From a virus: DNA of 64,000 nt. This document shows, one piece after another, positions 1 through 64,000 of the stretch. Under the pieces are notes generated by a model, which was not told where the DNA came from, ran no database searches, and saw only the letters and a program-made list of their open reading frames with translations. How positions within the stretch are numbered: the stretch's first letter is position 1; each line of letters begins with the position of its first letter. The DNA is taken from the IMG/VR virus record IMGVR_UViG_3300042557_000330, positions 1 through 64,000 of that record. One strand, written 5' to 3'. The position numbers and the translations under genes are program-made.

Positions 1-8491: not shown

Positions 8492-8933
8492 TTGATTTAA
8501 ATTCGTTAATCTTATGTATAATCTCTCCTAAAGATTTTTGTTCTGCAACATTTGTTGTATCAACATCTACAAAGTTTTCTGTAGGTGCCTCATAGTTTAA
8601 TACGTGATAATCTTCTCTTCCTCTAACATCATCAGTATGTATATAGAATTCTAATACATTGTGTTTGTTTTTGAATTCATCACGTTGATCTTTATATGGT
8701 GATACTAAGGAAACTATTACATCAAATCCTTTTGAATTTAGAAATAATGCAATGTCCTGTGCCTTTTCTATATTTTTTCTTCTCCCTGCTTCAGAATAAT
8801 CTTTGTTCTGAAAAACATCTCTAATATCATCACCATCTACCAATACAATATTACTTGGGTATAGGTAATCTTTTAGTTGTTTTGCTAATGTTGTCTTACC
8901 AGCACCTGGTTGACCTGTAAACCAATATATCAT
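8475..8933 (-). CDS. cysC: Adenylyl-sulfate (APS) kinase
   Basis: YWFTGQPGAGKTT P-loop, VDGDDIR, SLVSPY, YEAP motifs. Start set at ATG 8933. Confidence 0.88.
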   Translation of the reverse strand: MIYWFTGQPGAGKTTLAKQLKDYLYPSNIVLVDGDDIRDVFQNKDYSEAGRRKNIEKAQDIALFLNSKGFDVIVSLVSPYKDQRDEFKNKHNVLEFYIHTDDVRGREDYHVLNYEAPTENFVDVDTTNVAEQKSLGEIIHKINEFKSNGKLE

Positions 8934-8944
8934 AATCAAAGTTT

Positions 8945-9763
8945 TTATAAATATCCAAAATAGTCATAGAACCATTTGTAGTGGTTTCTAATATTCATTG
9001 ATAGTTCATATCCAAGTATATCCAAATAATCATCTGGTTGCTTCTCAAACTTATTTCTTAGTGCATGGTCACCATAGATTCCATGAATTGTATCATTCTC
9101 ATGTGTGTGTTGTGTTACATTTTCAAAATCATGACCTTCATAATAAGGAACTTGGAAGTACTCGTAAATGCGTTTCATCTCATTCTCTGGATTACTCATT
9201 AAATCTTCATAACGAATAAATAGAATGTGTTTATCTAATCCCTGTTGAATAATATCTTTTAACCTATCTATAGCTATTCCAACTGGAACACCTCCAGCCC
9301 AAAGGTCAATTCTTTTATCAAGAGTTGTACCTACTAATTGTGGTGCATTTTGAACATGATTTTCTTTGTGTGGATTTTTTCTAAAGTTTTTTTCCATAGA
9401 GGAATAAATACAACGTATATCCCTCACCATACAAATGATTTTTGGATTAGGAAATAGCATGTTCAGAAGACCATGGTTAATTCCCCATTCTCTACTCTTA
9501 TCCACTACATAAGGTTTGTCAGTCAATCCTTCAAAAAATCCTTGCATACCCTTTCTACAAAACTCAACAAATGCATTTTCCATTTGTTTTTGGTCTTGAG
9601 CAATGAATGCTTGAGAATGGTTATAATTGTTTTTAGATGCTATAACTAAATCTATCAATCCACTTGTAGGTGTAGTGTAGAAGTCTGGATTTTGAGCAAT
9701 AATGTTTTGAATAAGTGTACTACCACTTCTAGGTAAAGAAGAATTGTAAAATAAAGTTTTCAT
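8945..9763 (-). CDS. PAPS-dependent sulfotransferase
   Basis: 5'-PSB loop SLPRSGSTL, DKSR, 3'-PB motif MVRD....YSS, IRYEDL. Confidence 0.9.
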   Translation of the reverse strand: MKTLFYNSSLPRSGSTLIQNIIAQNPDFYTTPTSGLIDLVIASKNNYNHSQAFIAQDQKQMENAFVEFCRKGMQGFFEGLTDKPYVVDKSREWGINHGLLNMLFPNPKIICMVRDIRCIYSSMEKNFRKNPHKENHVQNAPQLVGTTLDKRIDLWAGGVPVGIAIDRLKDIIQQGLDKHILFIRYEDLMSNPENEMKRIYEYFQVPYYEGHDFENVTQHTHENDTIHGIYGDHALRNKFEKQPDDYLDILGYELSMNIRNHYKWFYDYFGYL

Positions 9764-9783
9764 AACTGTTTGGTTTTCTGTTA

Positions 9784-9791
9784 CAAATATA
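9784..9791 (-). promoter_or_regulatory. -7 promoter element (TATATTTG) for the sulfation/GT9 operon
   Basis: TAnnTTTG match 20 nt upstream of the sulfotransferase ATG. Confidence 0.65.
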
Positions 9792-9794
9792 AAT

Positions 9795-9830
9795 AAAAAA
9801 AGCGAGAATATAACATCTCGCTTATTTTTT
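9795..9830. terminator. Intrinsic terminator, probably bidirectional
   Basis: AAGCGAGA-8nt-TCTCGCTT stem with an A-run on the left and a T-run on the right. Confidence 0.75.
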
Positions 9831-9831
9831 T

Positions 9832-10152
9832 TTAAACCACTTCTTCTTCTTTGGGTAATGAATCATAAGCCGTTTTTAATTCGGCTATTAAGTCATCAAT
9901 CAAAGGAAGTAAATCTTCTTGCTCGGATAATTCAAAACCATCTTTAGAAACCCATCTTATATCGTTATGTCCAAAAAGGTTTATAACGTGATAGTTTTCT
10001 TCTGCTTTTGAATCTTCTGGTTTTTTAGCCCATATAGCATCTATTAATGCTTTAACTTTTTTTAACTCGGTTGTTTTTACTTTAACTGAAAACTCGTTTG
10101 AGTTAATTTGTGTTTCCCCATAACCGAATATGTGAATTGTGAAATTTTCCAT
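9832..10152 (-). CDS. Hypothetical acidic protein following the giant fibre (possible fibre chaperone)
   Basis: Clean ORF 4 nt downstream of the fibre gene; function inferred from position only. Confidence 0.6.
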   Translation of the reverse strand: MENFTIHIFGYGETQINSNEFSVKVKTTELKKVKALIDAIWAKKPEDSKAEENYHVINLFGHNDIRWVSKDGFELSEQEDLLPLIDDLIAELKTAYDSLPKEEEVV

Positions 10153-10156
10153 AGTA

Positions 10157-13100
10157 TTAATTTATTTTTGTAGGTTGTAATATTTCTACGCCATTCCATC
10201 CTTTAATAGCATCTTTATCTTTTCTTGTTCCTATGATAAGAACATTATACTCTAAATCCTCGTTAGCAAATATAGTTGCTTTTGTTAAATCTGCATTTAC
10301 TTCTCCATATCCAACACCAAATCCCTTTTTAGGCGTTACCCAAACTTGTATGTTTTCATTCAAGAATTTGAAATAATCTGGCAATTCAATTTCAGCAAAA
10401 CCATCTACCACTTTAACAACATATCTATAAATATTATCTCCAGCAGTAGGCGATTCAACAAACGAGTGTTGTAAGTAATGCGTTTTGTTTTTTATAGGGT
10501 CTGGGTGCTTAATTCTAAAAGTACCACTTGTTTTTGATAATGCTTCAACAAATGTTGTATTACTTGCCGATGCAGTAAGGAATGAACCTATAATGTGTGT
10601 GTTGCTATATCCACATATAGTATTATATCTACCACCCAAAATAGAACTAAATTGTGATGGATTGGATGAACTACAAATTAAGTTATTATTACCACCACCT
10701 ATAAAATTATCTGTTGCTTTTCCGTTATTAGATTGGATTTTATTAAAATATCCTCCTACAATAGTATTATGAGCATTTTGTGTAACGCAAAATGATGGGT
10801 TTTGAATAATACAGTTATAACACCCACTTACGATTGTATTATGAATAGCACAATATGAACCACAAGGTTGAGCAGTGGATTGAATAATGTTACCGAAACC
10901 ACTTCCTATAAATGCAAATTGTTGGTTATCTATATTGTTATTTCTACCTCCTATAATTACTGCTCTTGTAGCAATACATCCACTAATCGAATTACCGCTA
11001 CCTCCACCAATAAAAGAATTTGCACTAGAATAAGAGCATATTAAGTTATTATTACCCCCAACTATTACAGTACCAGTTTGTGCATAATTAGTAATGCAGT
11101 TAGTTTGACCAGTAAATATACCAGCACCACGACTATCTCCAGTGGCATTTATAATATTATTATTCCCACCACCAATTGTTGAATTACCAGCACTTGCAGT
11201 ATTACAATAACCACCACCAATTGTTGAATCTTCACCAGAAGCAGTATTAAAACGACCTCCACTAACTGTTGAAAAATCACCAGAAGCAGTATTAGATGAA
11301 CCACCTCCAATTGTTGAGGGTTTATTAGCAGAAGCAGTATTATTTGCACCACCTCCAATAGTTGAAGTATCTCCAGAAGCAGTATTATATTTACCACCAC
11401 CTATTGTTGAATATTGTCCAGTACCACAATTTAATAAACCACCACTAATTGTAGATAATCTACCAGCATCACAACAAGTAATTGCCCCTGTTAAAGCACC
11501 CGTATATATGTCTAATGTACCACCATAAGTATTATGTCCTATACCTCCACCTATTGTTACACCAAAAGAGCAACATTCGTTAGTAGGCGATTGGATTATG
11601 TTTCTATTACCACCACCTATTGTAGAATGTCTTGCGTTTGTTATATTACAACAACCACCTAATACAGATGAATTAGTTGCTGATGCAGTATTACATAAAC
11701 CACCACCAATTGTTGAACAACCACCCGTAGCACAATTCCTAAATCCACCACCAATAAAAGATAATCTACCAGCATCACAACAAGTAATTGCACCAGTCAA
11801 TCTCCCATTTGTTGTGTTAAATGTACCTCCACTTGAATTATGTCCTATACCACCACCGATTGTTACACCTAAAGAGCAACATTCGTTTGTTGGGGATTGA
11901 ATTATATTTCTATTACCACCGCCTATTGTAGAGTATTTTGCGTTTGTTTTATTACATTGTCCACCTAAAACTGATGAATTAACTGCTGATGCGGTATTAC
12001 ATTCTCCACCTAAAACTGATGAATTAGTTGCGGATGCAGTATTATTTGTACCACCTCCAACTGTTGAAGATGAACCACTTGCAGTATTATATTGTCCACC
12101 ACCAATAAATGAAAATCCACTGCTTGCAGTATTACAATAACCACCACCAATTGTTGAACGACCACCATAAGCAGTATTACCAACTCCACCAACAACTGAT
12201 GAACTATTACCACTTGCAGTATTACAAAAACCACCACCAATTGTTGCCCAATAATTTGAAGCAGTATTAAGATTACCACCACTAATTGTGGCAAACGCAC
12301 TTGCACTATTCATCACATTTGAATCACCACCACCAATTGTATTAAAACCAACGAAAGATGTAATTATGTTGCAACCACCACCGCTAATTGTATCTCCACC
12401 ACTTTTACTATAAGCATTATAAGAGTTAGTATTTATTGTATTACAATTACCACCCGAAATAACGTGTCCAAACTTTGGATAGTTATTATTATAATTTATT
12501 GACGGAAATGTTCTATTACAAAAACCACCACCAATTGTTGATAAATAACCAGTTGCACAATTTCTAAATCCACCACTAATTGTAGATAATCTACCAGCAT
12601 TACAACAAGTGATTGCACCCGTTAAAGAACCATCAGTTGTACTAAACGTACCCCCAGTAGTGTTGTGTCCTATACCTCCTCCTATTGTTGCACCAAAAGA
12701 ACAACATTCGTCTGTTGGAGATTGAATTATATTTCTATTACCACCGCCTATTGTAGAATATCTTGCGTTTGTTATATTACATTCTCCACCTAAAACTGAT
12801 GATTTTGTACCACTTGCACAATTATTATAACCACCACCAATTGTTGAAATATAACCAGAAACACTATTATTATATCCCCCACCAATAAACGATTTATCAC
12901 CACTTGCACAATTAGTATAACCACCACCAATTGTTGCACCAACACCCGATGCAGTATTATCATTTCCACCACCAATTGTTGAAAGTGCATTAGATGCAGT
13001 ATTACTAGTTCCACCACCAATTGTTGATAATGTAGCTGATGCAATATTACTACCACCACCACCTATACTTGAACAAGCACCAGATGAAGTATTACATAAA

Positions 13101-16100
13101 CCACCAGCAATAGTAGAAAGGTTAGCACTTGAAGTATTACTAAATCCACCACTAATTGTTGAACGAACACCAGAAGCAGTATTGGATTGACCACCGCCAA
13201 CACTTGAATAACTATTGGAAGCAGTATTTGTTTTACCACCACCTACAAATGAATAATAACTAGATGAAGCATTGTTTTGACCACCGCCAATTGTCGCTCT
13301 AAAGCAAGAAGCAGTATTACATAAACCACCTCCTATTGTTGATTGAGTACCAGAAGCAGTATTATATCGACCTCCAGCAACTGTTGAATAAGCACCAGAA
13401 GAAGTATTATTATAACCACCTCCAATTGTTGAATAAATCGCAGAAGAATCATTACTTAAACCACCACTAATTGTTGATGAATTACCAGAGGCACAATTTG
13501 ATTGACCACCACCAACACTTGAACGAGTACCAGAAGCAGTATTGCTTTTACCACCACTTACAACGGCATAAGTACAAGATGATGTGTTGCCACAACCACC
13601 ACCAATAAATGAACATTGACCAGAAGCAGTGTTGCTTTTACCACCACTTATTGTTGAATAAACATTAGAAGCAGTATTAGTATCACCCCCACCAACTGTT
13701 GAACGAGTAGCACAAGCAATATTATTATTCCCTCCACTAATTGTAGAAAAACTAGCAGAAGCAGTATTGCATTTACCACCACCAACTGAAGAATAATAAT
13801 TAGACGATACATTATTTAAACCACCACCTATTGTTGAACGAATACCCGAAGCACAATTTGATTGACCACCACCAATTGTTGATAAAGTGCCAGAAGCATT
13901 ATTTAATTGACCTCCTCCAACAGAACTTAAATAGGAACTAACATTTGAAAGACCTCCAGAAATTGTTGCCCAATTCGAATTAGAATTATTGCTTTTACCT
14001 CCACCAACAACTGAATAAATAGCAGAAGCTGTATTCCCATAACCACCACCAATAGTTGAATCATTACCCGATGCTAAATTATTTCTACCACCAGCAACAA
14101 GTGAACAAGTACCTCCAGATGTATTATTTTTACCACTTAAAGAACCACTATAATTACCAGTAGAAGCATTACCAACACCAGTTCTTACTGATGAAAATGT
14201 ACCAGCACCTAATATAATAACTGCACTAGAACCTACGTTTATCCCTGAGCTTCCTGATGAACCAGAACTTCCACTTGTACCATCAATTCCACTTGAACCA
14301 GACGTTCCTGTAGTACCTGATGAACCAGCTGTACCGCTTGAACCACTAGAGCCACTAGAACCACTTGTTCCTGTACTTCCTGAAGTACCAGAGGTTCCGC
14401 TAGAACCAGCAGTACCTGAGGTTCCGTTTGTACCATCTATTGCTGATGTGCCAGATGTGCCAGATGAACCAGCTGTTCCTGAGCTTCCGCTAGTTCCTGA
14501 TGTACCATCTGTTCCACTTGAACCTGAAGAACCAGATGATGCAGAAGATCCAGAACTCCCAGAAGTTCCTGAGCTACCAGAGCTACCACTTGTACCACTA
14601 GTTCCACTTGTTCCTCCTGTACCATCAGTAGCAGATGTACCACTAGTTCCAGTTGTACCTGAACTTCCTGATGAACCACTTGTACCTGTTGAACCAGAGG
14701 TTCCAGATGTTCCACTTGAACCAGAGGTGCCTGAAGTTCCTGTCGTTCCACTAGATCCACTTGTACCTGTGGTTCCACTAGTTCCAGTGGTTCCACTTGT
14801 ACCATCTATACCAGACGTACCTGATGTACCACTGGTTCCTGATGTACCATTAGTACCATCTCCTCCTGTAGCACCATCAAGGTTTACATTCCAAGATGTG
14901 AATGTGCCTGATCCTACGGTTCTAGTTGGAGCACCAAATACTAAAACGCCTGTACCAGGATTGTATGAAATAACTTCACACTCTTGGTAATTGTTAGCAT
15001 CAAATGCTATTATGATAGACTGTGCAACAGTGTAAGCTAACCCTGTTCCAACAGTTATTGTTCCTGAATTTCCTAATGTAAATGATGTAGAAGATGTTGT
15101 AGCATATCTATCTCCTTGTAATCCAGAAGTACCACTTGTTCCCGAAGTTCCACTTGTACCATCAGTACCAGAAGAGCCTGAGCTTCCACTTGATCCTGAT
15201 GTTCCTGAACTACCACTAGTACCTGTTGTTCCTGATGTCCCAGATGTAGCAGATGTTCCACTAGTACCACCTGATCCATCAGTACCACTAGTACCACTAG
15301 TTGCTGATGTACCTGAACTTCCTGCACTACCAGATGAACCAGAAGTTCCTGTAGTTCCACTTGTTCCACTAGTTCCGCTAGTTGCAGAACTTCCACTTGT
15401 TCCACTTGTGGCTGATGTACCAGATGTACCGTTTGATCCATCTATTCCACTTGTACCATCTATTCCAGATGTTCCTGATGTTCCAGAGCTACCACTAGTA
15501 GCTGAAGATCCAGATGTACCAGAGGTACCTCCTGTTCCATCAGTTCCTGATGTGCCTGAAGATCCACTTGTTGCAGAGGTTCCAGAGGTTCCTGAACTAC
15601 CACTTGTAGCACTTGTACCTGATGTTGCAGATGTTCCTGATGTACCAGTAGTACCTGAGGTAGCACTAGTTCCACTTGAACCAGATGTACTTCCTACACC
15701 AACACCTATTTGTTTTGTAACAACAATAATAGAAGGTGCTGCAGGGTGAGCATAAGGAACAGTTTGTGCAGGGACAGCTGTTATCTGTACATGTTGAGAT
15801 GTAGAAGCAAAGACAATTTCTAAATAATCATTAGCTTGTAGTTCTAATATAACAGATACAAATGGTAATTGTTTTCCATTGTTACTACCTAAAGATAATA
15901 TACTATCTGTACGGATAATATCAGATCCATTCTTTCTTAAGAATATATCAACATCAGTAGCTGTTCCACCACTTGTCTTTTCTATTTGTAATGAATAACC
16001 TATTTCGTATATACCAGCATATGGATATCTAATCTGTTGACCAAAGTCTAAGATGATACCATTATCTATTTCTGTTGTATTGTATGTAATTACTGTAGGA

Positions 16101-17017
16101 GTGTTTGCTGCAATTACAGCTTGATTTGTACTATCTGAGAAACTTGCATACCAGTTAGCTATAGCAGCTCCTGAAGAACCATTTAGTCCACTAGACCCAC
16201 TACTACCAGCAGTTCCACTAGTACCTGTAGTTCCTGAAGTACCTGCTGTACCACTACTACCAGATGTGCCAGAAGTTCCAGCTGTACCACTAGTCCCAGA
16301 AGTTCCACTAGAACCACTAGATCCTGTTGTACCACTAGTACCAGTTGTTCCGCTTGTTCCAGCAGTTGCACTTGTCCCACTAGTTCCAGAAGATCCATCA
16401 CCACCTGTTGCTCCATCTAGATTCACATCCCATATACAATAGTTCCCAGCACCAACTACTAATGTAGGAGCAGTGAAAGCTAAATCTCCTGTAAGAGGAT
16501 TGTATGTTACAACAACAGATTCTTGATAATTAAATGCATTATATGCAATAACAATTGATTGACCAGGAGTGTATGACAATCCTGTATCAACAACAAGTGT
16601 TCCTGAGTTACCTAATGTAAAACAATCTGTAGAGACTGTTCTATATCTATCACCTTGCACTCCTGAAGTTCCAGCAGTTCCTGATGTAGCGGATGTACCA
16701 CTAGTCCCTGTAGTACCAGATGTACCAGAGGTGCCACTAGTTCCAGCACTTCCAGAAGTACCTGTGGTACCAGAAGTTCCTGATGTGGCAGAAGTCCCAC
16801 TAGTTCCTGTGGTACCTGACGTTCCACTGGTACCAGAAGTACCACTAGTTCCATCAGCACCAGCACCTGAACATAGTCTATCATTAATTTTCTTTAATGC
16901 AGATTCAAGGGTCTCATTAGTATTTATACCAGTACATATTAAGTTAGGTCCTTCGTAGAATACACAAGAAGCACTTAATAATATTGGGCAAGGATTAGCA
17001 GCACAGATTACACTCAT
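10157..17017 (-). CDS. Giant tail/capsid fibre, 2286 aa: Cys-rich anchor, four Gly-Thr/Ser-Ser collagen-like tracts, duplicated globular domain, C1q/BclA-like domain, 14-residue beta-helix repeats, C-terminal FxIxHP domain
   Basis: Translation shows (GTS/GSS)n tracts, STIGGGxxNTAS repeats and FRIKHP..HSFVESP at the C-terminus. Confidence 0.85.
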   Translation of the reverse strand: MSVICAANPCPILLSASCVFYEGPNLICTGINTNETLESALKKINDRLCSGAGADGTSGTSGTSGTSGTTGTSGTSATSGTSGTTGTSGSAGTSGTSGTSGTTGTSGTSATSGTAGTSGVQGDRYRTVSTDCFTLGNSGTLVVDTGLSYTPGQSIVIAYNAFNYQESVVVTYNPLTGDLAFTAPTLVVGAGNYCIWDVNLDGATGGDGSSGTSGTSATAGTSGTTGTSGTTGSSGSSGTSGTSGTAGTSGTSGSSGTAGTSGTTGTSGTAGSSGSSGLNGSSGAAIANWYASFSDSTNQAVIAANTPTVITYNTTEIDNGIILDFGQQIRYPYAGIYEIGYSLQIEKTSGGTATDVDIFLRKNGSDIIRTDSILSLGSNNGKQLPFVSVILELQANDYLEIVFASTSQHVQITAVPAQTVPYAHPAAPSIIVVTKQIGVGVGSTSGSSGTSATSGTTGTSGTSATSGTSATSGSSGTSGTSATSGSSGTSGTDGTGGTSGTSGSSATSGSSGTSGTSGIDGTSGIDGSNGTSGTSATSGTSGSSATSGTSGTSGTTGTSGSSGSAGSSGTSATSGTSGTDGSGGTSGTSATSGTSGTTGTSGSSGTSGSSGSSGSSGTDGTSGTSGTSGTSGLQGDRYATTSSTSFTLGNSGTITVGTGLAYTVAQSIIIAFDANNYQECEVISYNPGTGVLVFGAPTRTVGSGTFTSWNVNLDGATGGDGTNGTSGTSGTSGTSGIDGTSGTTGTSGTTGTSGSSGTTGTSGTSGSSGTSGTSGSTGTSGSSGSSGTTGTSGTSATDGTGGTSGTSGTSGSSGSSGTSGSSGSSASSGSSGSSGTDGTSGTSGSSGTAGSSGTSGTSAIDGTNGTSGTAGSSGTSGTSGSTGTSGSSGSSGSSGTAGSSGTTGTSGSSGIDGTSGSSGSSGSSGINVGSSAVIILGAGTFSSVRTGVGNASTGNYSGSLSGKNNTSGGTCSLVAGGRNNLASGNDSTIGGGYGNTASAIYSVVGGGKSNNSNSNWATISGGLSNVSSYLSSVGGGQLNNASGTLSTIGGGQSNCASGIRSTIGGGLNNVSSNYYSSVGGGKCNTASASFSTISGGNNNIACATRSTVGGGDTNTASNVYSTISGGKSNTASGQCSFIGGGCGNTSSCTYAVVSGGKSNTASGTRSSVGGGQSNCASGNSSTISGGLSNDSSAIYSTIGGGYNNTSSGAYSTVAGGRYNTASGTQSTIGGGLCNTASCFRATIGGGQNNASSSYYSFVGGGKTNTASNSYSSVGGGQSNTASGVRSTISGGFSNTSSANLSTIAGGLCNTSSGACSSIGGGGSNIASATLSTIGGGTSNTASNALSTIGGGNDNTASGVGATIGGGYTNCASGDKSFIGGGYNNSVSGYISTIGGGYNNCASGTKSSVLGGECNITNARYSTIGGGNRNIIQSPTDECCSFGATIGGGIGHNTTGGTFSTTDGSLTGAITCCNAGRLSTISGGFRNCATGYLSTIGGGFCNRTFPSINYNNNYPKFGHVISGGNCNTINTNSYNAYSKSGGDTISGGGCNIITSFVGFNTIGGGDSNVMNSASAFATISGGNLNTASNYWATIGGGFCNTASGNSSSVVGGVGNTAYGGRSTIGGGYCNTASSGFSFIGGGQYNTASGSSSTVGGGTNNTASATNSSVLGGECNTASAVNSSVLGGQCNKTNAKYSTIGGGNRNIIQSPTNECCSLGVTIGGGIGHNSSGGTFNTTNGRLTGAITCCDAGRLSFIGGGFRNCATGGCSTIGGGLCNTASATNSSVLGGCCNITNARHSTIGGGNRNIIQSPTNECCSFGVTIGGGIGHNTYGGTLDIYTGALTGAITCCDAGRLSTISGGLLNCGTGQYSTIGGGKYNTASGDTSTIGGGANNTASANKPSTIGGGSSNTASGDFSTVSGGRFNTASGEDSTIGGGYCNTASAGNSTIGGGNNNIINATGDSRGAGIFTGQTNCITNYAQTGTVIVGGNNNLICSYSSANSFIGGGSGNSISGCIATRAVIIGGRNNNIDNQQFAFIGSGFGNIIQSTAQPCGSYCAIHNTIVSGCYNCIIQNPSFCVTQNAHNTIVGGYFNKIQSNNGKATDNFIGGGNNNLICSSSNPSQFSSILGGRYNTICGYSNTHIIGSFLTASASNTTFVEALSKTSGTFRIKHPDPIKNKTHYLQHSFVESPTAGDNIYRYVVKVVDGFAEIELPDYFKFLNENIQVWVTPKKGFGVGYGEVNADLTKATIFANEDLEYNVLIIGTRKDKDAIKGWNGVEILQPTKIN
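10570..14200 (-). repeat. Coding 42-bp-period repeat array (S-T-I-G/S-G-G-x-x-N-x-A-S) forming a beta-solenoid
   Basis: Recurring ccaccaccaattgttga and gcagtatt elements; boundaries approximate. Confidence 0.85.
14240..16855 (-). repeat. Coding 9-bp-period Gly-X-Y repeats in four tracts (about 16655-16855, 16170-16400, 15120-15695, 14240-14870)
   Basis: GTS/GSS/GTT/ATS triplets with heavily diversified synonymous codons. Confidence 0.9.
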
Positions 17018-17029
17018 TGGATTGTATTA

Positions 17030-17422
17030 TTAGTGAACGATTTTTAAAAGATCTCCTGTACGGTAGACCTGACCAACGCTTAGTCCTGCAAATACAGCAG
17101 CTGCATTATTTGCATATTGAGGTGCTCCTGTAGCAGGAACTGATAATACAAGACTCCAATCAGTGGCTCCTGTATTAATCCCTTTAGCAAAATACAACAT
17201 AGACTTAGCTACATTTAAATAGGTTTGTCCTAAATATGTAGCAGGAATAGTTGGTGCTGTTGTACCTGTTTTAGGTACTAAGTTAGTATTGATTTTACCT
17301 AATATAGTTTGTAAATCTTCTAAAGGATTAACATTTATATTGGTTAAGTAGGGGCCATTGTATATGATGCATAAAGCATTTTCATATGTGGCGCATGTTG
17401 GGCAAATTGCAGCTGTTCTCAT
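17030..17422 (-). CDS. Small fibre/adaptor protein with the Cys-x-x-Y-x-G-P anchor domain
   Basis: N-terminus paralogous to the giant fibre N-terminus; C-terminal YANNAAA..AGL..GQVYRT motif. Confidence 0.7.
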   Translation of the reverse strand: MRTAAICPTCATYENALCIIYNGPYLTNINVNPLEDLQTILGKINTNLVPKTGTTAPTIPATYLGQTYLNVAKSMLYFAKGINTGATDWSLVLSVPATGAPQYANNAAAVFAGLSVGQVYRTGDLLKIVH

Positions 17423-17427
17423 ATATG

Positions 17428-17490
17428 CAAATTTATATATTAATTATGTATTATAAAAGCGTTGATAGTAAATATCTGATATAATATAGC
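17428..17490 (-). promoter_or_regulatory. Promoter for the fibre operon: GCTATATTAT-N45-TAAATTTG
   Basis: -7 box at 17428-17435, only 5 nt before the ATG; upstream 10-mer identical to 3261-3270 at the same spacing. Confidence 0.6.
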
Positions 17491-17492
17491 GT

Positions 17493-20400
17493 TTATCTTA
17501 TACCGTAATTGGATTGAACTTTTATACCAAGGTCTTTGGCAAGTTCTGGATAGAACATTGGAAGATATCCTACCATCTGATTTGAAAAAGGAAATGTCTT
17601 CAACAAGTATTTAATTACATATGTTTTATCAGCAAGTTCTTCATCTCCTGTACCTAATGCCCACATCTCTTTACGGAAGTTACCAACTAGTTTAGCAAAA
17701 TTAGTTATAAGTGATGCAGATGGGAAAAACCCTTGTGATATAAGATCAATACCACTAGTAGGATCATAGAAATACATAAGCTCTCCTTTGAACTTATCTG
17801 CAGCTTTCATATAGAATTTATATTGATTTTTAACTAATGCACTCTCATCATCATCTGGCTCATTAGCTTTTAGTGCAGCAATTAATACAAATACTGTTGC
17901 TAAGAATACAACATCTACTAATTGAGATTTAATATTTTGTCTAGCAAGATCTATGAATTCAGCCTCAGTCATTTCAAGTGTTTTACCTGTATCAGCTTCG
18001 TATTCATTTTTCTTTTTTTCAAACATCCTAACTAAATATTCAACTCCTTTTTCATTACCTGTCAAAGAATTGTACAACTTACCTAGTCCTGAAACAGGAT
18101 TTGTAATACTAAATTCATCTGTTAACACTTTAAATACCATTCTTGTTCTTCCCCATTCATATGCATCAGACGCAGAATTATATTTTAAGTTACCCATACG
18201 TACATCAACAAGTCTAGGAATCCAGTTTTTGAATACCATGAATGATTTTCCATATACACTCATGTTAATCATTCTAACATCATCTTCAGATAAGTTACCT
18301 AATGCATCTTTAGATACTTGTTGAACTTTTCTTCTAAGTTCTACAACAGAATCAGATTTTTGATCTACTCCAGGGATTACAAATTTACCATCAATAACCT
18401 CACCAACTTTTAACACTCCTTTTTCTTCTACAAGTCTTTTCACTTCTTGATCAAACCTATCTTCATATGCTTTTCTATCTGCTACAGATCCTTTGTATTT
18501 CTCTTGATATTCAGGGAGAGTTCTTAGATATTCTCTAGCATTAACCACTTTACCATCTTGTACAATTGAGTTTTTAAGGAATGCATAGAAGTTAGATGTT
18601 TGCACATTTAAATCTGTTTGTCTCATCAAGATCATTAAGAAATCTTGTATACTCTCTTGTGTTAATCCATTCAATGAAAGTTTTTTAGCTATCTCTCTAT
18701 TATAATTATCTGTTAATGGTAAGAAGTACTCTAAGGCACCAATCATTTTCTTTTGATCTGTACCACCAAACTTATTCATAAATATCATCATCTCTGCAGC
18801 TAAGTAATCTTTCTTAGTAAAATACTTACCTGAGTTGATTAATGATTGAGCATTACCACCAAAGAAGTTGGAAGATGCAGATAATAAATTAAGTCCTAAT
18901 GTTGTTATTTGAAAAGTGTTATTTAACTGGTTGATAAATTTATTTACACTTAACTGTCTATCAGACAATCCTTCTGGAAATACATTTACACCAAGTTTTT
19001 TATTTAATGTTTCTCCCCAGTTTCCTAGTTTAAATAAAAGTTGATCAAACATCTGACTATCTACAAACTTCTGTCCATAGATAATTGCTTTCATCATATC
19101 TTCTACAAGTTGAGAATTATCTCCTTTGGTTTCTGAATATTGTAACACTCCATCTTTGTAAACTGTTTTACCAAACATAGAAGTGGATATAGATTTTTTA
19201 TTTTTCTCAACAGCAACAACAGCATTCACTTGATCTTCTATCTCACTTAAATATTTATATCTAATAGCTGCTTCATTATACATTGCCATAGTTCTAAATA
19301 AATCAGTAGATGTTTCTTGTTCTAAAGGTCTAGTGAAATATTTAGGTATCTTGTTAACCACTTTTCCTGTATCAGGATCTACTTCTCCGTATCCTATATC
19401 ACCTTCATCTACAGATATATCAGTAAAGAACTGTTGACCTAATTTAATTTGACCTCCTGTAACAAGTTTCTCTACTAGATTCTTTCTTACAAATGGAAGA
19501 AATGTTCTAGCAAATTGTTTGCTAATATAACCAAGATCTGCATACTCATTGTTCTTTCTAATAATATAATCGTAGAAATCTTTAGCAGGAGCATTCTCTG
19601 GTTTATTTAACTCTTTCCATTCTTGAGAAGTCCATTTATCTTTCTTAGGAAACTTCTTCACCTCATCATAAATAAACCAACCTGCAGATGTAGTGGTGCT
19701 AGTATTATATAAGTTTCTAGCTCTATATATTTCTACCATCACTTCATTAGGAAGTTTACCATTAGATAATGCTTCTGCTTCTTCAGAAGTTAATAGTCTT
19801 GGTTTATTTTTAATTCTTTCTATCTCCTCTTCAAGTTTTTCTTTTAAATGTTCATTGTATGCAGCAACATCAATGTTCTCTCTAATCCAAGAACTGTCTC
19901 TATCATCAGGAGCATTCTTTAACTCTTCTTTAATTTTAGCTTTTACATCAGTGTAAAACTCTGGATTGTACTCATCTATAAGTTCATTAGAATCTTTCTT
20001 CTTAATAATATCAAAGTAGTTTTTATAAGATAATCCTTTTCTCTTAGCCCATGCTTCAAATTTATCTTTTAATTCGTCAAGAGTTTTACTTTCAGCTAAT
20101 GTATCCATACCAGAATAAGCAAACGCTCTGTTGGCTTTTTTATACAAGAACTGAACAGCTTTGCTTTGTAATGTAGCTGTAGAAGAAAACAATTTACTAA
20201 GTCCTTTAATTACCTTCTCGGGAGCTAAGAAATTATCTATATCTTCTCTCTTAGCAATTATATTCTCTGTGAATTCTTCTAAGATTGTTTCTAGTTCATT
20301 CTCTAAGTCTTTAGCATTCTCAGAAGTTCTTCTTAATTCTTTTTTAAGTTTCTCATCCTCTTCACTTTCTGTCAATAATCCTTTTAGTTCAGAATAAAGA

Positions 20401-22379
20401 TCTGTATATATACTAACAGAAAACTGTGCATCAGCAATTTCTTTAGCAAAATCATTCACTTCTTTTTCACTTAATGCTTTAGCATCTTGATCTTTGAAGT
20501 TGTTTTCATAGTTATTAATTAACTTATCAATTTGTTTGTTTAACAACTGAGATTGTCTAACTAATGGTTGAATGTTTTCTTTAACTTGTAATTGTCTAAT
20601 AGCATGGAATAATGAATTAAGTAATTCATCTTTATTAAGTTTCTCAGATTCAACAACTTTCTTATCAGAAATCTTTTTGTATAGTTTATTAAGTTCTCCT
20701 AATAACTCATCTATCTTTCTCTTACCTGTCTTCTCACCTTTAAGTGGAACAGGAAGTAAGTAATCATCTTTAATGTTCTTAACGTTTACATCTCCTATCT
20801 TAATGTTAAGTAGAACAGGAAGAATGTTTTCTTTTGGATTACCTTTTGAATACAAAGCTTTGATAGGGATCATTCTTGTTTGTTTGAACTTCTCACCTTT
20901 TATACCATAAGCATTTTGTAAAATACCTTTATATTGTTCCATCTGCATATTCCATGCAGTGTTTTTATACCAAGGAACATCTGTATATTTATCTGTATCA
21001 AGATCCATAAACTTCCAGTCAAGAATATTTACATCACCATTTGGAGCAATAGCCAAGAAGTCTACAGTACCAGCAATGTTTGCTTTAGGATTATAGATAG
21101 TAGCTTCAGACATGAATCTAGTTCCTTTAGGGAAAGAGTTAAGACGTTCTTTAAGATTGTCTCTTAACATCTCATACATCTGTCTATTGTTAGGATTGAT
21201 TCTAGATTGATATCCAGTATCATCTAATGGTGTATCTCTTAAGTATCCATTCTCATCTACAAATAATTCAAACGCATATTCAAGATCAGCATGTCCTGCT
21301 GTACCTTTTTCAGCTTTTAAATCAAATACAGACTTCTGATATTCTGTTTTATTTATATCTCCATCACGGAAGATTCTTTCATACCATTGAGCTATCTTAT
21401 CAGAAACTCTAGGAATAGTTTTACCATTAATCTTATACCCACCTTCTTTAGGCTTCTCTATACTATCTGATACTTCTTTGATTCTGTTTATTACAGCTTC
21501 TTGAGGATCTAATTGCAAGAAGGCCATACCTTCTTGTTCATTAATATCTTCTGCAGTACCAATGATTTTACCAGTTAGAATATCCATAGACAACTGATCA
21601 AATCCTGATGTAGTGAATAAGTTTTTAAAGAAGTCAACAATACTATCCCACCAACTTTGCACCTTAGCAATGTTCTCTGGTTTTTCTGTAGATCCTTCAT
21701 TGTTCTTAATGATTGTCTCAGCTAACACTTTAGCAATAGCTTCTTCTTTAAGTTTTATTACATCAGGTTTACCATCTATCTGATACATAGGGTTTTGTCC
21801 ATATGTAGCAAATACATCATTAAGAATATCATATTTATTAATCTCACCCATTAACTTTTTGTATAGAGTAGGATTAGTTTGTTTAATGATTGCTACAGCA
21901 AAGTGCATAGCTTCTTCAGGAAGAGATTGGGCTTCTTTACCTTCTACAACTTGAATAAGTTTTTGCGAAAGTAATGCAACACCAGCAGCATCTTGTTTAA
22001 TACCATCAACTACAACATTCTTTAGTGTTTTAACATCTACACCAATACGTGCAAGAAAGTCATTAACCATGGCTACTGTTTTAGGAGAAGCAGTAGAAGG
22101 TATAGGACCATCACTTAATTGATAAAAGATTCCTTTAGCATTATCTATTTGTTTAAATAATGTTTTGTTAGGAACAGCTTTACCATTCTCTTCATAAAAC
22201 AATTTACCTTTTGTTCCATACTTATCTGCAGCAACAGCAGATAATTCATTGTTACTCTTTACAAATTTATTGTAATCAGTTATTTTAAGAAATTGATCAA
22301 TAATACCACGAGTTCTCAACCAAGCTTTGGTTGAGGCCTCTGAGGTTTTAAATTTTTTCTTATCATTGCAATTTGCCAT
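17493..22379 (-). CDS. Large putative ejected cargo protein of the RNAP block with degenerate zincin (EEAMH) and PD-(D/E)xK nuclease domains
   Basis: LPEEAMHFAV; GTAGH..E...SE..I......IAGTVDFL.......ILDWKF...QMEQY; directly follows the RNAP gene. Confidence 0.75.
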   Translation of the reverse strand: MANCNDKKKFKTSEASTKAWLRTRGIIDQFLKITDYNKFVKSNNELSAVAADKYGTKGKLFYEENGKAVPNKTLFKQIDNAKGIFYQLSDGPIPSTASPKTVAMVNDFLARIGVDVKTLKNVVVDGIKQDAAGVALLSQKLIQVVEGKEAQSLPEEAMHFAVAIIKQTNPTLYKKLMGEINKYDILNDVFATYGQNPMYQIDGKPDVIKLKEEAIAKVLAETIIKNNEGSTEKPENIAKVQSWWDSIVDFFKNLFTTSGFDQLSMDILTGKIIGTAEDINEQEGMAFLQLDPQEAVINRIKEVSDSIEKPKEGGYKINGKTIPRVSDKIAQWYERIFRDGDINKTEYQKSVFDLKAEKGTAGHADLEYAFELFVDENGYLRDTPLDDTGYQSRINPNNRQMYEMLRDNLKERLNSFPKGTRFMSEATIYNPKANIAGTVDFLAIAPNGDVNILDWKFMDLDTDKYTDVPWYKNTAWNMQMEQYKGILQNAYGIKGEKFKQTRMIPIKALYSKGNPKENILPVLLNIKIGDVNVKNIKDDYLLPVPLKGEKTGKRKIDELLGELNKLYKKISDKKVVESEKLNKDELLNSLFHAIRQLQVKENIQPLVRQSQLLNKQIDKLINNYENNFKDQDAKALSEKEVNDFAKEIADAQFSVSIYTDLYSELKGLLTESEEDEKLKKELRRTSENAKDLENELETILEEFTENIIAKREDIDNFLAPEKVIKGLSKLFSSTATLQSKAVQFLYKKANRAFAYSGMDTLAESKTLDELKDKFEAWAKRKGLSYKNYFDIIKKKDSNELIDEYNPEFYTDVKAKIKEELKNAPDDRDSSWIRENIDVAAYNEHLKEKLEEEIERIKNKPRLLTSEEAEALSNGKLPNEVMVEIYRARNLYNTSTTTSAGWFIYDEVKKFPKKDKWTSQEWKELNKPENAPAKDFYDYIIRKNNEYADLGYISKQFARTFLPFVRKNLVEKLVTGGQIKLGQQFFTDISVDEGDIGYGEVDPDTGKVVNKIPKYFTRPLEQETSTDLFRTMAMYNEAAIRYKYLSEIEDQVNAVVAVEKNKKSISTSMFGKTVYKDGVLQYSETKGDNSQLVEDMMKAIIYGQKFVDSQMFDQLLFKLGNWGETLNKKLGVNVFPEGLSDRQLSVNKFINQLNNTFQITTLGLNLLSASSNFFGGNAQSLINSGKYFTKKDYLAAEMMIFMNKFGGTDQKKMIGALEYFLPLTDNYNREIAKKLSLNGLTQESIQDFLMILMRQTDLNVQTSNFYAFLKNSIVQDGKVVNAREYLRTLPEYQEKYKGSVADRKAYEDRFDQEVKRLVEEKGVLKVGEVIDGKFVIPGVDQKSDSVVELRRKVQQVSKDALGNLSEDDVRMINMSVYGKSFMVFKNWIPRLVDVRMGNLKYNSASDAYEWGRTRMVFKVLTDEFSITNPVSGLGKLYNSLTGNEKGVEYLVRMFEKKKNEYEADTGKTLEMTEAEFIDLARQNIKSQLVDVVFLATVFVLIAALKANEPDDDESALVKNQYKFYMKAADKFKGELMYFYDPTSGIDLISQGFFPSASLITNFAKLVGNFRKEMWALGTGDEELADKTYVIKYLLKTFPFSNQMVGYLPMFYPELAKDLGIKVQSNYGIR

Positions 22380-22389
22380 GGGTTATATA

Positions 22390-25300
22390 TTAAAATGGTA
22401 CACAAGAATCATCGTTGTTTTCTTCTTTCCAAGAATCATCTTCTTGTTCAAAAAGATCTAATTGTTCTCCTGGTTGTTCTACTTGCTCAGGTCTAAGTTC
22501 TTCTCTTACTTCCATAAGTAATCTTGGGAACTCAGTACCCCACTTACCCTTATCTTGTGTATGAGTAAGGGTAGCATTACCTGTAGCTAATAGTTTTTGA
22601 AGAGCTGTTGGATTTTGTTCAAAAGAATTTTTTAACAAAGCTTTCATTATTTCTGAATTATTGTTATTCCAATCTTTTATTTCTAATCCTTCAATAGTTT
22701 GACCTAATTGTTTAGCTTGACTACCTGTACTTTTTGAAAATTTATTTAATAAATTTATTTTTTCTTCATTAGAATATTTTTCTGAATAAAATATTTTATA
22801 AGCTTGATATGCACCTTCTACTGTATTAAATACTAATACATTTCCAGTTATATCTTTATAAAGTTCTGATAAATCACCATCTTCTTTAAAAGGTCTATTA
22901 GCAAAGTTGCTTAACTCAGCATTCTCTCCTGTACCTGCATAGATATTTATTTTTTCTCCACTGAATGTCTGTGTAGGTTCAGCTATAACTTCTGTAGGTA
23001 AAGATACAACTTCTTCTTTAGGTGTAATCACTTCAAACTCAATAGCAGCAGCACCATCTTTAAATCTATCTATAACATTTACATCTTCAGCTCTCCATCC
23101 TTCTTTAGCCCATGTACCTTTCCAACCTTCAGACCCTTTAGGATGAATAGCAGTCACTCTAGCATTTATAGTTTTAGTAGTTCCATCTGCAGATTTACCA
23201 AAGTTTTGTATAACATCACCTACATTAACTGAATATTTCTTCATTTCAGAATCACTTCTTGTAGTTCTTGTTCTTACGCCTGCTTCAATCATATCTATAC
23301 TATGAGGATTTGGACCTAGAAGTTCAATAGCTTCATCATTTGCACTGACTAAAGAACCATATGATTCAACTCCAGACACTTTGTTTTGAGGAACACTTGC
23401 TACAACTTGATTACTTGTAGATTCAACCACTTCTTCTGTTGGTAAAGATACAACATCTTCTGTAATATTCCCATCGAAGTATCCAATAATTTTTGCATCA
23501 GAAAGCTCTTGATCTATTTTAATTGTACCGTTGTTAAGAACAGAAGGTCTTCCATCTAAATAGTATTCAGAAACTATATTACCATCACCAAGTAAGTTAA
23601 CTAGTTTGTATACATATCTACCTTCAAAGTTTAATAATGGTTGACCATTTGAGTATTTAACTTTCTGATATCCATAGTAATCTGTTAGAGAAGTGTTACC
23701 TTGCATTCTCATAGCTTTCATAGCTTGTGAACTAATAGTTTTACCAGTGATAAGATCTACGTTCTCACCTTTTTTGTTTACAAACACTCTAGGCACTTTA
23801 ACAAAATCACTGTTTGCTCCATTACCCATATCAAACATAGGACTTAATGTCAAGACTAATCTTTTGTTTTCAGCATCATCAAATTTAGTTTCAAACATTT
23901 CAGTTTGATATTGATATACATCATTACCAAAAGGATCTTCTCCTAATATAATTTCAATCTCTTCAAAATTTTCATCTCTTGGAAATGTAAATCTAGGAGT
24001 AATTGTAGGAACTATCTGTTCATCCTTAAAATTATTCTTTTGGAACATTCCTCCATTAGCAAAATATTCTGTATCAGCATTATCAATCAATCCATCTATA
24101 ATAGGTTTAATCTCTTTAGAATAATCTTCTAAAGGAATAATGTTATTGATTGATAACGGAGACTGATAAGTACCTTGTAGAAGAGCCACCTTAACAATGT
24201 TGTTATACAACTCAGGATCTAACTCTCTTAACTCTCTCATCATCTCTACATACAAGTTCTCATCATATGCTTCTTTCAAGTTCACTTTAAGTTTGATAGT
24301 TTGTGCACCATCAACTTTCTTAGATGATTCTGGAACAAGATCTTGTAACAATTTCATTCCAGGATACTTCACCTTAGCTTTTGCTAATTGCTCAGCAATA
24401 GAATTATCTCCTGTAGTTAGTTCTAATATTCTAGAGTTAAGTCCTGATTTAGTTTGTATAATGAAATCAAGGAACGATGCTTTAGCTTTACTAGCAATCT
24501 TAGAGAAATCATCATCACCTATAAAGTCTTGTTTCTCAAATGAGTTCAATACTTTATTAGTTATATCTACAAATCTTTCTTGTTCAAGTTTAACAATTGA
24601 ACCAACAGCTTTCATTGCTAAGTCTATTAATCTTTTTTGATTACCAATTGAGCTTGAATCTAATAATTCATCTATAGAAGTGAATATATTTAAATCTCTT
24701 GCTATATCTGTTTTAGTTGACTTTCTATTAAATACATCAGAGTTTTTAAACTTAGTTGTATCATAGTTTGTAGCTTGTGTAAACTTAAAGCTGTATTCAG
24801 CCATCTTAGAATACTTCAAGAAATCTGTAAGGATTGCTCCTTGTTCTCTATTCTGTACCTCACTCAACATTTTATTTTTGTTATTGGCATAAGTTTCAAT
24901 GTTAGATTTTAATGAATCTACATTATACACTTCTTCTTTTGCATACTTACTTCCCACTTTAGAAAGACCAAACTTAGCTCTTGTAGCATTGATGTTTTTT
25001 GTATTGTATAAGAACTTACTCCCTTTAGATTCAAGAGAACTAAGGTATTCCATAACAATTGGTTGGTTCATAAACCATATTGCATTTTGACCAGCACCAA
25101 TTCTTTCTAAGAACATGAACGTACTAATAGCAGAATCAGATTTAACAATCTTCATGATGTATGGATCTTTTGCAATATCCACAACAGAAGTTGCGTATCC
25201 AGAAAGTCTATTAGAAATAAACTTATCAGATCCATCTGCTGTCTTAGTTCCAGAAAGAGATGTATATTCTTTACCATCAATATTAGTTGTATTGTGTGGT

Positions 25301-28300
25301 AGATTAATTTTACGATCTCCTAAGAAGAAACGATCTGCATCAGGAAGAAAGTTAGCCACCTTATCAATGTCCATTACTAATTTCATTCTTTGTGCAAGAG
25401 CGTGTCCTGTAATGTTTACTGCAGCAATACCAATCCATCTCTTACCAGTAAGGAATGCATGTCTTAGTCTTGTTAAATAGTTTCTATTGATGATTCTATT
25501 TTTAATCTTCTCATCTGTATTATTTCTCATTCTATCTAACTCAATAGATATATCTTTTAATCCAGCATCATCAACAGGCGTAATTAAGTTTTGAAAGTTA
25601 CCAGGAAGCGTGATAAGTTTTTCAAATGCATCAAAGTATCTATTCTCAAGAGCTTTCTTGTACATGTTCTTAACATACTTATCTTTCATCTCTTTATTAA
25701 GTAACTCAGAATTAAGTCTTTCTGTTTTCTTAGCAAGAGCATCTATTTGATTAGTCATATACTCAGAAGGTAATACATCTAATCCATCAGCTTGAGAGAT
25801 TATTTCATTAATAATGTCCTCATGATTTTTATAGAACAATCTTTGTTCTTTAGATACTACAATGTCTGTTTGTTCAAACGCATTTAATACATCAAGTAAC
25901 TGAGCTCTGAACTCATCATTGTTAGAAATTTTCTCAATGCTTTTCTTGATTGTACCATCATACACTTTACCATAGAAGTCTTTAGTAGCTTTCTCAGATC
26001 CTTTGTAATCAACTGCATGAAGTCTTCCATTCTCATCTACATATACTGATTTAAGATACATGTTAAGTTTATCAATATCAAAGTCAGATCCTGCTTGAGA
26101 TGTAATCTCTGAAGGAACAATAACAGTTTTACCCATATAGTCTGGTAAGAACCCTACCACTCTAATAGCATTCATAGAAGACATAGATTGTGTAGGGATA
26201 CGGAAAGCAATACCTCTTAGAATTCCTTGGTTCTCAGGTCTGTTTAATTCTCTAATAAGATCTGCATTATTTTTAAATTTACCTTTAAGTGATTTCTTCA
26301 TCCAGTTAGGAAGCATCACCTCTAAGTAAGGATCTTCTTTTGTAGGGAAGTGAAGTCTATCACTAGTAAGAACCACTTTACTTTTTTGATCTGCTGGCAA
26401 AGCTTCAAATTCTTCTTTAGATAGTTTTCTATATCCATCTTTTTCTTTTATAGCAATACCTCTTCCTTGCTCAGCACTCTCCCATCCTGTTACAGCAGCT
26501 TGTGTATATCCTCCTCCATTCATTTTAGGAGACACCAATGATTTGTTAATCATTGAATAGATGATATCTTTAATCTGTTTGTATGCAGGAGAAGATTCAT
26601 ATGGAATTCTTTGTTGACCATTTTCATCTAACTGAATAGTTTCTTTGGCATTGTTTGAAAGCTTTCTTCTAAACATTTCATTCTCAAGAGTCTTAGCTAT
26701 GATTGATGGATCTAACAATTCAAATTGTCCAACACCAAGATCTTCTACACCAAACTTAGATAAAAGTTCTACATATGCATTATCATCAAGATCTTTAAGA
26801 GCTTTGTTGTATTCTTCAAATGCTTCTTTAGCTCCTTCAATAGTTTCTTCACCATTGTCAAACATATCCATAGTAACAATCTTAGTAGGTTGAGAACCTC
26901 TAGTTTGTTCAGTTCCTCCTTCATATGCAGTTTCAACTTGAATACCATTAATACTCCAAGGTACTAGCACTTGAGTATCTGGAGCAAATGGAGCATCATT
27001 GAATGAACCATCTTGATTATAAAGACTGTGTGTTTTTTCAATACCAACCTTTCTACCACTTTCCATGATAACATAGTCAATCTTCTCGTTAAACATTTTA
27101 ATATACAACTTCTCAAGGTTAGTACCTTGTACAGCACTATAATATAAAGGCATTTGAGATGTTTTATCTAATACAAGCTTAATCTGGTTTTCATTAAACT
27201 GACTACCAGATACAATTGGTTTAGTAATATCAATTACATATTCAGGTTCTTCTTCTAATAATCTTTTCTCATCAGAAGCTTTTAACTGTTTGTTAGTATA
27301 CTTATACACTCCTTTGTTAGATAGAGCATATCTAGTTAAAGCCATTTGCCATTGGTGCCAAGCTTCAGCATTTTCAGACCACTGTCCATTTTTATTCTTA
27401 ACTTCTCTATAAGCTACATCTGACATCAATGAGATTGCATCAGCTTCATTAACACCTGTATAGTTGTCTGTATCAAGCTCAACATCTTTTAATGTTACTG
27501 TAGTAGCATAATCTTTATTATCATGATATCCATAATCTTCTGGAGTTAGTTGTATACCATCCACTTCATTTTGACTATTCAAGAATGTATTATATTCAGC
27601 ACTGTTGAACGTAGTTCTTCTTGGAGAATAGAATGATTTATATCTTTTTGTCGCATCTAACTGTCCATTTTTAATTTTGAACTGATATGGATCACCAAAT
27701 AATATTTTGTGAAACTCAATGTTATTGATATAGTTGTTTGCATTTACAAACATCAATGTATTATTAAGTTGAGTCTCAGTCATCTTTAACTTATTGATTC
27801 CTTCTTTCATAACAAAACCACTATCAAGTCCAGCATATGAATACATATTTTCTGCATCATTACTTTTCTTAACTGCAGATACTATCTCACCATAATTAAG
27901 AAGTATATCTCTTGTACCATTAACAAGATCTTGTAGAGTTTTATCTATAGCTGTATTAATAGCATCAATGTTCTTAGAAATATAATCTTCAAACTCAGCG
28001 TCTGTTGCAGCTGCATCATCTATCATTATATTAAGTTCTTCTAATTGCTTAGGAGCATAGTCTTCTAATATCTCTTTAAAGAAACGTAATTCTTTAGCTT
28101 TAGCTCCAACGTTCTCAAGAGATCTTCTACTCTTCCAATCACGAGCTAATGCAATATCATCATCTAAATATCCTCTAAAGATTTCATGTATCTCATCCAT
28201 AGCTCTACCACCTACAACATTTGTATATGATATATAGTTACCAAGGTTCATCATCCATTCTGTAGATCCATCTGCAGGGATAAGTATATAATAATCTCCA

Positions 28301-31300
28301 TTAAGGTTTTGATTTATTTCTTGTGTACATCTCTGACCTTCAGTTAGTTTACTAGTAGTAGTTCCTTTATTACTATCAATAGATTTCTTACCTTCGATGT
28401 AAGAAACTTTTATCATCTTAAATCTATCTCCTAGATCATTGAAGAATAATCCACCTTTTTTAAATGTAATAGCATTTTTAGAGAATACATCATTAAGTTC
28501 TGGTCTTGCTTTCTTCAAGTCTTCTATTGTTTGAGAATCATTAAATACATTCTCAAAAACTGAAGGAGCATTGTTATCAGAATAAACTTGTTTCTTATTA
28601 CCCTCAACACCAATCAATGTATTCTCCTGGTTAGGATTGTCCACTTTAACTTGTAGTGAAGCAAGCTTAGAAACTTGTTTATTAATCTTTAATGTCTTAC
28701 CATCTAATGTACCAATGTCTTTAGCTTGTGGTAAGTAGTTATATATCTCACCTACAGCATCACCAAACTGTTGTCTTTGACTAGTTTGTTCTCCTGATTG
28801 AGGTTGAGATTTTAATCTTAAGTAATCAGCCATAGTGAATGTGATACCTAAATCCTTTAAGAAATTAATCATTTCTTCTGGTGTCTTAGGTAACGTTTTT
28901 GGAAACAAAGGTGAGTCAGCATTAACTTGATATGTTTTAGTTTCACTATTAAATCTAACTAATCCCTCACGAGTTTTAGCTAATGCTCTCATTTGACTAA
29001 ACCAATCTTGTTCAACTTGTTTAGTTATTGTAAACTGATTAGCAGGAGCAGTGTATACTTCTGTTCCTACAACATATTGTACAAGAGCATTTGGTTTTTG
29101 TTTAGTGAATGCTTGGTAGAAGTTTATAAATAATCTCCAGTCTTCAGCTTTGAATTGTTCAAAAGGAATAGTTCCTGTATCAAGATCACCTCCAACACGT
29201 TGGAAGAATCTAACATATGTAGCATCGTATTTAGCAAGGTCAACTAACTTGTTAACTGCTTTACCAATACTTGTTGTATTAGATATCTTATCTAATAACG
29301 TAGCAAACACTCTACTGAAGTTAGCCACCTTATATCCTTTAACAGAAGAGAATGCTCTCTGTGGTAAGTTTAAGCTAGTAGCATTTTGTTGATTAGTAGG
29401 CATCACTTCTGGAAGTGTGGCAGCAACAAACTTAATAGCAAATGGAGAAGTCTTTTTCCAATCAGTTGTAAATGCTTCTTGAGAATAACCAACACTAGTT
29501 ACATTCTCATCATTGATATCTACAAGATCTTCTTCATTAAAGTTCACACCGATTGTACGTAATAATTGTTTTGCTTGTGCAAACAATGCATTGAAACGTT
29601 CTTCTCCTAACTGCTCATATTTCTTTTCATTGATATAAGCTTGTTTGATTTGGTTGTATATCTGAGCACCTGTGATTTGTTGTAAATCATAGATGTATTT
29701 CTTGTTATCACCAAATATAAACTGTGCAGCACGAGCAAACATATCCTGTGCATATTCAGAAGCTTGTGTTTCTGTTATACCAGGGATTCTACTATATGTA
29801 GGTGGTCCTTTCTTTTGTGCTTCAGAGATAGTGAATTCTTTATACTTACCAGCATCAATAGCTTCGAAAAGCTCTTTAGCTAATGAAGGGTTAGAGTTGT
29901 TAGCTTTAAAGAAATTAATAATTCTTCTAAAGAATCTAAGAACTAATTCACTCAATGATCTAGCAGGAAGTTTACCCACTTTGAATTCACCAAAGTCATC
30001 AGCATATCTTTCTTCTATTTGTTCATCTGTAGCATCAGCATAATTGATTTTCTTACCAGAAGCTCTATCTATAAACTGTCCAGCTTTGTTTCTAAACTCT
30101 TCTTCAAGAGCAGTTCTCTCATCAGGAGATAAGAAGTGTTGCCATATAGGGTGAAACAACTCGTGATAACCAACTGTTCTTGGTCCAGCTTTGTAGAACT
30201 TAGCTACACCATCAACGTATACACCAAATGCTTTCTCACCATCAAATGTATCCACAAGATCATTTAACACTTCTAATGGAACACCAGGAAGGTTTTCAGC
30301 TTGGAATGTTTTTAATATTTCAAGTTCTTCATTAGTCATTGCTTCTTCAACAGAAGGTCCAACTCTCATGTAATCATCTTGAGGAAACTCTGTATCAGCT
30401 ACATCAATGTTATCTGTTTTCTCTCCAGTTTCTAAAGCAGATAGTTCTGCATTTTCTTTTAATTTATTTAAAATTTTTTCACTTAACTCTCTTCGTTTAA
30501 CTGCAACAAAAGCATCTACTCCTCTAAGGTAATCCTCTTTACCGTGTGTCATACCTAGTTTATTCCATTCAGCTATTGCTTTATCTTTTTCTAATATTGC
30601 ATCTATATAATCTTTTGCAATTGTATTTGGAATAAAACCTTTAATAGGAGTAAAATTACCATTTTCAAAATCTATTGTTCCTGTAAATTCTATTTGATTA
30701 TTAATTATTTTAAACTTAAAACCATTACGGTGAGGATTAGTTGTTATTTTACTTTTAAGTATTTCATTTAAATCTTTAACTTTTGAAGGATTTACATATG
30801 ATTTATCAGAAGTATCATTTGTTATTTCTATATCAGCTTTCTTATCTGTAGGTTGTTCTAAGGCAGCTAATGTATTTTTATAATCTTGTTCTGTTTGTCT
30901 AATGGCTTTTAATCCTGCATTGCTTCCTTGATAATCTTTAGAACTTCTTTTAGTTTCTTTTTCTATTCTATTAGGAATATCTGCTAATTCTCCTTTTAAC
31001 CAATTTTTCCATTTCTCAATTTGTTCTCCAGATAATTGTTCAACAACTTCTTTAAACTCTGGAGAATTTATATAAACTCGTCTGCTACCTTCTTCTGTTG
31101 GTATTCTAACATCACCTTTTTCTGTTTGATTTATTTTTAAAACATTATCTTCTTCAACTACAGGAGCTTCTTCTACTTGTTGTGTGTTCTGTATTTCTTT
31201 TAATGCAGCAATAAGTTTATCACCAACAAATGTTACCACACGTTGTTCATCACTAGCTTCTGGATCATATTTATCGATACTTTGTAATACAGTGTCTACT

Positions 31301-34300
31301 GTATTCAATATATCTGGATTACTTGCAGCAGTAGTAATTGTATCGTTAACAGTTAGATCTACAGCAATGTTACCATCAGCATCTAATGTTCCTGTAAACT
31401 CAACAGGACCACTTGCAAACTGATATGTTTGTGGTGTCTTACCATCCATCACATATTCTCCAATAGCATTACCAACAACTGGTTTAGCAACAACTGCTGC
31501 TTTTACTACAGGAGCAGGTTTAATAAGTGGAAGATCATAATCGATCAATGTAGCATACTTCTGCATGAAAGAGTAAGGAACACTTTCTGTAGGAGCAGCC
31601 ACTTTAGTTGTAAGTGGTGTGTTCTCACTAGTGCGTGAAGCTTTACCATCAGGCATTTTTGATGATAACAAATATGATTGATAGTTTTTCCAAACTCTAG
31701 CTACAAGTTCTCCTTTAGCATTTGTATCTCCTGTATACTCATAGAACTTACTACTAACATCTTTTATAGTTTTACTATTGATGCTATGATATGTATCACT
31801 AAGTTGTTTTACCATCTCAGCTTCTTTATTCTCAATATCTACAATAGGATAGTTTACACCACCTAAAGAAATAGTTCTTTTGTTTGTATCAATAAAGAAT
31901 TGGTTACCAGATGTTTGTGCACTCTTACGTAAGTATAAAACATTCTGTAAGTAAGTTAGATAGTTTACATTTATATCTAACGGTTTACCAGATACAGATT
32001 TTTCTTTGATATCATTAGCTAAAGCTTTGATCACTTGATACAATGAGTTAGCTTTCTCTTTACCTAATATAGTATTGTTTAATACTTCTAACGTATCATC
32101 ATATTGTAGAATAGGTATTCCTTTTTGTTTGAATGATATATTCTTTCCTTTATGAGAAACAAACCCAGCAGTGTTTATTTGAAGAAGTCCTGCTTGAGAA
32201 GATATTCTGTTTTCAGGAATCAATATTCCACCAACTTGATTTCTTTCATAACGACCATTAACTTTATTAATAATAGGTAATCCTCTAGAAACATTAATCT
32301 GGTACACTTTATATTGACCGTTGCTGTTTGCAAATAAATTAGCTCTCTCTTGTCTCCAACCATTAGCTGCAGACTCAAGGTTTTCTTTTTCACCTTGTCT
32401 GTATCTAGGAACTCTTTGTCCAGTTTTAGGATCTGTATAGTTGTAATAAAGATCTGTTGTAGGCATAGCTTGGAAGATAGCTTGATTGATATCAATCTGT
32501 GTACCCACTTCACCAATTCTATTTCCATCTTTATCTACAAAGAATGTTTTACCATTCTCATGTTCTACAAATACTTGTGCAACAAATCCAGTATCAACAT
32601 CGTTGATTTTATCTTCTGCAGTGGTAGGTCTACCAAACTGTAAGTCTGTAAGTCCTTCTAATCCTAATGCTGCTTGATTGTTTGGTGTAACTAGTATTGC
32701 ACCTATGTTACGTACATTTTTAAAGTTCTTAACGTTGTTTAAAAACTGTCTAGCGTTCTTAACATGTTGAGGTGCATTAGCACGATTCTGATCATTCTCA
32801 GATTCACTTGTACCTGATATATAGAAATCTTTCCAACTCTTTAAATAACTCTCATCATCTTTTACTATCTCTTCTGCTGTAGTAGTTTCTGTAGGTGCAG
32901 GCGTAGCAATCTCACCAGAGTTAAGTTCTACCTTATCCTGTTCTCTATCTATCTCATTCTTAGTAGCAAGTAATGCTTGCTCTTCTTTTTCTATAGCAGC
33001 ATTCTTTTCTTTTACAGACTTGTATGTTTCATCTATGTTGTTTGTTATAACAGCAATAGTTTCTTCTAATAATGTTTCGTTATTAGTGCCAAACAATCTT
33101 CTGAAGAATGTTTTTAATGAATTAACAAATGCTTCCCATGTAGAAGTCTTTGTACCTTTATATGGAATAGTTTGTAGATATCTTTGAAACTCTCTATTAG
33201 ATAAAGCTTCTGTTGCAAACTCATATATGTTTTTGAATGCGTAATATTCACCATCTTTAATCAATCCAGCTTCAGCATATTTGTTAGGATCATTCTTAAA
33301 TGTTTCTTTTACAAATTGAAACAATGGTTCTAGTTCTTTATAGAACTGTCCGTTTGTATCGGACAATGCATATGTAGTTAAGTCATGTCCTATCTCATGT
33401 AACAATACATGTTCTAAAACCATACTCCCAGTGTTTTCATAATCTGAAGCAACAGCTTCATAATTAATTCTACTTATTGCTGAGTTAGCATCTGCTCCAC
33501 GTTGAGAAACTCCAGGTGTAGATAATGTTCTATCACCTAATATAATTTTACTATCTCTACTAGTAAAGTTTAAGAAAGCTGATGCTAATTGTTTTTCAAG
33601 AGTAGTAGCATAAGGTGAGTTAGCAATCTTTTCTAACACTTCATACTTACTCTTCTCCCCTTCACCATATTGATTTACAATATCTTCGTAAGTTCTTTTA
33701 TCTGATTTAAATTTATTTCTACTCTTAGAAAAGTATTGTGAGTTATTTTTATCAGCAGGAGTAGTTCTAGTCTTCTTTCCTTCTGGTGTGAATTCTTTTT
33801 TCTCTCCAGTAGATGTATAGTTTTGAGGATTAGCTAAAAGATCTTTATACTCATTAACATAATATTTTCTTCTTTGAGAAAGTTCTATTACATCTTTGAG
33901 TCCTTGTTTTGTATTATCTTTATTAATTACATTACTAAAACTATCTGATTCATCTATTTCATATAACTGTTTAGCAAGTGCTACTGATGTATCATTAGAT
34001 AATTCAGAGTCTATTATTTCTTGTACGTTGATATTTGATTTTAATAAATCTAAAGATAATTCAGGAATACGTTTATCGTAATCTATAATTTTTGTTGCAG
34101 TGTATGAAAGTTTTTCAATTACATCATCAGAGTACTTTCTAAAAACTTGTCCAGTATCTTCATCTGTAAAAGTTTCTGAACCATATGTAGTATTTAATTG
34201 TTCGTAAACATCATCAAGATTGTTTACAAAAGTTTCTATCTCTGTTAATCTATCAAGAAATTGTTGTTTCTGATCATTAATGTTTCCCATTCCCTCTTCT

Positions 34301-36132
34301 TGAAGATTAGCAAAACCATCTTCGCTAGAAAGAACTTCTTTTTTCATTTCATTTATCTCATCAATCACAAGATCTTTTCTTCCATATTTAATTTTATGCA
34401 TTGCATAATTAAACATGAGATCAGTTTTCAAATCTTTTGATTCAAGAATATCATTTTGCAAAGCAGCATCTTGTTGTTCTTGTTGTAATACAACCCCTCT
34501 ATTTACAGTTTTCATTCTATCAATAAGAACATCTTTCAATAAAGGTGCTTTCTCTGAAGCTTCTATAAGTTTTTCTGTATTACTTTTTCTAATTTTATCT
34601 TGTTTATAGTTTCCATAAGCTTGCATTCCTCCTCCAGTAATACCTCCAAGAATACCACTTTCTATACCTTCTTTTGAAACTAATGCACCAACTCCTTCAC
34701 CTTTTTCATCTCTTCCATATAATCCATAGCTATACACTGTAGATGATAAAAAGGCATCAACCCAATCTTCTGCTGCAGTTGTTCTATTAGCTTTTTCAAA
34801 ATAGTTAGATGCTCCAACTTCAAGAGCGTATTGACCAATTTCTTGACCTGCCTCTTTAGGATCAAAAACATATGTTCCAACTTTCTTAGCACCCTTATAT
34901 AATTTATTAAACCTAGTTGGAGAAGGAGCAGCCTCTGTTAATTTCCCTCCTGTTCTAATAACATCATCTGTACTATTTCTAATAGCAGCTCTTGTATTTT
35001 TCCAAGAAGAACCTGCCAAGTAAGGAAGCTGTACATATTCTGTAACACCTAATAATGCAAGGTTACCAAAGAAAGAAGTTTTACCAAATTCTCTAACTGT
35101 ATTTTCTATATTTTCTAAATCCTGTCCTGATGGTTCTTTACCATTTTCATTAACATATTCTTCTATCAATTTTTCTTTTAATTGATTTCCTCCAAGAAGT
35201 GCTTCCATAGAAGCTTCTCCTGTCGAAGAATATAAAGCAACAAGCCCTCTTCTTCCAGTATCTCCAAATTTAGCAAATTGCGAAGAAGTATTCATTATTT
35301 TAGCTATCTCACTAGTTCGTCTTGCTGTATCAGCAATAGAAGAAAGTTCAGAAGTCAAAATACCTGCAGCTTCAATATTTTTTCCTCTAGAAAAAGCTCT
35401 TGATGTATTTCTTAATAGTGGAGTGAATAGTTTAAATGCTTGAGACATTTGTGATCTAGTTGCTAAAGATGCAGCAGTTCCACCAATAGCAGTACCTGCT
35501 CTACTTAACAATCCATTAGCAATATTACCACCAACCATTGCCCCTACAGCATATCCTGAATTTTTTATAAGTTTGTCAAATAAAAAATTAGAAGTCATCC
35601 AGTTATCCTTTTCCCACCACTGTGCATTCTGTTCTCTTTGTGTATAAAAGTTTGGAAGAAACTCAGCATCTACTTTTTCATTCCAAGCTTGTAATTCTTG
35701 ATTTACAGAGTTATTAAATATTTTAGTAGCATCTCCATTAATCATAGCTGAACCTAATCCATACAATGTACCAAATCCTCCTGCAACAGTTGTTGCTGCA
35801 AGATTTAATCCTTTAACTGTACCATTAAATGCTTTTTCATACCACTCTTGATTTTGAGCATATGCTTCTTCCCAATCATCACCAGGTCTTGTTCCTCTTG
35901 AATATCTAGAATCTCTAGAAAAAGAAGAAAGAGGGATGGCTGAAATTTTAGTATCAGGAGTATTGTTTAATAAGCTTTTAAACAAATCCATAGGATCTGT
36001 GTTTTCTTGAGTCCCTTGACTTAAATTTGGAAATGGGACATTTGGTGTTTTAGGAAGTCCTAAAGCAACAGCTGGTCTATTTATAAAGTTTTCAGTAGAT
36101 GGATTTGTATTTTCAAAAGGATTATTTTCCAT
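22390..36132 (-). CDS. Virion RNA polymerase polyprotein (crAss-type double-psi-barrel RNAP) with zincin, ASCH-like and NADAR domains
   Basis: RIPTQ...GSDFDIDKL catalytic loop (DFDID at 26071-26085); HEIGH at 33385-33399; HELFH at 30151-30165; LSNF..TVEGAYQA..LLATG..WG..LMEVR at the C-terminus. Confidence 0.9.
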   Translation of the reverse strand: MENNPFENTNPSTENFINRPAVALGLPKTPNVPFPNLSQGTQENTDPMDLFKSLLNNTPDTKISAIPLSSFSRDSRYSRGTRPGDDWEEAYAQNQEWYEKAFNGTVKGLNLAATTVAGGFGTLYGLGSAMINGDATKIFNNSVNQELQAWNEKVDAEFLPNFYTQREQNAQWWEKDNWMTSNFLFDKLIKNSGYAVGAMVGGNIANGLLSRAGTAIGGTAASLATRSQMSQAFKLFTPLLRNTSRAFSRGKNIEAAGILTSELSSIADTARRTSEIAKIMNTSSQFAKFGDTGRRGLVALYSSTGEASMEALLGGNQLKEKLIEEYVNENGKEPSGQDLENIENTVREFGKTSFFGNLALLGVTEYVQLPYLAGSSWKNTRAAIRNSTDDVIRTGGKLTEAAPSPTRFNKLYKGAKKVGTYVFDPKEAGQEIGQYALEVGASNYFEKANRTTAAEDWVDAFLSSTVYSYGLYGRDEKGEGVGALVSKEGIESGILGGITGGGMQAYGNYKQDKIRKSNTEKLIEASEKAPLLKDVLIDRMKTVNRGVVLQQEQQDAALQNDILESKDLKTDLMFNYAMHKIKYGRKDLVIDEINEMKKEVLSSEDGFANLQEEGMGNINDQKQQFLDRLTEIETFVNNLDDVYEQLNTTYGSETFTDEDTGQVFRKYSDDVIEKLSYTATKIIDYDKRIPELSLDLLKSNINVQEIIDSELSNDTSVALAKQLYEIDESDSFSNVINKDNTKQGLKDVIELSQRRKYYVNEYKDLLANPQNYTSTGEKKEFTPEGKKTRTTPADKNNSQYFSKSRNKFKSDKRTYEDIVNQYGEGEKSKYEVLEKIANSPYATTLEKQLASAFLNFTSRDSKIILGDRTLSTPGVSQRGADANSAISRINYEAVASDYENTGSMVLEHVLLHEIGHDLTTYALSDTNGQFYKELEPLFQFVKETFKNDPNKYAEAGLIKDGEYYAFKNIYEFATEALSNREFQRYLQTIPYKGTKTSTWEAFVNSLKTFFRRLFGTNNETLLEETIAVITNNIDETYKSVKEKNAAIEKEEQALLATKNEIDREQDKVELNSGEIATPAPTETTTAEEIVKDDESYLKSWKDFYISGTSESENDQNRANAPQHVKNARQFLNNVKNFKNVRNIGAILVTPNNQAALGLEGLTDLQFGRPTTAEDKINDVDTGFVAQVFVEHENGKTFFVDKDGNRIGEVGTQIDINQAIFQAMPTTDLYYNYTDPKTGQRVPRYRQGEKENLESAANGWRQERANLFANSNGQYKVYQINVSRGLPIINKVNGRYERNQVGGILIPENRISSQAGLLQINTAGFVSHKGKNISFKQKGIPILQYDDTLEVLNNTILGKEKANSLYQVIKALANDIKEKSVSGKPLDINVNYLTYLQNVLYLRKSAQTSGNQFFIDTNKRTISLGGVNYPIVDIENKEAEMVKQLSDTYHSINSKTIKDVSSKFYEYTGDTNAKGELVARVWKNYQSYLLSSKMPDGKASRTSENTPLTTKVAAPTESVPYSFMQKYATLIDYDLPLIKPAPVVKAAVVAKPVVGNAIGEYVMDGKTPQTYQFASGPVEFTGTLDADGNIAVDLTVNDTITTAASNPDILNTVDTVLQSIDKYDPEASDEQRVVTFVGDKLIAALKEIQNTQQVEEAPVVEEDNVLKINQTEKGDVRIPTEEGSRRVYINSPEFKEVVEQLSGEQIEKWKNWLKGELADIPNRIEKETKRSSKDYQGSNAGLKAIRQTEQDYKNTLAALEQPTDKKADIEITNDTSDKSYVNPSKVKDLNEILKSKITTNPHRNGFKFKIINNQIEFTGTIDFENGNFTPIKGFIPNTIAKDYIDAILEKDKAIAEWNKLGMTHGKEDYLRGVDAFVAVKRRELSEKILNKLKENAELSALETGEKTDNIDVADTEFPQDDYMRVGPSVEEAMTNEELEILKTFQAENLPGVPLEVLNDLVDTFDGEKAFGVYVDGVAKFYKAGPRTVGYHELFHPIWQHFLSPDERTALEEEFRNKAGQFIDRASGKKINYADATDEQIEERYADDFGEFKVGKLPARSLSELVLRFFRRIINFFKANNSNPSLAKELFEAIDAGKYKEFTISEAQKKGPPTYSRIPGITETQASEYAQDMFARAAQFIFGDNKKYIYDLQQITGAQIYNQIKQAYINEKKYEQLGEERFNALFAQAKQLLRTIGVNFNEEDLVDINDENVTSVGYSQEAFTTDWKKTSPFAIKFVAATLPEVMPTNQQNATSLNLPQRAFSSVKGYKVANFSRVFATLLDKISNTTSIGKAVNKLVDLAKYDATYVRFFQRVGGDLDTGTIPFEQFKAEDWRLFINFYQAFTKQKPNALVQYVVGTEVYTAPANQFTITKQVEQDWFSQMRALAKTREGLVRFNSETKTYQVNADSPLFPKTLPKTPEEMINFLKDLGITFTMADYLRLKSQPQSGEQTSQRQQFGDAVGEIYNYLPQAKDIGTLDGKTLKINKQVSKLASLQVKVDNPNQENTLIGVEGNKKQVYSDNNAPSVFENVFNDSQTIEDLKKARPELNDVFSKNAITFKKGGLFFNDLGDRFKMIKVSYIEGKKSIDSNKGTTTSKLTEGQRCTQEINQNLNGDYYILIPADGSTEWMMNLGNYISYTNVVGGRAMDEIHEIFRGYLDDDIALARDWKSRRSLENVGAKAKELRFFKEILEDYAPKQLEELNIMIDDAAATDAEFEDYISKNIDAINTAIDKTLQDLVNGTRDILLNYGEIVSAVKKSNDAENMYSYAGLDSGFVMKEGINKLKMTETQLNNTLMFVNANNYINNIEFHKILFGDPYQFKIKNGQLDATKRYKSFYSPRRTTFNSAEYNTFLNSQNEVDGIQLTPEDYGYHDNKDYATTVTLKDVELDTDNYTGVNEADAISLMSDVAYREVKNKNGQWSENAEAWHQWQMALTRYALSNKGVYKYTNKQLKASDEKRLLEEEPEYVIDITKPIVSGSQFNENQIKLVLDKTSQMPLYYSAVQGTNLEKLYIKMFNEKIDYVIMESGRKVGIEKTHSLYNQDGSFNDAPFAPDTQVLVPWSINGIQVETAYEGGTEQTRGSQPTKIVTMDMFDNGEETIEGAKEAFEEYNKALKDLDDNAYVELLSKFGVEDLGVGQFELLDPSIIAKTLENEMFRRKLSNNAKETIQLDENGQQRIPYESSPAYKQIKDIIYSMINKSLVSPKMNGGGYTQAAVTGWESAEQGRGIAIKEKDGYRKLSKEEFEALPADQKSKVVLTSDRLHFPTKEDPYLEVMLPNWMKKSLKGKFKNNADLIRELNRPENQGILRGIAFRIPTQSMSSMNAIRVVGFLPDYMGKTVIVPSEITSQAGSDFDIDKLNMYLKSVYVDENGRLHAVDYKGSEKATKDFYGKVYDGTIKKSIEKISNNDEFRAQLLDVLNAFEQTDIVVSKEQRLFYKNHEDIINEIISQADGLDVLPSEYMTNQIDALAKKTERLNSELLNKEMKDKYVKNMYKKALENRYFDAFEKLITLPGNFQNLITPVDDAGLKDISIELDRMRNNTDEKIKNRIINRNYLTRLRHAFLTGKRWIGIAAVNITGHALAQRMKLVMDIDKVANFLPDADRFFLGDRKINLPHNTTNIDGKEYTSLSGTKTADGSDKFISNRLSGYATSVVDIAKDPYIMKIVKSDSAISTFMFLERIGAGQNAIWFMNQPIVMEYLSSLESKGSKFLYNTKNINATRAKFGLSKVGSKYAKEEVYNVDSLKSNIETYANNKNKMLSEVQNREQGAILTDFLKYSKMAEYSFKFTQATNYDTTKFKNSDVFNRKSTKTDIARDLNIFTSIDELLDSSSIGNQKRLIDLAMKAVGSIVKLEQERFVDITNKVLNSFEKQDFIGDDDFSKIASKAKASFLDFIIQTKSGLNSRILELTTGDNSIAEQLAKAKVKYPGMKLLQDLVPESSKKVDGAQTIKLKVNLKEAYDENLYVEMMRELRELDPELYNNIVKVALLQGTYQSPLSINNIIPLEDYSKEIKPIIDGLIDNADTEYFANGGMFQKNNFKDEQIVPTITPRFTFPRDENFEEIEIILGEDPFGNDVYQYQTEMFETKFDDAENKRLVLTLSPMFDMGNGANSDFVKVPRVFVNKKGENVDLITGKTISSQAMKAMRMQGNTSLTDYYGYQKVKYSNGQPLLNFEGRYVYKLVNLLGDGNIVSEYYLDGRPSVLNNGTIKIDQELSDAKIIGYFDGNITEDVVSLPTEEVVESTSNQVVASVPQNKVSGVESYGSLVSANDEAIELLGPNPHSIDMIEAGVRTRTTRSDSEMKKYSVNVGDVIQNFGKSADGTTKTINARVTAIHPKGSEGWKGTWAKEGWRAEDVNVIDRFKDGAAAIEFEVITPKEEVVSLPTEVIAEPTQTFSGEKINIYAGTGENAELSNFANRPFKEDGDLSELYKDITGNVLVFNTVEGAYQAYKIFYSEKYSNEEKINLLNKFSKSTGSQAKQLGQTIEGLEIKDWNNNNSEIMKALLKNSFEQNPTALQKLLATGNATLTHTQDKGKWGTEFPRLLMEVREELRPEQVEQPGEQLDLFEQEDDSWKEENNDDSCVPF

Positions 36133-36143
36133 AAATAAAATAA

Positions 36144-38933
36144 TTAATATTTATTTAGTAATTGCTCTAGTACTGGAGGTGAAACATAAGAAGGTAATAC
36201 CTCTCTCATTAATTTTCCTAAGTTAGCATCAGATGCTTCTATAGGAATAACTTTATCAACTTTTCCATTGTTGATATATATGTAGGGATAATATTTATTT
36301 CGAGATTTTTTAAAATTAACTTTCACAACATAGTTTGTTCCTGTTAAGAAAGGAAAATCTGTATTATCCATAGGAGCAGACTCTTGTCTATATGTTGATG
36401 TTTTATTTATATCACCATAAGAACTCTTTCCATTATTTGAGTTAATAAGACTCTCTGTTGCAAGCACTACTTCATCATCATAGATTGAACTAGGATTTAC
36501 TCCAAATTTCTGAGACTCTTGAGAATTTAAATATAACTTATTATCTCCAATCTGTATAAATGGTGTAGGAGTTCCAGAAGCATCTTTCTCAACTCCTTTA
36601 ATTATATTTGCAGAACGAAGCTCTTGGAAGTTTTTAATGGCTTTTATCCCATTAATAACCTCATCAGCATTCTGTCCAATAGCATTTTTATTTTTAGAAT
36701 AAGTATTTGCAATACCTCTCAAGTTCTCAAGAAGAATTTTGTCACTCTTATCATCTCCTGTTGTAAAAGATCCTGATACATTAGGTACTACAGATCTATA
36801 TTTTCTTATTGATGATGCAATTTTTTCACTATCATCTTTAAAACTATCATTAGTTATGCTATCATAGAATTTATAAATATCTCTGAATCCAGAATCTTTT
36901 ACATAGTATGGAGTCATGAAACCAACAGTGTTAATTCTTCCATACTTATTTAAGTCTTCTTGTATTTTTTTATCTAGAATTTTTCTTTTCTCTTTTGAAG
37001 GAGTAAAACTTGATATCCAGTTTTCTACAAGCTCACCTTTACCACTTCTTTCAAGTCTAGATTTTGCTGCTTGATATCTTGTGTTAAAAACTTTTGCTTC
37101 TTCTGTACCTATTATTTTTGCTTTCCAATCTTTATCTTCATATTTTCCTATGATAGCTAGATCTATAGCATCTCTTTTTGTTAATGTATATGTTCTGTCT
37201 CCAATACGAATGTTCTTTTCTTGAAAAGGAATACTGTTCATTTTTTCAAGAAAAGTTCCATCTGAATTTTCTTGTACATTTTTATCAATGGTTGATTGTA
37301 TTTTCCAATTCTTATTAGCTTCATCATATGAATTAAGCTGATCGTATAAAGCAGGATTTTGTTTTTTCAACTGCATTCTTGCTTGTGGAGTGTTGTATGA
37401 ACCTTGTACTCTTGAAGTTAATGATAAAACATAATCATCATATGATTTACCTTTTGACTTAGCTGTAACCTTTAATATATTTTCAATAGCTTGTGTTCTT
37501 GTAATAGGAGCACCGTTGTATTGTTTTTTCATTTCACTAGATAATCTTGCTTCATTTCCAGATGCAAAAACAGATTGCCATATCAACTCTAATTGATTAT
37601 TTTTCATATTTAAAGCAGCGTCCTCAACTTGATTAGTGTGATACATAATATCATTAAAATCTTGAGATTCAGAATCTTGATTTAATTCTGGAGTCATTAT
37701 GTCTGCAGCAGCACCTACTTTGAGCTTGGCTTTTTCTAATTCAGTTTTTTGATCAATAACCTTAAATCTTTCTTTTTGCTCATACTCTTGTTTGAATTGC
37801 CATCTTTCTCTAGCTTCTCTTTGAGAAAACTCATTGACTCTATTAGCTTCTTGTTGTAATTTAAAATTAGCCTCCCAATCAGGGTTAGCCATTTTTTCTT
37901 TACTTGTCTTAGAAACATCAAACATTGCTGTATAGTTATCTTTAGTTTTATTTTTGTATAAAGAAGCTCTAATAGCATTTGGGTTAGAAGAAAGTATTTC
38001 TCCTGTTTGTGCAAGATTTTCTCCAAGTTTAGAAATAGATAATTCTGTATTTGTTATTTGTTCTTTTATCTCATCACTATTTGGATCTAGTTGTAATTGT
38101 ATATTCAACTCATCCAATTTATCTTCATACTTTTCTTTAATCTTATTTGCTTCAGATGTTACAGAGATGGCAAGTTGATCAGGACTAACTCCTCTATAAG
38201 CATACTCACCTGAGATGGTTAATTGTTGATTAACTCTTGGATCATTAAATATTTGATCAATTGCTGCTTCTAGTTTACCAGGTAAATATCCTTCTTCTTT
38301 AATTCTTGTCATTGCAGGACTTAAAACAAGATTTCCTTTTGCATCTGTAACATACTTACCATCTGGCCCTTTTTGATAAATCTCATCAAAACTAAAGTTA
38401 TCTATTTTCAATCCATCAATTGTTTCTTTTGCATGTTTCAATACATCAAAATAAGGAACATATCTAGCATTGTATGATTGTTTTAGATCTGTGCTATTTG
38501 TCCACTCACTATCTCTTGTTGTAAAATAAGCTTGATTCTCTGGTGTAAGTTCACCTTTCTTACGAGCTTCTTCCATAAACTCGTATTCTTTTCTTCTTCT
38601 AGCAGAAGAGCTTACAGCATTTTGTACATTAGGATCTTTGATTATTTGATTAGTCATCCCACTTACAGAATTGACTAATTGGAAATTAGAGAAATCTCCA
38701 GCAGCTACTGTTCTAAGATCATTACCAAGTTGATTAAGCTTAGATTGTAGATATGCCTTATCTACATCTCTAGCTACATCTAATCCAGCAATGTTATCAA
38801 TACTAGTTTGTATTTTTTGTATACCCTCATCATATTGCTTCTGTTTCTGCATACCTACTTGAACCATTGCCTCTACAGGCAATTGTTGTACGTAAGGATT
38901 AAATTGAGGTATTGAGTCAGTGAAACTTGCCAT
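36144..38933 (-). CDS. Putative ejected cargo protein preceding the RNAP
   Basis: FNPYVQQLP..AM..VG..KQ.QYD N-terminus, helical, crAss-type position before the RNAP. Confidence 0.7.
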   Translation of the reverse strand: MASFTDSIPQFNPYVQQLPVEAMVQVGMQKQKQYDEGIQKIQTSIDNIAGLDVARDVDKAYLQSKLNQLGNDLRTVAAGDFSNFQLVNSVSGMTNQIIKDPNVQNAVSSSARRRKEYEFMEEARKKGELTPENQAYFTTRDSEWTNSTDLKQSYNARYVPYFDVLKHAKETIDGLKIDNFSFDEIYQKGPDGKYVTDAKGNLVLSPAMTRIKEEGYLPGKLEAAIDQIFNDPRVNQQLTISGEYAYRGVSPDQLAISVTSEANKIKEKYEDKLDELNIQLQLDPNSDEIKEQITNTELSISKLGENLAQTGEILSSNPNAIRASLYKNKTKDNYTAMFDVSKTSKEKMANPDWEANFKLQQEANRVNEFSQREARERWQFKQEYEQKERFKVIDQKTELEKAKLKVGAAADIMTPELNQDSESQDFNDIMYHTNQVEDAALNMKNNQLELIWQSVFASGNEARLSSEMKKQYNGAPITRTQAIENILKVTAKSKGKSYDDYVLSLTSRVQGSYNTPQARMQLKKQNPALYDQLNSYDEANKNWKIQSTIDKNVQENSDGTFLEKMNSIPFQEKNIRIGDRTYTLTKRDAIDLAIIGKYEDKDWKAKIIGTEEAKVFNTRYQAAKSRLERSGKGELVENWISSFTPSKEKRKILDKKIQEDLNKYGRINTVGFMTPYYVKDSGFRDIYKFYDSITNDSFKDDSEKIASSIRKYRSVVPNVSGSFTTGDDKSDKILLENLRGIANTYSKNKNAIGQNADEVINGIKAIKNFQELRSANIIKGVEKDASGTPTPFIQIGDNKLYLNSQESQKFGVNPSSIYDDEVVLATESLINSNNGKSSYGDINKTSTYRQESAPMDNTDFPFLTGTNYVVKVNFKKSRNKYYPYIYINNGKVDKVIPIEASDANLGKLMREVLPSYVSPPVLEQLLNKY

Positions 38934-38949
38934 AATATTTATTGATTAG

Positions 38950-38957
38950 CAAATGTA
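38950..38957 (-). promoter_or_regulatory. -7 promoter element (TACATTTG) for the RNAP operon
   Basis: TAnnTTTG match 16 nt upstream of the ATG at 38933. Confidence 0.65.
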
Positions 38958-39022
38958 ACAGAAATAATTATACTATACAATATAAATCTTTCATGCTACG
39001 TAAGTATTTATAATTAATTTTA

Positions 39023-42000
39023 TTATTTAAATGCTCTTACAATTGAGCTTTGTGAGTATTTTTTCTTCTTTGTTTTTCCACCATTTCTTTCTTGATACAT
39101 TATATCATCTTCGCTTATTGGAGAATATTCATTTTCAGAAACATCTTCTTTTGAATCAATAGATTTTGTTTTGCTTTGTTGTGGAACTTTAGCAGCCTCT
39201 TCTTTAGTAACTGGTTGATATCCAATAATATTTTTACCACTTTTATCATAAACTTTTTTATGAGTAATTTCTCCATTAGGTCCATATATATAAGGAATCT
39301 CTGGTTGAAAAGGAGCGTTCATGTTAATTGCTCTACCAGACTTATCATATCTATAGTTGTATAAGTTTTCATAAACACCTAATGTTCTATTCTCAAGTGC
39401 ATTCTTAGCATACTTATCAGATATAGAATTAAGAGCTGCTTGTGCTGTAGCTTTAGTGTTACTCTTAGCTTGTTCTTGTCTTGTATATTGTTGATCATAG
39501 ATTGCTAAGTTCTTTAACTCTGCATCATTTAATGTTGCAATGTTTCCAGAATAAACAGCATCCTTCATTCTTTGATTATCTATGAAGTCTTGCTCGTTTA
39601 ATTGTTGCATAGGATTGTATGCCTGTGCAGCAATTGCTGCTTGCATAGCAGGATTTCCTTGAGCCATTCTTTGTGCAGCTCTTGTTTGTGCAATTAAATC
39701 ATTCTTAGCTGCTTGTCTACTTATATCATAAGGAACTCTTAATTGTGGAGTGTATGGTGTTGCTTGTACAGGTTCTAATTGATTAGTTGACATAGCATAC
39801 GTCTCTCCCATTAGTTGTCTAGGATTCAATGCTTCTTGATCCGTAGGTCTTATGTATGGAAGTATTTCTCCAAATATATCTAATAACTTACTTCTTTGAT
39901 ATGGGACTGTTTCAAACGTTGCATCATCATCATTGTTATCAGTAGTTGATGTAGATTTAACAGCAGGTGTAGTTAAAGCTTTACCTCTTTGTCTTGATTT
40001 AAACCAACTTGAATCAGCACTTGCTGTTTGTTCACCAAAATCACCATCGTATTGAATACCTTTTTCACCAAAAGCTCTAGCTAGTTTATTGAATTTACCT
40101 TGAAAGTCATATACATCTTTTTCATCACTAGGGTCAAAATTTTCCCAATCATACCAAGAGTTTTTCTCTTTCATTTTTTCAAACATCTCAGGAGTTACAT
40201 TTCCATATAGTCCTGTTTGTTCATTTCTTTTTTGACCTTTAGGAACCTCTTTCATTGCTGAAACAGATTTTAATTTTTTACCACCACCTTGTGAATTACC
40301 AACTGTAGAATAGTCCAATTTATCTTCTCTTCCTTTTACAACTCTATTTTCTGTATTGTTTACTACTGGTGTATTGTTTACTACTGGTTTGTTTTTTCCT
40401 ATATACTTATATCCTTCTGGAGTTAAACCTAAAGCATCAGCTTCAAATTTAGTAGGTATTTTAAAGTTTCCATCTTTATAGAATTTTTCTTTTACATATT
40501 TTTTAACATAGTCATCTTTCATATCAGGATCAAAGTCATAACCAATAGAACTATAAGTTGATTGTGGATATTGATTCATCATAGTTACTAATGTCTTATC
40601 TATATAATTTCTTAAAGTTTTAGGACCAAATTCTTTATTATATTCTTCACCAAACCATTCAGCTCCTTTTCCTTCACTGATAGCATCTTGAATATTCTTA
40701 ATTGTATTAGTATCATACTCAGATAGATCAACTTTTCCATTTTCTACAACTCCATTTTGTGCTTTAGTTAGTTTTGTACCAAACATTGCTTCTCTTATAT
40801 TCATAGCTTTTTTATCTTGTTTAACTTTACCTTTTGCAAGATCATCAGCTATCAATCCATATTCTTCTGCTGTCTCATTGATAGCATTTTGTAAATCAGC
40901 AGCTTTCACTTTCTTATCTGCTATAGATTTAAGTTTCATGTTTCCTCCTTTGATATTTGCTTCTAATGCAGAAAGTTTTAATTTATCAAATGAATTCTTT
41001 ACATCAAGACGATCTAACTCATCAGTTGATTTATCAATTAATTTGTTTTGTTTAACTTCTGTTTTAGAAAGATCAGATACATAGTTTTTAAACTTCTTAC
41101 CTTTAGCATTCTTATCTTCTAATAAATCAACACCATATTTAGGAATTTGTAAATTACCATATACAACAAGACTCTCTTCTCCTGAAGATCCATCTTTTAA
41201 TTTTACAGCAGGTTCTCCTCTTTCCACTTCTACAGGGTTATCTCCATAAGTTATACCAATACCTGTTTCCCCATTAGGAGAATATTCTTCATGACTCTTT
41301 CCTCTAAACATTACAGTTTCTCCAGTACCAGGTAGGTATGGATTTTCAGACATAGGTTCAGCATATCCACCCCAATGAGTTTTAAGTTCACCACCCATAT
41401 CATATGTTTGCATAGCTCTTTCACTAGGTTCTCTGTAAGCTTTTAAATGTCCACCAGCTCTGAACTCATCTTTATGTGCGTAATCAGCAAAGTCTTGCTC
41501 ATTCACATCACCAAACATTGTAATCACTTGTGGATTATATTCAGGATTCATGTATCCACCATTTTTCATATATGAACCAAATGGTCCTTGTTGTAAAGAT
41601 TCTCTATATTGAGAAGCAACCATTCTGTTAGTATTAGCTTTTATTTTAGCTTCTGCTTTTCTTTGATCTCTATCATTTGTATCTACCAATCCACCTACAG
41701 CTGTTCCTAATGTTTGTCCAATTGCTGCTCCCATTGGTCCACCAATAGCAAAACCAGCAGCACCACCAAGAGCACCACCTATTTGTCCACCACCATCATT
41801 TCCTGTTAGATTACCAGCAACACTAGAACCTATTCCACCAATAGCTCCCCATGGAGTTCCCCCACTCATTGGAGACATCATATTAGTTGGACTAAACAGT
41901 TCTGCTCCACCGTATGCTTTAGGAAGATATCCTCCCATTCTATATGATTTAATTTGATCTACATTATATAATGGTTCATATTCAAGATCTGTATAGATAT

Positions 42001-42763
42001 CAGTTCCTCCTTCATACGTATTCTGTATCTCTGTTGGATTACCACCAACCATTCCTCCATCTTGTAATCTAGCACCATTTCTTGCAAGTACATTTGTACC
42101 AACACCATATACAGGAAAGAATTCTTCTCCTGTCATTTCAGGCATAAATGCATTTCTTCTTTTTCTTGCATTGTCAGCATACTGTCTTAAATCATCTACA
42201 TCCTCTGTTTCAGAAGCTCTTGCTTGCACATCTGTAACCTTTGCCCATCTCTGTGCTTCTTTTTTAGCTCTTCTACCTGCTCTTAAGTTTTGATAACCAC
42301 CAATCAATTGACCAATATAAGGTGCATAAGTATCTAATTTACTACCAAGATTATTTAGTTTATCCATTTTAGTATTAGGACCTCCAGAAGAAGCATATCC
42401 AGATTTATCATCTGCTAATGTAGAAGCATTAATTGTAGACACACCATTATCAACACCATAAGATTTTAATTGTTCATCAGGTGTAGACATGTTCATATAC
42501 ATCTGATTATAATTAGGGGTTTGTTGATAATTAGCCATAGGTATTCCTGGTTGTTTAAACATAGTTCCAGGATAAGACGTTGCACCAACATTGTTCATTG
42601 AGTTTAAATAATTACTCAGGCCAGCCACTACACCATTCTGAGCTTTCTTAATTGATTTCTTAGCTTCTGGATGAGCTTTGAAGAATGCTGCCTCAGTTGG
42701 ATATTTTTTGTAAAATGCTTTCTCAGATTTTACACCTGCAAGTTTTAAGAATTCTGCTTTCAT
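39023..42763 (-). CDS. Putative ejection/cargo protein with glycine-zipper helices and a peptidoglycan-binding-like motif
   Basis: GGALGGAAGFAIGGPMGAAIG zipper; G..H......G....VEVE.GE motif; DGDFGEQT; repeated (K/A/Y)x(N/D/M)GG motifs. Confidence 0.65.
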   Translation of the reverse strand: MKAEFLKLAGVKSEKAFYKKYPTEAAFFKAHPEAKKSIKKAQNGVVAGLSNYLNSMNNVGATSYPGTMFKQPGIPMANYQQTPNYNQMYMNMSTPDEQLKSYGVDNGVSTINASTLADDKSGYASSGGPNTKMDKLNNLGSKLDTYAPYIGQLIGGYQNLRAGRRAKKEAQRWAKVTDVQARASETEDVDDLRQYADNARKRRNAFMPEMTGEEFFPVYGVGTNVLARNGARLQDGGMVGGNPTEIQNTYEGGTDIYTDLEYEPLYNVDQIKSYRMGGYLPKAYGGAELFSPTNMMSPMSGGTPWGAIGGIGSSVAGNLTGNDGGGQIGGALGGAAGFAIGGPMGAAIGQTLGTAVGGLVDTNDRDQRKAEAKIKANTNRMVASQYRESLQQGPFGSYMKNGGYMNPEYNPQVITMFGDVNEQDFADYAHKDEFRAGGHLKAYREPSERAMQTYDMGGELKTHWGGYAEPMSENPYLPGTGETVMFRGKSHEEYSPNGETGIGITYGDNPVEVERGEPAVKLKDGSSGEESLVVYGNLQIPKYGVDLLEDKNAKGKKFKNYVSDLSKTEVKQNKLIDKSTDELDRLDVKNSFDKLKLSALEANIKGGNMKLKSIADKKVKAADLQNAINETAEEYGLIADDLAKGKVKQDKKAMNIREAMFGTKLTKAQNGVVENGKVDLSEYDTNTIKNIQDAISEGKGAEWFGEEYNKEFGPKTLRNYIDKTLVTMMNQYPQSTYSSIGYDFDPDMKDDYVKKYVKEKFYKDGNFKIPTKFEADALGLTPEGYKYIGKNKPVVNNTPVVNNTENRVVKGREDKLDYSTVGNSQGGGKKLKSVSAMKEVPKGQKRNEQTGLYGNVTPEMFEKMKEKNSWYDWENFDPSDEKDVYDFQGKFNKLARAFGEKGIQYDGDFGEQTASADSSWFKSRQRGKALTTPAVKSTSTTDNNDDDATFETVPYQRSKLLDIFGEILPYIRPTDQEALNPRQLMGETYAMSTNQLEPVQATPYTPQLRVPYDISRQAAKNDLIAQTRAAQRMAQGNPAMQAAIAAQAYNPMQQLNEQDFIDNQRMKDAVYSGNIATLNDAELKNLAIYDQQYTRQEQAKSNTKATAQAALNSISDKYAKNALENRTLGVYENLYNYRYDKSGRAINMNAPFQPEIPYIYGPNGEITHKKVYDKSGKNIIGYQPVTKEEAAKVPQQSKTKSIDSKEDVSENEYSPISEDDIMYQERNGGKTKKKKYSQSSIVRAFK

Positions 42764-42766
42764 ATT

Positions 42767-45229
42767 TTAATATTTATCTAACCAGCCTCCTGGTTGTTTT
42801 GTATTATAGTTTGTAAAGTTAGTTATATTATCTAAGTTCTGCAAACCTTTCTGTTCTTGTCTTAATCCATTCTTAGCCATAGGATATTCTGTAACCTTCT
42901 CTCCATCAAATTCATACTCTTCTTCTGGATACATCATCTGTACATCTCCAGTATCTGATACACCTAATACAGGATAAGGTACACCTTGCATTGTTATGTA
43001 TGGAGAATCTATTTCTGTTATCTCTCCTGGGTGAGCCCATTGCCCCATATCATCTTTTATAACTCCTCCTTCTCTCTTTTGATCTAATTGAGAAGCTGCA
43101 CCTAATCCTATTGGTAAAACTGCTGGAGCTATTTTACTTACTTCATTTAATAATTTATAATTTTTATCATTAAACTCCATAAAACTATTTAATCTATTTT
43201 CTGGTTTTAATTTTCTAAAATCTTCAATATGTTGTGGAGTTATCTCATCCCATTTATTTTTTAAAATTCCTGAATCTCGCATTCCTTGTCTATACTCTCT
43301 AAACATAGGAAATTTTTCAATCATGTTATCAACATCAGTTCCATATTGTTTATCAGCATTTACAAAATAGTTTTTATTTTTTTGAGGATAATATTTTTTA
43401 TCTAGTCCAGTTTTTATTTCTAAATCTTTTAACATTTCATCTACTTTTGTAGGAGCTGTATCTCTAGTAGAATAGTTTGAATGATAGTCTAGAAATTTTT
43501 TTCCTGCTGGTGTTTCTTTCATCATTTGAGCCGCTTTTCTATCAACTCTATCAAGAGTCTTTGGATAAGCTTCTTTCCAGTATTTTGTATCTTGAAAAAA
43601 ATGACCTAACTCATGTGCTCCTATTTCATTTGCTGTAAAATTAGGACTAGCAGAATTCATAACTCCACTCATAATTGCTTCTTCTGGAGTCCTACCAGTT
43701 TGATTAGGATTTATATTTATTTCTAAATTATTTGAGCTATAACTACTTGGAACATCTCTACTTAAAGAATATGTCATATTTTTAGATGCTTCTGCAAAAA
43801 TTTCAGGATCTACTCCTAATGCTTCTGCTCTTCTAATGGTTTCTGGATCAGCAAGATCTTCTTTTACCATATCAATAGCTTTTGAAGATTCTTTTAATTT
43901 TTTTATTTTAATTAAAAAATCTTCAGGAAGAGACGGTAGTTCTTCTAGTGTATTTATTCCTGTTGATAAATCTTGTTTAGGAATCTCTATAGGTTTATAT
44001 CCTTGTAACCAATCTTTTTGTAATAATCTACCTTTATCAACTGGTATAGGTTTATCAGCAACTTGACTCCAATTTGTACGTTTGTATCTTTGTCTCCAAT
44101 TAGCAACATCTCTTGGAACTTCACCTAAATATTGATCACCGTACGTAGCAGCTGTTTTAAACTTAGGTGTAAAATAAGGATTAGTTCCAAAACTTTTATC
44201 CATCCTTAATTTTGTTCCAGGATAAAACTCAGGAACAACATCTTGTTTAGATCTGAATACACCAGAACTAACAGCATCTTCCATACCTTCTTGACCAAGT
44301 CCTCTCCACATAGTATTCTCTGGAAGATTATATTGATATGCTTTAGGATTTAATCTCCATGCATTAGATAACAAACCTGATTTTTTACTAGCTGCTAATC
44401 TTGCAAGAGCTTGTTCTTTTGTTAAAACTCCTGCTCCTACTAAATTTGCTGGATCTAATATAGCATCTGTTCCCATAGCAAGATAAGGATTTTTAATATT
44501 CATAGCTTCAGAAGGTCTTTGCATTTTATCTGTAAAAGCATACGTAGCAGCTAATTGTGGAAGACTTGTTACAGCAGATATTGGAACTCCAATTGCTGCT
44601 TCAAGTGGACTTGCATCTCTATTTTCTTCTACTATTTTATCTACATACTTTTGCCAAAATCCTTTTTCTTTTGCTCTACCTGCAACTTCTATAGGTGCTA
44701 ACTCTTGATTTATATATGTGTCAGAATCTTCATCGTAGTAAGCAACTCTATTTTCATCATATGCTTTTTTATATTCAGGACTTCCATATATTAGTTTACC
44801 ATCCTGTGCACTAGCTTTAGTCTTCTTTGCATAAGGACCATTACTAGGAGCAGGAGATTGTGTACGTGCATATGAGAAACCTACAGCTCCAGGAATAGAT
44901 GCACCCATCTGTGCTTCAGGAACATAGTTAACTGGATAGACAGATCCACCCATTTGAAACTGTCCACCCCATGCAGGAGAATAATCTCTACCTTTGGTAT
45001 TATATCCTTCACCTACATATCCTTCTGGTAAAGATACAGAATTATCATTATAATTCTCTTGGTGTTCTTGCATTGTTCCACCATCAGCATAGCTATCTAG
45101 CCAACCACCATTCTTCATGTTGTTAGAATTATCTCTACCGCACTCATGACATATGTACATATCTTTCTTACTAGAATCAGATTTGTTCCAGGACCAACCG
45201 CATGTGCATTTTACTTTACCACTACTCAT
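42767..45229 (-). CDS. Putative cargo protein: N-terminal Zn ribbon, variable central region with HELGH zincin motif, conserved C-terminal domain
   Basis: CTCGWSW...CHECG; AHELGH; GQWAHPG..T.I....ITM.GV.YPV; GGWLD at both ends. Confidence 0.65.
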   Translation of the reverse strand: MSSGKVKCTCGWSWNKSDSSKKDMYICHECGRDNSNNMKNGGWLDSYADGGTMQEHQENYNDNSVSLPEGYVGEGYNTKGRDYSPAWGGQFQMGGSVYPVNYVPEAQMGASIPGAVGFSYARTQSPAPSNGPYAKKTKASAQDGKLIYGSPEYKKAYDENRVAYYDEDSDTYINQELAPIEVAGRAKEKGFWQKYVDKIVEENRDASPLEAAIGVPISAVTSLPQLAATYAFTDKMQRPSEAMNIKNPYLAMGTDAILDPANLVGAGVLTKEQALARLAASKKSGLLSNAWRLNPKAYQYNLPENTMWRGLGQEGMEDAVSSGVFRSKQDVVPEFYPGTKLRMDKSFGTNPYFTPKFKTAATYGDQYLGEVPRDVANWRQRYKRTNWSQVADKPIPVDKGRLLQKDWLQGYKPIEIPKQDLSTGINTLEELPSLPEDFLIKIKKLKESSKAIDMVKEDLADPETIRRAEALGVDPEIFAEASKNMTYSLSRDVPSSYSSNNLEININPNQTGRTPEEAIMSGVMNSASPNFTANEIGAHELGHFFQDTKYWKEAYPKTLDRVDRKAAQMMKETPAGKKFLDYHSNYSTRDTAPTKVDEMLKDLEIKTGLDKKYYPQKNKNYFVNADKQYGTDVDNMIEKFPMFREYRQGMRDSGILKNKWDEITPQHIEDFRKLKPENRLNSFMEFNDKNYKLLNEVSKIAPAVLPIGLGAASQLDQKREGGVIKDDMGQWAHPGEITEIDSPYITMQGVPYPVLGVSDTGDVQMMYPEEEYEFDGEKVTEYPMAKNGLRQEQKGLQNLDNITNFTNYNTKQPGGWLDKY

Positions 45230-46095
45230 TACTTGTAAGATATTTGTGCAGGTGTTAATATAAATTGAGACACTAAATGTGTTGTTGCAGAGTTATCAAG
45301 AATGTGTCTCACCTTTAATTCTTTTGCTCTTATTGTAGCTTTCTTAAAGCTTCTCAATCCATAGTCCATGTTCTCTTGATTCACCACTTTATCTATTGAC
45401 ATAGACTCACATGATGCTCTAAACAATGGAACTTGAGAACTCTTCTCTAACGCCCAGAATGTATTATACTGATAGAAGTTATCACTCTTAGTGTAAGTGA
45501 TTGTTTTACTATCTGTATTGTATATTGGATACTGTCCGTATGCCTGTAAGTTATTCATAGGCTTAGGAACAAGCTCTAGTATTCCAGAACTCTGTTGTCC
45601 GTTATAAAGAATAGCTTTATTAAACCACTTGTTGTTTGTTTCTATTCTTACATTATCATCAAATACACCATTTGGAACAGCAAGATATTCGTATGCTTTA
45701 GTGTAGTCTTTTACATTCTGCAAGATTTCATCTTGATATTGATATGCAAAAGGATACTCTATGATGTAAGGTCTTATGTTTCCATAGAAATAGTTGTATA
45801 ATTGAATGTTTGTTAAATGTCTCCACAAACAAGCTGTCTTACTTTGTTGATAAGATAGATCAGAATATTCTATAAAGTTAATTTCTGTTAATGAAAAAGA
45901 TTTTTCAAATGAACATTCACCTACCGATTTAATAATTATAGCTGTCACTTTATTATCAACCATATATGTTTTACCTTTAATTAAAAGTCTTCTACTTACA
46001 TTTTCTTCAAGTAGATTCCCATAATTATCGTAAACATTGAAAGGTCCTGCATTAGGACCTGTCTGTGTTAATTTTATTGTTATTTCTCTTTTCAT
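45229..46095 (-). CDS. Probable C-terminal part of the tail-stabilisation (muzzle) protein, fused to an N-terminal (S/A)GPF module
   Basis: TAATG stop/start overlap at 46093-46097; LWRH...YNYFYG...PYIIE resembles the region that follows WxSFHSY in single-chain homologues. Confidence 0.65.
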   Translation of the reverse strand: MKREITIKLTQTGPNAGPFNVYDNYGNLLEENVSRRLLIKGKTYMVDNKVTAIIIKSVGECSFEKSFSLTEINFIEYSDLSYQQSKTACLWRHLTNIQLYNYFYGNIRPYIIEYPFAYQYQDEILQNVKDYTKAYEYLAVPNGVFDDNVRIETNNKWFNKAILYNGQQSSGILELVPKPMNNLQAYGQYPIYNTDSKTITYTKSDNFYQYNTFWALEKSSQVPLFRASCESMSIDKVVNQENMDYGLRSFKKATIRAKELKVRHILDNSATTHLVSQFILTPAQISYK

Positions 46096-49000
46096 TATAT
46101 CGTAGTAGTTGTAGTGGTAGTTGGACAATCAATTACATCTGTACAAGGATCTCCACATGCTTCTATAAATATGTAACCTTCTTCTTCAGATACAGAATAT
46201 ATTGATTCAAACTGAGCACATAAAGTAATTGAATAATCATCTACATCGTATTTCTCTAATTCATTAAGTGTACCTGTTCCATCAACCCAGAACAATGTTA
46301 AATCACCATACATATAAACTGTGTAACAGAATGTATTAGGAACAAATGTTGTAGTGGTTGTTGTAGTGTTACAATCGTATATTCCAACTACCATACCATC
46401 TTCAATTTCATAAACTATTCCTTGGACAGAACTTTCATCTGTAAAATAGAATCCATTAGGAACGTATGTACAATCTGTAGAAGTAGAATCAAGATAAACA
46501 AAATCACCTATTTCTAAAGTGTTGTATTGAATTGTAATTGTATTAATTTCTACATAATCATATGTATCAAGACTCATCAAATATGCAATTCCTGCACAAG
46601 CATCTCCTAAACTACCTGTTGTAATAACTTCAGGACCACAGCTTTCTATATATCCTGTAACAAACTCTGATGAATTAGGAACATTACTTCTTTGGCAAAT
46701 TGTAGTTGTTGGTGTAGGAGGGACAGTAATTACTGCTTCTCCTTCTAAATCACAAAATATTTCAATAGCAGTTCCTTCTATTGTACAGTCAAGTGGAATC
46801 ATTGTTGTACTTGTTGTTGTTGTAGTTGGTATAAATGGAGTGGTGGTTGTTGTAGTTGTAGGAATCACTCTATTAATTTCTCCAACAAATGCTTGAAATG
46901 TAGCTTCTCCATTTACAGAATCACAACATCCATTAAGTCCTGAATAGAAGAAATTATTTTCTGCTATATAGAAATTAGGAACGTAGCTATGGAAAGAAAT
47001 CCAAGATTTAGTATTGAAATTAAATGACATAGTCCAAGACTTGTTACAGAAGAACTCTGAATCATCTAAATAAACTTGATCTCTTAACACTAAACCATTA
47101 ATTACATTTTCTAAATAAAACTCTTTGGTTACACTATCATACTTGATTTCTTTATCTAAAGGAATATAATCTAGTTTCGTAATAATAACTCTATCAAACT
47201 TACTATCATATACTCCGTGTAAACCAATTCCATTGAAGTTGTTATCAACATTTACATCTGGAAAATAACGTAAGATTTCAAATGATAAATGGTCTGTCAT
47301 GAATCTATTTACACCAGAACCAAATGCTGTTAAATCTACAGCCTCTGTTCCTGATATAAGAAATATCTGCCCACGTTTAGCATCAACAGTTACTTGTCCT
47401 TGAGGAATCTTTAATAAGAACTTATTCTGTGTTCCTACATACCCAAGATCTGTTTCAGCAAAATCAATTGGAGGATTCTCAAACATTCTAGGATTACCTA
47501 CATAAGCTGCTTGTGGATTACTTGTATCAATTGTCAATAAACTATTATATAACAATGACTTGTTTTCAAATCTAGCTAATATAGCTCTATTCTGAATACC
47601 ATCTAATGATACAAGGTTTCCATAGTTTTGTGGAAAATCATAGTATGAAAGAGCTCTGTATATCAACCAGTTATTAACTGTATTGTTTTCATCTGTAAAC
47701 TGCTTCTCAGAATAGATAGTTCTAAATGGAAAAAATGTAGCACATTCAGATTGCCAATCATCAGGAAGGTTTGTAAATAAATTTTCTTTATTTTGTTTTG
47801 AGAATGTTACATTATAGAAATATGTATTGTCTTGTTCAATAGGAACAAAAGATTGCTGTACCCAATCATCAGGAATACTTGTTGATACATGTGGCCAGTA
47901 ATCACCTTCTCTATTATTAAATGCTTGTCTAAGATCTAAGTTATATGAACTCTCACAATAGAAACTAGGTACACCATATGCAAACATATAAAAATATCCA
48001 TCATAGTAAGTTAATTCACTTGGAGAATTAGAACTAGTATATTCTTCTGTAGCATTAGGGCAATCAAAGTTATTTGCTTTGTGTGAAATAAGATTCACCA
48101 TCACAGTACTAACTGAAGAAACATTTGATAATATAGATCTTGCAGAATGCCAGTATTTTGGATATGCAATATTTCCTATAGCATCATAGAATACATCTGA
48201 GTCATCAGGAGCATTCACTCTATTTTCTAAAAAGAAAGGAAGTTTAGTTTTAAATGCAAATCTAGAGATGAATGTATCTCCTCCAAATATAGTTTGTTTC
48301 ATAGGAATACTAGGAGAAAAAATAACTTGAAATCCTGTATCTACTTTAGTATAAGAATATATTTGACCCCATTGAGCTAATGAAATATTTTTTAATGATC
48401 CATAATAAGAAACAACATTTATATCTTGTTGTCTTTGTGGTGTAGAACATGATCTAGTCTCTCCTATTGTAAATCTAGAATAGTCTTCAATTAAAGAGTT
48501 TCCAAGATACATTAAAGAGTCAGTTTTACTAGGGAATGGTAATGTTGTATTTGTTTTTAAATAAACAGAAGTTTCTCTGTTAAAGTTATTTATATTATTA
48601 TCATCTCCAACATTTTGTACACCAGGAATTAAATATCTTTTTATATCAAGATTTCTTTGTTTGATTCCTAAGTTGTTATCAATATCAGAAGAATATCCAT
48701 ATGTTGCAATAGAGTTGAATGAGTATGCAAAATTCTTTCTAGTTATACCATTAACATATATTTCTAAATAAGCTTGGTATGCAGCAAATATTGCACTTAC
48801 ATTACTACCTCCTATAGAAACTGAACTTTGAAAAGCAACGTTTTGTACTTCTTTAGTAATAAGTCTATACTTAGCATTGTCTCTCACTTCAACAAAATGC
48901 GCTCTACCACCACCATACATTACATTCTCAAGTTTTAATATATCACCTAAGAATGGTTGTCCAAATGATGTTTCAGGAGAATTAAATACTTGTCTTAATT

Positions 49001-51395
49001 GATCTTTAAAATCAGGAAGTGGTGTTTCATCTTTACAATCTTCATATCTAACTTCACCAATTTTTCTACGATTCCATCTATTACCATCAATTTTAGTAGG
49101 AACAGTTCCTTCTAAGACTTGTATCTTATAACTAGATCCACCAAACAATCCACCTGACACCCATTGAGTAGTGTATCCAGTAACAGGATCTTGCCAAGCT
49201 GCTCTAAAACCAGCTCTACTTCCTTCTGTTTCTATTCTCCAAATATCATAGTTGGCATAAGAAACATAAGCTGTACAATTATCTTCAGGTAAACCAAACG
49301 GAGGAGGTACATAATAAATTACAGGACCACCAGCAGTTTGTAATCTTTTATTAAATACTCCTTCTCCAAGAATTGTAGGTTTTGTAATAGAACAAACTCT
49401 ATGTGGAGCTGTTTTAGTTGAAAGAGTGTAAAACTTTTGAAAAGCTTCTTTGTTGCTATTACAGTCAGTATATCTAATTTCTAGATAAGGTTTACCAAGT
49501 TCATCAACTTTATTAAATTTTAATATAACTATCTCAAATGGTTCACATAGTTGTGTGTAAGCATTGTTCTTTGCTAAAAGAAAAGCATCTGATTTAAGAT
49601 CGTTATATGGATAGTTTGGATAATAAAAAGTTTCTTCTTGCTTAACGTAGCTTCCTACATTACGAAGAATTCCTTTAGCTATAATAGATCTATTTGTACT
49701 TCTATCACCACGAACAATTTTATATCCTACAACATCATCTTTCTGTTCATCTGTTAAGTTAGATGATCTTACAAGGTTTATTATTTGCTCATTGTCTATT
49801 CTTACACCAATTGGATATACAGCACTACTAAGTTGCATTTCCACATTATATCTATCTGCAACAATTTGTGGAGTGGCGCTTTCGAATATTGGAGAAACTA
49901 AAACATCAGGAAACTTATGATGTCTAATTGGTTTATCTGCAAGATCTCCCCACACTGCAGTGTCACAAGGATATTTCTCTATTGATTCCCAATAAGCAAA
50001 CTCACCATATTGGTAAGGTCCTTTATAATCAGAACTTGTAGAAAAATTTGGATGTGTTCCTATTACAGATCCTGTATTGTATATTTTCCAATAAGGGGCC
50101 TGTGTACCATTACCAATAAAGTCTGGGTTATTACTAAATATTACAGGTTTACCAATTTCATTAAAGTTTTGTATTCTTCCAGGAATATGAAAGCCATCAG
50201 TTTGTTTTCCATTCTTTAATAAGAATACAATCTCAAATGCATAAACCTCATCACGTAGATATCCACGTAAGTTAGTAGCATTTAATTCATCTGCATAGTT
50301 TTCAGTAGGAGGTATTCTCCAAGTTTCCCATAGAAGAGTTATTTGATTAGCTATATTTTGATAGTTAATTCTATCAATAGATGTTAATTGATCCCATACT
50401 AAAATATCTTGAACCACTGTAACATCCTGTGCAATATCATAATAAGGAAACTTTTCAAAGATGTCAGCTATTGCTAAGCTAATGCTAGTTTTATTTTGAC
50501 CTGTATATGTAATTTGTCTTGTAGAACTATTTATAAAATAAGTACCAATCAATTCTACAGAAGTTACATTATTTATAGTTTTTATCACTGCAAGATTGAA
50601 ATATTCATACTTGCCTGTAACATCAATATTACTAACATTTACCACTATTGATTTACCAACAGGGTAATTAAAGTTTACAGATGTAATGTTTTCATCAGCA
50701 ATAGGAGTTGGGTTTGTTACTGAATAATAAGATGTATAAGCATTGCTTTGTGCATCTGAATATTGTATAGCAAACTGATAAGTCCCTGCTATAAGATCTC
50801 CTCCAGAAACAACATCTATTATTTCTAACTGAGGAATATTAAAATTAGGTTGTATCTTTAGTTTGTTACAATCTAATTGATCTAATACAAGTACACTACA
50901 AGAATTAGGAAGAATCTCTGTAACATATGGAATATTATCAATATCCATATATCTTCTAGGATTAAGTCCATCTGTCCAATATACTTCTGTAGAGCAGTTT
51001 GTAATTCTATGTACAGCTTTTTGAATTGGATAGTTTATATTAAAGTTTAAGCAGTCAGCATTTACAAGTGTTCTGTAAATACAATCTGCATTAATCATTT
51101 GTCCAATTTCACTTTGTCCTGTAATAGAGTTTGCTAAAAAGAATATATATTTATTTTTCTCTTGAATAAAATGACTACCTATTAAAGAATATCCATCAGG
51201 AAAACTAATACATAATTCATTTCCTGGTTCATTTTGATAGTTTACAGAACTAGCATCAAAGTTTTCAACAGCAGCATTTAATGCATATGTAAGAATACCT
51301 GGCTTAACCTGATTAACAGATTGATCCATGTTAAGACCTAGATTAGCACTATTAAACTCCTGTCTAATATTTCCTTGTTCTTTTTCTTCTGCCAT
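46095..51395 (-). CDS. Tail-stabilisation (muzzle, P22 gp10-like) protein with Cys/Thr-rich C-terminal additions
   Basis: GLNMD, YWTDGLNPRRY, GYLRDEVY.F.I, IRHHKFP, GGDTFISRF, WISFHSY motifs; follows the tail-tube gene. Confidence 0.82.
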   Translation of the reverse strand: MAEEKEQGNIRQEFNSANLGLNMDQSVNQVKPGILTYALNAAVENFDASSVNYQNEPGNELCISFPDGYSLIGSHFIQEKNKYIFFLANSITGQSEIGQMINADCIYRTLVNADCLNFNINYPIQKAVHRITNCSTEVYWTDGLNPRRYMDIDNIPYVTEILPNSCSVLVLDQLDCNKLKIQPNFNIPQLEIIDVVSGGDLIAGTYQFAIQYSDAQSNAYTSYYSVTNPTPIADENITSVNFNYPVGKSIVVNVSNIDVTGKYEYFNLAVIKTINNVTSVELIGTYFINSSTRQITYTGQNKTSISLAIADIFEKFPYYDIAQDVTVVQDILVWDQLTSIDRINYQNIANQITLLWETWRIPPTENYADELNATNLRGYLRDEVYAFEIVFLLKNGKQTDGFHIPGRIQNFNEIGKPVIFSNNPDFIGNGTQAPYWKIYNTGSVIGTHPNFSTSSDYKGPYQYGEFAYWESIEKYPCDTAVWGDLADKPIRHHKFPDVLVSPIFESATPQIVADRYNVEMQLSSAVYPIGVRIDNEQIINLVRSSNLTDEQKDDVVGYKIVRGDRSTNRSIIAKGILRNVGSYVKQEETFYYPNYPYNDLKSDAFLLAKNNAYTQLCEPFEIVILKFNKVDELGKPYLEIRYTDCNSNKEAFQKFYTLSTKTAPHRVCSITKPTILGEGVFNKRLQTAGGPVIYYVPPPFGLPEDNCTAYVSYANYDIWRIETEGSRAGFRAAWQDPVTGYTTQWVSGGLFGGSSYKIQVLEGTVPTKIDGNRWNRRKIGEVRYEDCKDETPLPDFKDQLRQVFNSPETSFGQPFLGDILKLENVMYGGGRAHFVEVRDNAKYRLITKEVQNVAFQSSVSIGGSNVSAIFAAYQAYLEIYVNGITRKNFAYSFNSIATYGYSSDIDNNLGIKQRNLDIKRYLIPGVQNVGDDNNINNFNRETSVYLKTNTTLPFPSKTDSLMYLGNSLIEDYSRFTIGETRSCSTPQRQQDINVVSYYGSLKNISLAQWGQIYSYTKVDTGFQVIFSPSIPMKQTIFGGDTFISRFAFKTKLPFFLENRVNAPDDSDVFYDAIGNIAYPKYWHSARSILSNVSSVSTVMVNLISHKANNFDCPNATEEYTSSNSPSELTYYDGYFYMFAYGVPSFYCESSYNLDLRQAFNNREGDYWPHVSTSIPDDWVQQSFVPIEQDNTYFYNVTFSKQNKENLFTNLPDDWQSECATFFPFRTIYSEKQFTDENNTVNNWLIYRALSYYDFPQNYGNLVSLDGIQNRAILARFENKSLLYNSLLTIDTSNPQAAYVGNPRMFENPPIDFAETDLGYVGTQNKFLLKIPQGQVTVDAKRGQIFLISGTEAVDLTAFGSGVNRFMTDHLSFEILRYFPDVNVDNNFNGIGLHGVYDSKFDRVIITKLDYIPLDKEIKYDSVTKEFYLENVINGLVLRDQVYLDDSEFFCNKSWTMSFNFNTKSWISFHSYVPNFYIAENNFFYSGLNGCCDSVNGEATFQAFVGEINRVIPTTTTTTTPFIPTTTTTSTTMIPLDCTIEGTAIEIFCDLEGEAVITVPPTPTTTICQRSNVPNSSEFVTGYIESCGPEVITTGSLGDACAGIAYLMSLDTYDYVEINTITIQYNTLEIGDFVYLDSTSTDCTYVPNGFYFTDESSVQGIVYEIEDGMVVGIYDCNTTTTTTTFVPNTFCYTVYMYGDLTLFWVDGTGTLNELEKYDVDDYSITLCAQFESIYSVSEEEGYIFIEACGDPCTDVIDCPTTTTTTTI

Positions 51396-51400
51396 AATGA

Positions 51401-52375
51401 TTAATTGTTACGTCTTCTACCATATCTATTAGTACGGTTAGGAAGCTCATACATGTTGAATCTATTAAGATCGTTTTTAATTCTTCTTTGTTTTTCCCAA
51501 GGACTTTGTTTCTTCATTTCAATCTCAGCCATGATATAAGCTTCTTCATAAGCTTGCTTATGATACATCATCTTTTGTTGTAACTGATTAAATGTTTCAT
51601 CATTGGTTTGGTTTGTAAGCATTTCAAATATCTTAAACTTGATGAATGCTTCTACATATTCTCTGATACGATAGTTATCTGGAATCATCTGATTACCTAT
51701 CTCATCATATTCTGTAGCATAGAATAACAAGTGAACCACACCATTTCTGAAGTTGGTCACAAACTTATTGTCTCTAATATCAAATGAATCATAACTAGCA
51801 GCACCAGGAGTGAACTCATGAATAGGAGGAGCCTCTGCGTAGAAGTCCCAGTTATTTGTATACTCCACTCCACAATTTTGTCTTGCAGATATATTACCAG
51901 GTCTAAGTAAATACTCGTGAGTAAATCCTCTAGCCACAGTGTTATTTGTTTTATATACAGCTTGTACAAGCTCTGGCATACATGTACCATCACATTGTGG
52001 AACTTGACAACCAGGTCTATTACAAGGAGTTCCTCCAATAGTTAATGGAGCAACTTGTATAGTAGTTGCATTAGCTGCTTGAGAATAGAATGAATTAGCT
52101 GTCTGATATGGATATCCTGCCACTTCTGTACACATCCAAGCTTCTCTTACAGCATAAAAGTTATCAGGGAGTCTAGCTTGGAAGTCTTCTATAAATAATA
52201 CTTCTTCACTTATTACAAAGGTAGTTCTTCCTAACTTCTTAAGACACTTGTCTAAGTAAGTAGGAAATAAAAGATCGTCCACTGCACCAGTATCAAAATA
52301 GCTTTTAAGCTCTTCTTTAACTGTTGAGTAGACAGGCTCTGGGGATACGAAATTATATTTATAGTAGTACGACAT
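51401..52375 (-). CDS. Tail tubular/ring protein (P22 gp4-like)
   Basis: Position between the IHF-like and stabiliser genes; LPDNF, TNFRNG.V...Y, MIPD motifs. Confidence 0.7.
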   Translation of the reverse strand: MSYYYKYNFVSPEPVYSTVKEELKSYFDTGAVDDLLFPTYLDKCLKKLGRTTFVISEEVLFIEDFQARLPDNFYAVREAWMCTEVAGYPYQTANSFYSQAANATTIQVAPLTIGGTPCNRPGCQVPQCDGTCMPELVQAVYKTNNTVARGFTHEYLLRPGNISARQNCGVEYTNNWDFYAEAPPIHEFTPGAASYDSFDIRDNKFVTNFRNGVVHLLFYATEYDEIGNQMIPDNYRIREYVEAFIKFKIFEMLTNQTNDETFNQLQQKMMYHKQAYEEAYIMAEIEMKKQSPWEKQRRIKNDLNRFNMYELPNRTNRYGRRRNN

Positions 52376-52378
52376 AAT

Positions 52379-52858
52379 TTATTTTTTCCATTCGTTATAG
52401 ATATATTGATACTTGTCGTTGGTCTTTAAGTAATGTGATAAAAGTCTTGATGTAAGTCTAGAAGGTTTGAAATACCAGAAACCAGAGTTTTTAAAACGTG
52501 CTGTAGGTTTAAACCACATCCATCCAAAAAAATATCCTTCTGTGTGGTAATTAAAATTGTATATCACCTTTCCTTTTTCTCTAGTCTTTTGCCAATCAAT
52601 TGGTAGATTAACAAACTCTTTACCATCTACACTATTCTTTAACTTTCTTCTTTTCTTTTTGTTAATTGAAAACTCTCCAAATCCATAAGGTAGCTTTGCT
52701 TTCTCACCTGTTTCTAAAATGTATTCTTTAAAGGATTCATTGTAAGTGTATACAATGTTTCTCCATTCATCATACGAAAGTTGTATAGAAGGGTGTTTTT
52801 TACAAAACTGATTATAGTTTTCTTTACTAGAGCTTCTCCAATCAACCTTTGTTCTCAT
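52379..52858 (-). CDS. IHF/HU-like DNA-binding protein of the crAss structural module
   Basis: LPYGFGEFSINKKK arm and IDWQKT motif; conserved position. Confidence 0.7.
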   Translation of the reverse strand: MRTKVDWRSSSKENYNQFCKKHPSIQLSYDEWRNIVYTYNESFKEYILETGEKAKLPYGFGEFSINKKKRRKLKNSVDGKEFVNLPIDWQKTREKGKVIYNFNYHTEGYFFGWMWFKPTARFKNSGFWYFKPSRLTSRLLSHYLKTNDKYQYIYNEWKK

Positions 52859-53586
52859 TAATTAGTTGGTTTTGAATTTGGCGCTTGTCCATCTATTCCT
52901 TCTGCACTAGTATCTGTTTTAAGATTGAAATATGTAGATAGAAGTTTTTGAGATGTAAGTTGTAATGTTTGTTGTTCTAAATATCCAGGAAGAGGAAATT
53001 CTTTATCTAATGGATTCATACATAATTGCTCAAGTGTATATTCTGGAGTTCCACATCCACATTCTGGATACATAATTTCATTCTCCACATCTTCTTCAAA
53101 TAAAGCTACAAATCTGATTGCTTTAAGCAAAGGATTGTTTACATATAGATATCCATTAGATATCCAATAGTATTCTTCTTTCTTGATTATAGGAAGCTTT
53201 AAAAGATTTATATATCTGTTGATAGTTATTTCTTTTAATTTTTTTCCTTGACCACTCATAGCATTAATAGAATAAACTCCTTGTATTACATATTGGTAAT
53301 TACCTTCTGATATACGTGGGAGTTTAAGTTTTGTTCTAGCAACTGTACAATCATCTACATAGTTACAACATTCAGAGATAGGTACTTCTATCATTTCTAA
53401 ACAAGGAATAGTAGTGAATAGTGTATCAGTGGCCCAAAGTTTTCTTAGGTTGGTTTCTCTTTTAATTAGCATTAATGCATTGTTTCTTATCTCAGATGCG
53501 ATTGCTCTATCTGTAATAAGACTGTCTGTAGAAAGTATCTTGTGGACACTTCTAACATCAGATACTAATTTTCTTAATGTTGCCAT
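52858..53586 (-). CDS. Conserved neck/ring structural protein
   Basis: Position upstream of the IHF-like gene; helical N-terminus, YLYV..P...I...ALFE, D.EFP.P pattern. Confidence 0.6.
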   Translation of the reverse strand: MATLRKLVSDVRSVHKILSTDSLITDRAIASEIRNNALMLIKRETNLRKLWATDTLFTTIPCLEMIEVPISECCNYVDDCTVARTKLKLPRISEGNYQYVIQGVYSINAMSGQGKKLKEITINRYINLLKLPIIKKEEYYWISNGYLYVNNPLLKAIRFVALFEEDVENEIMYPECGCGTPEYTLEQLCMNPLDKEFPLPGYLEQQTLQLTSQKLLSTYFNLKTDTSAEGIDGQAPNSKPTN

Positions 53587-53588
53587 AA

Positions 53589-54803
53589 TTATATTCGAGT
53601 TTCAAACTCTGCTATTTTACCTAGATTACGATCATAAACTAGAGCAAGAGCTGCACGTACAGAATGTACGAAGTTATTATCTAAGTGCCATCTATCAGTT
53701 CCTGAAAGACTAGGCATTTGTTGTATTCTTACACCTTTGACTTCTTTAGCCATGTAGTGGTGTTTATCTCCTGTGTGTACCTCTCTATAAACAGCATCAC
53801 CAAACTGGTGACTATATTTTGGATGTGTTGCAAATAATAATGGTAAGTCTTCTAACTTACAATTACCATGGTGCCATCCAATGAATGTATTTCCTAATGT
53901 TATTCCTTTGATAACAGAATGTTCTCTTATAAACTCTACATCTATTGCATCTCTAAAGAATACATCTAATGCATGAGCTAGATAAAAAGATTTAGTTCTG
54001 TCATGATTTCCTTGTACAAGAATAACTGTTACATTACTAGCATACTTTCTCAACATGTTTATTGTATCTACAAGAACAGCAAATCCTAATTCGTATTCTG
54101 AATGATAATCCATTATAGTGTCCTGTGGAGTACCGTTTGTAGTTTGGTGTTGATAGTTATCAGTATGAAAGAAATCATTTGATATAGGTAGCACTACATT
54201 GTTTATGTTGTAGTTTGATTTTACTTTTTCAATCAAAGACTGAGCCATTGTAACATATCGTAAAGCTCTTGTTGTAGGATCATTATCACCATCTACAGTT
54301 TTTTTAGCTAAATGATAATCAGATATAGAGATTTCTACATCTACATAATCTTTCTCTATAGAATAGTTCTCTTTAGTGATTGTTATGTTATTTGGTTTGT
54401 AGTTTTCTAAAAACTTAGCAAAGTCTTCAGGAGAGTAATCTTTTGCTTCTTTCTTCTTGGAGAAGACTGAGGAAGTAAACTTCCCACTTGGTAACATCTT
54501 AGACCAGTAGTTTGTAATTACATACTTGTCTAGATTTATTTTATGTAGCTTAGCTAATTCAATATCATCTTTAGGATCAAAGTCTGATATAATTGTACTT
54601 TCTATTGTACCTTTTTCAACATTAACTTTACGTTCTTCTGTATAGTTTCTTGATACAGGTTCTGTATCTTTTTCTCTAAGCTCCTTCATGAGCTCACCCA
54701 CTTCAAATTCACTTATTCCTAGTTTTTCAGCATAGAATTTTTTACTTTTCTTCTGACTTAATAACTCTTCTAATCGATGTAACAAGCTTTGATTTTCAGA
54801 CAT
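53589..54803 (-). CDS. Calcineurin-like metallophosphoesterase with N-terminal HTH
   Basis: SDYH, NDFFH.D, GNHD, HHG, GDKHH metal ligands; AEKLGISE HTH. Confidence 0.82.
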   Translation of the reverse strand: MSENQSLLHRLEELLSQKKSKKFYAEKLGISEFEVGELMKELREKDTEPVSRNYTEERKVNVEKGTIESTIISDFDPKDDIELAKLHKINLDKYVITNYWSKMLPSGKFTSSVFSKKKEAKDYSPEDFAKFLENYKPNNITITKENYSIEKDYVDVEISISDYHLAKKTVDGDNDPTTRALRYVTMAQSLIEKVKSNYNINNVVLPISNDFFHTDNYQHQTTNGTPQDTIMDYHSEYELGFAVLVDTINMLRKYASNVTVILVQGNHDRTKSFYLAHALDVFFRDAIDVEFIREHSVIKGITLGNTFIGWHHGNCKLEDLPLLFATHPKYSHQFGDAVYREVHTGDKHHYMAKEVKGVRIQQMPSLSGTDRWHLDNNFVHSVRAALALVYDRNLGKIAEFETRI

Positions 54804-54912
54804 ATGTACTCATATTAGTTAAAAAATATTGTAAAGATAAACAATTGTTTTTATATATTCCAAATAATTTTAGTTAGAGACTTAATTATTTATAATTAAA
54901 ATAGTTAGAAAC

Positions 54913-54943
54913 AAAAACTCCTAGCAATAAATATCACTAGGAG
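54913..54943 (-). terminator. Intrinsic terminator after the Thr-rich fibre genes
   Basis: CTCCTAG-12nt-CTAGGAG stem followed on the minus strand by a U-run. Confidence 0.65.
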
Positions 54944-54982
54944 AAATCTTGTAAAACCAACAAAACAAGATTTTTTGTTGTT

Positions 54983-55294
54983 TTAAGGTATTGTAGTAGT
55001 CGTAGTTGTTGTTGATACAACTGTTGTTGTTGTAGTTGTTGTTGGTGCTACGGTTGTTGTGGTTGTAGTTGTAGCAGATGTTAATATAATATCTACGTAA
55101 TTTAAACACACACCATCTGACTTCACTCTAATAATTGTTGTGTAATCAGGAACTAGTGCAGAAGAATATCCTGCTAATAAAGCAGATTTAGAGACTCCTG
55201 TTTCAAAAGCTGATACATACCCATCTAAATTTGAATACAAATCAAATGGACCTGAATCAGTTCCTGCTGTTGTTAATGTTATTAATACTGTCAT
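54983..55294 (-). CDS. Small virion protein: SGPF module plus poly-Thr tail
   Basis: ITLTTAGTDSGPFDLY...IRVKSDGVC followed by about 30 aa that are mostly Thr. Confidence 0.75.
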   Translation of the reverse strand: MTVLITLTTAGTDSGPFDLYSNLDGYVSAFETGVSKSALLAGYSSALVPDYTTIIRVKSDGVCLNYVDIILTSATTTTTTTVAPTTTTTTTVVSTTTTTTTIP

Positions 55295-55311
55295 ATGTTA
55301 TTGATTTTATA

Positions 55312-56052
55312 TTATAAGCAAAGACTTGCTGGTCCTGTAATAAATCCACTTGCATCTATTGGGAAACTTGCTGAGTTAATGTCTGCAAGTTTTTGTAAAT
55401 GCCAATATACGTTTGATCCATTAAATGGAATAGTTCCACCTGCATCTGTAAACACTCTCACGTAATTTCCTTCTATCCAAACTGTATCAATTAACGGTAG
55501 AAGACATGCATTACTAAAGTCAGAAGTATTTGATATCAATCCTTCATATAGAACATAAGCTTCTGTTGTTGTAGTAGTTGTTGTACTAGATGTACTTGTA
55601 GATGTTGTTGTGCTAGTAGATGATGTACTTGTAGTAGTAGATGTGCTAGTTGAAGTACTTGTACTAGTAGATGTACTTGTGCTAGTTGATGTACTAGTAG
55701 ATGTTGAACTACTACTAGTAGTGGTAGTTGTAGGCTGTACTGTGGTAGTAGTAGTGGTTGTTATAGGAAGTGTAGTAGTAGTAGTTGTTGTAGGACAACA
55801 TATACCTAATTGATTATATATGTTAGTTACATCTTCAGTTATAAGCATAACATCTTCTGTAAGATTTGTTACATCTTCTGTAATAGTAGCTACATTAGCT
55901 GATACACTACATATAATAGCATCAAACTTACTAAGAATAGTATTTAATCCATCACATGTATTTACATCTGTACAAGGAAGTTGAGTGCCATCATATGTGA
56001 CAGCACTCGTTCCTATTATAGTTGTGTTATTTATCTGAGAGCAATTAGCCAT
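55312..56052 (-). CDS. Fibre-like protein: YxG anchor, coiled coil, long Thr/Ser mucin-like stalk, C-terminal globular domain
   Basis: Seen in the translation. Confidence 0.75.
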   Translation of the reverse strand: MANCSQINNTTIIGTSAVTYDGTQLPCTDVNTCDGLNTILSKFDAIICSVSANVATITEDVTNLTEDVMLITEDVTNIYNQLGICCPTTTTTTTLPITTTTTTTVQPTTTTTSSSSTSTSTSTSTSTSTSTSTSTSTSTTTSTSSTSTTTSTSTSSTTTTTTTEAYVLYEGLISNTSDFSNACLLPLIDTVWIEGNYVRVFTDAGGTIPFNGSNVYWHLQKLADINSASFPIDASGFITGPASLCL

Positions 56053-56069
56053 TTTTATTTATTTTAAAA

Positions 56070-57638
56070 TTAAGCAGGCGCAAGTGTAGTGGTTGTTGTT
56101 GTAGTAGAACTACTTGTACTAGTTGTAGTAGTTGTTGGTGTAACTGTTGTTGTGGTGGTAGTAGTTGGAACACATTCACCATCAACAAGACATTCAGTTT
56201 CCAAATTAACAATTTCACTCTGTACACTAGTTACCACTTCATTATCTTTTACATACTGTAATATAATTGTAGGAATCAAATCCCCTTTTAAACAATATGA
56301 ATAAGTTCCTGCAACTGAATAATAAGCATCAGTATCTCCATCTTCACAAGTAATATTTTTATCTGGATATAAGTTAACTTTACCATTAAAGAATGTTACA
56401 GTGTTTCCTGTAGCATCATCAATATCATCTTGACTAATAATTATATTCACACAGCTACAACCTAATGTAGTAGTAGTTGTTGTTGTCGGTGCTATTGTAG
56501 TTGTAGTAGTAGTTGTTGGTGTAAGATCGCAACAAGGACTATCTGTTGTAATTTCAATATAGAAAGCTTGTTCTATACCATCAACTTCTCCTAATGCAGT
56601 TATTCCTACAGATTGATCTACACAACCTAATGAATAAATACCTGGTCTATTGTATGTATTAATATATGGATTAGTAAAGCAATCATCGTACAGCACTGTA
56701 AGTTCATTATTATCTGTAGCAGCTAATGTTTCTGATAATATAGTGATCTCTGTATCAAAACAGTTACATAGAGCAGTAGTAGTGGTAGTAGTTGTAGGAA
56801 CTGGACATTCTCCATCTATACAATTTGCACCAATCGAAATAGTTACAAGGTCATCACTAGCAAATCCACAACATCCACAAACTTGTATAGTTTCATTAGG
56901 TTCTATAACTATAGGTCCATTAATATTATCATCACAATCAGTATAAGAGATAGTATGAACACTATCACCATCATTATAGAATGTTAAACATTCACAAGGA
57001 ATTGCTTCTGTTGTTGTAGTGGTAGTAGTGCTTGGAGGGGTAAGTGTAGTGGTAGTTGTAGTTGTTGGACCACAAGGACCATTTGGTGTTGCTATAACAG
57101 TTCCAGGAACAGTTAAAGGGCTATCTGTTTCAACACAAATATCTGTAACTCCTGGTTCTAATACTACAGCAGTTAATTCTCCTGTAGTACAATCAGTAAT
57201 AATTATAGCAACAGTTTCAGTTCCAGTGTTATCTAATGAGAAGCTTTCACAAGGAACTGCAGTAGTAGATGTAGTAGTAGTAGTCGCACCACAACATTCA
57301 TCTAATATGTTATATATATTGATTATATCACTATTGATGGCAATCACTTGATTAGTAATGTTAGTAACTTGATTAGTTAAATAGTTTACTTGTGTTAGTA
57401 AATTACAAATAATCTCATCTATCTTTTGTAAAATTACATTCAATGTATCACATGGTTCAGCCACTATACACGGAAGTGTAGGACCATCATAAACAATAGT
57501 ACTAGATGCAGTTAAATGCGTACTACATGGATTATTGTTATTACAACCACTATTAGTAATTGTAGAACTACATCCACAAGGTGTATTCAAAACTACATCT
57601 GTACAACAGGGATTTACTGGTAAATATGGATATGCCAT
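56070..57638 (-). CDS. Fibre-like protein: YxG anchor, coiled coil, four Cys-bounded modules separated by poly-Thr linkers
   Basis: Seen in the translation. Confidence 0.75.
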   Translation of the reverse strand: MAYPYLPVNPCCTDVVLNTPCGCSSTITNSGCNNNNPCSTHLTASSTIVYDGPTLPCIVAEPCDTLNVILQKIDEIICNLLTQVNYLTNQVTNITNQVIAINSDIINIYNILDECCGATTTTTSTTAVPCESFSLDNTGTETVAIIITDCTTGELTAVVLEPGVTDICVETDSPLTVPGTVIATPNGPCGPTTTTTTTLTPPSTTTTTTTEAIPCECLTFYNDGDSVHTISYTDCDDNINGPIVIEPNETIQVCGCCGFASDDLVTISIGANCIDGECPVPTTTTTTTALCNCFDTEITILSETLAATDNNELTVLYDDCFTNPYINTYNRPGIYSLGCVDQSVGITALGEVDGIEQAFYIEITTDSPCCDLTPTTTTTTTIAPTTTTTTTLGCSCVNIIISQDDIDDATGNTVTFFNGKVNLYPDKNITCEDGDTDAYYSVAGTYSYCLKGDLIPTIILQYVKDNEVVTSVQSEIVNLETECLVDGECVPTTTTTTTVTPTTTTTSTSSSTTTTTTTLAPA

Positions 57639-57650
57639 TTTGATAATTTA

Positions 57651-58781
57651 TTAAGGTATATAAATGATATAATAACATCCTCTAGAAGGTTGTATATTCG
57701 CATGACCTAATCCTCCTCCTGTTGAAGAATTTGATACAGCAACGCCTACACCTATAGTAACATCGTTTGTTTTACCAAGGTTTGCAATTGTATCTGATGC
57801 AGATCTTAAGGAATACCCTAAGTTTCCTCCAGAAGAATATCCTGAATCAATTGGATCATCTACATTTAAAGGAACAGATGTTCCCTCAGACACAGTTAAA
57901 TGTGAATGAGTTGCTGGAGTGACAGTTGCTACTGCTGTAGCAATATGTGTATGCGCAGGTATTTGAGTTGATGACAAAAATACTTCATTAGCTCCAACTT
58001 CAGTTGTTATTATATAATTAGGATTTGCAGGATTTGCAGGATCAACTTCTGGATCTAATGCTCCTCCAAACATTCCAGTAGTGGTACCAACTAATGTTCT
58101 TCCTCTTAAATCTGGAGTTCCATTTTGACCATTACATAAATAGATCTTAACCCAGTCTCCTGTACCAGCTCCTGTACCATTAAAATAACTCAATGGTCCA
58201 AAATAAGGAACTGCTGTATAAGGAACCATCTTATTACTAACTAATGTAGAAGAACTTATACTATTTAAATAAGCTTGAATATAAGAATTTATATTTGCAA
58301 TACTTACATAGTTTGTAGAAACATTTAAAGCTAATGCTGTTAAATCAACTTGTACTTGACATAGTTTATTTATAACAGCTTGTACAATAGCATGTGTATC
58401 TGATGAAGCTGTAACACCTGTTAAACATCCAATTGAGTAATCAGCATTCAATATAGCAAGATCTGCATCAATAGCATCTATTTGTTCTTGAAGATCACAA
58501 GCAGCTTCTATAAGAGCTTTTGATATATCTACAATAGAAAGATCTCCACATGTAGGAAGATATTGTTGCACAAGGTTACATACAACTGTAGTACCAAGAT
58601 CAATCTTAATTCCTGTACCATCTAATGTAGATGTAAGGAATGTAATCAATGCTTGTTCTACAAATGATAATGAATCACCTGTTTGGATTCCTAGGACAGG
58701 AACATCTATTCCTGTATATTTAACACATCTGTCAGAGACAATCTCTGTACATCCGTTATAACAATTTGAGCAATTGGACAT
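57651..58781 (-). CDS. Tail-collar-domain fibre protein
   Basis: LCNGQNGTPDLRGR..VG, L...QIPAHTH and GGG.GH.NIQP...YII motifs. Confidence 0.82.
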   Translation of the reverse strand: MSNCSNCYNGCTEIVSDRCVKYTGIDVPVLGIQTGDSLSFVEQALITFLTSTLDGTGIKIDLGTTVVCNLVQQYLPTCGDLSIVDISKALIEAACDLQEQIDAIDADLAILNADYSIGCLTGVTASSDTHAIVQAVINKLCQVQVDLTALALNVSTNYVSIANINSYIQAYLNSISSSTLVSNKMVPYTAVPYFGPLSYFNGTGAGTGDWVKIYLCNGQNGTPDLRGRTLVGTTTGMFGGALDPEVDPANPANPNYIITTEVGANEVFLSSTQIPAHTHIATAVATVTPATHSHLTVSEGTSVPLNVDDPIDSGYSSGGNLGYSLRSASDTIANLGKTNDVTIGVGVAVSNSSTGGGLGHANIQPSRGCYYIIYIP

Positions 58782-58801
58782 ATTATTAATTTTTAAAAGG
58801 T

Positions 58802-59167
58802 TTAAGCTATTGTTGATGTGGTTGTTGTTGTAGGATTTGATACAATCTTAATGTCACAAGGCTCCTCTAAGCAACGTTCTAATTCATTACATTTACTTAC
58901 ACATCCCAATGTCAAACGAATCACTCTACTAGCAATCATTTGAACAGAGTATTTTTCTACATAACTAGGATTGCAATACTTATACATAAGTATTCTTCTA
59001 TATCCTATCAGCTGAAGTATGTCACTAGAAGGCACAGGTTTGTTCAACATATATGAAATATTGTTGTACAAATTATTGCCAAGCTCTGCTAACTTGCAAT
59101 CTATTTTTTTAAGTAAAGAAGGAATGTTAGCACATTCTGGGCAATTTGTTAGTCTTGGTGATAACAT
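58802..59167 (-). CDS. Cys-rich structural protein with Thr tail (possible fibre hub)
   Basis: CPEC motif, helical core, PTTTTTST tail. Confidence 0.6.
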   Translation of the reverse strand: MLSPRLTNCPECANIPSLLKKIDCKLAELGNNLYNNISYMLNKPVPSSDILQLIGYRRILMYKYCNPSYVEKYSVQMIASRVIRLTLGCVSKCNELERCLEEPCDIKIVSNPTTTTTSTIA

Positions 59168-59179
59168 AATCAGAGTTTT

Positions 59180-59275
59180 TTATTTTTCAACTTTGGATGC
59201 GCAGTGTGCACATAACCCATTGGTTAATTGACATCCACATCCCACTTTAGCTCCGCATGAATTACATTGTGCCAT
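59180..59275 (-). CDS. 31-aa Cys-rich peptide (MAQCNSCGAKVGCGCQLTNGLCAHCASKVEK)
   Basis: Manual translation; starts 2 nt after the upstream stop in AATTATG context; CxxC-CxC-CxxC. Confidence 0.75.
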   Translation of the reverse strand: MAQCNSCGAKVGCGCQLTNGLCAHCASKVEK

Positions 59276-59277
59276 AA

Positions 59278-59841
59278 TTAGTAAAAGTTTATTAGGTAGT
59301 TGTTACCTGAACAACCACAATTGGTTTTTAAAAAGTTATCTAACATATTATCTGCCTGAGCATATAATGTATTGGATTCAAATTCTGCGCAGTTATTAGC
59401 TGCTGCAATTGCTCCTTGAATAAAGAAGTTGATTGTGTTTAATGTAACACTAGATTGTGTTTTAAGTGCTCTGTCGCACTCCATCATGTTTAATTGTAAA
59501 AACGCATTGTCAAACTTCTCTTGAAGTCTGTCAACACGTAATATTGTTCTTTCTATATAGTTTGCATATGCAGGAGCAACAGAATATTTGATTCTATAAA
59601 TTCCATCAGGAAGAGGTTGATTACAACCAATATCTGTTATCCCTAAATTAGATGATGTAAATACATTGGTTTCATTAGGAACGAATGGTAATATTTTGGT
59701 TCCAAATCCTGGAATATTAATCTCAATAGATGGTGCGGACACCACTGGAGGATTAGTAGGATATACAGAAGCATCTGTAATACCAAGTGTAAATACACTA
59801 TAAGTAGGAACTACTAATATGTCTAATTGTAAGTTTGCCAT
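59278..59841 (-). CDS. Conserved structural protein (possible tail hub)
   Basis: D.S.Y...P, LPDGIY.I.Y motifs and a C-terminal CGC; follows the auxiliary capsid gene. Confidence 0.6.
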   Translation of the reverse strand: MANLQLDILVVPTYSVFTLGITDASVYPTNPPVVSAPSIEINIPGFGTKILPFVPNETNVFTSSNLGITDIGCNQPLPDGIYRIKYSVAPAYANYIERTILRVDRLQEKFDNAFLQLNMMECDRALKTQSSVTLNTINFFIQGAIAAANNCAEFESNTLYAQADNMLDNFLKTNCGCSGNNYLINFY

Positions 59842-59858
59842 GTTGTTTTTTAAATAAA

Positions 59859-59899
59859 TATGCCAGAGGAATATGAGTTATCCTCTTTCCCCTGGCATA
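59859..59899 (-). terminator. Intergenic hairpin (terminator/attenuator)
   Basis: TATGCCAG...CTGGCATA stem with imperfect inner pairing, followed by a U-rich tract on the minus strand. Confidence 0.55.
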
Positions 59900-59928
59900 G
59901 GTTATTGTTTAAATTTTACTTCTTATTC

Positions 59929-61101
59929 TTAAGGGATAAGTGTAGAAGTAGAAGTAGTTGTAGTTGCAGGAGCACTAGAAGTAGTAGTAGTTGTAGTGAT
60001 ACAAGGAATACCTTGATCTACCACAGTACCTAAACCAGCTTCTAATACAGTAGTAATTGCAGCAGAAATACCACTTGTTGTAGCATTTGGAGCAGCGATA
60101 ATTACTGTAGAGTCTTCCATAATGTAATCACCCCATTGGTACTCAGATTTGTTGTACTCGTTGAATTTGATATAGTAAGTGTCATAAGTAACACCATCAG
60201 ATACCCAAGACTCAAAGTTCTCATTGTATCCATTCATTCTGTAAAGGTGTTTCAAGTAACCTGCTTGGTAGCTGTAGAAGTTTTTCTCTAATTGAGCAAT
60301 TTCTGCAGATGTACCAGTAGCATAAGAAGCACGTTGAGTGATGATTGGTTGAGCAACAAAGTTACAAGCATCTGCTACGATAAAGTCAGCAGTAGTAGCT
60401 GGACCTGCGTATACAAATGTTCTGAAAGACATTCTGTCATATTCAAAAGGGAACGCTGCAATATCACAAGGTTGTCCATATTTAGTTAATGGTTTTCCTG
60501 TAATACGTAAGATGGTTCCACCTACATTTTCAAATGTATAGAATGTAGAGAAAGAAATGTTGTCAGGGTTGTTTCCTGGAGCTTTTAAGTTTAATTGATA
60601 AATCAATTCATTGATGATAGTATTAGTACTTACATCAGCACATGGATTAGCGTCACAATCACAACAAGGTGCTTGTATAGTTACTGAACGTGTAAATCCA
60701 TTGAAATATAATGTATCAATATAAGAAGAGTGAGCACGTAAAGTTAACGTGATAACTTCTCCACATTGTACAGTGAAATCAGTTACATCAGTAATTTGGT
60801 TTGCAGCTGTAGGACATCCTGATACTTTGTACCATTCTGTTACGTTTGAGTTACAACCAGATCCTGAAGGACATCCTTTGATCTTGTCAGATCTTTTAGA
60901 GCCTTGTAAATAAGTGTTTGTTCTACCTTGAGCTACATAAAAGTAAGGAGACGCAGCAATATTTGCAGCATCAGCTATTGAATAATCGCTTCTGAAGAAA
61001 CCAACTTGTCCTGCAGTCAAGTTTTGTGTTGAGCCAGAGCTAGGGAGTGCAGTTTGCCCCACTGGAACCACGAAGAGCGTGGTTAATGAAAAATCAGCCA
61101 T
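59929..61101 (-). CDS. Probable auxiliary capsid/structural protein with C-terminal Thr-rich tail
   Basis: Third gene after the MCP as in crAss-like phages; ends TTTTTTSSAPATTTTSTSTLIP. Confidence 0.65.
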   Translation of the reverse strand: MADFSLTTLFVVPVGQTALPSSGSTQNLTAGQVGFFRSDYSIADAANIAASPYFYVAQGRTNTYLQGSKRSDKIKGCPSGSGCNSNVTEWYKVSGCPTAANQITDVTDFTVQCGEVITLTLRAHSSYIDTLYFNGFTRSVTIQAPCCDCDANPCADVSTNTIINELIYQLNLKAPGNNPDNISFSTFYTFENVGGTILRITGKPLTKYGQPCDIAAFPFEYDRMSFRTFVYAGPATTADFIVADACNFVAQPIITQRASYATGTSAEIAQLEKNFYSYQAGYLKHLYRMNGYNENFESWVSDGVTYDTYYIKFNEYNKSEYQWGDYIMEDSTVIIAAPNATTSGISAAITTVLEAGLGTVVDQGIPCITTTTTTSSAPATTTTSTSTLIP

Positions 61102-61129
61102 TTTTATTTATTTTAAATGTTAATAAAGT

Positions 61130-61861
61130 TTATTCGTTTGTTTGTATTCTGAACTGAGCACTCTGAGCTGCAGAAGCATTTTCAGTATACATTGCTAGAT
61201 TTTGTACTGTAAGATCTAACAGTTCATCTTCTAGATATAATTCAAGTTCACAATTTTGATCAAATGATGGATTCCCATCTAACATTATATATCCTGTTTT
61301 GTTTATATATTGAGGATATCTCATGTACATTATGTAAACTTTTGTTGGGATAAATGTACCATCTGTAAAGTAACTTATCTCATCTGATGACAAAGAGTTG
61401 AATGTTTCTTGATATTCAAAACTTGGTCTATAATGATCATTATTTAATATGAACTGAAGATCACCATGTTTAGCAAGATCTCTATTAATCCAAATCTTTC
61501 TATCTTTACATCTTCCTTTATCTGCCAACAAATATGAATCTATGTAGAACATATATTGTGGAGTAAGATTATGCACATACGTGCACCATTGATTTAATTC
61601 AACATTCTTTAGTGTAAGATCTAAAGGTTGATGATTATAATTCATTATAAGACTTTGTAAGTCTTCATAACGCTTTTTAAATGCATCTTGTCCTAATTGA
61701 CTAATAGTACTAATACCATCGATCTTTTGTTTTATCAACTTAATCTGAGCCTCATTCAAAGCTAAGATTTTGTCTTCTAATTGAATCTGTTGGTGCTCAT
61801 TAGTTGATAGTTTATTTAGTTTCTGATCGATCTTATATAATAAACTATCTACTGGTATCAT
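61130..61861 (-). CDS. Conserved head-tail ring protein
   Basis: LNEAQ..LIK, KRYEDLQ.L, YMRYP, CEL...L.DE..DL.V motifs; second gene after the MCP. Confidence 0.7.
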   Translation of the reverse strand: MIPVDSLLYKIDQKLNKLSTNEHQQIQLEDKILALNEAQIKLIKQKIDGISTISQLGQDAFKKRYEDLQSLIMNYNHQPLDLTLKNVELNQWCTYVHNLTPQYMFYIDSYLLADKGRCKDRKIWINRDLAKHGDLQFILNNDHYRPSFEYQETFNSLSSDEISYFTDGTFIPTKVYIMYMRYPQYINKTGYIMLDGNPSFDQNCELELYLEDELLDLTVQNLAMYTENASAAQSAQFRIQTNE

Positions 61862-61889
61862 ATTCTTTTATATTTTTAAAACTAGCTCC

Positions 61890-62861
61890 TTAAATAGAAG
61901 CTAGTTTTTTAGTTTTTAATTTACCTTCTAATGTTAATAACTCATCTTGGTTATCATCATCAGCAAGGAATTTAATTAAATCTTCCTCATCTTTAGCTAT
62001 TTCATATTCACCTTCATAAACCTTACCGTTAGGTTTGATTCTATATACTGAATGTGCTACAGCTTGTTTTACTAAATCTTTAATATGGAGTAAACTTTCT
62101 TTCATGTCAGCAAATCTATTGAACACTTCAACTGGATTTAATCCTGAATATTTACCATTCTTAAATTCTGTTTGTTTCAATGTGTTATCTACTAAGTTGT
62201 ATACCACTTCTTCTTTTGAATCTTCTGATACTGGAAGACCTAAAAGTCTTGCAACTTTACGTTTCTTCTCAGGAGTCATTGAATCAAACTTAACAATTGC
62301 TTTGTTGATCAATTGTTTTTTCTTGAAGATCACTGCATTCTCTATCTCATCATCTACCACATAAAACTGTGTATCTGCTGGATACTCTCCTCTTTCCCAT
62401 GCTTGGTAAGAAGATGCAATGGTTGGATGTACTCTTAACCATGAAAAGGCTATTTCTTGAAAAGCATTTCCTAAATCAAAATAGTTATCACCATCTAACA
62501 GTTTAACTGCTTGTACGTGAGTTTGATCATCTGGAGATAATGATAATCCATAGTTCCAGAATTTAGAACGAGGACCAAGATCAATATCACCTATTTGTTC
62601 TTCAAGCTTTTTTCTAAGAGCGTTAACTCTTTCAATCTCAAGTTCTTTTTCTGTAGGATCTGCGATTCTTTTGATGTATGTAGCATCTGGATCAAGTCCT
62701 GTTCTGTACTTACCATCTAATTCTTTATAAGGATATTTGAACACACCTGTACCAGGGATTCTTGTCATTCCTTTCTGTGATAATCCACTATCCATTGTTT
62801 GAAGTTGAGCACTATTTGAATAGTCTCTCTTAATAGTAGAAATTTTGCCTGTTTTACCCAT
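61890..62861 (-). CDS. Conserved crAss-like protein encoded immediately after the MCP
   Basis: YRTGLD, SKFW, F YVVD.E.E pattern; position. Confidence 0.65.
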   Translation of the reverse strand: MGKTGKISTIKRDYSNSAQLQTMDSGLSQKGMTRIPGTGVFKYPYKELDGKYRTGLDPDATYIKRIADPTEKELEIERVNALRKKLEEQIGDIDLGPRSKFWNYGLSLSPDDQTHVQAVKLLDGDNYFDLGNAFQEIAFSWLRVHPTIASSYQAWERGEYPADTQFYVVDDEIENAVIFKKKQLINKAIVKFDSMTPEKKRKVARLLGLPVSEDSKEEVVYNLVDNTLKQTEFKNGKYSGLNPVEVFNRFADMKESLLHIKDLVKQAVAHSVYRIKPNGKVYEGEYEIAKDEEDLIKFLADDDNQDELLTLEGKLKTKKLASI

Positions 62862-62897
62862 AATGTAGTTATTTAATAATGTTTGGTTTAATTTAGT

Positions 62898-63003
62898 AGA
62901 GTGGTCCCATCGAAGGAAGCAGCGACCAGTTTACACCAATCCATCACTCTGGTTTGAGAATCATCCCCTCGTAGGAGGGAGAGGAGTTGAGGGGATTCTT
63001 CTC
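62898..63003 (-). promoter_or_regulatory. Two GC-rich hairpins downstream of the MCP stop
   Basis: ATCCCCTC/GAGGGGAT (62963-62996, extended by GAGAA/TTCTC) and AGAGTG/CACTCT (62898-62950). Confidence 0.55.
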
Positions 63004-63015
63004 GGAATTTTATTA

Positions 63016-64000
63016 TTAGAATTGTGGCATTTCCTCAATCAACACAGTTCTAGAAAGATCTTCGATAAATACATCACATCTATCTTTCATCCAGATTTCG
63101 TATCCTGGGAATTTATTAGCAGAACTCATACCTTGAGATTTAGCAAAACCTAAGTGGTGACGAGTACCATCAATATAACCCCAAGTCATAGAAGGTGCAC
63201 CCTTCATACGTACTTCACGGATGTTGTTTACCATTGAACCATCAGACATTGGAGAAACATCAAACACCATAAATACTGGAGTAGATTTTTTGTTTTGTCC
63301 AAACTCTAAGTTAGATTGTGGTAAATCTAATTCTTTTAAGTGGATTAATTCAACACGTCCAGTCTCACGAGTTACCATTGCATCAAATGCAAAGTTGTAA
63401 GTGATGTGTTGTCCTTCACCTTGCATATATCTGTTTCCAGAATCAGCCATGAAAGTTAATCCAGAGTTTAATGCATCATTTTTAAGAGCTTGTTGGAATA
63501 CATCGAATCCAGCTTCATTAGTATACATTTTAACACTTCTATCTTTAACGTCCACACGTCTGTAGAATAAATCTCCAAATACAGAACGGATTAAGTTAGC
63601 AGAGAACTCACCTCTGTTGTATTGTACTAAGTTTCCATTGTTACGCATTCTGTGGTATACACCAGCAGATGTTCTTTTCAATTCTTGTTTAGAACCGTTA
63701 GTTTTAACTGTACCTGGTTTAGCCCAGATCATACGTTTAACTTTTAATTCTAACATAGATTTACGCATCCAGAATTCGATGAACGGTTCCCATTTAACAT
63801 CATTACGAGTTAAAGGTAATTGGTTACGTCTTTGAGGAGCATAAACTAAAATGTCTAATGGTTTACCAGAAGCATCTCTCATCATTTTGTCATCAGCCCA
63901 TTCAGTAATTTTGTGCTCATATCCATATGCAGAACCTAAAGATTCGAACATAGTGATTTGCTCACCTAATCTTGGAAGACCTAATAAGTCTTGATCAAAT
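63016..64000 (-). CDS. Major capsid protein, 3' part (5' end outside the window)
   Basis: Frame is open to the window edge (FDQDLLGLPRLGEQITMFES...); C-terminal sequence and downstream gene order fit a crAss-like MCP. Confidence 0.85.
   Translation of the reverse strand, partial: FDQDLLGLPRLGEQITMFESLGSAYGYEHKITEWADDKMMRDASGKPLDILVYAPQRRNQLPLTRNDVKWEPFIEFWMRKSMLELKVKRMIWAKPGTVKTNGSKQELKRTSAGVYHRMRNNGNLVQYNRGEFSANLIRSVFGDLFYRRVDVKDRSVKMYTNEAGFDVFQQALKNDALNSGLTFMADSGNRYMQGEGQHITYNFAFDAMVTRETGRVELIHLKELDLPQSNLEFGQNKKSTPVFMVFDVSPMSDGSMVNNIREVRMKGAPSMTWGYIDGTRHHLGFAKSQGMSSANKFPGYEIWMKDRCDVFIEDLSRTVLIEEMPQF

Follow-up and report, generated by a model that had tools for sequence, protein, structure and literature searches.

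The window, that is, the whole stretch of DNA that we analyzed, comprises 64,000 nucleotides of a virus (positions 1 to 64,000 of IMG/VR record IMGVR_UViG_3300042557_000330). Within its late structural/cargo gene block, and on the same strand as that block, lies a gene for a giant protein of 4580 amino acids (Table 1). About 1000 residues of this protein align with chain residues 811-1726 of gp66 of phage phi14:2 in PDB entry 6VR4 (phmmer, E 1.1e-22). This RNA polymerase (RNAP) core is 22-25% identical to Crassvirales records by tblastn, and the DFDxD metal-binding motif of the gp66 family lies inside the homologous region. An earlier reading of this DNA, made from sequence only, had regarded the carrier protein as a crAss virion RNAP, and both the homology to 6VR4 and the presence of DFDID bear this out.

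In the case of gp66, the DFDID aspartates are essential, and the protein is packaged in the virion and translocated; early genes are transcribed by it, and in vitro it accepts single-stranded templates (gp66 preprint). Virions of PhicrAss001 contain RNAP-associated proteins, as mass spectrometry revealed. We propose that the 4580-amino-acid protein is likewise an RNAP polyprotein of a deep-branching uncultured crAss-like phage, and that it is presumably packaged in the virion and injected into the host. General annotation resources are less informative for this gene: PHROGs gave solely a family of 'unknown function' across the NADAR region and no RNAP match for the protein, and a megablast comparison of the gene with GenBank phage records gave no match.

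Table 1. Coordinates of the features discussed in the text, in the numbering of the window (aa, amino acids)
Feature	Position	Strand	Remarks
Giant ORF, 4580 aa	22390..36132	(-)	proposed crAss-like virion RNA polymerase polyprotein bearing the NADAR module; single uninterrupted frame
Internal variable region, aa about 1660-1890	30463..31155	(-)	homology with 35 close relatives breaks off here
RNAP core, aa 2727-3746	24895..27954	(-)	homologous to phi14:2 gp66 (PDB 6VR4)
Catalytic DFDID motif, aa 3350-3354	26071..26085	(-)	aligned with gp66 1361-DFDID-1365
Linker repeat copy 1 (ITEDVVSLPTEEVVEST)	23416..23464	(-)	end of conserved body; 49-nt direct repeat
C-terminal payload cassette (domain X + NADAR)	22469..23415	(-)	replaces other modules of relatives
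Domain X, aa 4250-4370, ~120 residues	23023..23385	(-)	between polymerase body and NADAR
Linker repeat copy 2 (PKEEVVSLPTEVIAEPT)	22972..23020	(-)	between domain X and NADAR
NADAR domain, aa 4395-4545	22498..22950	(-)	Pfam PF08719 and AF2 model
Glu4439, predicted catalytic	22816..22818	(-)	corresponds to YbiA E48, T4 AdfN E36; codon checked
Lys4446, predicted catalytic, phosphate-binding	22795..22797	(-)	corresponds to YbiA K55, AdfN K43; codon checked
His4524, phage-type His	22561..22563	(-)	site of third catalytic residue (E125 in P. nicotianae NADAR)
QLDLF, aa 4557-4561	22450..22464	(-)	exact consensus bacterial beta-sliding-clamp-binding motif
Cys4577, conserved C-terminal cysteine	22402..22404	(-)	Cys in last 6 residues of 120/120 family proteins
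Downstream Cys-poor cargo-like protein, 1628 aa	17493..22379	(-)	sole Cys is residue 4 (nt 22368-22370)
Neighboring cargo protein, 820 aa	42767..45229		candidate ART if NADAR were the antidote to an injected toxin

The sequence-only reading had placed a NADAR domain at 22495-22955, based on a string that runs from LSNF to LLMEVRE. This string occurs in the minus-strand translation of 22390-23700, within the giant ORF, and the proposed coordinates fit the domain as we delimit it. The Pfam NADAR profile (PF08719 / DUF1768), whose curated cut-off is 35.1 bits, aligns over its positions 9-133 of 163 with residues 4403-4535, scoring 54.1 bits (E 2.9e-14), and the match recurs with 54.9 bits in a Pfam search of the whole record. 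That reading had also named a profile or structural match to YbiA or another NADAR as one way to check the assignment, and matches of both types were obtained. Profile comparison finds YbiA with E 2e-9 and 8BAU with E 3e-5, and Foldseek assigns the AF2 model of the domain (pLDDT 85, pTM 0.82) to 2B3W and 8BAU, each with probability 1.00. Structural alignment of the model with VIA-align gives Z scores of 15.3 for 8BAU (rmsd 2.2 A over 145 residues), 14.2 for 2B3W (2.4 A over 142 residues) and 8.2 for 8BAT, versus 2.5 for the next unrelated chain. The domain is thus confirmed as a genuine NADAR domain, with a predicted YbiA-like fold consisting of a helical core and small flanking sheets. Separately, the NADAR alignment drew profile matches to coronavirus spike S2, with E values from 1e-3 to 0.06, which we dismissed as helical-repeat noise.

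A Glu/Lys pair seven residues apart is found in NADARs of several types, namely E43/K50 in P. nicotianae NADAR (PnNADAR), E88/K95 in C7, E36/K43 in AdfN and E48/K55 in YbiA. In the window, the segment TVEGAYQAYK, which includes E4439 and K4446, aligns with TSEHYFQAQK of YbiA and with a T4-like gp30.3 homologue; the latter has the same E, K and H residues. In the profile alignment, H4524 stands opposite residue 127 of the 8BAU chain, corresponding to E125 (R79, W89 and R93 confirm the offset of 2), and W4488 aligns with W89 of YbiA. These four residues (E4439, K4446, H4524 and W4488) are invariant in all 154 representatives of this NADAR subtype. The position of PnNADAR R79 is less constrained: the window's domain has Gln there, while Arg is kept in 97 of the 154 relatives. 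The sequence-only reading was to fall if catalytic residues were absent; with Glu, Lys and His all in place, the domain is, by this alignment, catalytically intact. From the conserved residues and the published activity of other NADARs, we infer that it has ADP-ribosyl N-glycohydrolase activity on guanine-ADPr.

In phage-type NADARs, i.e., those resembling gp30.3/AdfN, a His replaces the Glu or Asp of the last strand (PMC11543638, PMC11125620). In our alignment His4524 takes this place, and we therefore assign the window's domain to the phage type, since it has His at the third catalytic position as does T4 AdfN. However, its resemblance to T4-like phages is limited to about 30-32% identity (tblastn, E 2e-4), and Phage_30_3 (PF08010) is absent among the Pfam matches of the protein at E 0.01 or better. 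The domain is thus a lineage separate from T4 gp30.3, though the His feature is common to both. NADARs of the DarG1/BC4488 group have Asp at the third position and a link to DarT1. The window's domain has His there and follows immediately on a linker, and in a Pfam scan of neighboring cargo genes no ART domain passed. The last-strand Glu of the YbiA subfamily is likewise not found, as LTHTQD supplies His or, under alternative alignments, Thr or Gln.

The domain resides in a part of the protein that varies among relatives. DNA homology of 80-90% to four related loci (L007, L010, L012 and L013) ends at 23416 and restarts at 22468. Among 120 relatives, the slot defined by these boundaries is 2-1215 amino acids long, and it is either empty or holds AlkB-like, SF1-helicase or SLOG modules, or modules without a recognized identity. 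Relatives whose RNAP core is 74-92% identical to that of the window have NADAR, AlkB-like or several unassigned modules in the slot, and more distant family members additionally have helicase, SLOG and DUF7831 modules. The slot is hypervariable and seems recombination-prone, and the slot-mates of NADAR, i.e., an AlkB-like dioxygenase, an SF1 RecD/PIF1-like helicase and a cpYpsA SLOG, have nucleic acids or nucleotide derivatives as their predicted targets. As in polyvalent proteins, conflict-related domains are combined in one polypeptide and the slot contents are shuffled among relatives.

Modules are separated by linkers rich in Glu, Val, Pro and Thr, and the duplication of these linkers is visible in the DNA. 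The two 49-nucleotide copies in the window are 82% identical to each other, and copy 2 is 82-96% identical to the linker with which the body ends in relatives. Between the two copies lies domain X, which has homologues in other giant proteins (P0178, P0101 and P0205). It has no Pfam match, and a PDB profile search gave nothing credible. Its motif 'MIEAGVRTRTTRS' is ASCH/PUA-like, a resemblance that is suggestive only: for module A of relatives, Pfam gives ASCH no better than E 0.17, and an hhalign comparison of domain X with module A gives E 0.058 and a probability of 0.9%.

The sequence-only reading had put NADAR on the C-terminus of the polymerase. It does lie near the end, but not at the extreme C-terminus, since a conserved tail of 35 residues follows it and a module of about 120 residues precedes it. 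The reading had overlooked that NADAR is one cassette in a variable slot that is succeeded by a tail with a clamp motif and a Cys. The tail pentapeptide agrees with the beta-clamp-binding consensus QL[S/D]LF, which is supported by a published co-crystal, and clamp binding by the tail is putative. Each of the 36 close family members has exactly one QLxLF, located 21-66 residues from the end, whereas by chance 0.0016 would be expected per 130 amino acids. Judging from this short motif, the tail may dock the C-terminal enzymes on the DNA-loaded host clamp.

The conserved cysteine in this tail stands out, given that Cys makes up 0.04% of residues in the family's proteins overall. The 4580-amino-acid protein has only two, and its NADAR domain contains none. 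In the five-gene cargo block, there are 7 Cys among 9203 residues, versus 1.7-6.7% Cys in fiber and tail proteins; this depletion supports the idea that the chain is cargo that is ejected in its entirety. Orthologues of the downstream 1628-amino-acid protein in the same four related loci have their single Cys at position 3 or 4. The terminal Cys may, if so short a feature is a guide, anchor the chain in the cargo assembly.

To see how widespread such fusions are, it is useful to consider the best 150 relatives of the NADAR domain. Among these, 69 lie within proteins of 2000 amino acids or more, and 27 have a detectable RNAP core. One NADAR copy is 96% identical, yet its carrier polymerase is only 23% identical. 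Moreover, the same RNAP family has two distinct NADAR types in two different slots: in relative P0009, a divergent NADAR occupies the equivalent of the internal variable region, where Pfam finds no domain in the window's own protein. NADAR also occurs in giant proteins of other Crassvirales families (Steigviridae, Suoliviridae), specifically in cr126_1, cr130_1 and cr131_1. By these comparisons, NADAR fusions to crAss-like giant proteins are recurrent, frequent and independent, a pattern that speaks for selection of the fusion. Within the reach of a pattern-based scan of 185,579 prokaryote genomes, this NADAR subtype turned up on a single MAG contig, whose giant-ORF surroundings are phage-like. 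NADAR is missing altogether from three relatives with a completeness of at least 98% (113-117 kb) and is therefore an accessory module, with a dispensable and niche-specific function.

The statement of the sequence-only reading that NADARs remove guanine-linked ADP-ribose agrees with published work, in which NADARs hydrolyze guanine-ADPr (PMC11543638). The His-type phage protein gp30.3 is active (PMC11125620), and DarTG1 is overcome by T4 AdfN as well as by two unrelated NADARs from phages, with E36A and K43A mutants losing rescue (PMC11257639). However, T4 gp30.3, active in vitro, in one study did not rescue E. coli from DarT1 toxicity (PMC11125620), so NADAR activity on a given DNA seems to depend on context. 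Further NADAR substrates are riboflavin intermediates (PMC11543638) and, according to the accessible part of PMC12945103, cytidine-ADPr.

We lean, by a modest degree, toward the reading that the C-terminal slot with its intact NADAR, carried by an injected polymerase, removes ADP-ribose from phage DNA before gene expression. Under this plausible counter-defense role, NADAR would enter the cell as part of the polymerase or together with it. It would then remove ADP-ribose that a DarT1-like host toxin has put on guanine or another base of the exposed single-stranded phage DNA. The injected polymerase could thereby still read the template at a stage when no phage gene, anti-defense genes included, can yet be expressed. 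Since the giant protein is a late product, progeny DNA could likewise be cleaned by this activity ahead of its packaging.

It is important to weigh this reading against the possibility that NADAR, although synthesized late within the giant protein, is clipped off or is active only in the producing cell, where it would clean replicating or progeny DNA late in infection, and so is not delivered by the virion. The authors of the gp66 study considered fused polyproteins to be 'likely cleaved into individual components' and placed a zincin-like protease in a neighboring cargo protein, and the 820-amino-acid cargo protein of the window has a HELGH zincin motif; the Glu/Val/Pro/Thr-rich, duplicated linkers between modules also speak for clipping. 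However, the slot is flanked by a conserved body and a conserved tail, with QLxLF in all 36 close relatives and the terminal Cys in all 120 family proteins, and conservation of a tail beyond the slot implies that the C-terminus matters in the mature protein. NADAR shows the same extreme avoidance of Cys as the ejected block. Additionally, a freely diffusing enzyme would need no fusion to a giant protein, yet 69 of the best 150 relatives are so fused. We therefore judge this alternative to be unlikely.

The attachment to an RNA polymerase raises the question of whether NADAR acts on RNA or on polymerase products, e.g., ADP-ribose that RNA-targeting ARTs have put on transcripts, NAD-derived 5' ends or adducts of early transcription. 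All phage NADARs tested to date use ADP-ribosylated DNA as substrate and counter DarTG1 (PMC11125620, PMC11257639), and in the literature that we examined no RNA activity of NADARs is reported. These observations outweigh, in our view, the covalent link to the polymerase, to which the AlkB-like and SF1 helicase companions add little because they fit DNA equally. They also outweigh the superfamily's name, which reflects a predicted link between NAD and RNA processing, and the role of C. elegans SNA-3, a protein that has NADAR domains in triplicate, in trans-splicing (PMC11543638, PMC11125620), as well as the reversal of cytidine-ADPr by NADARs described in the part of PMC12945103 that was accessible. 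An RNA-directed role is thus quite improbable.

Another hypothesis is that NADAR is the antidote to an ADP-ribosyltransferase (ART) injected by the phage itself, analogous to YarT-YbiA or DarT-NADAR pairs; ART-NADAR pairs are known (PMC11125620). The 820-amino-acid cargo protein would be the candidate. Its nearest protein-atlas clusters are ART-PolyVal/LPD23, with a score of 0.82 that is below the trust level, and two of its relatives match ART-PolyVal in Pfam (P0288 with 49.9 bits, P0357 with 32.3 bits). The match in P0288, however, is outside the region homologous to the window's protein, in which Pfam finds no ART, not even when the segment is searched in isolation at E 10; the AF2 model of that segment has pLDDT 46 and is unusable. 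The predicted targets of ARTs in polyvalent proteins are host proteins and not guanine (Iyer et al. 2017), and many giant proteins and contexts hold NADAR without an ART partner. We regard this hypothesis as very doubtful.

Least probable of all is that NADAR is a small-molecule enzyme, i.e., an N-glycosidase that, like YbiA, acts on reactive riboflavin intermediates, or an enzyme that cleaves an NAD-derived immune signal in which ADP-ribose is bound N-glycosidically: riboflavin damage control is known for E. coli YbiA and plant homologues (PMC11543638, PMC11125620) and YbiA is the best PDB sequence match, but the YbiA subfamily is defined by a Glu at the third catalytic position, where this domain has His, DNA ADP-ribosylglycohydrolase activity is found in phage NADARs that fall outside the YbiA-like group (PMC11257639), and metabolic housekeeping would leave unexplained both the fusion to an injected polymerase and the AlkB-like, helicase and SLOG slot-mates.

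Removal of ADP-ribose from phage DNA could be one instance of something broader. It is conceivable, and we offer this only tentatively, that the slot is a hot-swappable toolkit for template repair and anti-defense, containing NADAR, an AlkB-like dealkylase, an SF1 helicase, SLOG or modules yet without identity, that is co-injected with the genome, tethered to phage DNA by the host clamp-binding motif and kept in cargo order by terminal cysteines. If true, a viral polymerase would perform transcription-coupled removal of defense-inflicted DNA lesions before viral expression.

It takes DarT and similar abortive-infection toxins only minutes to act on a phage genome that enters the cell. If the antidote has first to be transcribed from a poisoned template, the phage faces a bind, which a pre-made enzyme on the polymerase that reads the template would solve. 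If the preferred reading is correct, crAss-like phages, which form the phage order that is most abundant in the gut and in many waters, have an enzymatic, toxin-agnostic counter-defense that is delivered by the virion. The fusion would also give a handle on the roles of roughly 1600 or more uncharacterized residues in crAss-like polymerases, on the defenses that shape Crassvirales-Bacteroidota dynamics and on the purpose of the large part of the NADAR superfamily that is not linked to DarT. The variable slot points to further candidate injected repair or anti-defense enzymes (AlkB-like, helicase, SLOG and three modules without assigned identity) and to two simple features of cargo proteins, namely the clamp-binding motif and terminal cysteines.

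Among known systems, the carrier most resembles phi14:2 gp66, with which it has in common the homologous core of about 1000 residues, DFDID, a neighborhood of giant Cys-poor proteins and the terminal-Cys pattern. However, gp66 has 2180 amino acids, whereas the window's protein has N-terminal fusions and two variable slots, and the alignment of the two stops within the RNAP core. Counterparts of the domain itself are in cr126_1 (QOR59539.1, a 'DUF1768 domain-containing protein'), cr130_1 gp79 and cr131_1 gp48, whose NADARs are of the same subtype, at 39-52% identity, and are embedded in giant proteins of the transcription/cargo block; their annotations are automatic only. The respective placements differ: the N-terminus of a 2402-amino-acid protein that is encoded upstream of an RNAP subunit, a site some 400 residues short of the end of a 5801-amino-acid protein, and a separate protein of 1401 amino acids. 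We found no paper on these three NADAR proteins.

T4 AdfN (gp30.3) and orphans of the Bas32/Bas60 type have the NADAR fold, Glu-x6-Lys and the last-strand His in common with the window's domain. AdfN is also phage-encoded and lacks the DarG1-type N-terminal extension, and reversal of DarT1-type DNA ADP-ribosylation is the proposed role of both. However, AdfN is free-standing, with about 145 amino acids, whereas the domain studied here is embedded in a 4580-amino-acid RNAP polyprotein; the text of the AdfN paper never mentions the virion or packaging (PMC11257639). DarG1-type NADARs (E. coli C7 and G. lovleyi 8BAT) belong to the same superfamily and share the core fold, Glu and Lys. They differ in their third-position Asp (D171), a basic N-terminal extension and K115, which is needed for antitoxin function (PMC11543638); for the window's domain, the Pfam scan of neighboring cargo genes shows no adjacent DarT gene. 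YbiA (2B3W) and PnNADAR (8BAU), the best structural matches, have equivalents of E4439, K4446 and, in YbiA, W4488. Both are single-domain cellular proteins with a last-strand Glu, and YbiA has a riboflavin damage-control role (PMC11543638, PMC11125620).

Finally, the polyvalent proteins of Iyer et al. 2017 are similarly giant, with shuffled conflict-related enzymatic domains and a predicted or shown delivery with invading DNA; examples include T4 Alt and an ART fused to N4-like virion RNAPs. That paper has 0 occurrences of NADAR, AlkB or crAss-like phages, the accessible part of the text of Yutin 2021 mentions 'multidomain proteins' and not NADAR, and we found no paper on NADAR fused to a crAss-like or Crassvirales polymerase. 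In the RNAP fusions of Iyer et al., an offensive ART is joined to an N4-type single-subunit RNAP, whereas in the window a predicted repair or defensive de-ADP-ribosylase is joined to a two-barrel crAss-type RNAP. Thus, while counter-defense by phage NADARs and polyvalent virion proteins were already known, the fusion of NADAR to a crAss-like polymerase appears to be new.

The IMG/VR viral source record, 73.9 kb long and 64% complete according to CheckV, carries a giant uninterrupted ORF whose last 437 residues contain, exactly as quoted in the sequence-only reading, the motif string of NADAR, a domain that removes ADP-ribose from bases. That reading's coordinates of 22495-22955 are correct, and we place the domain at 22498-22950. 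Residues 4403-4535 match the Pfam NADAR family (PF08719) with 54.1 bits (E 2.9e-14; curated cut-off 35.1 bits). A profile of the window domain and seven family members matches the PDB structures of E. coli YbiA (2B3W, E 2e-9) and a Phytophthora nicotianae NADAR (8BAU, E 3e-5). For an AlphaFold2 model of the domain (pLDDT 85, pTM 0.82), Foldseek gives a probability of 1.00 against both and 0.51 against 8BAT. VIA-align scores the three solved NADARs at Z 15.3 (rmsd 2.2 A, 145 residues), 14.2 and 8.2, and the next chain at 2.5. The likeness to YbiA and NADAR that had been proposed holds for both profile and predicted structure, and the three solved NADARs are the only credible structural neighbours of the predicted model.

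The catalytic residues on which the proposal depended, Glu4439, Lys4446 and His4524, are all present. The first two follow from the alignment of TVEGAYQAYK in the window to TSEHYFQAQK in YbiA (E48, K55). The catalytic set of PnNADAR is Glu43/Lys50 with Glu125 of the last strand, which corresponds to E88, K95 and D171 in the C7 NADAR of E. coli; at the third position, YbiA-type NADARs have Glu, DarT1-linked ones Asp and those of phages His (Schuller et al., PMC11543638). When the profile is aligned to 8BAU, the chain's 'LYE' lies opposite our family's 'LTH'; given a chain-to-paper numbering offset of 2, verified on R79, W89 and R93, His4524 occupies the E125 position. Glu, Lys and His also align with those of a T4-like gp30.3 homologue. 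Among 154 NADAR segments of the window subtype, representing 50%-identity clusters, these three residues and Trp4488 are each invariant (154/154), while the equivalent of phosphate-contacting R79 is Gln in the window and Arg in only 97. Judged by these conserved residues, the domain is a catalytically intact, His-type NADAR, neither YbiA-type nor DarG1-type.

The carrier is related to the virion RNA polymerase known from crAss-like phages. Its residues 2727-3746 match phi14:2 gp66 (PDB 6VR4, E 1.1e-22), and this match includes a DFDID at residues 3350-3354 that is the counterpart of the essential 1361-DFDID-1365. Gp66 is packaged, is translocated with the DNA and transcribes early genes, using single-stranded or denatured templates in vitro (gp66 preprint). 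In PhicrAss001, mass spectrometry found the three RNAP-associated proteins in virions; in the model they form capsid cargo, which unfolds in part for passage through the tail (PhicrAss001 atlas). Against any Crassvirales record in GenBank, the polymerase core of the window reaches only 22-25% identity; among metagenomic proteins it nevertheless has relatives by the hundred, 3800-5200 aa long. Neighbouring genes on the same strand encode virion, tail and fibre proteins. The five consecutive giant ORFs of the cargo block (17493..45229) contain 7 Cys in 9203 residues, two of the proteins (929 and 1246 aa) being Cys-free; Cys makes up 1.7-6.7% of the fibre and tail proteins within the window. This depletion, which extends to the NADAR domain (zero Cys), independently supports the giant proteins' putative status as ejected cargo, and extreme Cys depletion might be an easy way to recognise ejected proteins from sequence.

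The domain lies in a variable slot. Against 35 relatives with 74-92% identity in the RNAP core, the window protein loses homology in two stretches, residues ~1660-1890 and ~4235 to ~4545. Across 120 listed family members, between 2 and 1215 residues extend beyond the conserved body. Close relatives fill the slot with modules in varying combinations, or leave it almost empty; distant members, with cores ~50% identical, hold other combinations (table). The AlkB-like, helicase and SLOG modules and the AlkB + NADAR pair, for which P0030-P0032 / L012:5306-6295, P0064, P0071 and P0084 are the listed relatives, are candidates for injected enzymes of repair or anti-defence. DNA identity of 80-90% to four related IMG/VR loci stops at 23416 and restarts at 22468, which delimits a cassette (22469-23415) of the NADAR and a preceding domain X (residues 4250-4370). 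Domain X has homologues in other giant proteins; its assignment as ASCH was an impression without statistical support and was dropped. It is flanked by a 49-nt direct repeat, 82% identical (23416-23464 and 22972-23020), that encodes an EEVVSLPTE linker, and its inner copy likewise matches the linker that ends the body in relatives. The repeat looks like the footprint of a cassette inserted through recombination between linkers.

Features of the window and its relatives
Feature	Location	Strand	Details
Giant ORF	22390..36132	-	4580 aa, uninterrupted
QLDLF motif	22450-22464	-	aa 4557-4561; consensus beta-clamp-binding peptide
Terminal Cys4577	22402-22404	-	in ORF 22390..36132
Sole Cys of downstream ORF 17493..22379	22368-22370	-	residue 4
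Modular cargo protein	42767..45229		820 aa; N-terminal CxC...CxxC; HELGH zincin motif; GGWLD(S/K)Y at both ends
Slot module, close relatives			~105 aa, ILNGTKTTTIRE...
Slot module, close relatives			~150 aa
Slot module, close relatives			~83 aa
Slot module, close relatives			AlkB-like 2OG-Fe(II) dioxygenase (PF13532)
Slot content, distant members			SF1 RecD/PIF1/TraI-like helicase + DUF7831
Slot content, distant members			cpYpsA-SLOG + NADAR
Slot content, distant members			AlkB + NADAR
Same NADAR subtype, GenBank Crassvirales cr126_1			N-terminus of 2402-aa protein just upstream of RNAP subunit; annotated 'DUF1768 domain-containing protein'
Same NADAR subtype, GenBank Crassvirales cr130_1	L003:13941-14540		within 5801-aa protein
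Same NADAR subtype, GenBank Crassvirales cr131_1	L002:13941-14570		within 1401-aa protein

With the domain alone as query, a search of 1.84 billion cluster representatives yielded 836 relatives with an E-value of 0.001 or below (184 with 1e-30 or below). Among the best 150 of these 836, 69 lie within proteins of 2000 aa or more, in N-terminal, central or C-terminal position, and the RNAP core is detectable with the window sequence in at least 27 of the 69. In P0122, a polymerase protein of 2959 aa, the NADAR (aa 2593-2749) is 96% identical to window 22483-22950 but the polymerase only 23% identical, a sign that the module has recently moved by lateral transfer from one crAss-like lineage to a distant one. 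Behind this NADAR comes a GGALGADS SLOG/DprA-like domain. In cr130_1 (VEGAF*AAK) and cr131_1, an in-frame stop breaks the catalytic motif when table 11 is used. Both segments translate cleanly once TAG is read as Gln, in line with the known stop-codon recoding of some crAss-like phages.

A second, divergent type of NADAR (motifs LSN..F, SVEHAYQ..K and FTH; faint gp30.3 signal) reaches only 17.7 bits in Pfam, below the threshold, so Pfam-based counts of NADAR fusions are too low. It occupies the internal slot in P0009, a relative with 85% identity (aa 1681-1850; G001:C1:14113-14427, L014), and the C-terminal slots of P0049, P0097 and P0105. The window's equivalent of the P0009 slot, 30463-31155, has no recognisable domain. 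A pattern-based scan of one prokaryote genome per species (185,579 species) found a single locus of the window subtype, CAYGYF010000063.1, in a MAG labelled Dehalococcoidia. On this 8.4-kb contig, probably a piece of phage DNA binned in error, an ORF of 1523 aa or more is followed by a 682-aa one that bears the NADAR; within the limits of a pattern scan, the subtype looks phage-restricted. NADAR is absent altogether from three relatives of 98% completeness or more (113-117 kb), which makes it an accessory, niche-dependent module.

Downstream of the slot, exactly one QLxLF motif (QLDLF, QLNLF, QLGLF or QLTLF) occurs 21-66 residues from the end in 36/36 close family members, across three or four tail types, and a subset of distant members also has it. 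The chance expectation from composition is 0.0016 per 130 residues, and the only other QLxLF among the close family is an AlkB-internal QLELF in three members. QLDLF has been co-crystallised with E. coli DnaN, and QLNLF and QLELF also bind clamps. The motif suggests docking on host DnaN, either by the injected polymerase or by the enzymes at its C-terminus. In addition, a Cys lies among the final six residues of every one of the 120 family proteins, on a dozen or more unrelated endings, despite an overall Cys frequency of 0.04%; in most close relatives it is the sole Cys in >4000 residues. Orthologues of the downstream protein in four related loci (L007, L010, L012, L013) have their sole Cys at residue 4 (3 in one). 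In phi14:2, the final residue of gp67 (...NTIC) is Cys, the sole Cys residues of gp66 are 3 and 2179 of 2180, and that of gp65 is 3. The terminal Cys may link ejected cargo proteins head to tail, by disulfide or metal. The gp66 preprint and the PhicrAss001 atlas are both silent on cargo-protein cysteines and disulfides; many tail disulfides are documented in the latter. Both clamp docking and cargo linking are suggested at the level of motifs, and neither is proven.

DarT1 ADP-ribosylates guanine in single-stranded DNA, NADARs reverse this modification, and DarT activation blocks phage replication and transcription (PMC11543638). Early transcription of crAss-like phages depends on the injected polymerase (gp66 preprint). 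A template lesion that precedes all gene expression would be beyond the reach of a gene-encoded antidote, but could be answered by a pre-made enzyme. An enzymatic antidote would also suit the low copy number of cargo proteins, for which the PhicrAss001 study gives an illustrative packing estimate of 6 copies per RNAP-associated protein. The fusion itself, the preference of DarT1 and gp66 for single-stranded DNA, and the nucleic-acid slot-mates (AlkB-like, SF1 helicase) suggest that lesion clearing may be coupled to the polymerase. We lean, with reservations, towards a NADAR that is delivered with the polymerase and clears ADP-ribose from template DNA, the coupling step being inferred. What is least certain is that the module enters the virion and remains attached; the authors of the gp66 preprint expect cleavage of fused polyproteins. 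A NADAR that is not packaged and acts late is unlikely in our estimation, given the Cys depletion that the domain shares with the cargo block. An activity directed at RNA we rate slightly lower again.

That the NADAR is an antidote to a phage-borne ART seems improbable. An ART in the 820-aa cargo protein is not confirmed: Pfam is negative, the Atlas score is 0.82, and the AlphaFold2 model reaches a pLDDT of 46. Two relatives of the protein carry ART-PolyVal, elsewhere in the chain. Its residues 257-420 (MWRG...YFTP...AEV) form a widely shared domain, and relatives swap in lysozyme/transglycosylase (PF01464, PF00959, PF18013), DUF (PF19197) or ART-PolyVal (PF18760) payloads. A small-molecule substrate, for a domain set among nucleic-acid enzymes, is the least probable of all.

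Existing automatic annotations name some of these giant proteins DUF1768/YbiA. Among 8.4 million papers and preprints, we found no text linking NADAR with crAss-like phages or virion RNAPs; the 2017 survey of polyvalent proteins mentions neither NADAR, AlkB nor crAss, and the words virion and packaged are absent from the AdfN paper (PMC11257639). Already known are polyvalent virion-delivered proteins (2017), the crAss-like virion RNAP (2020-21) and phage NADARs as DarTG1 counter-defence (2023-2024). T4 AdfN (gp30.3) and two unrelated phage NADARs defeat DarTG1, and AdfN does so in dependence on its catalytic Glu and Lys (PMC11257639). The window NADAR, ~30% identical to T4 gp30.3 and without a match to Pfam Phage_30_3, is not close kin of that protein.
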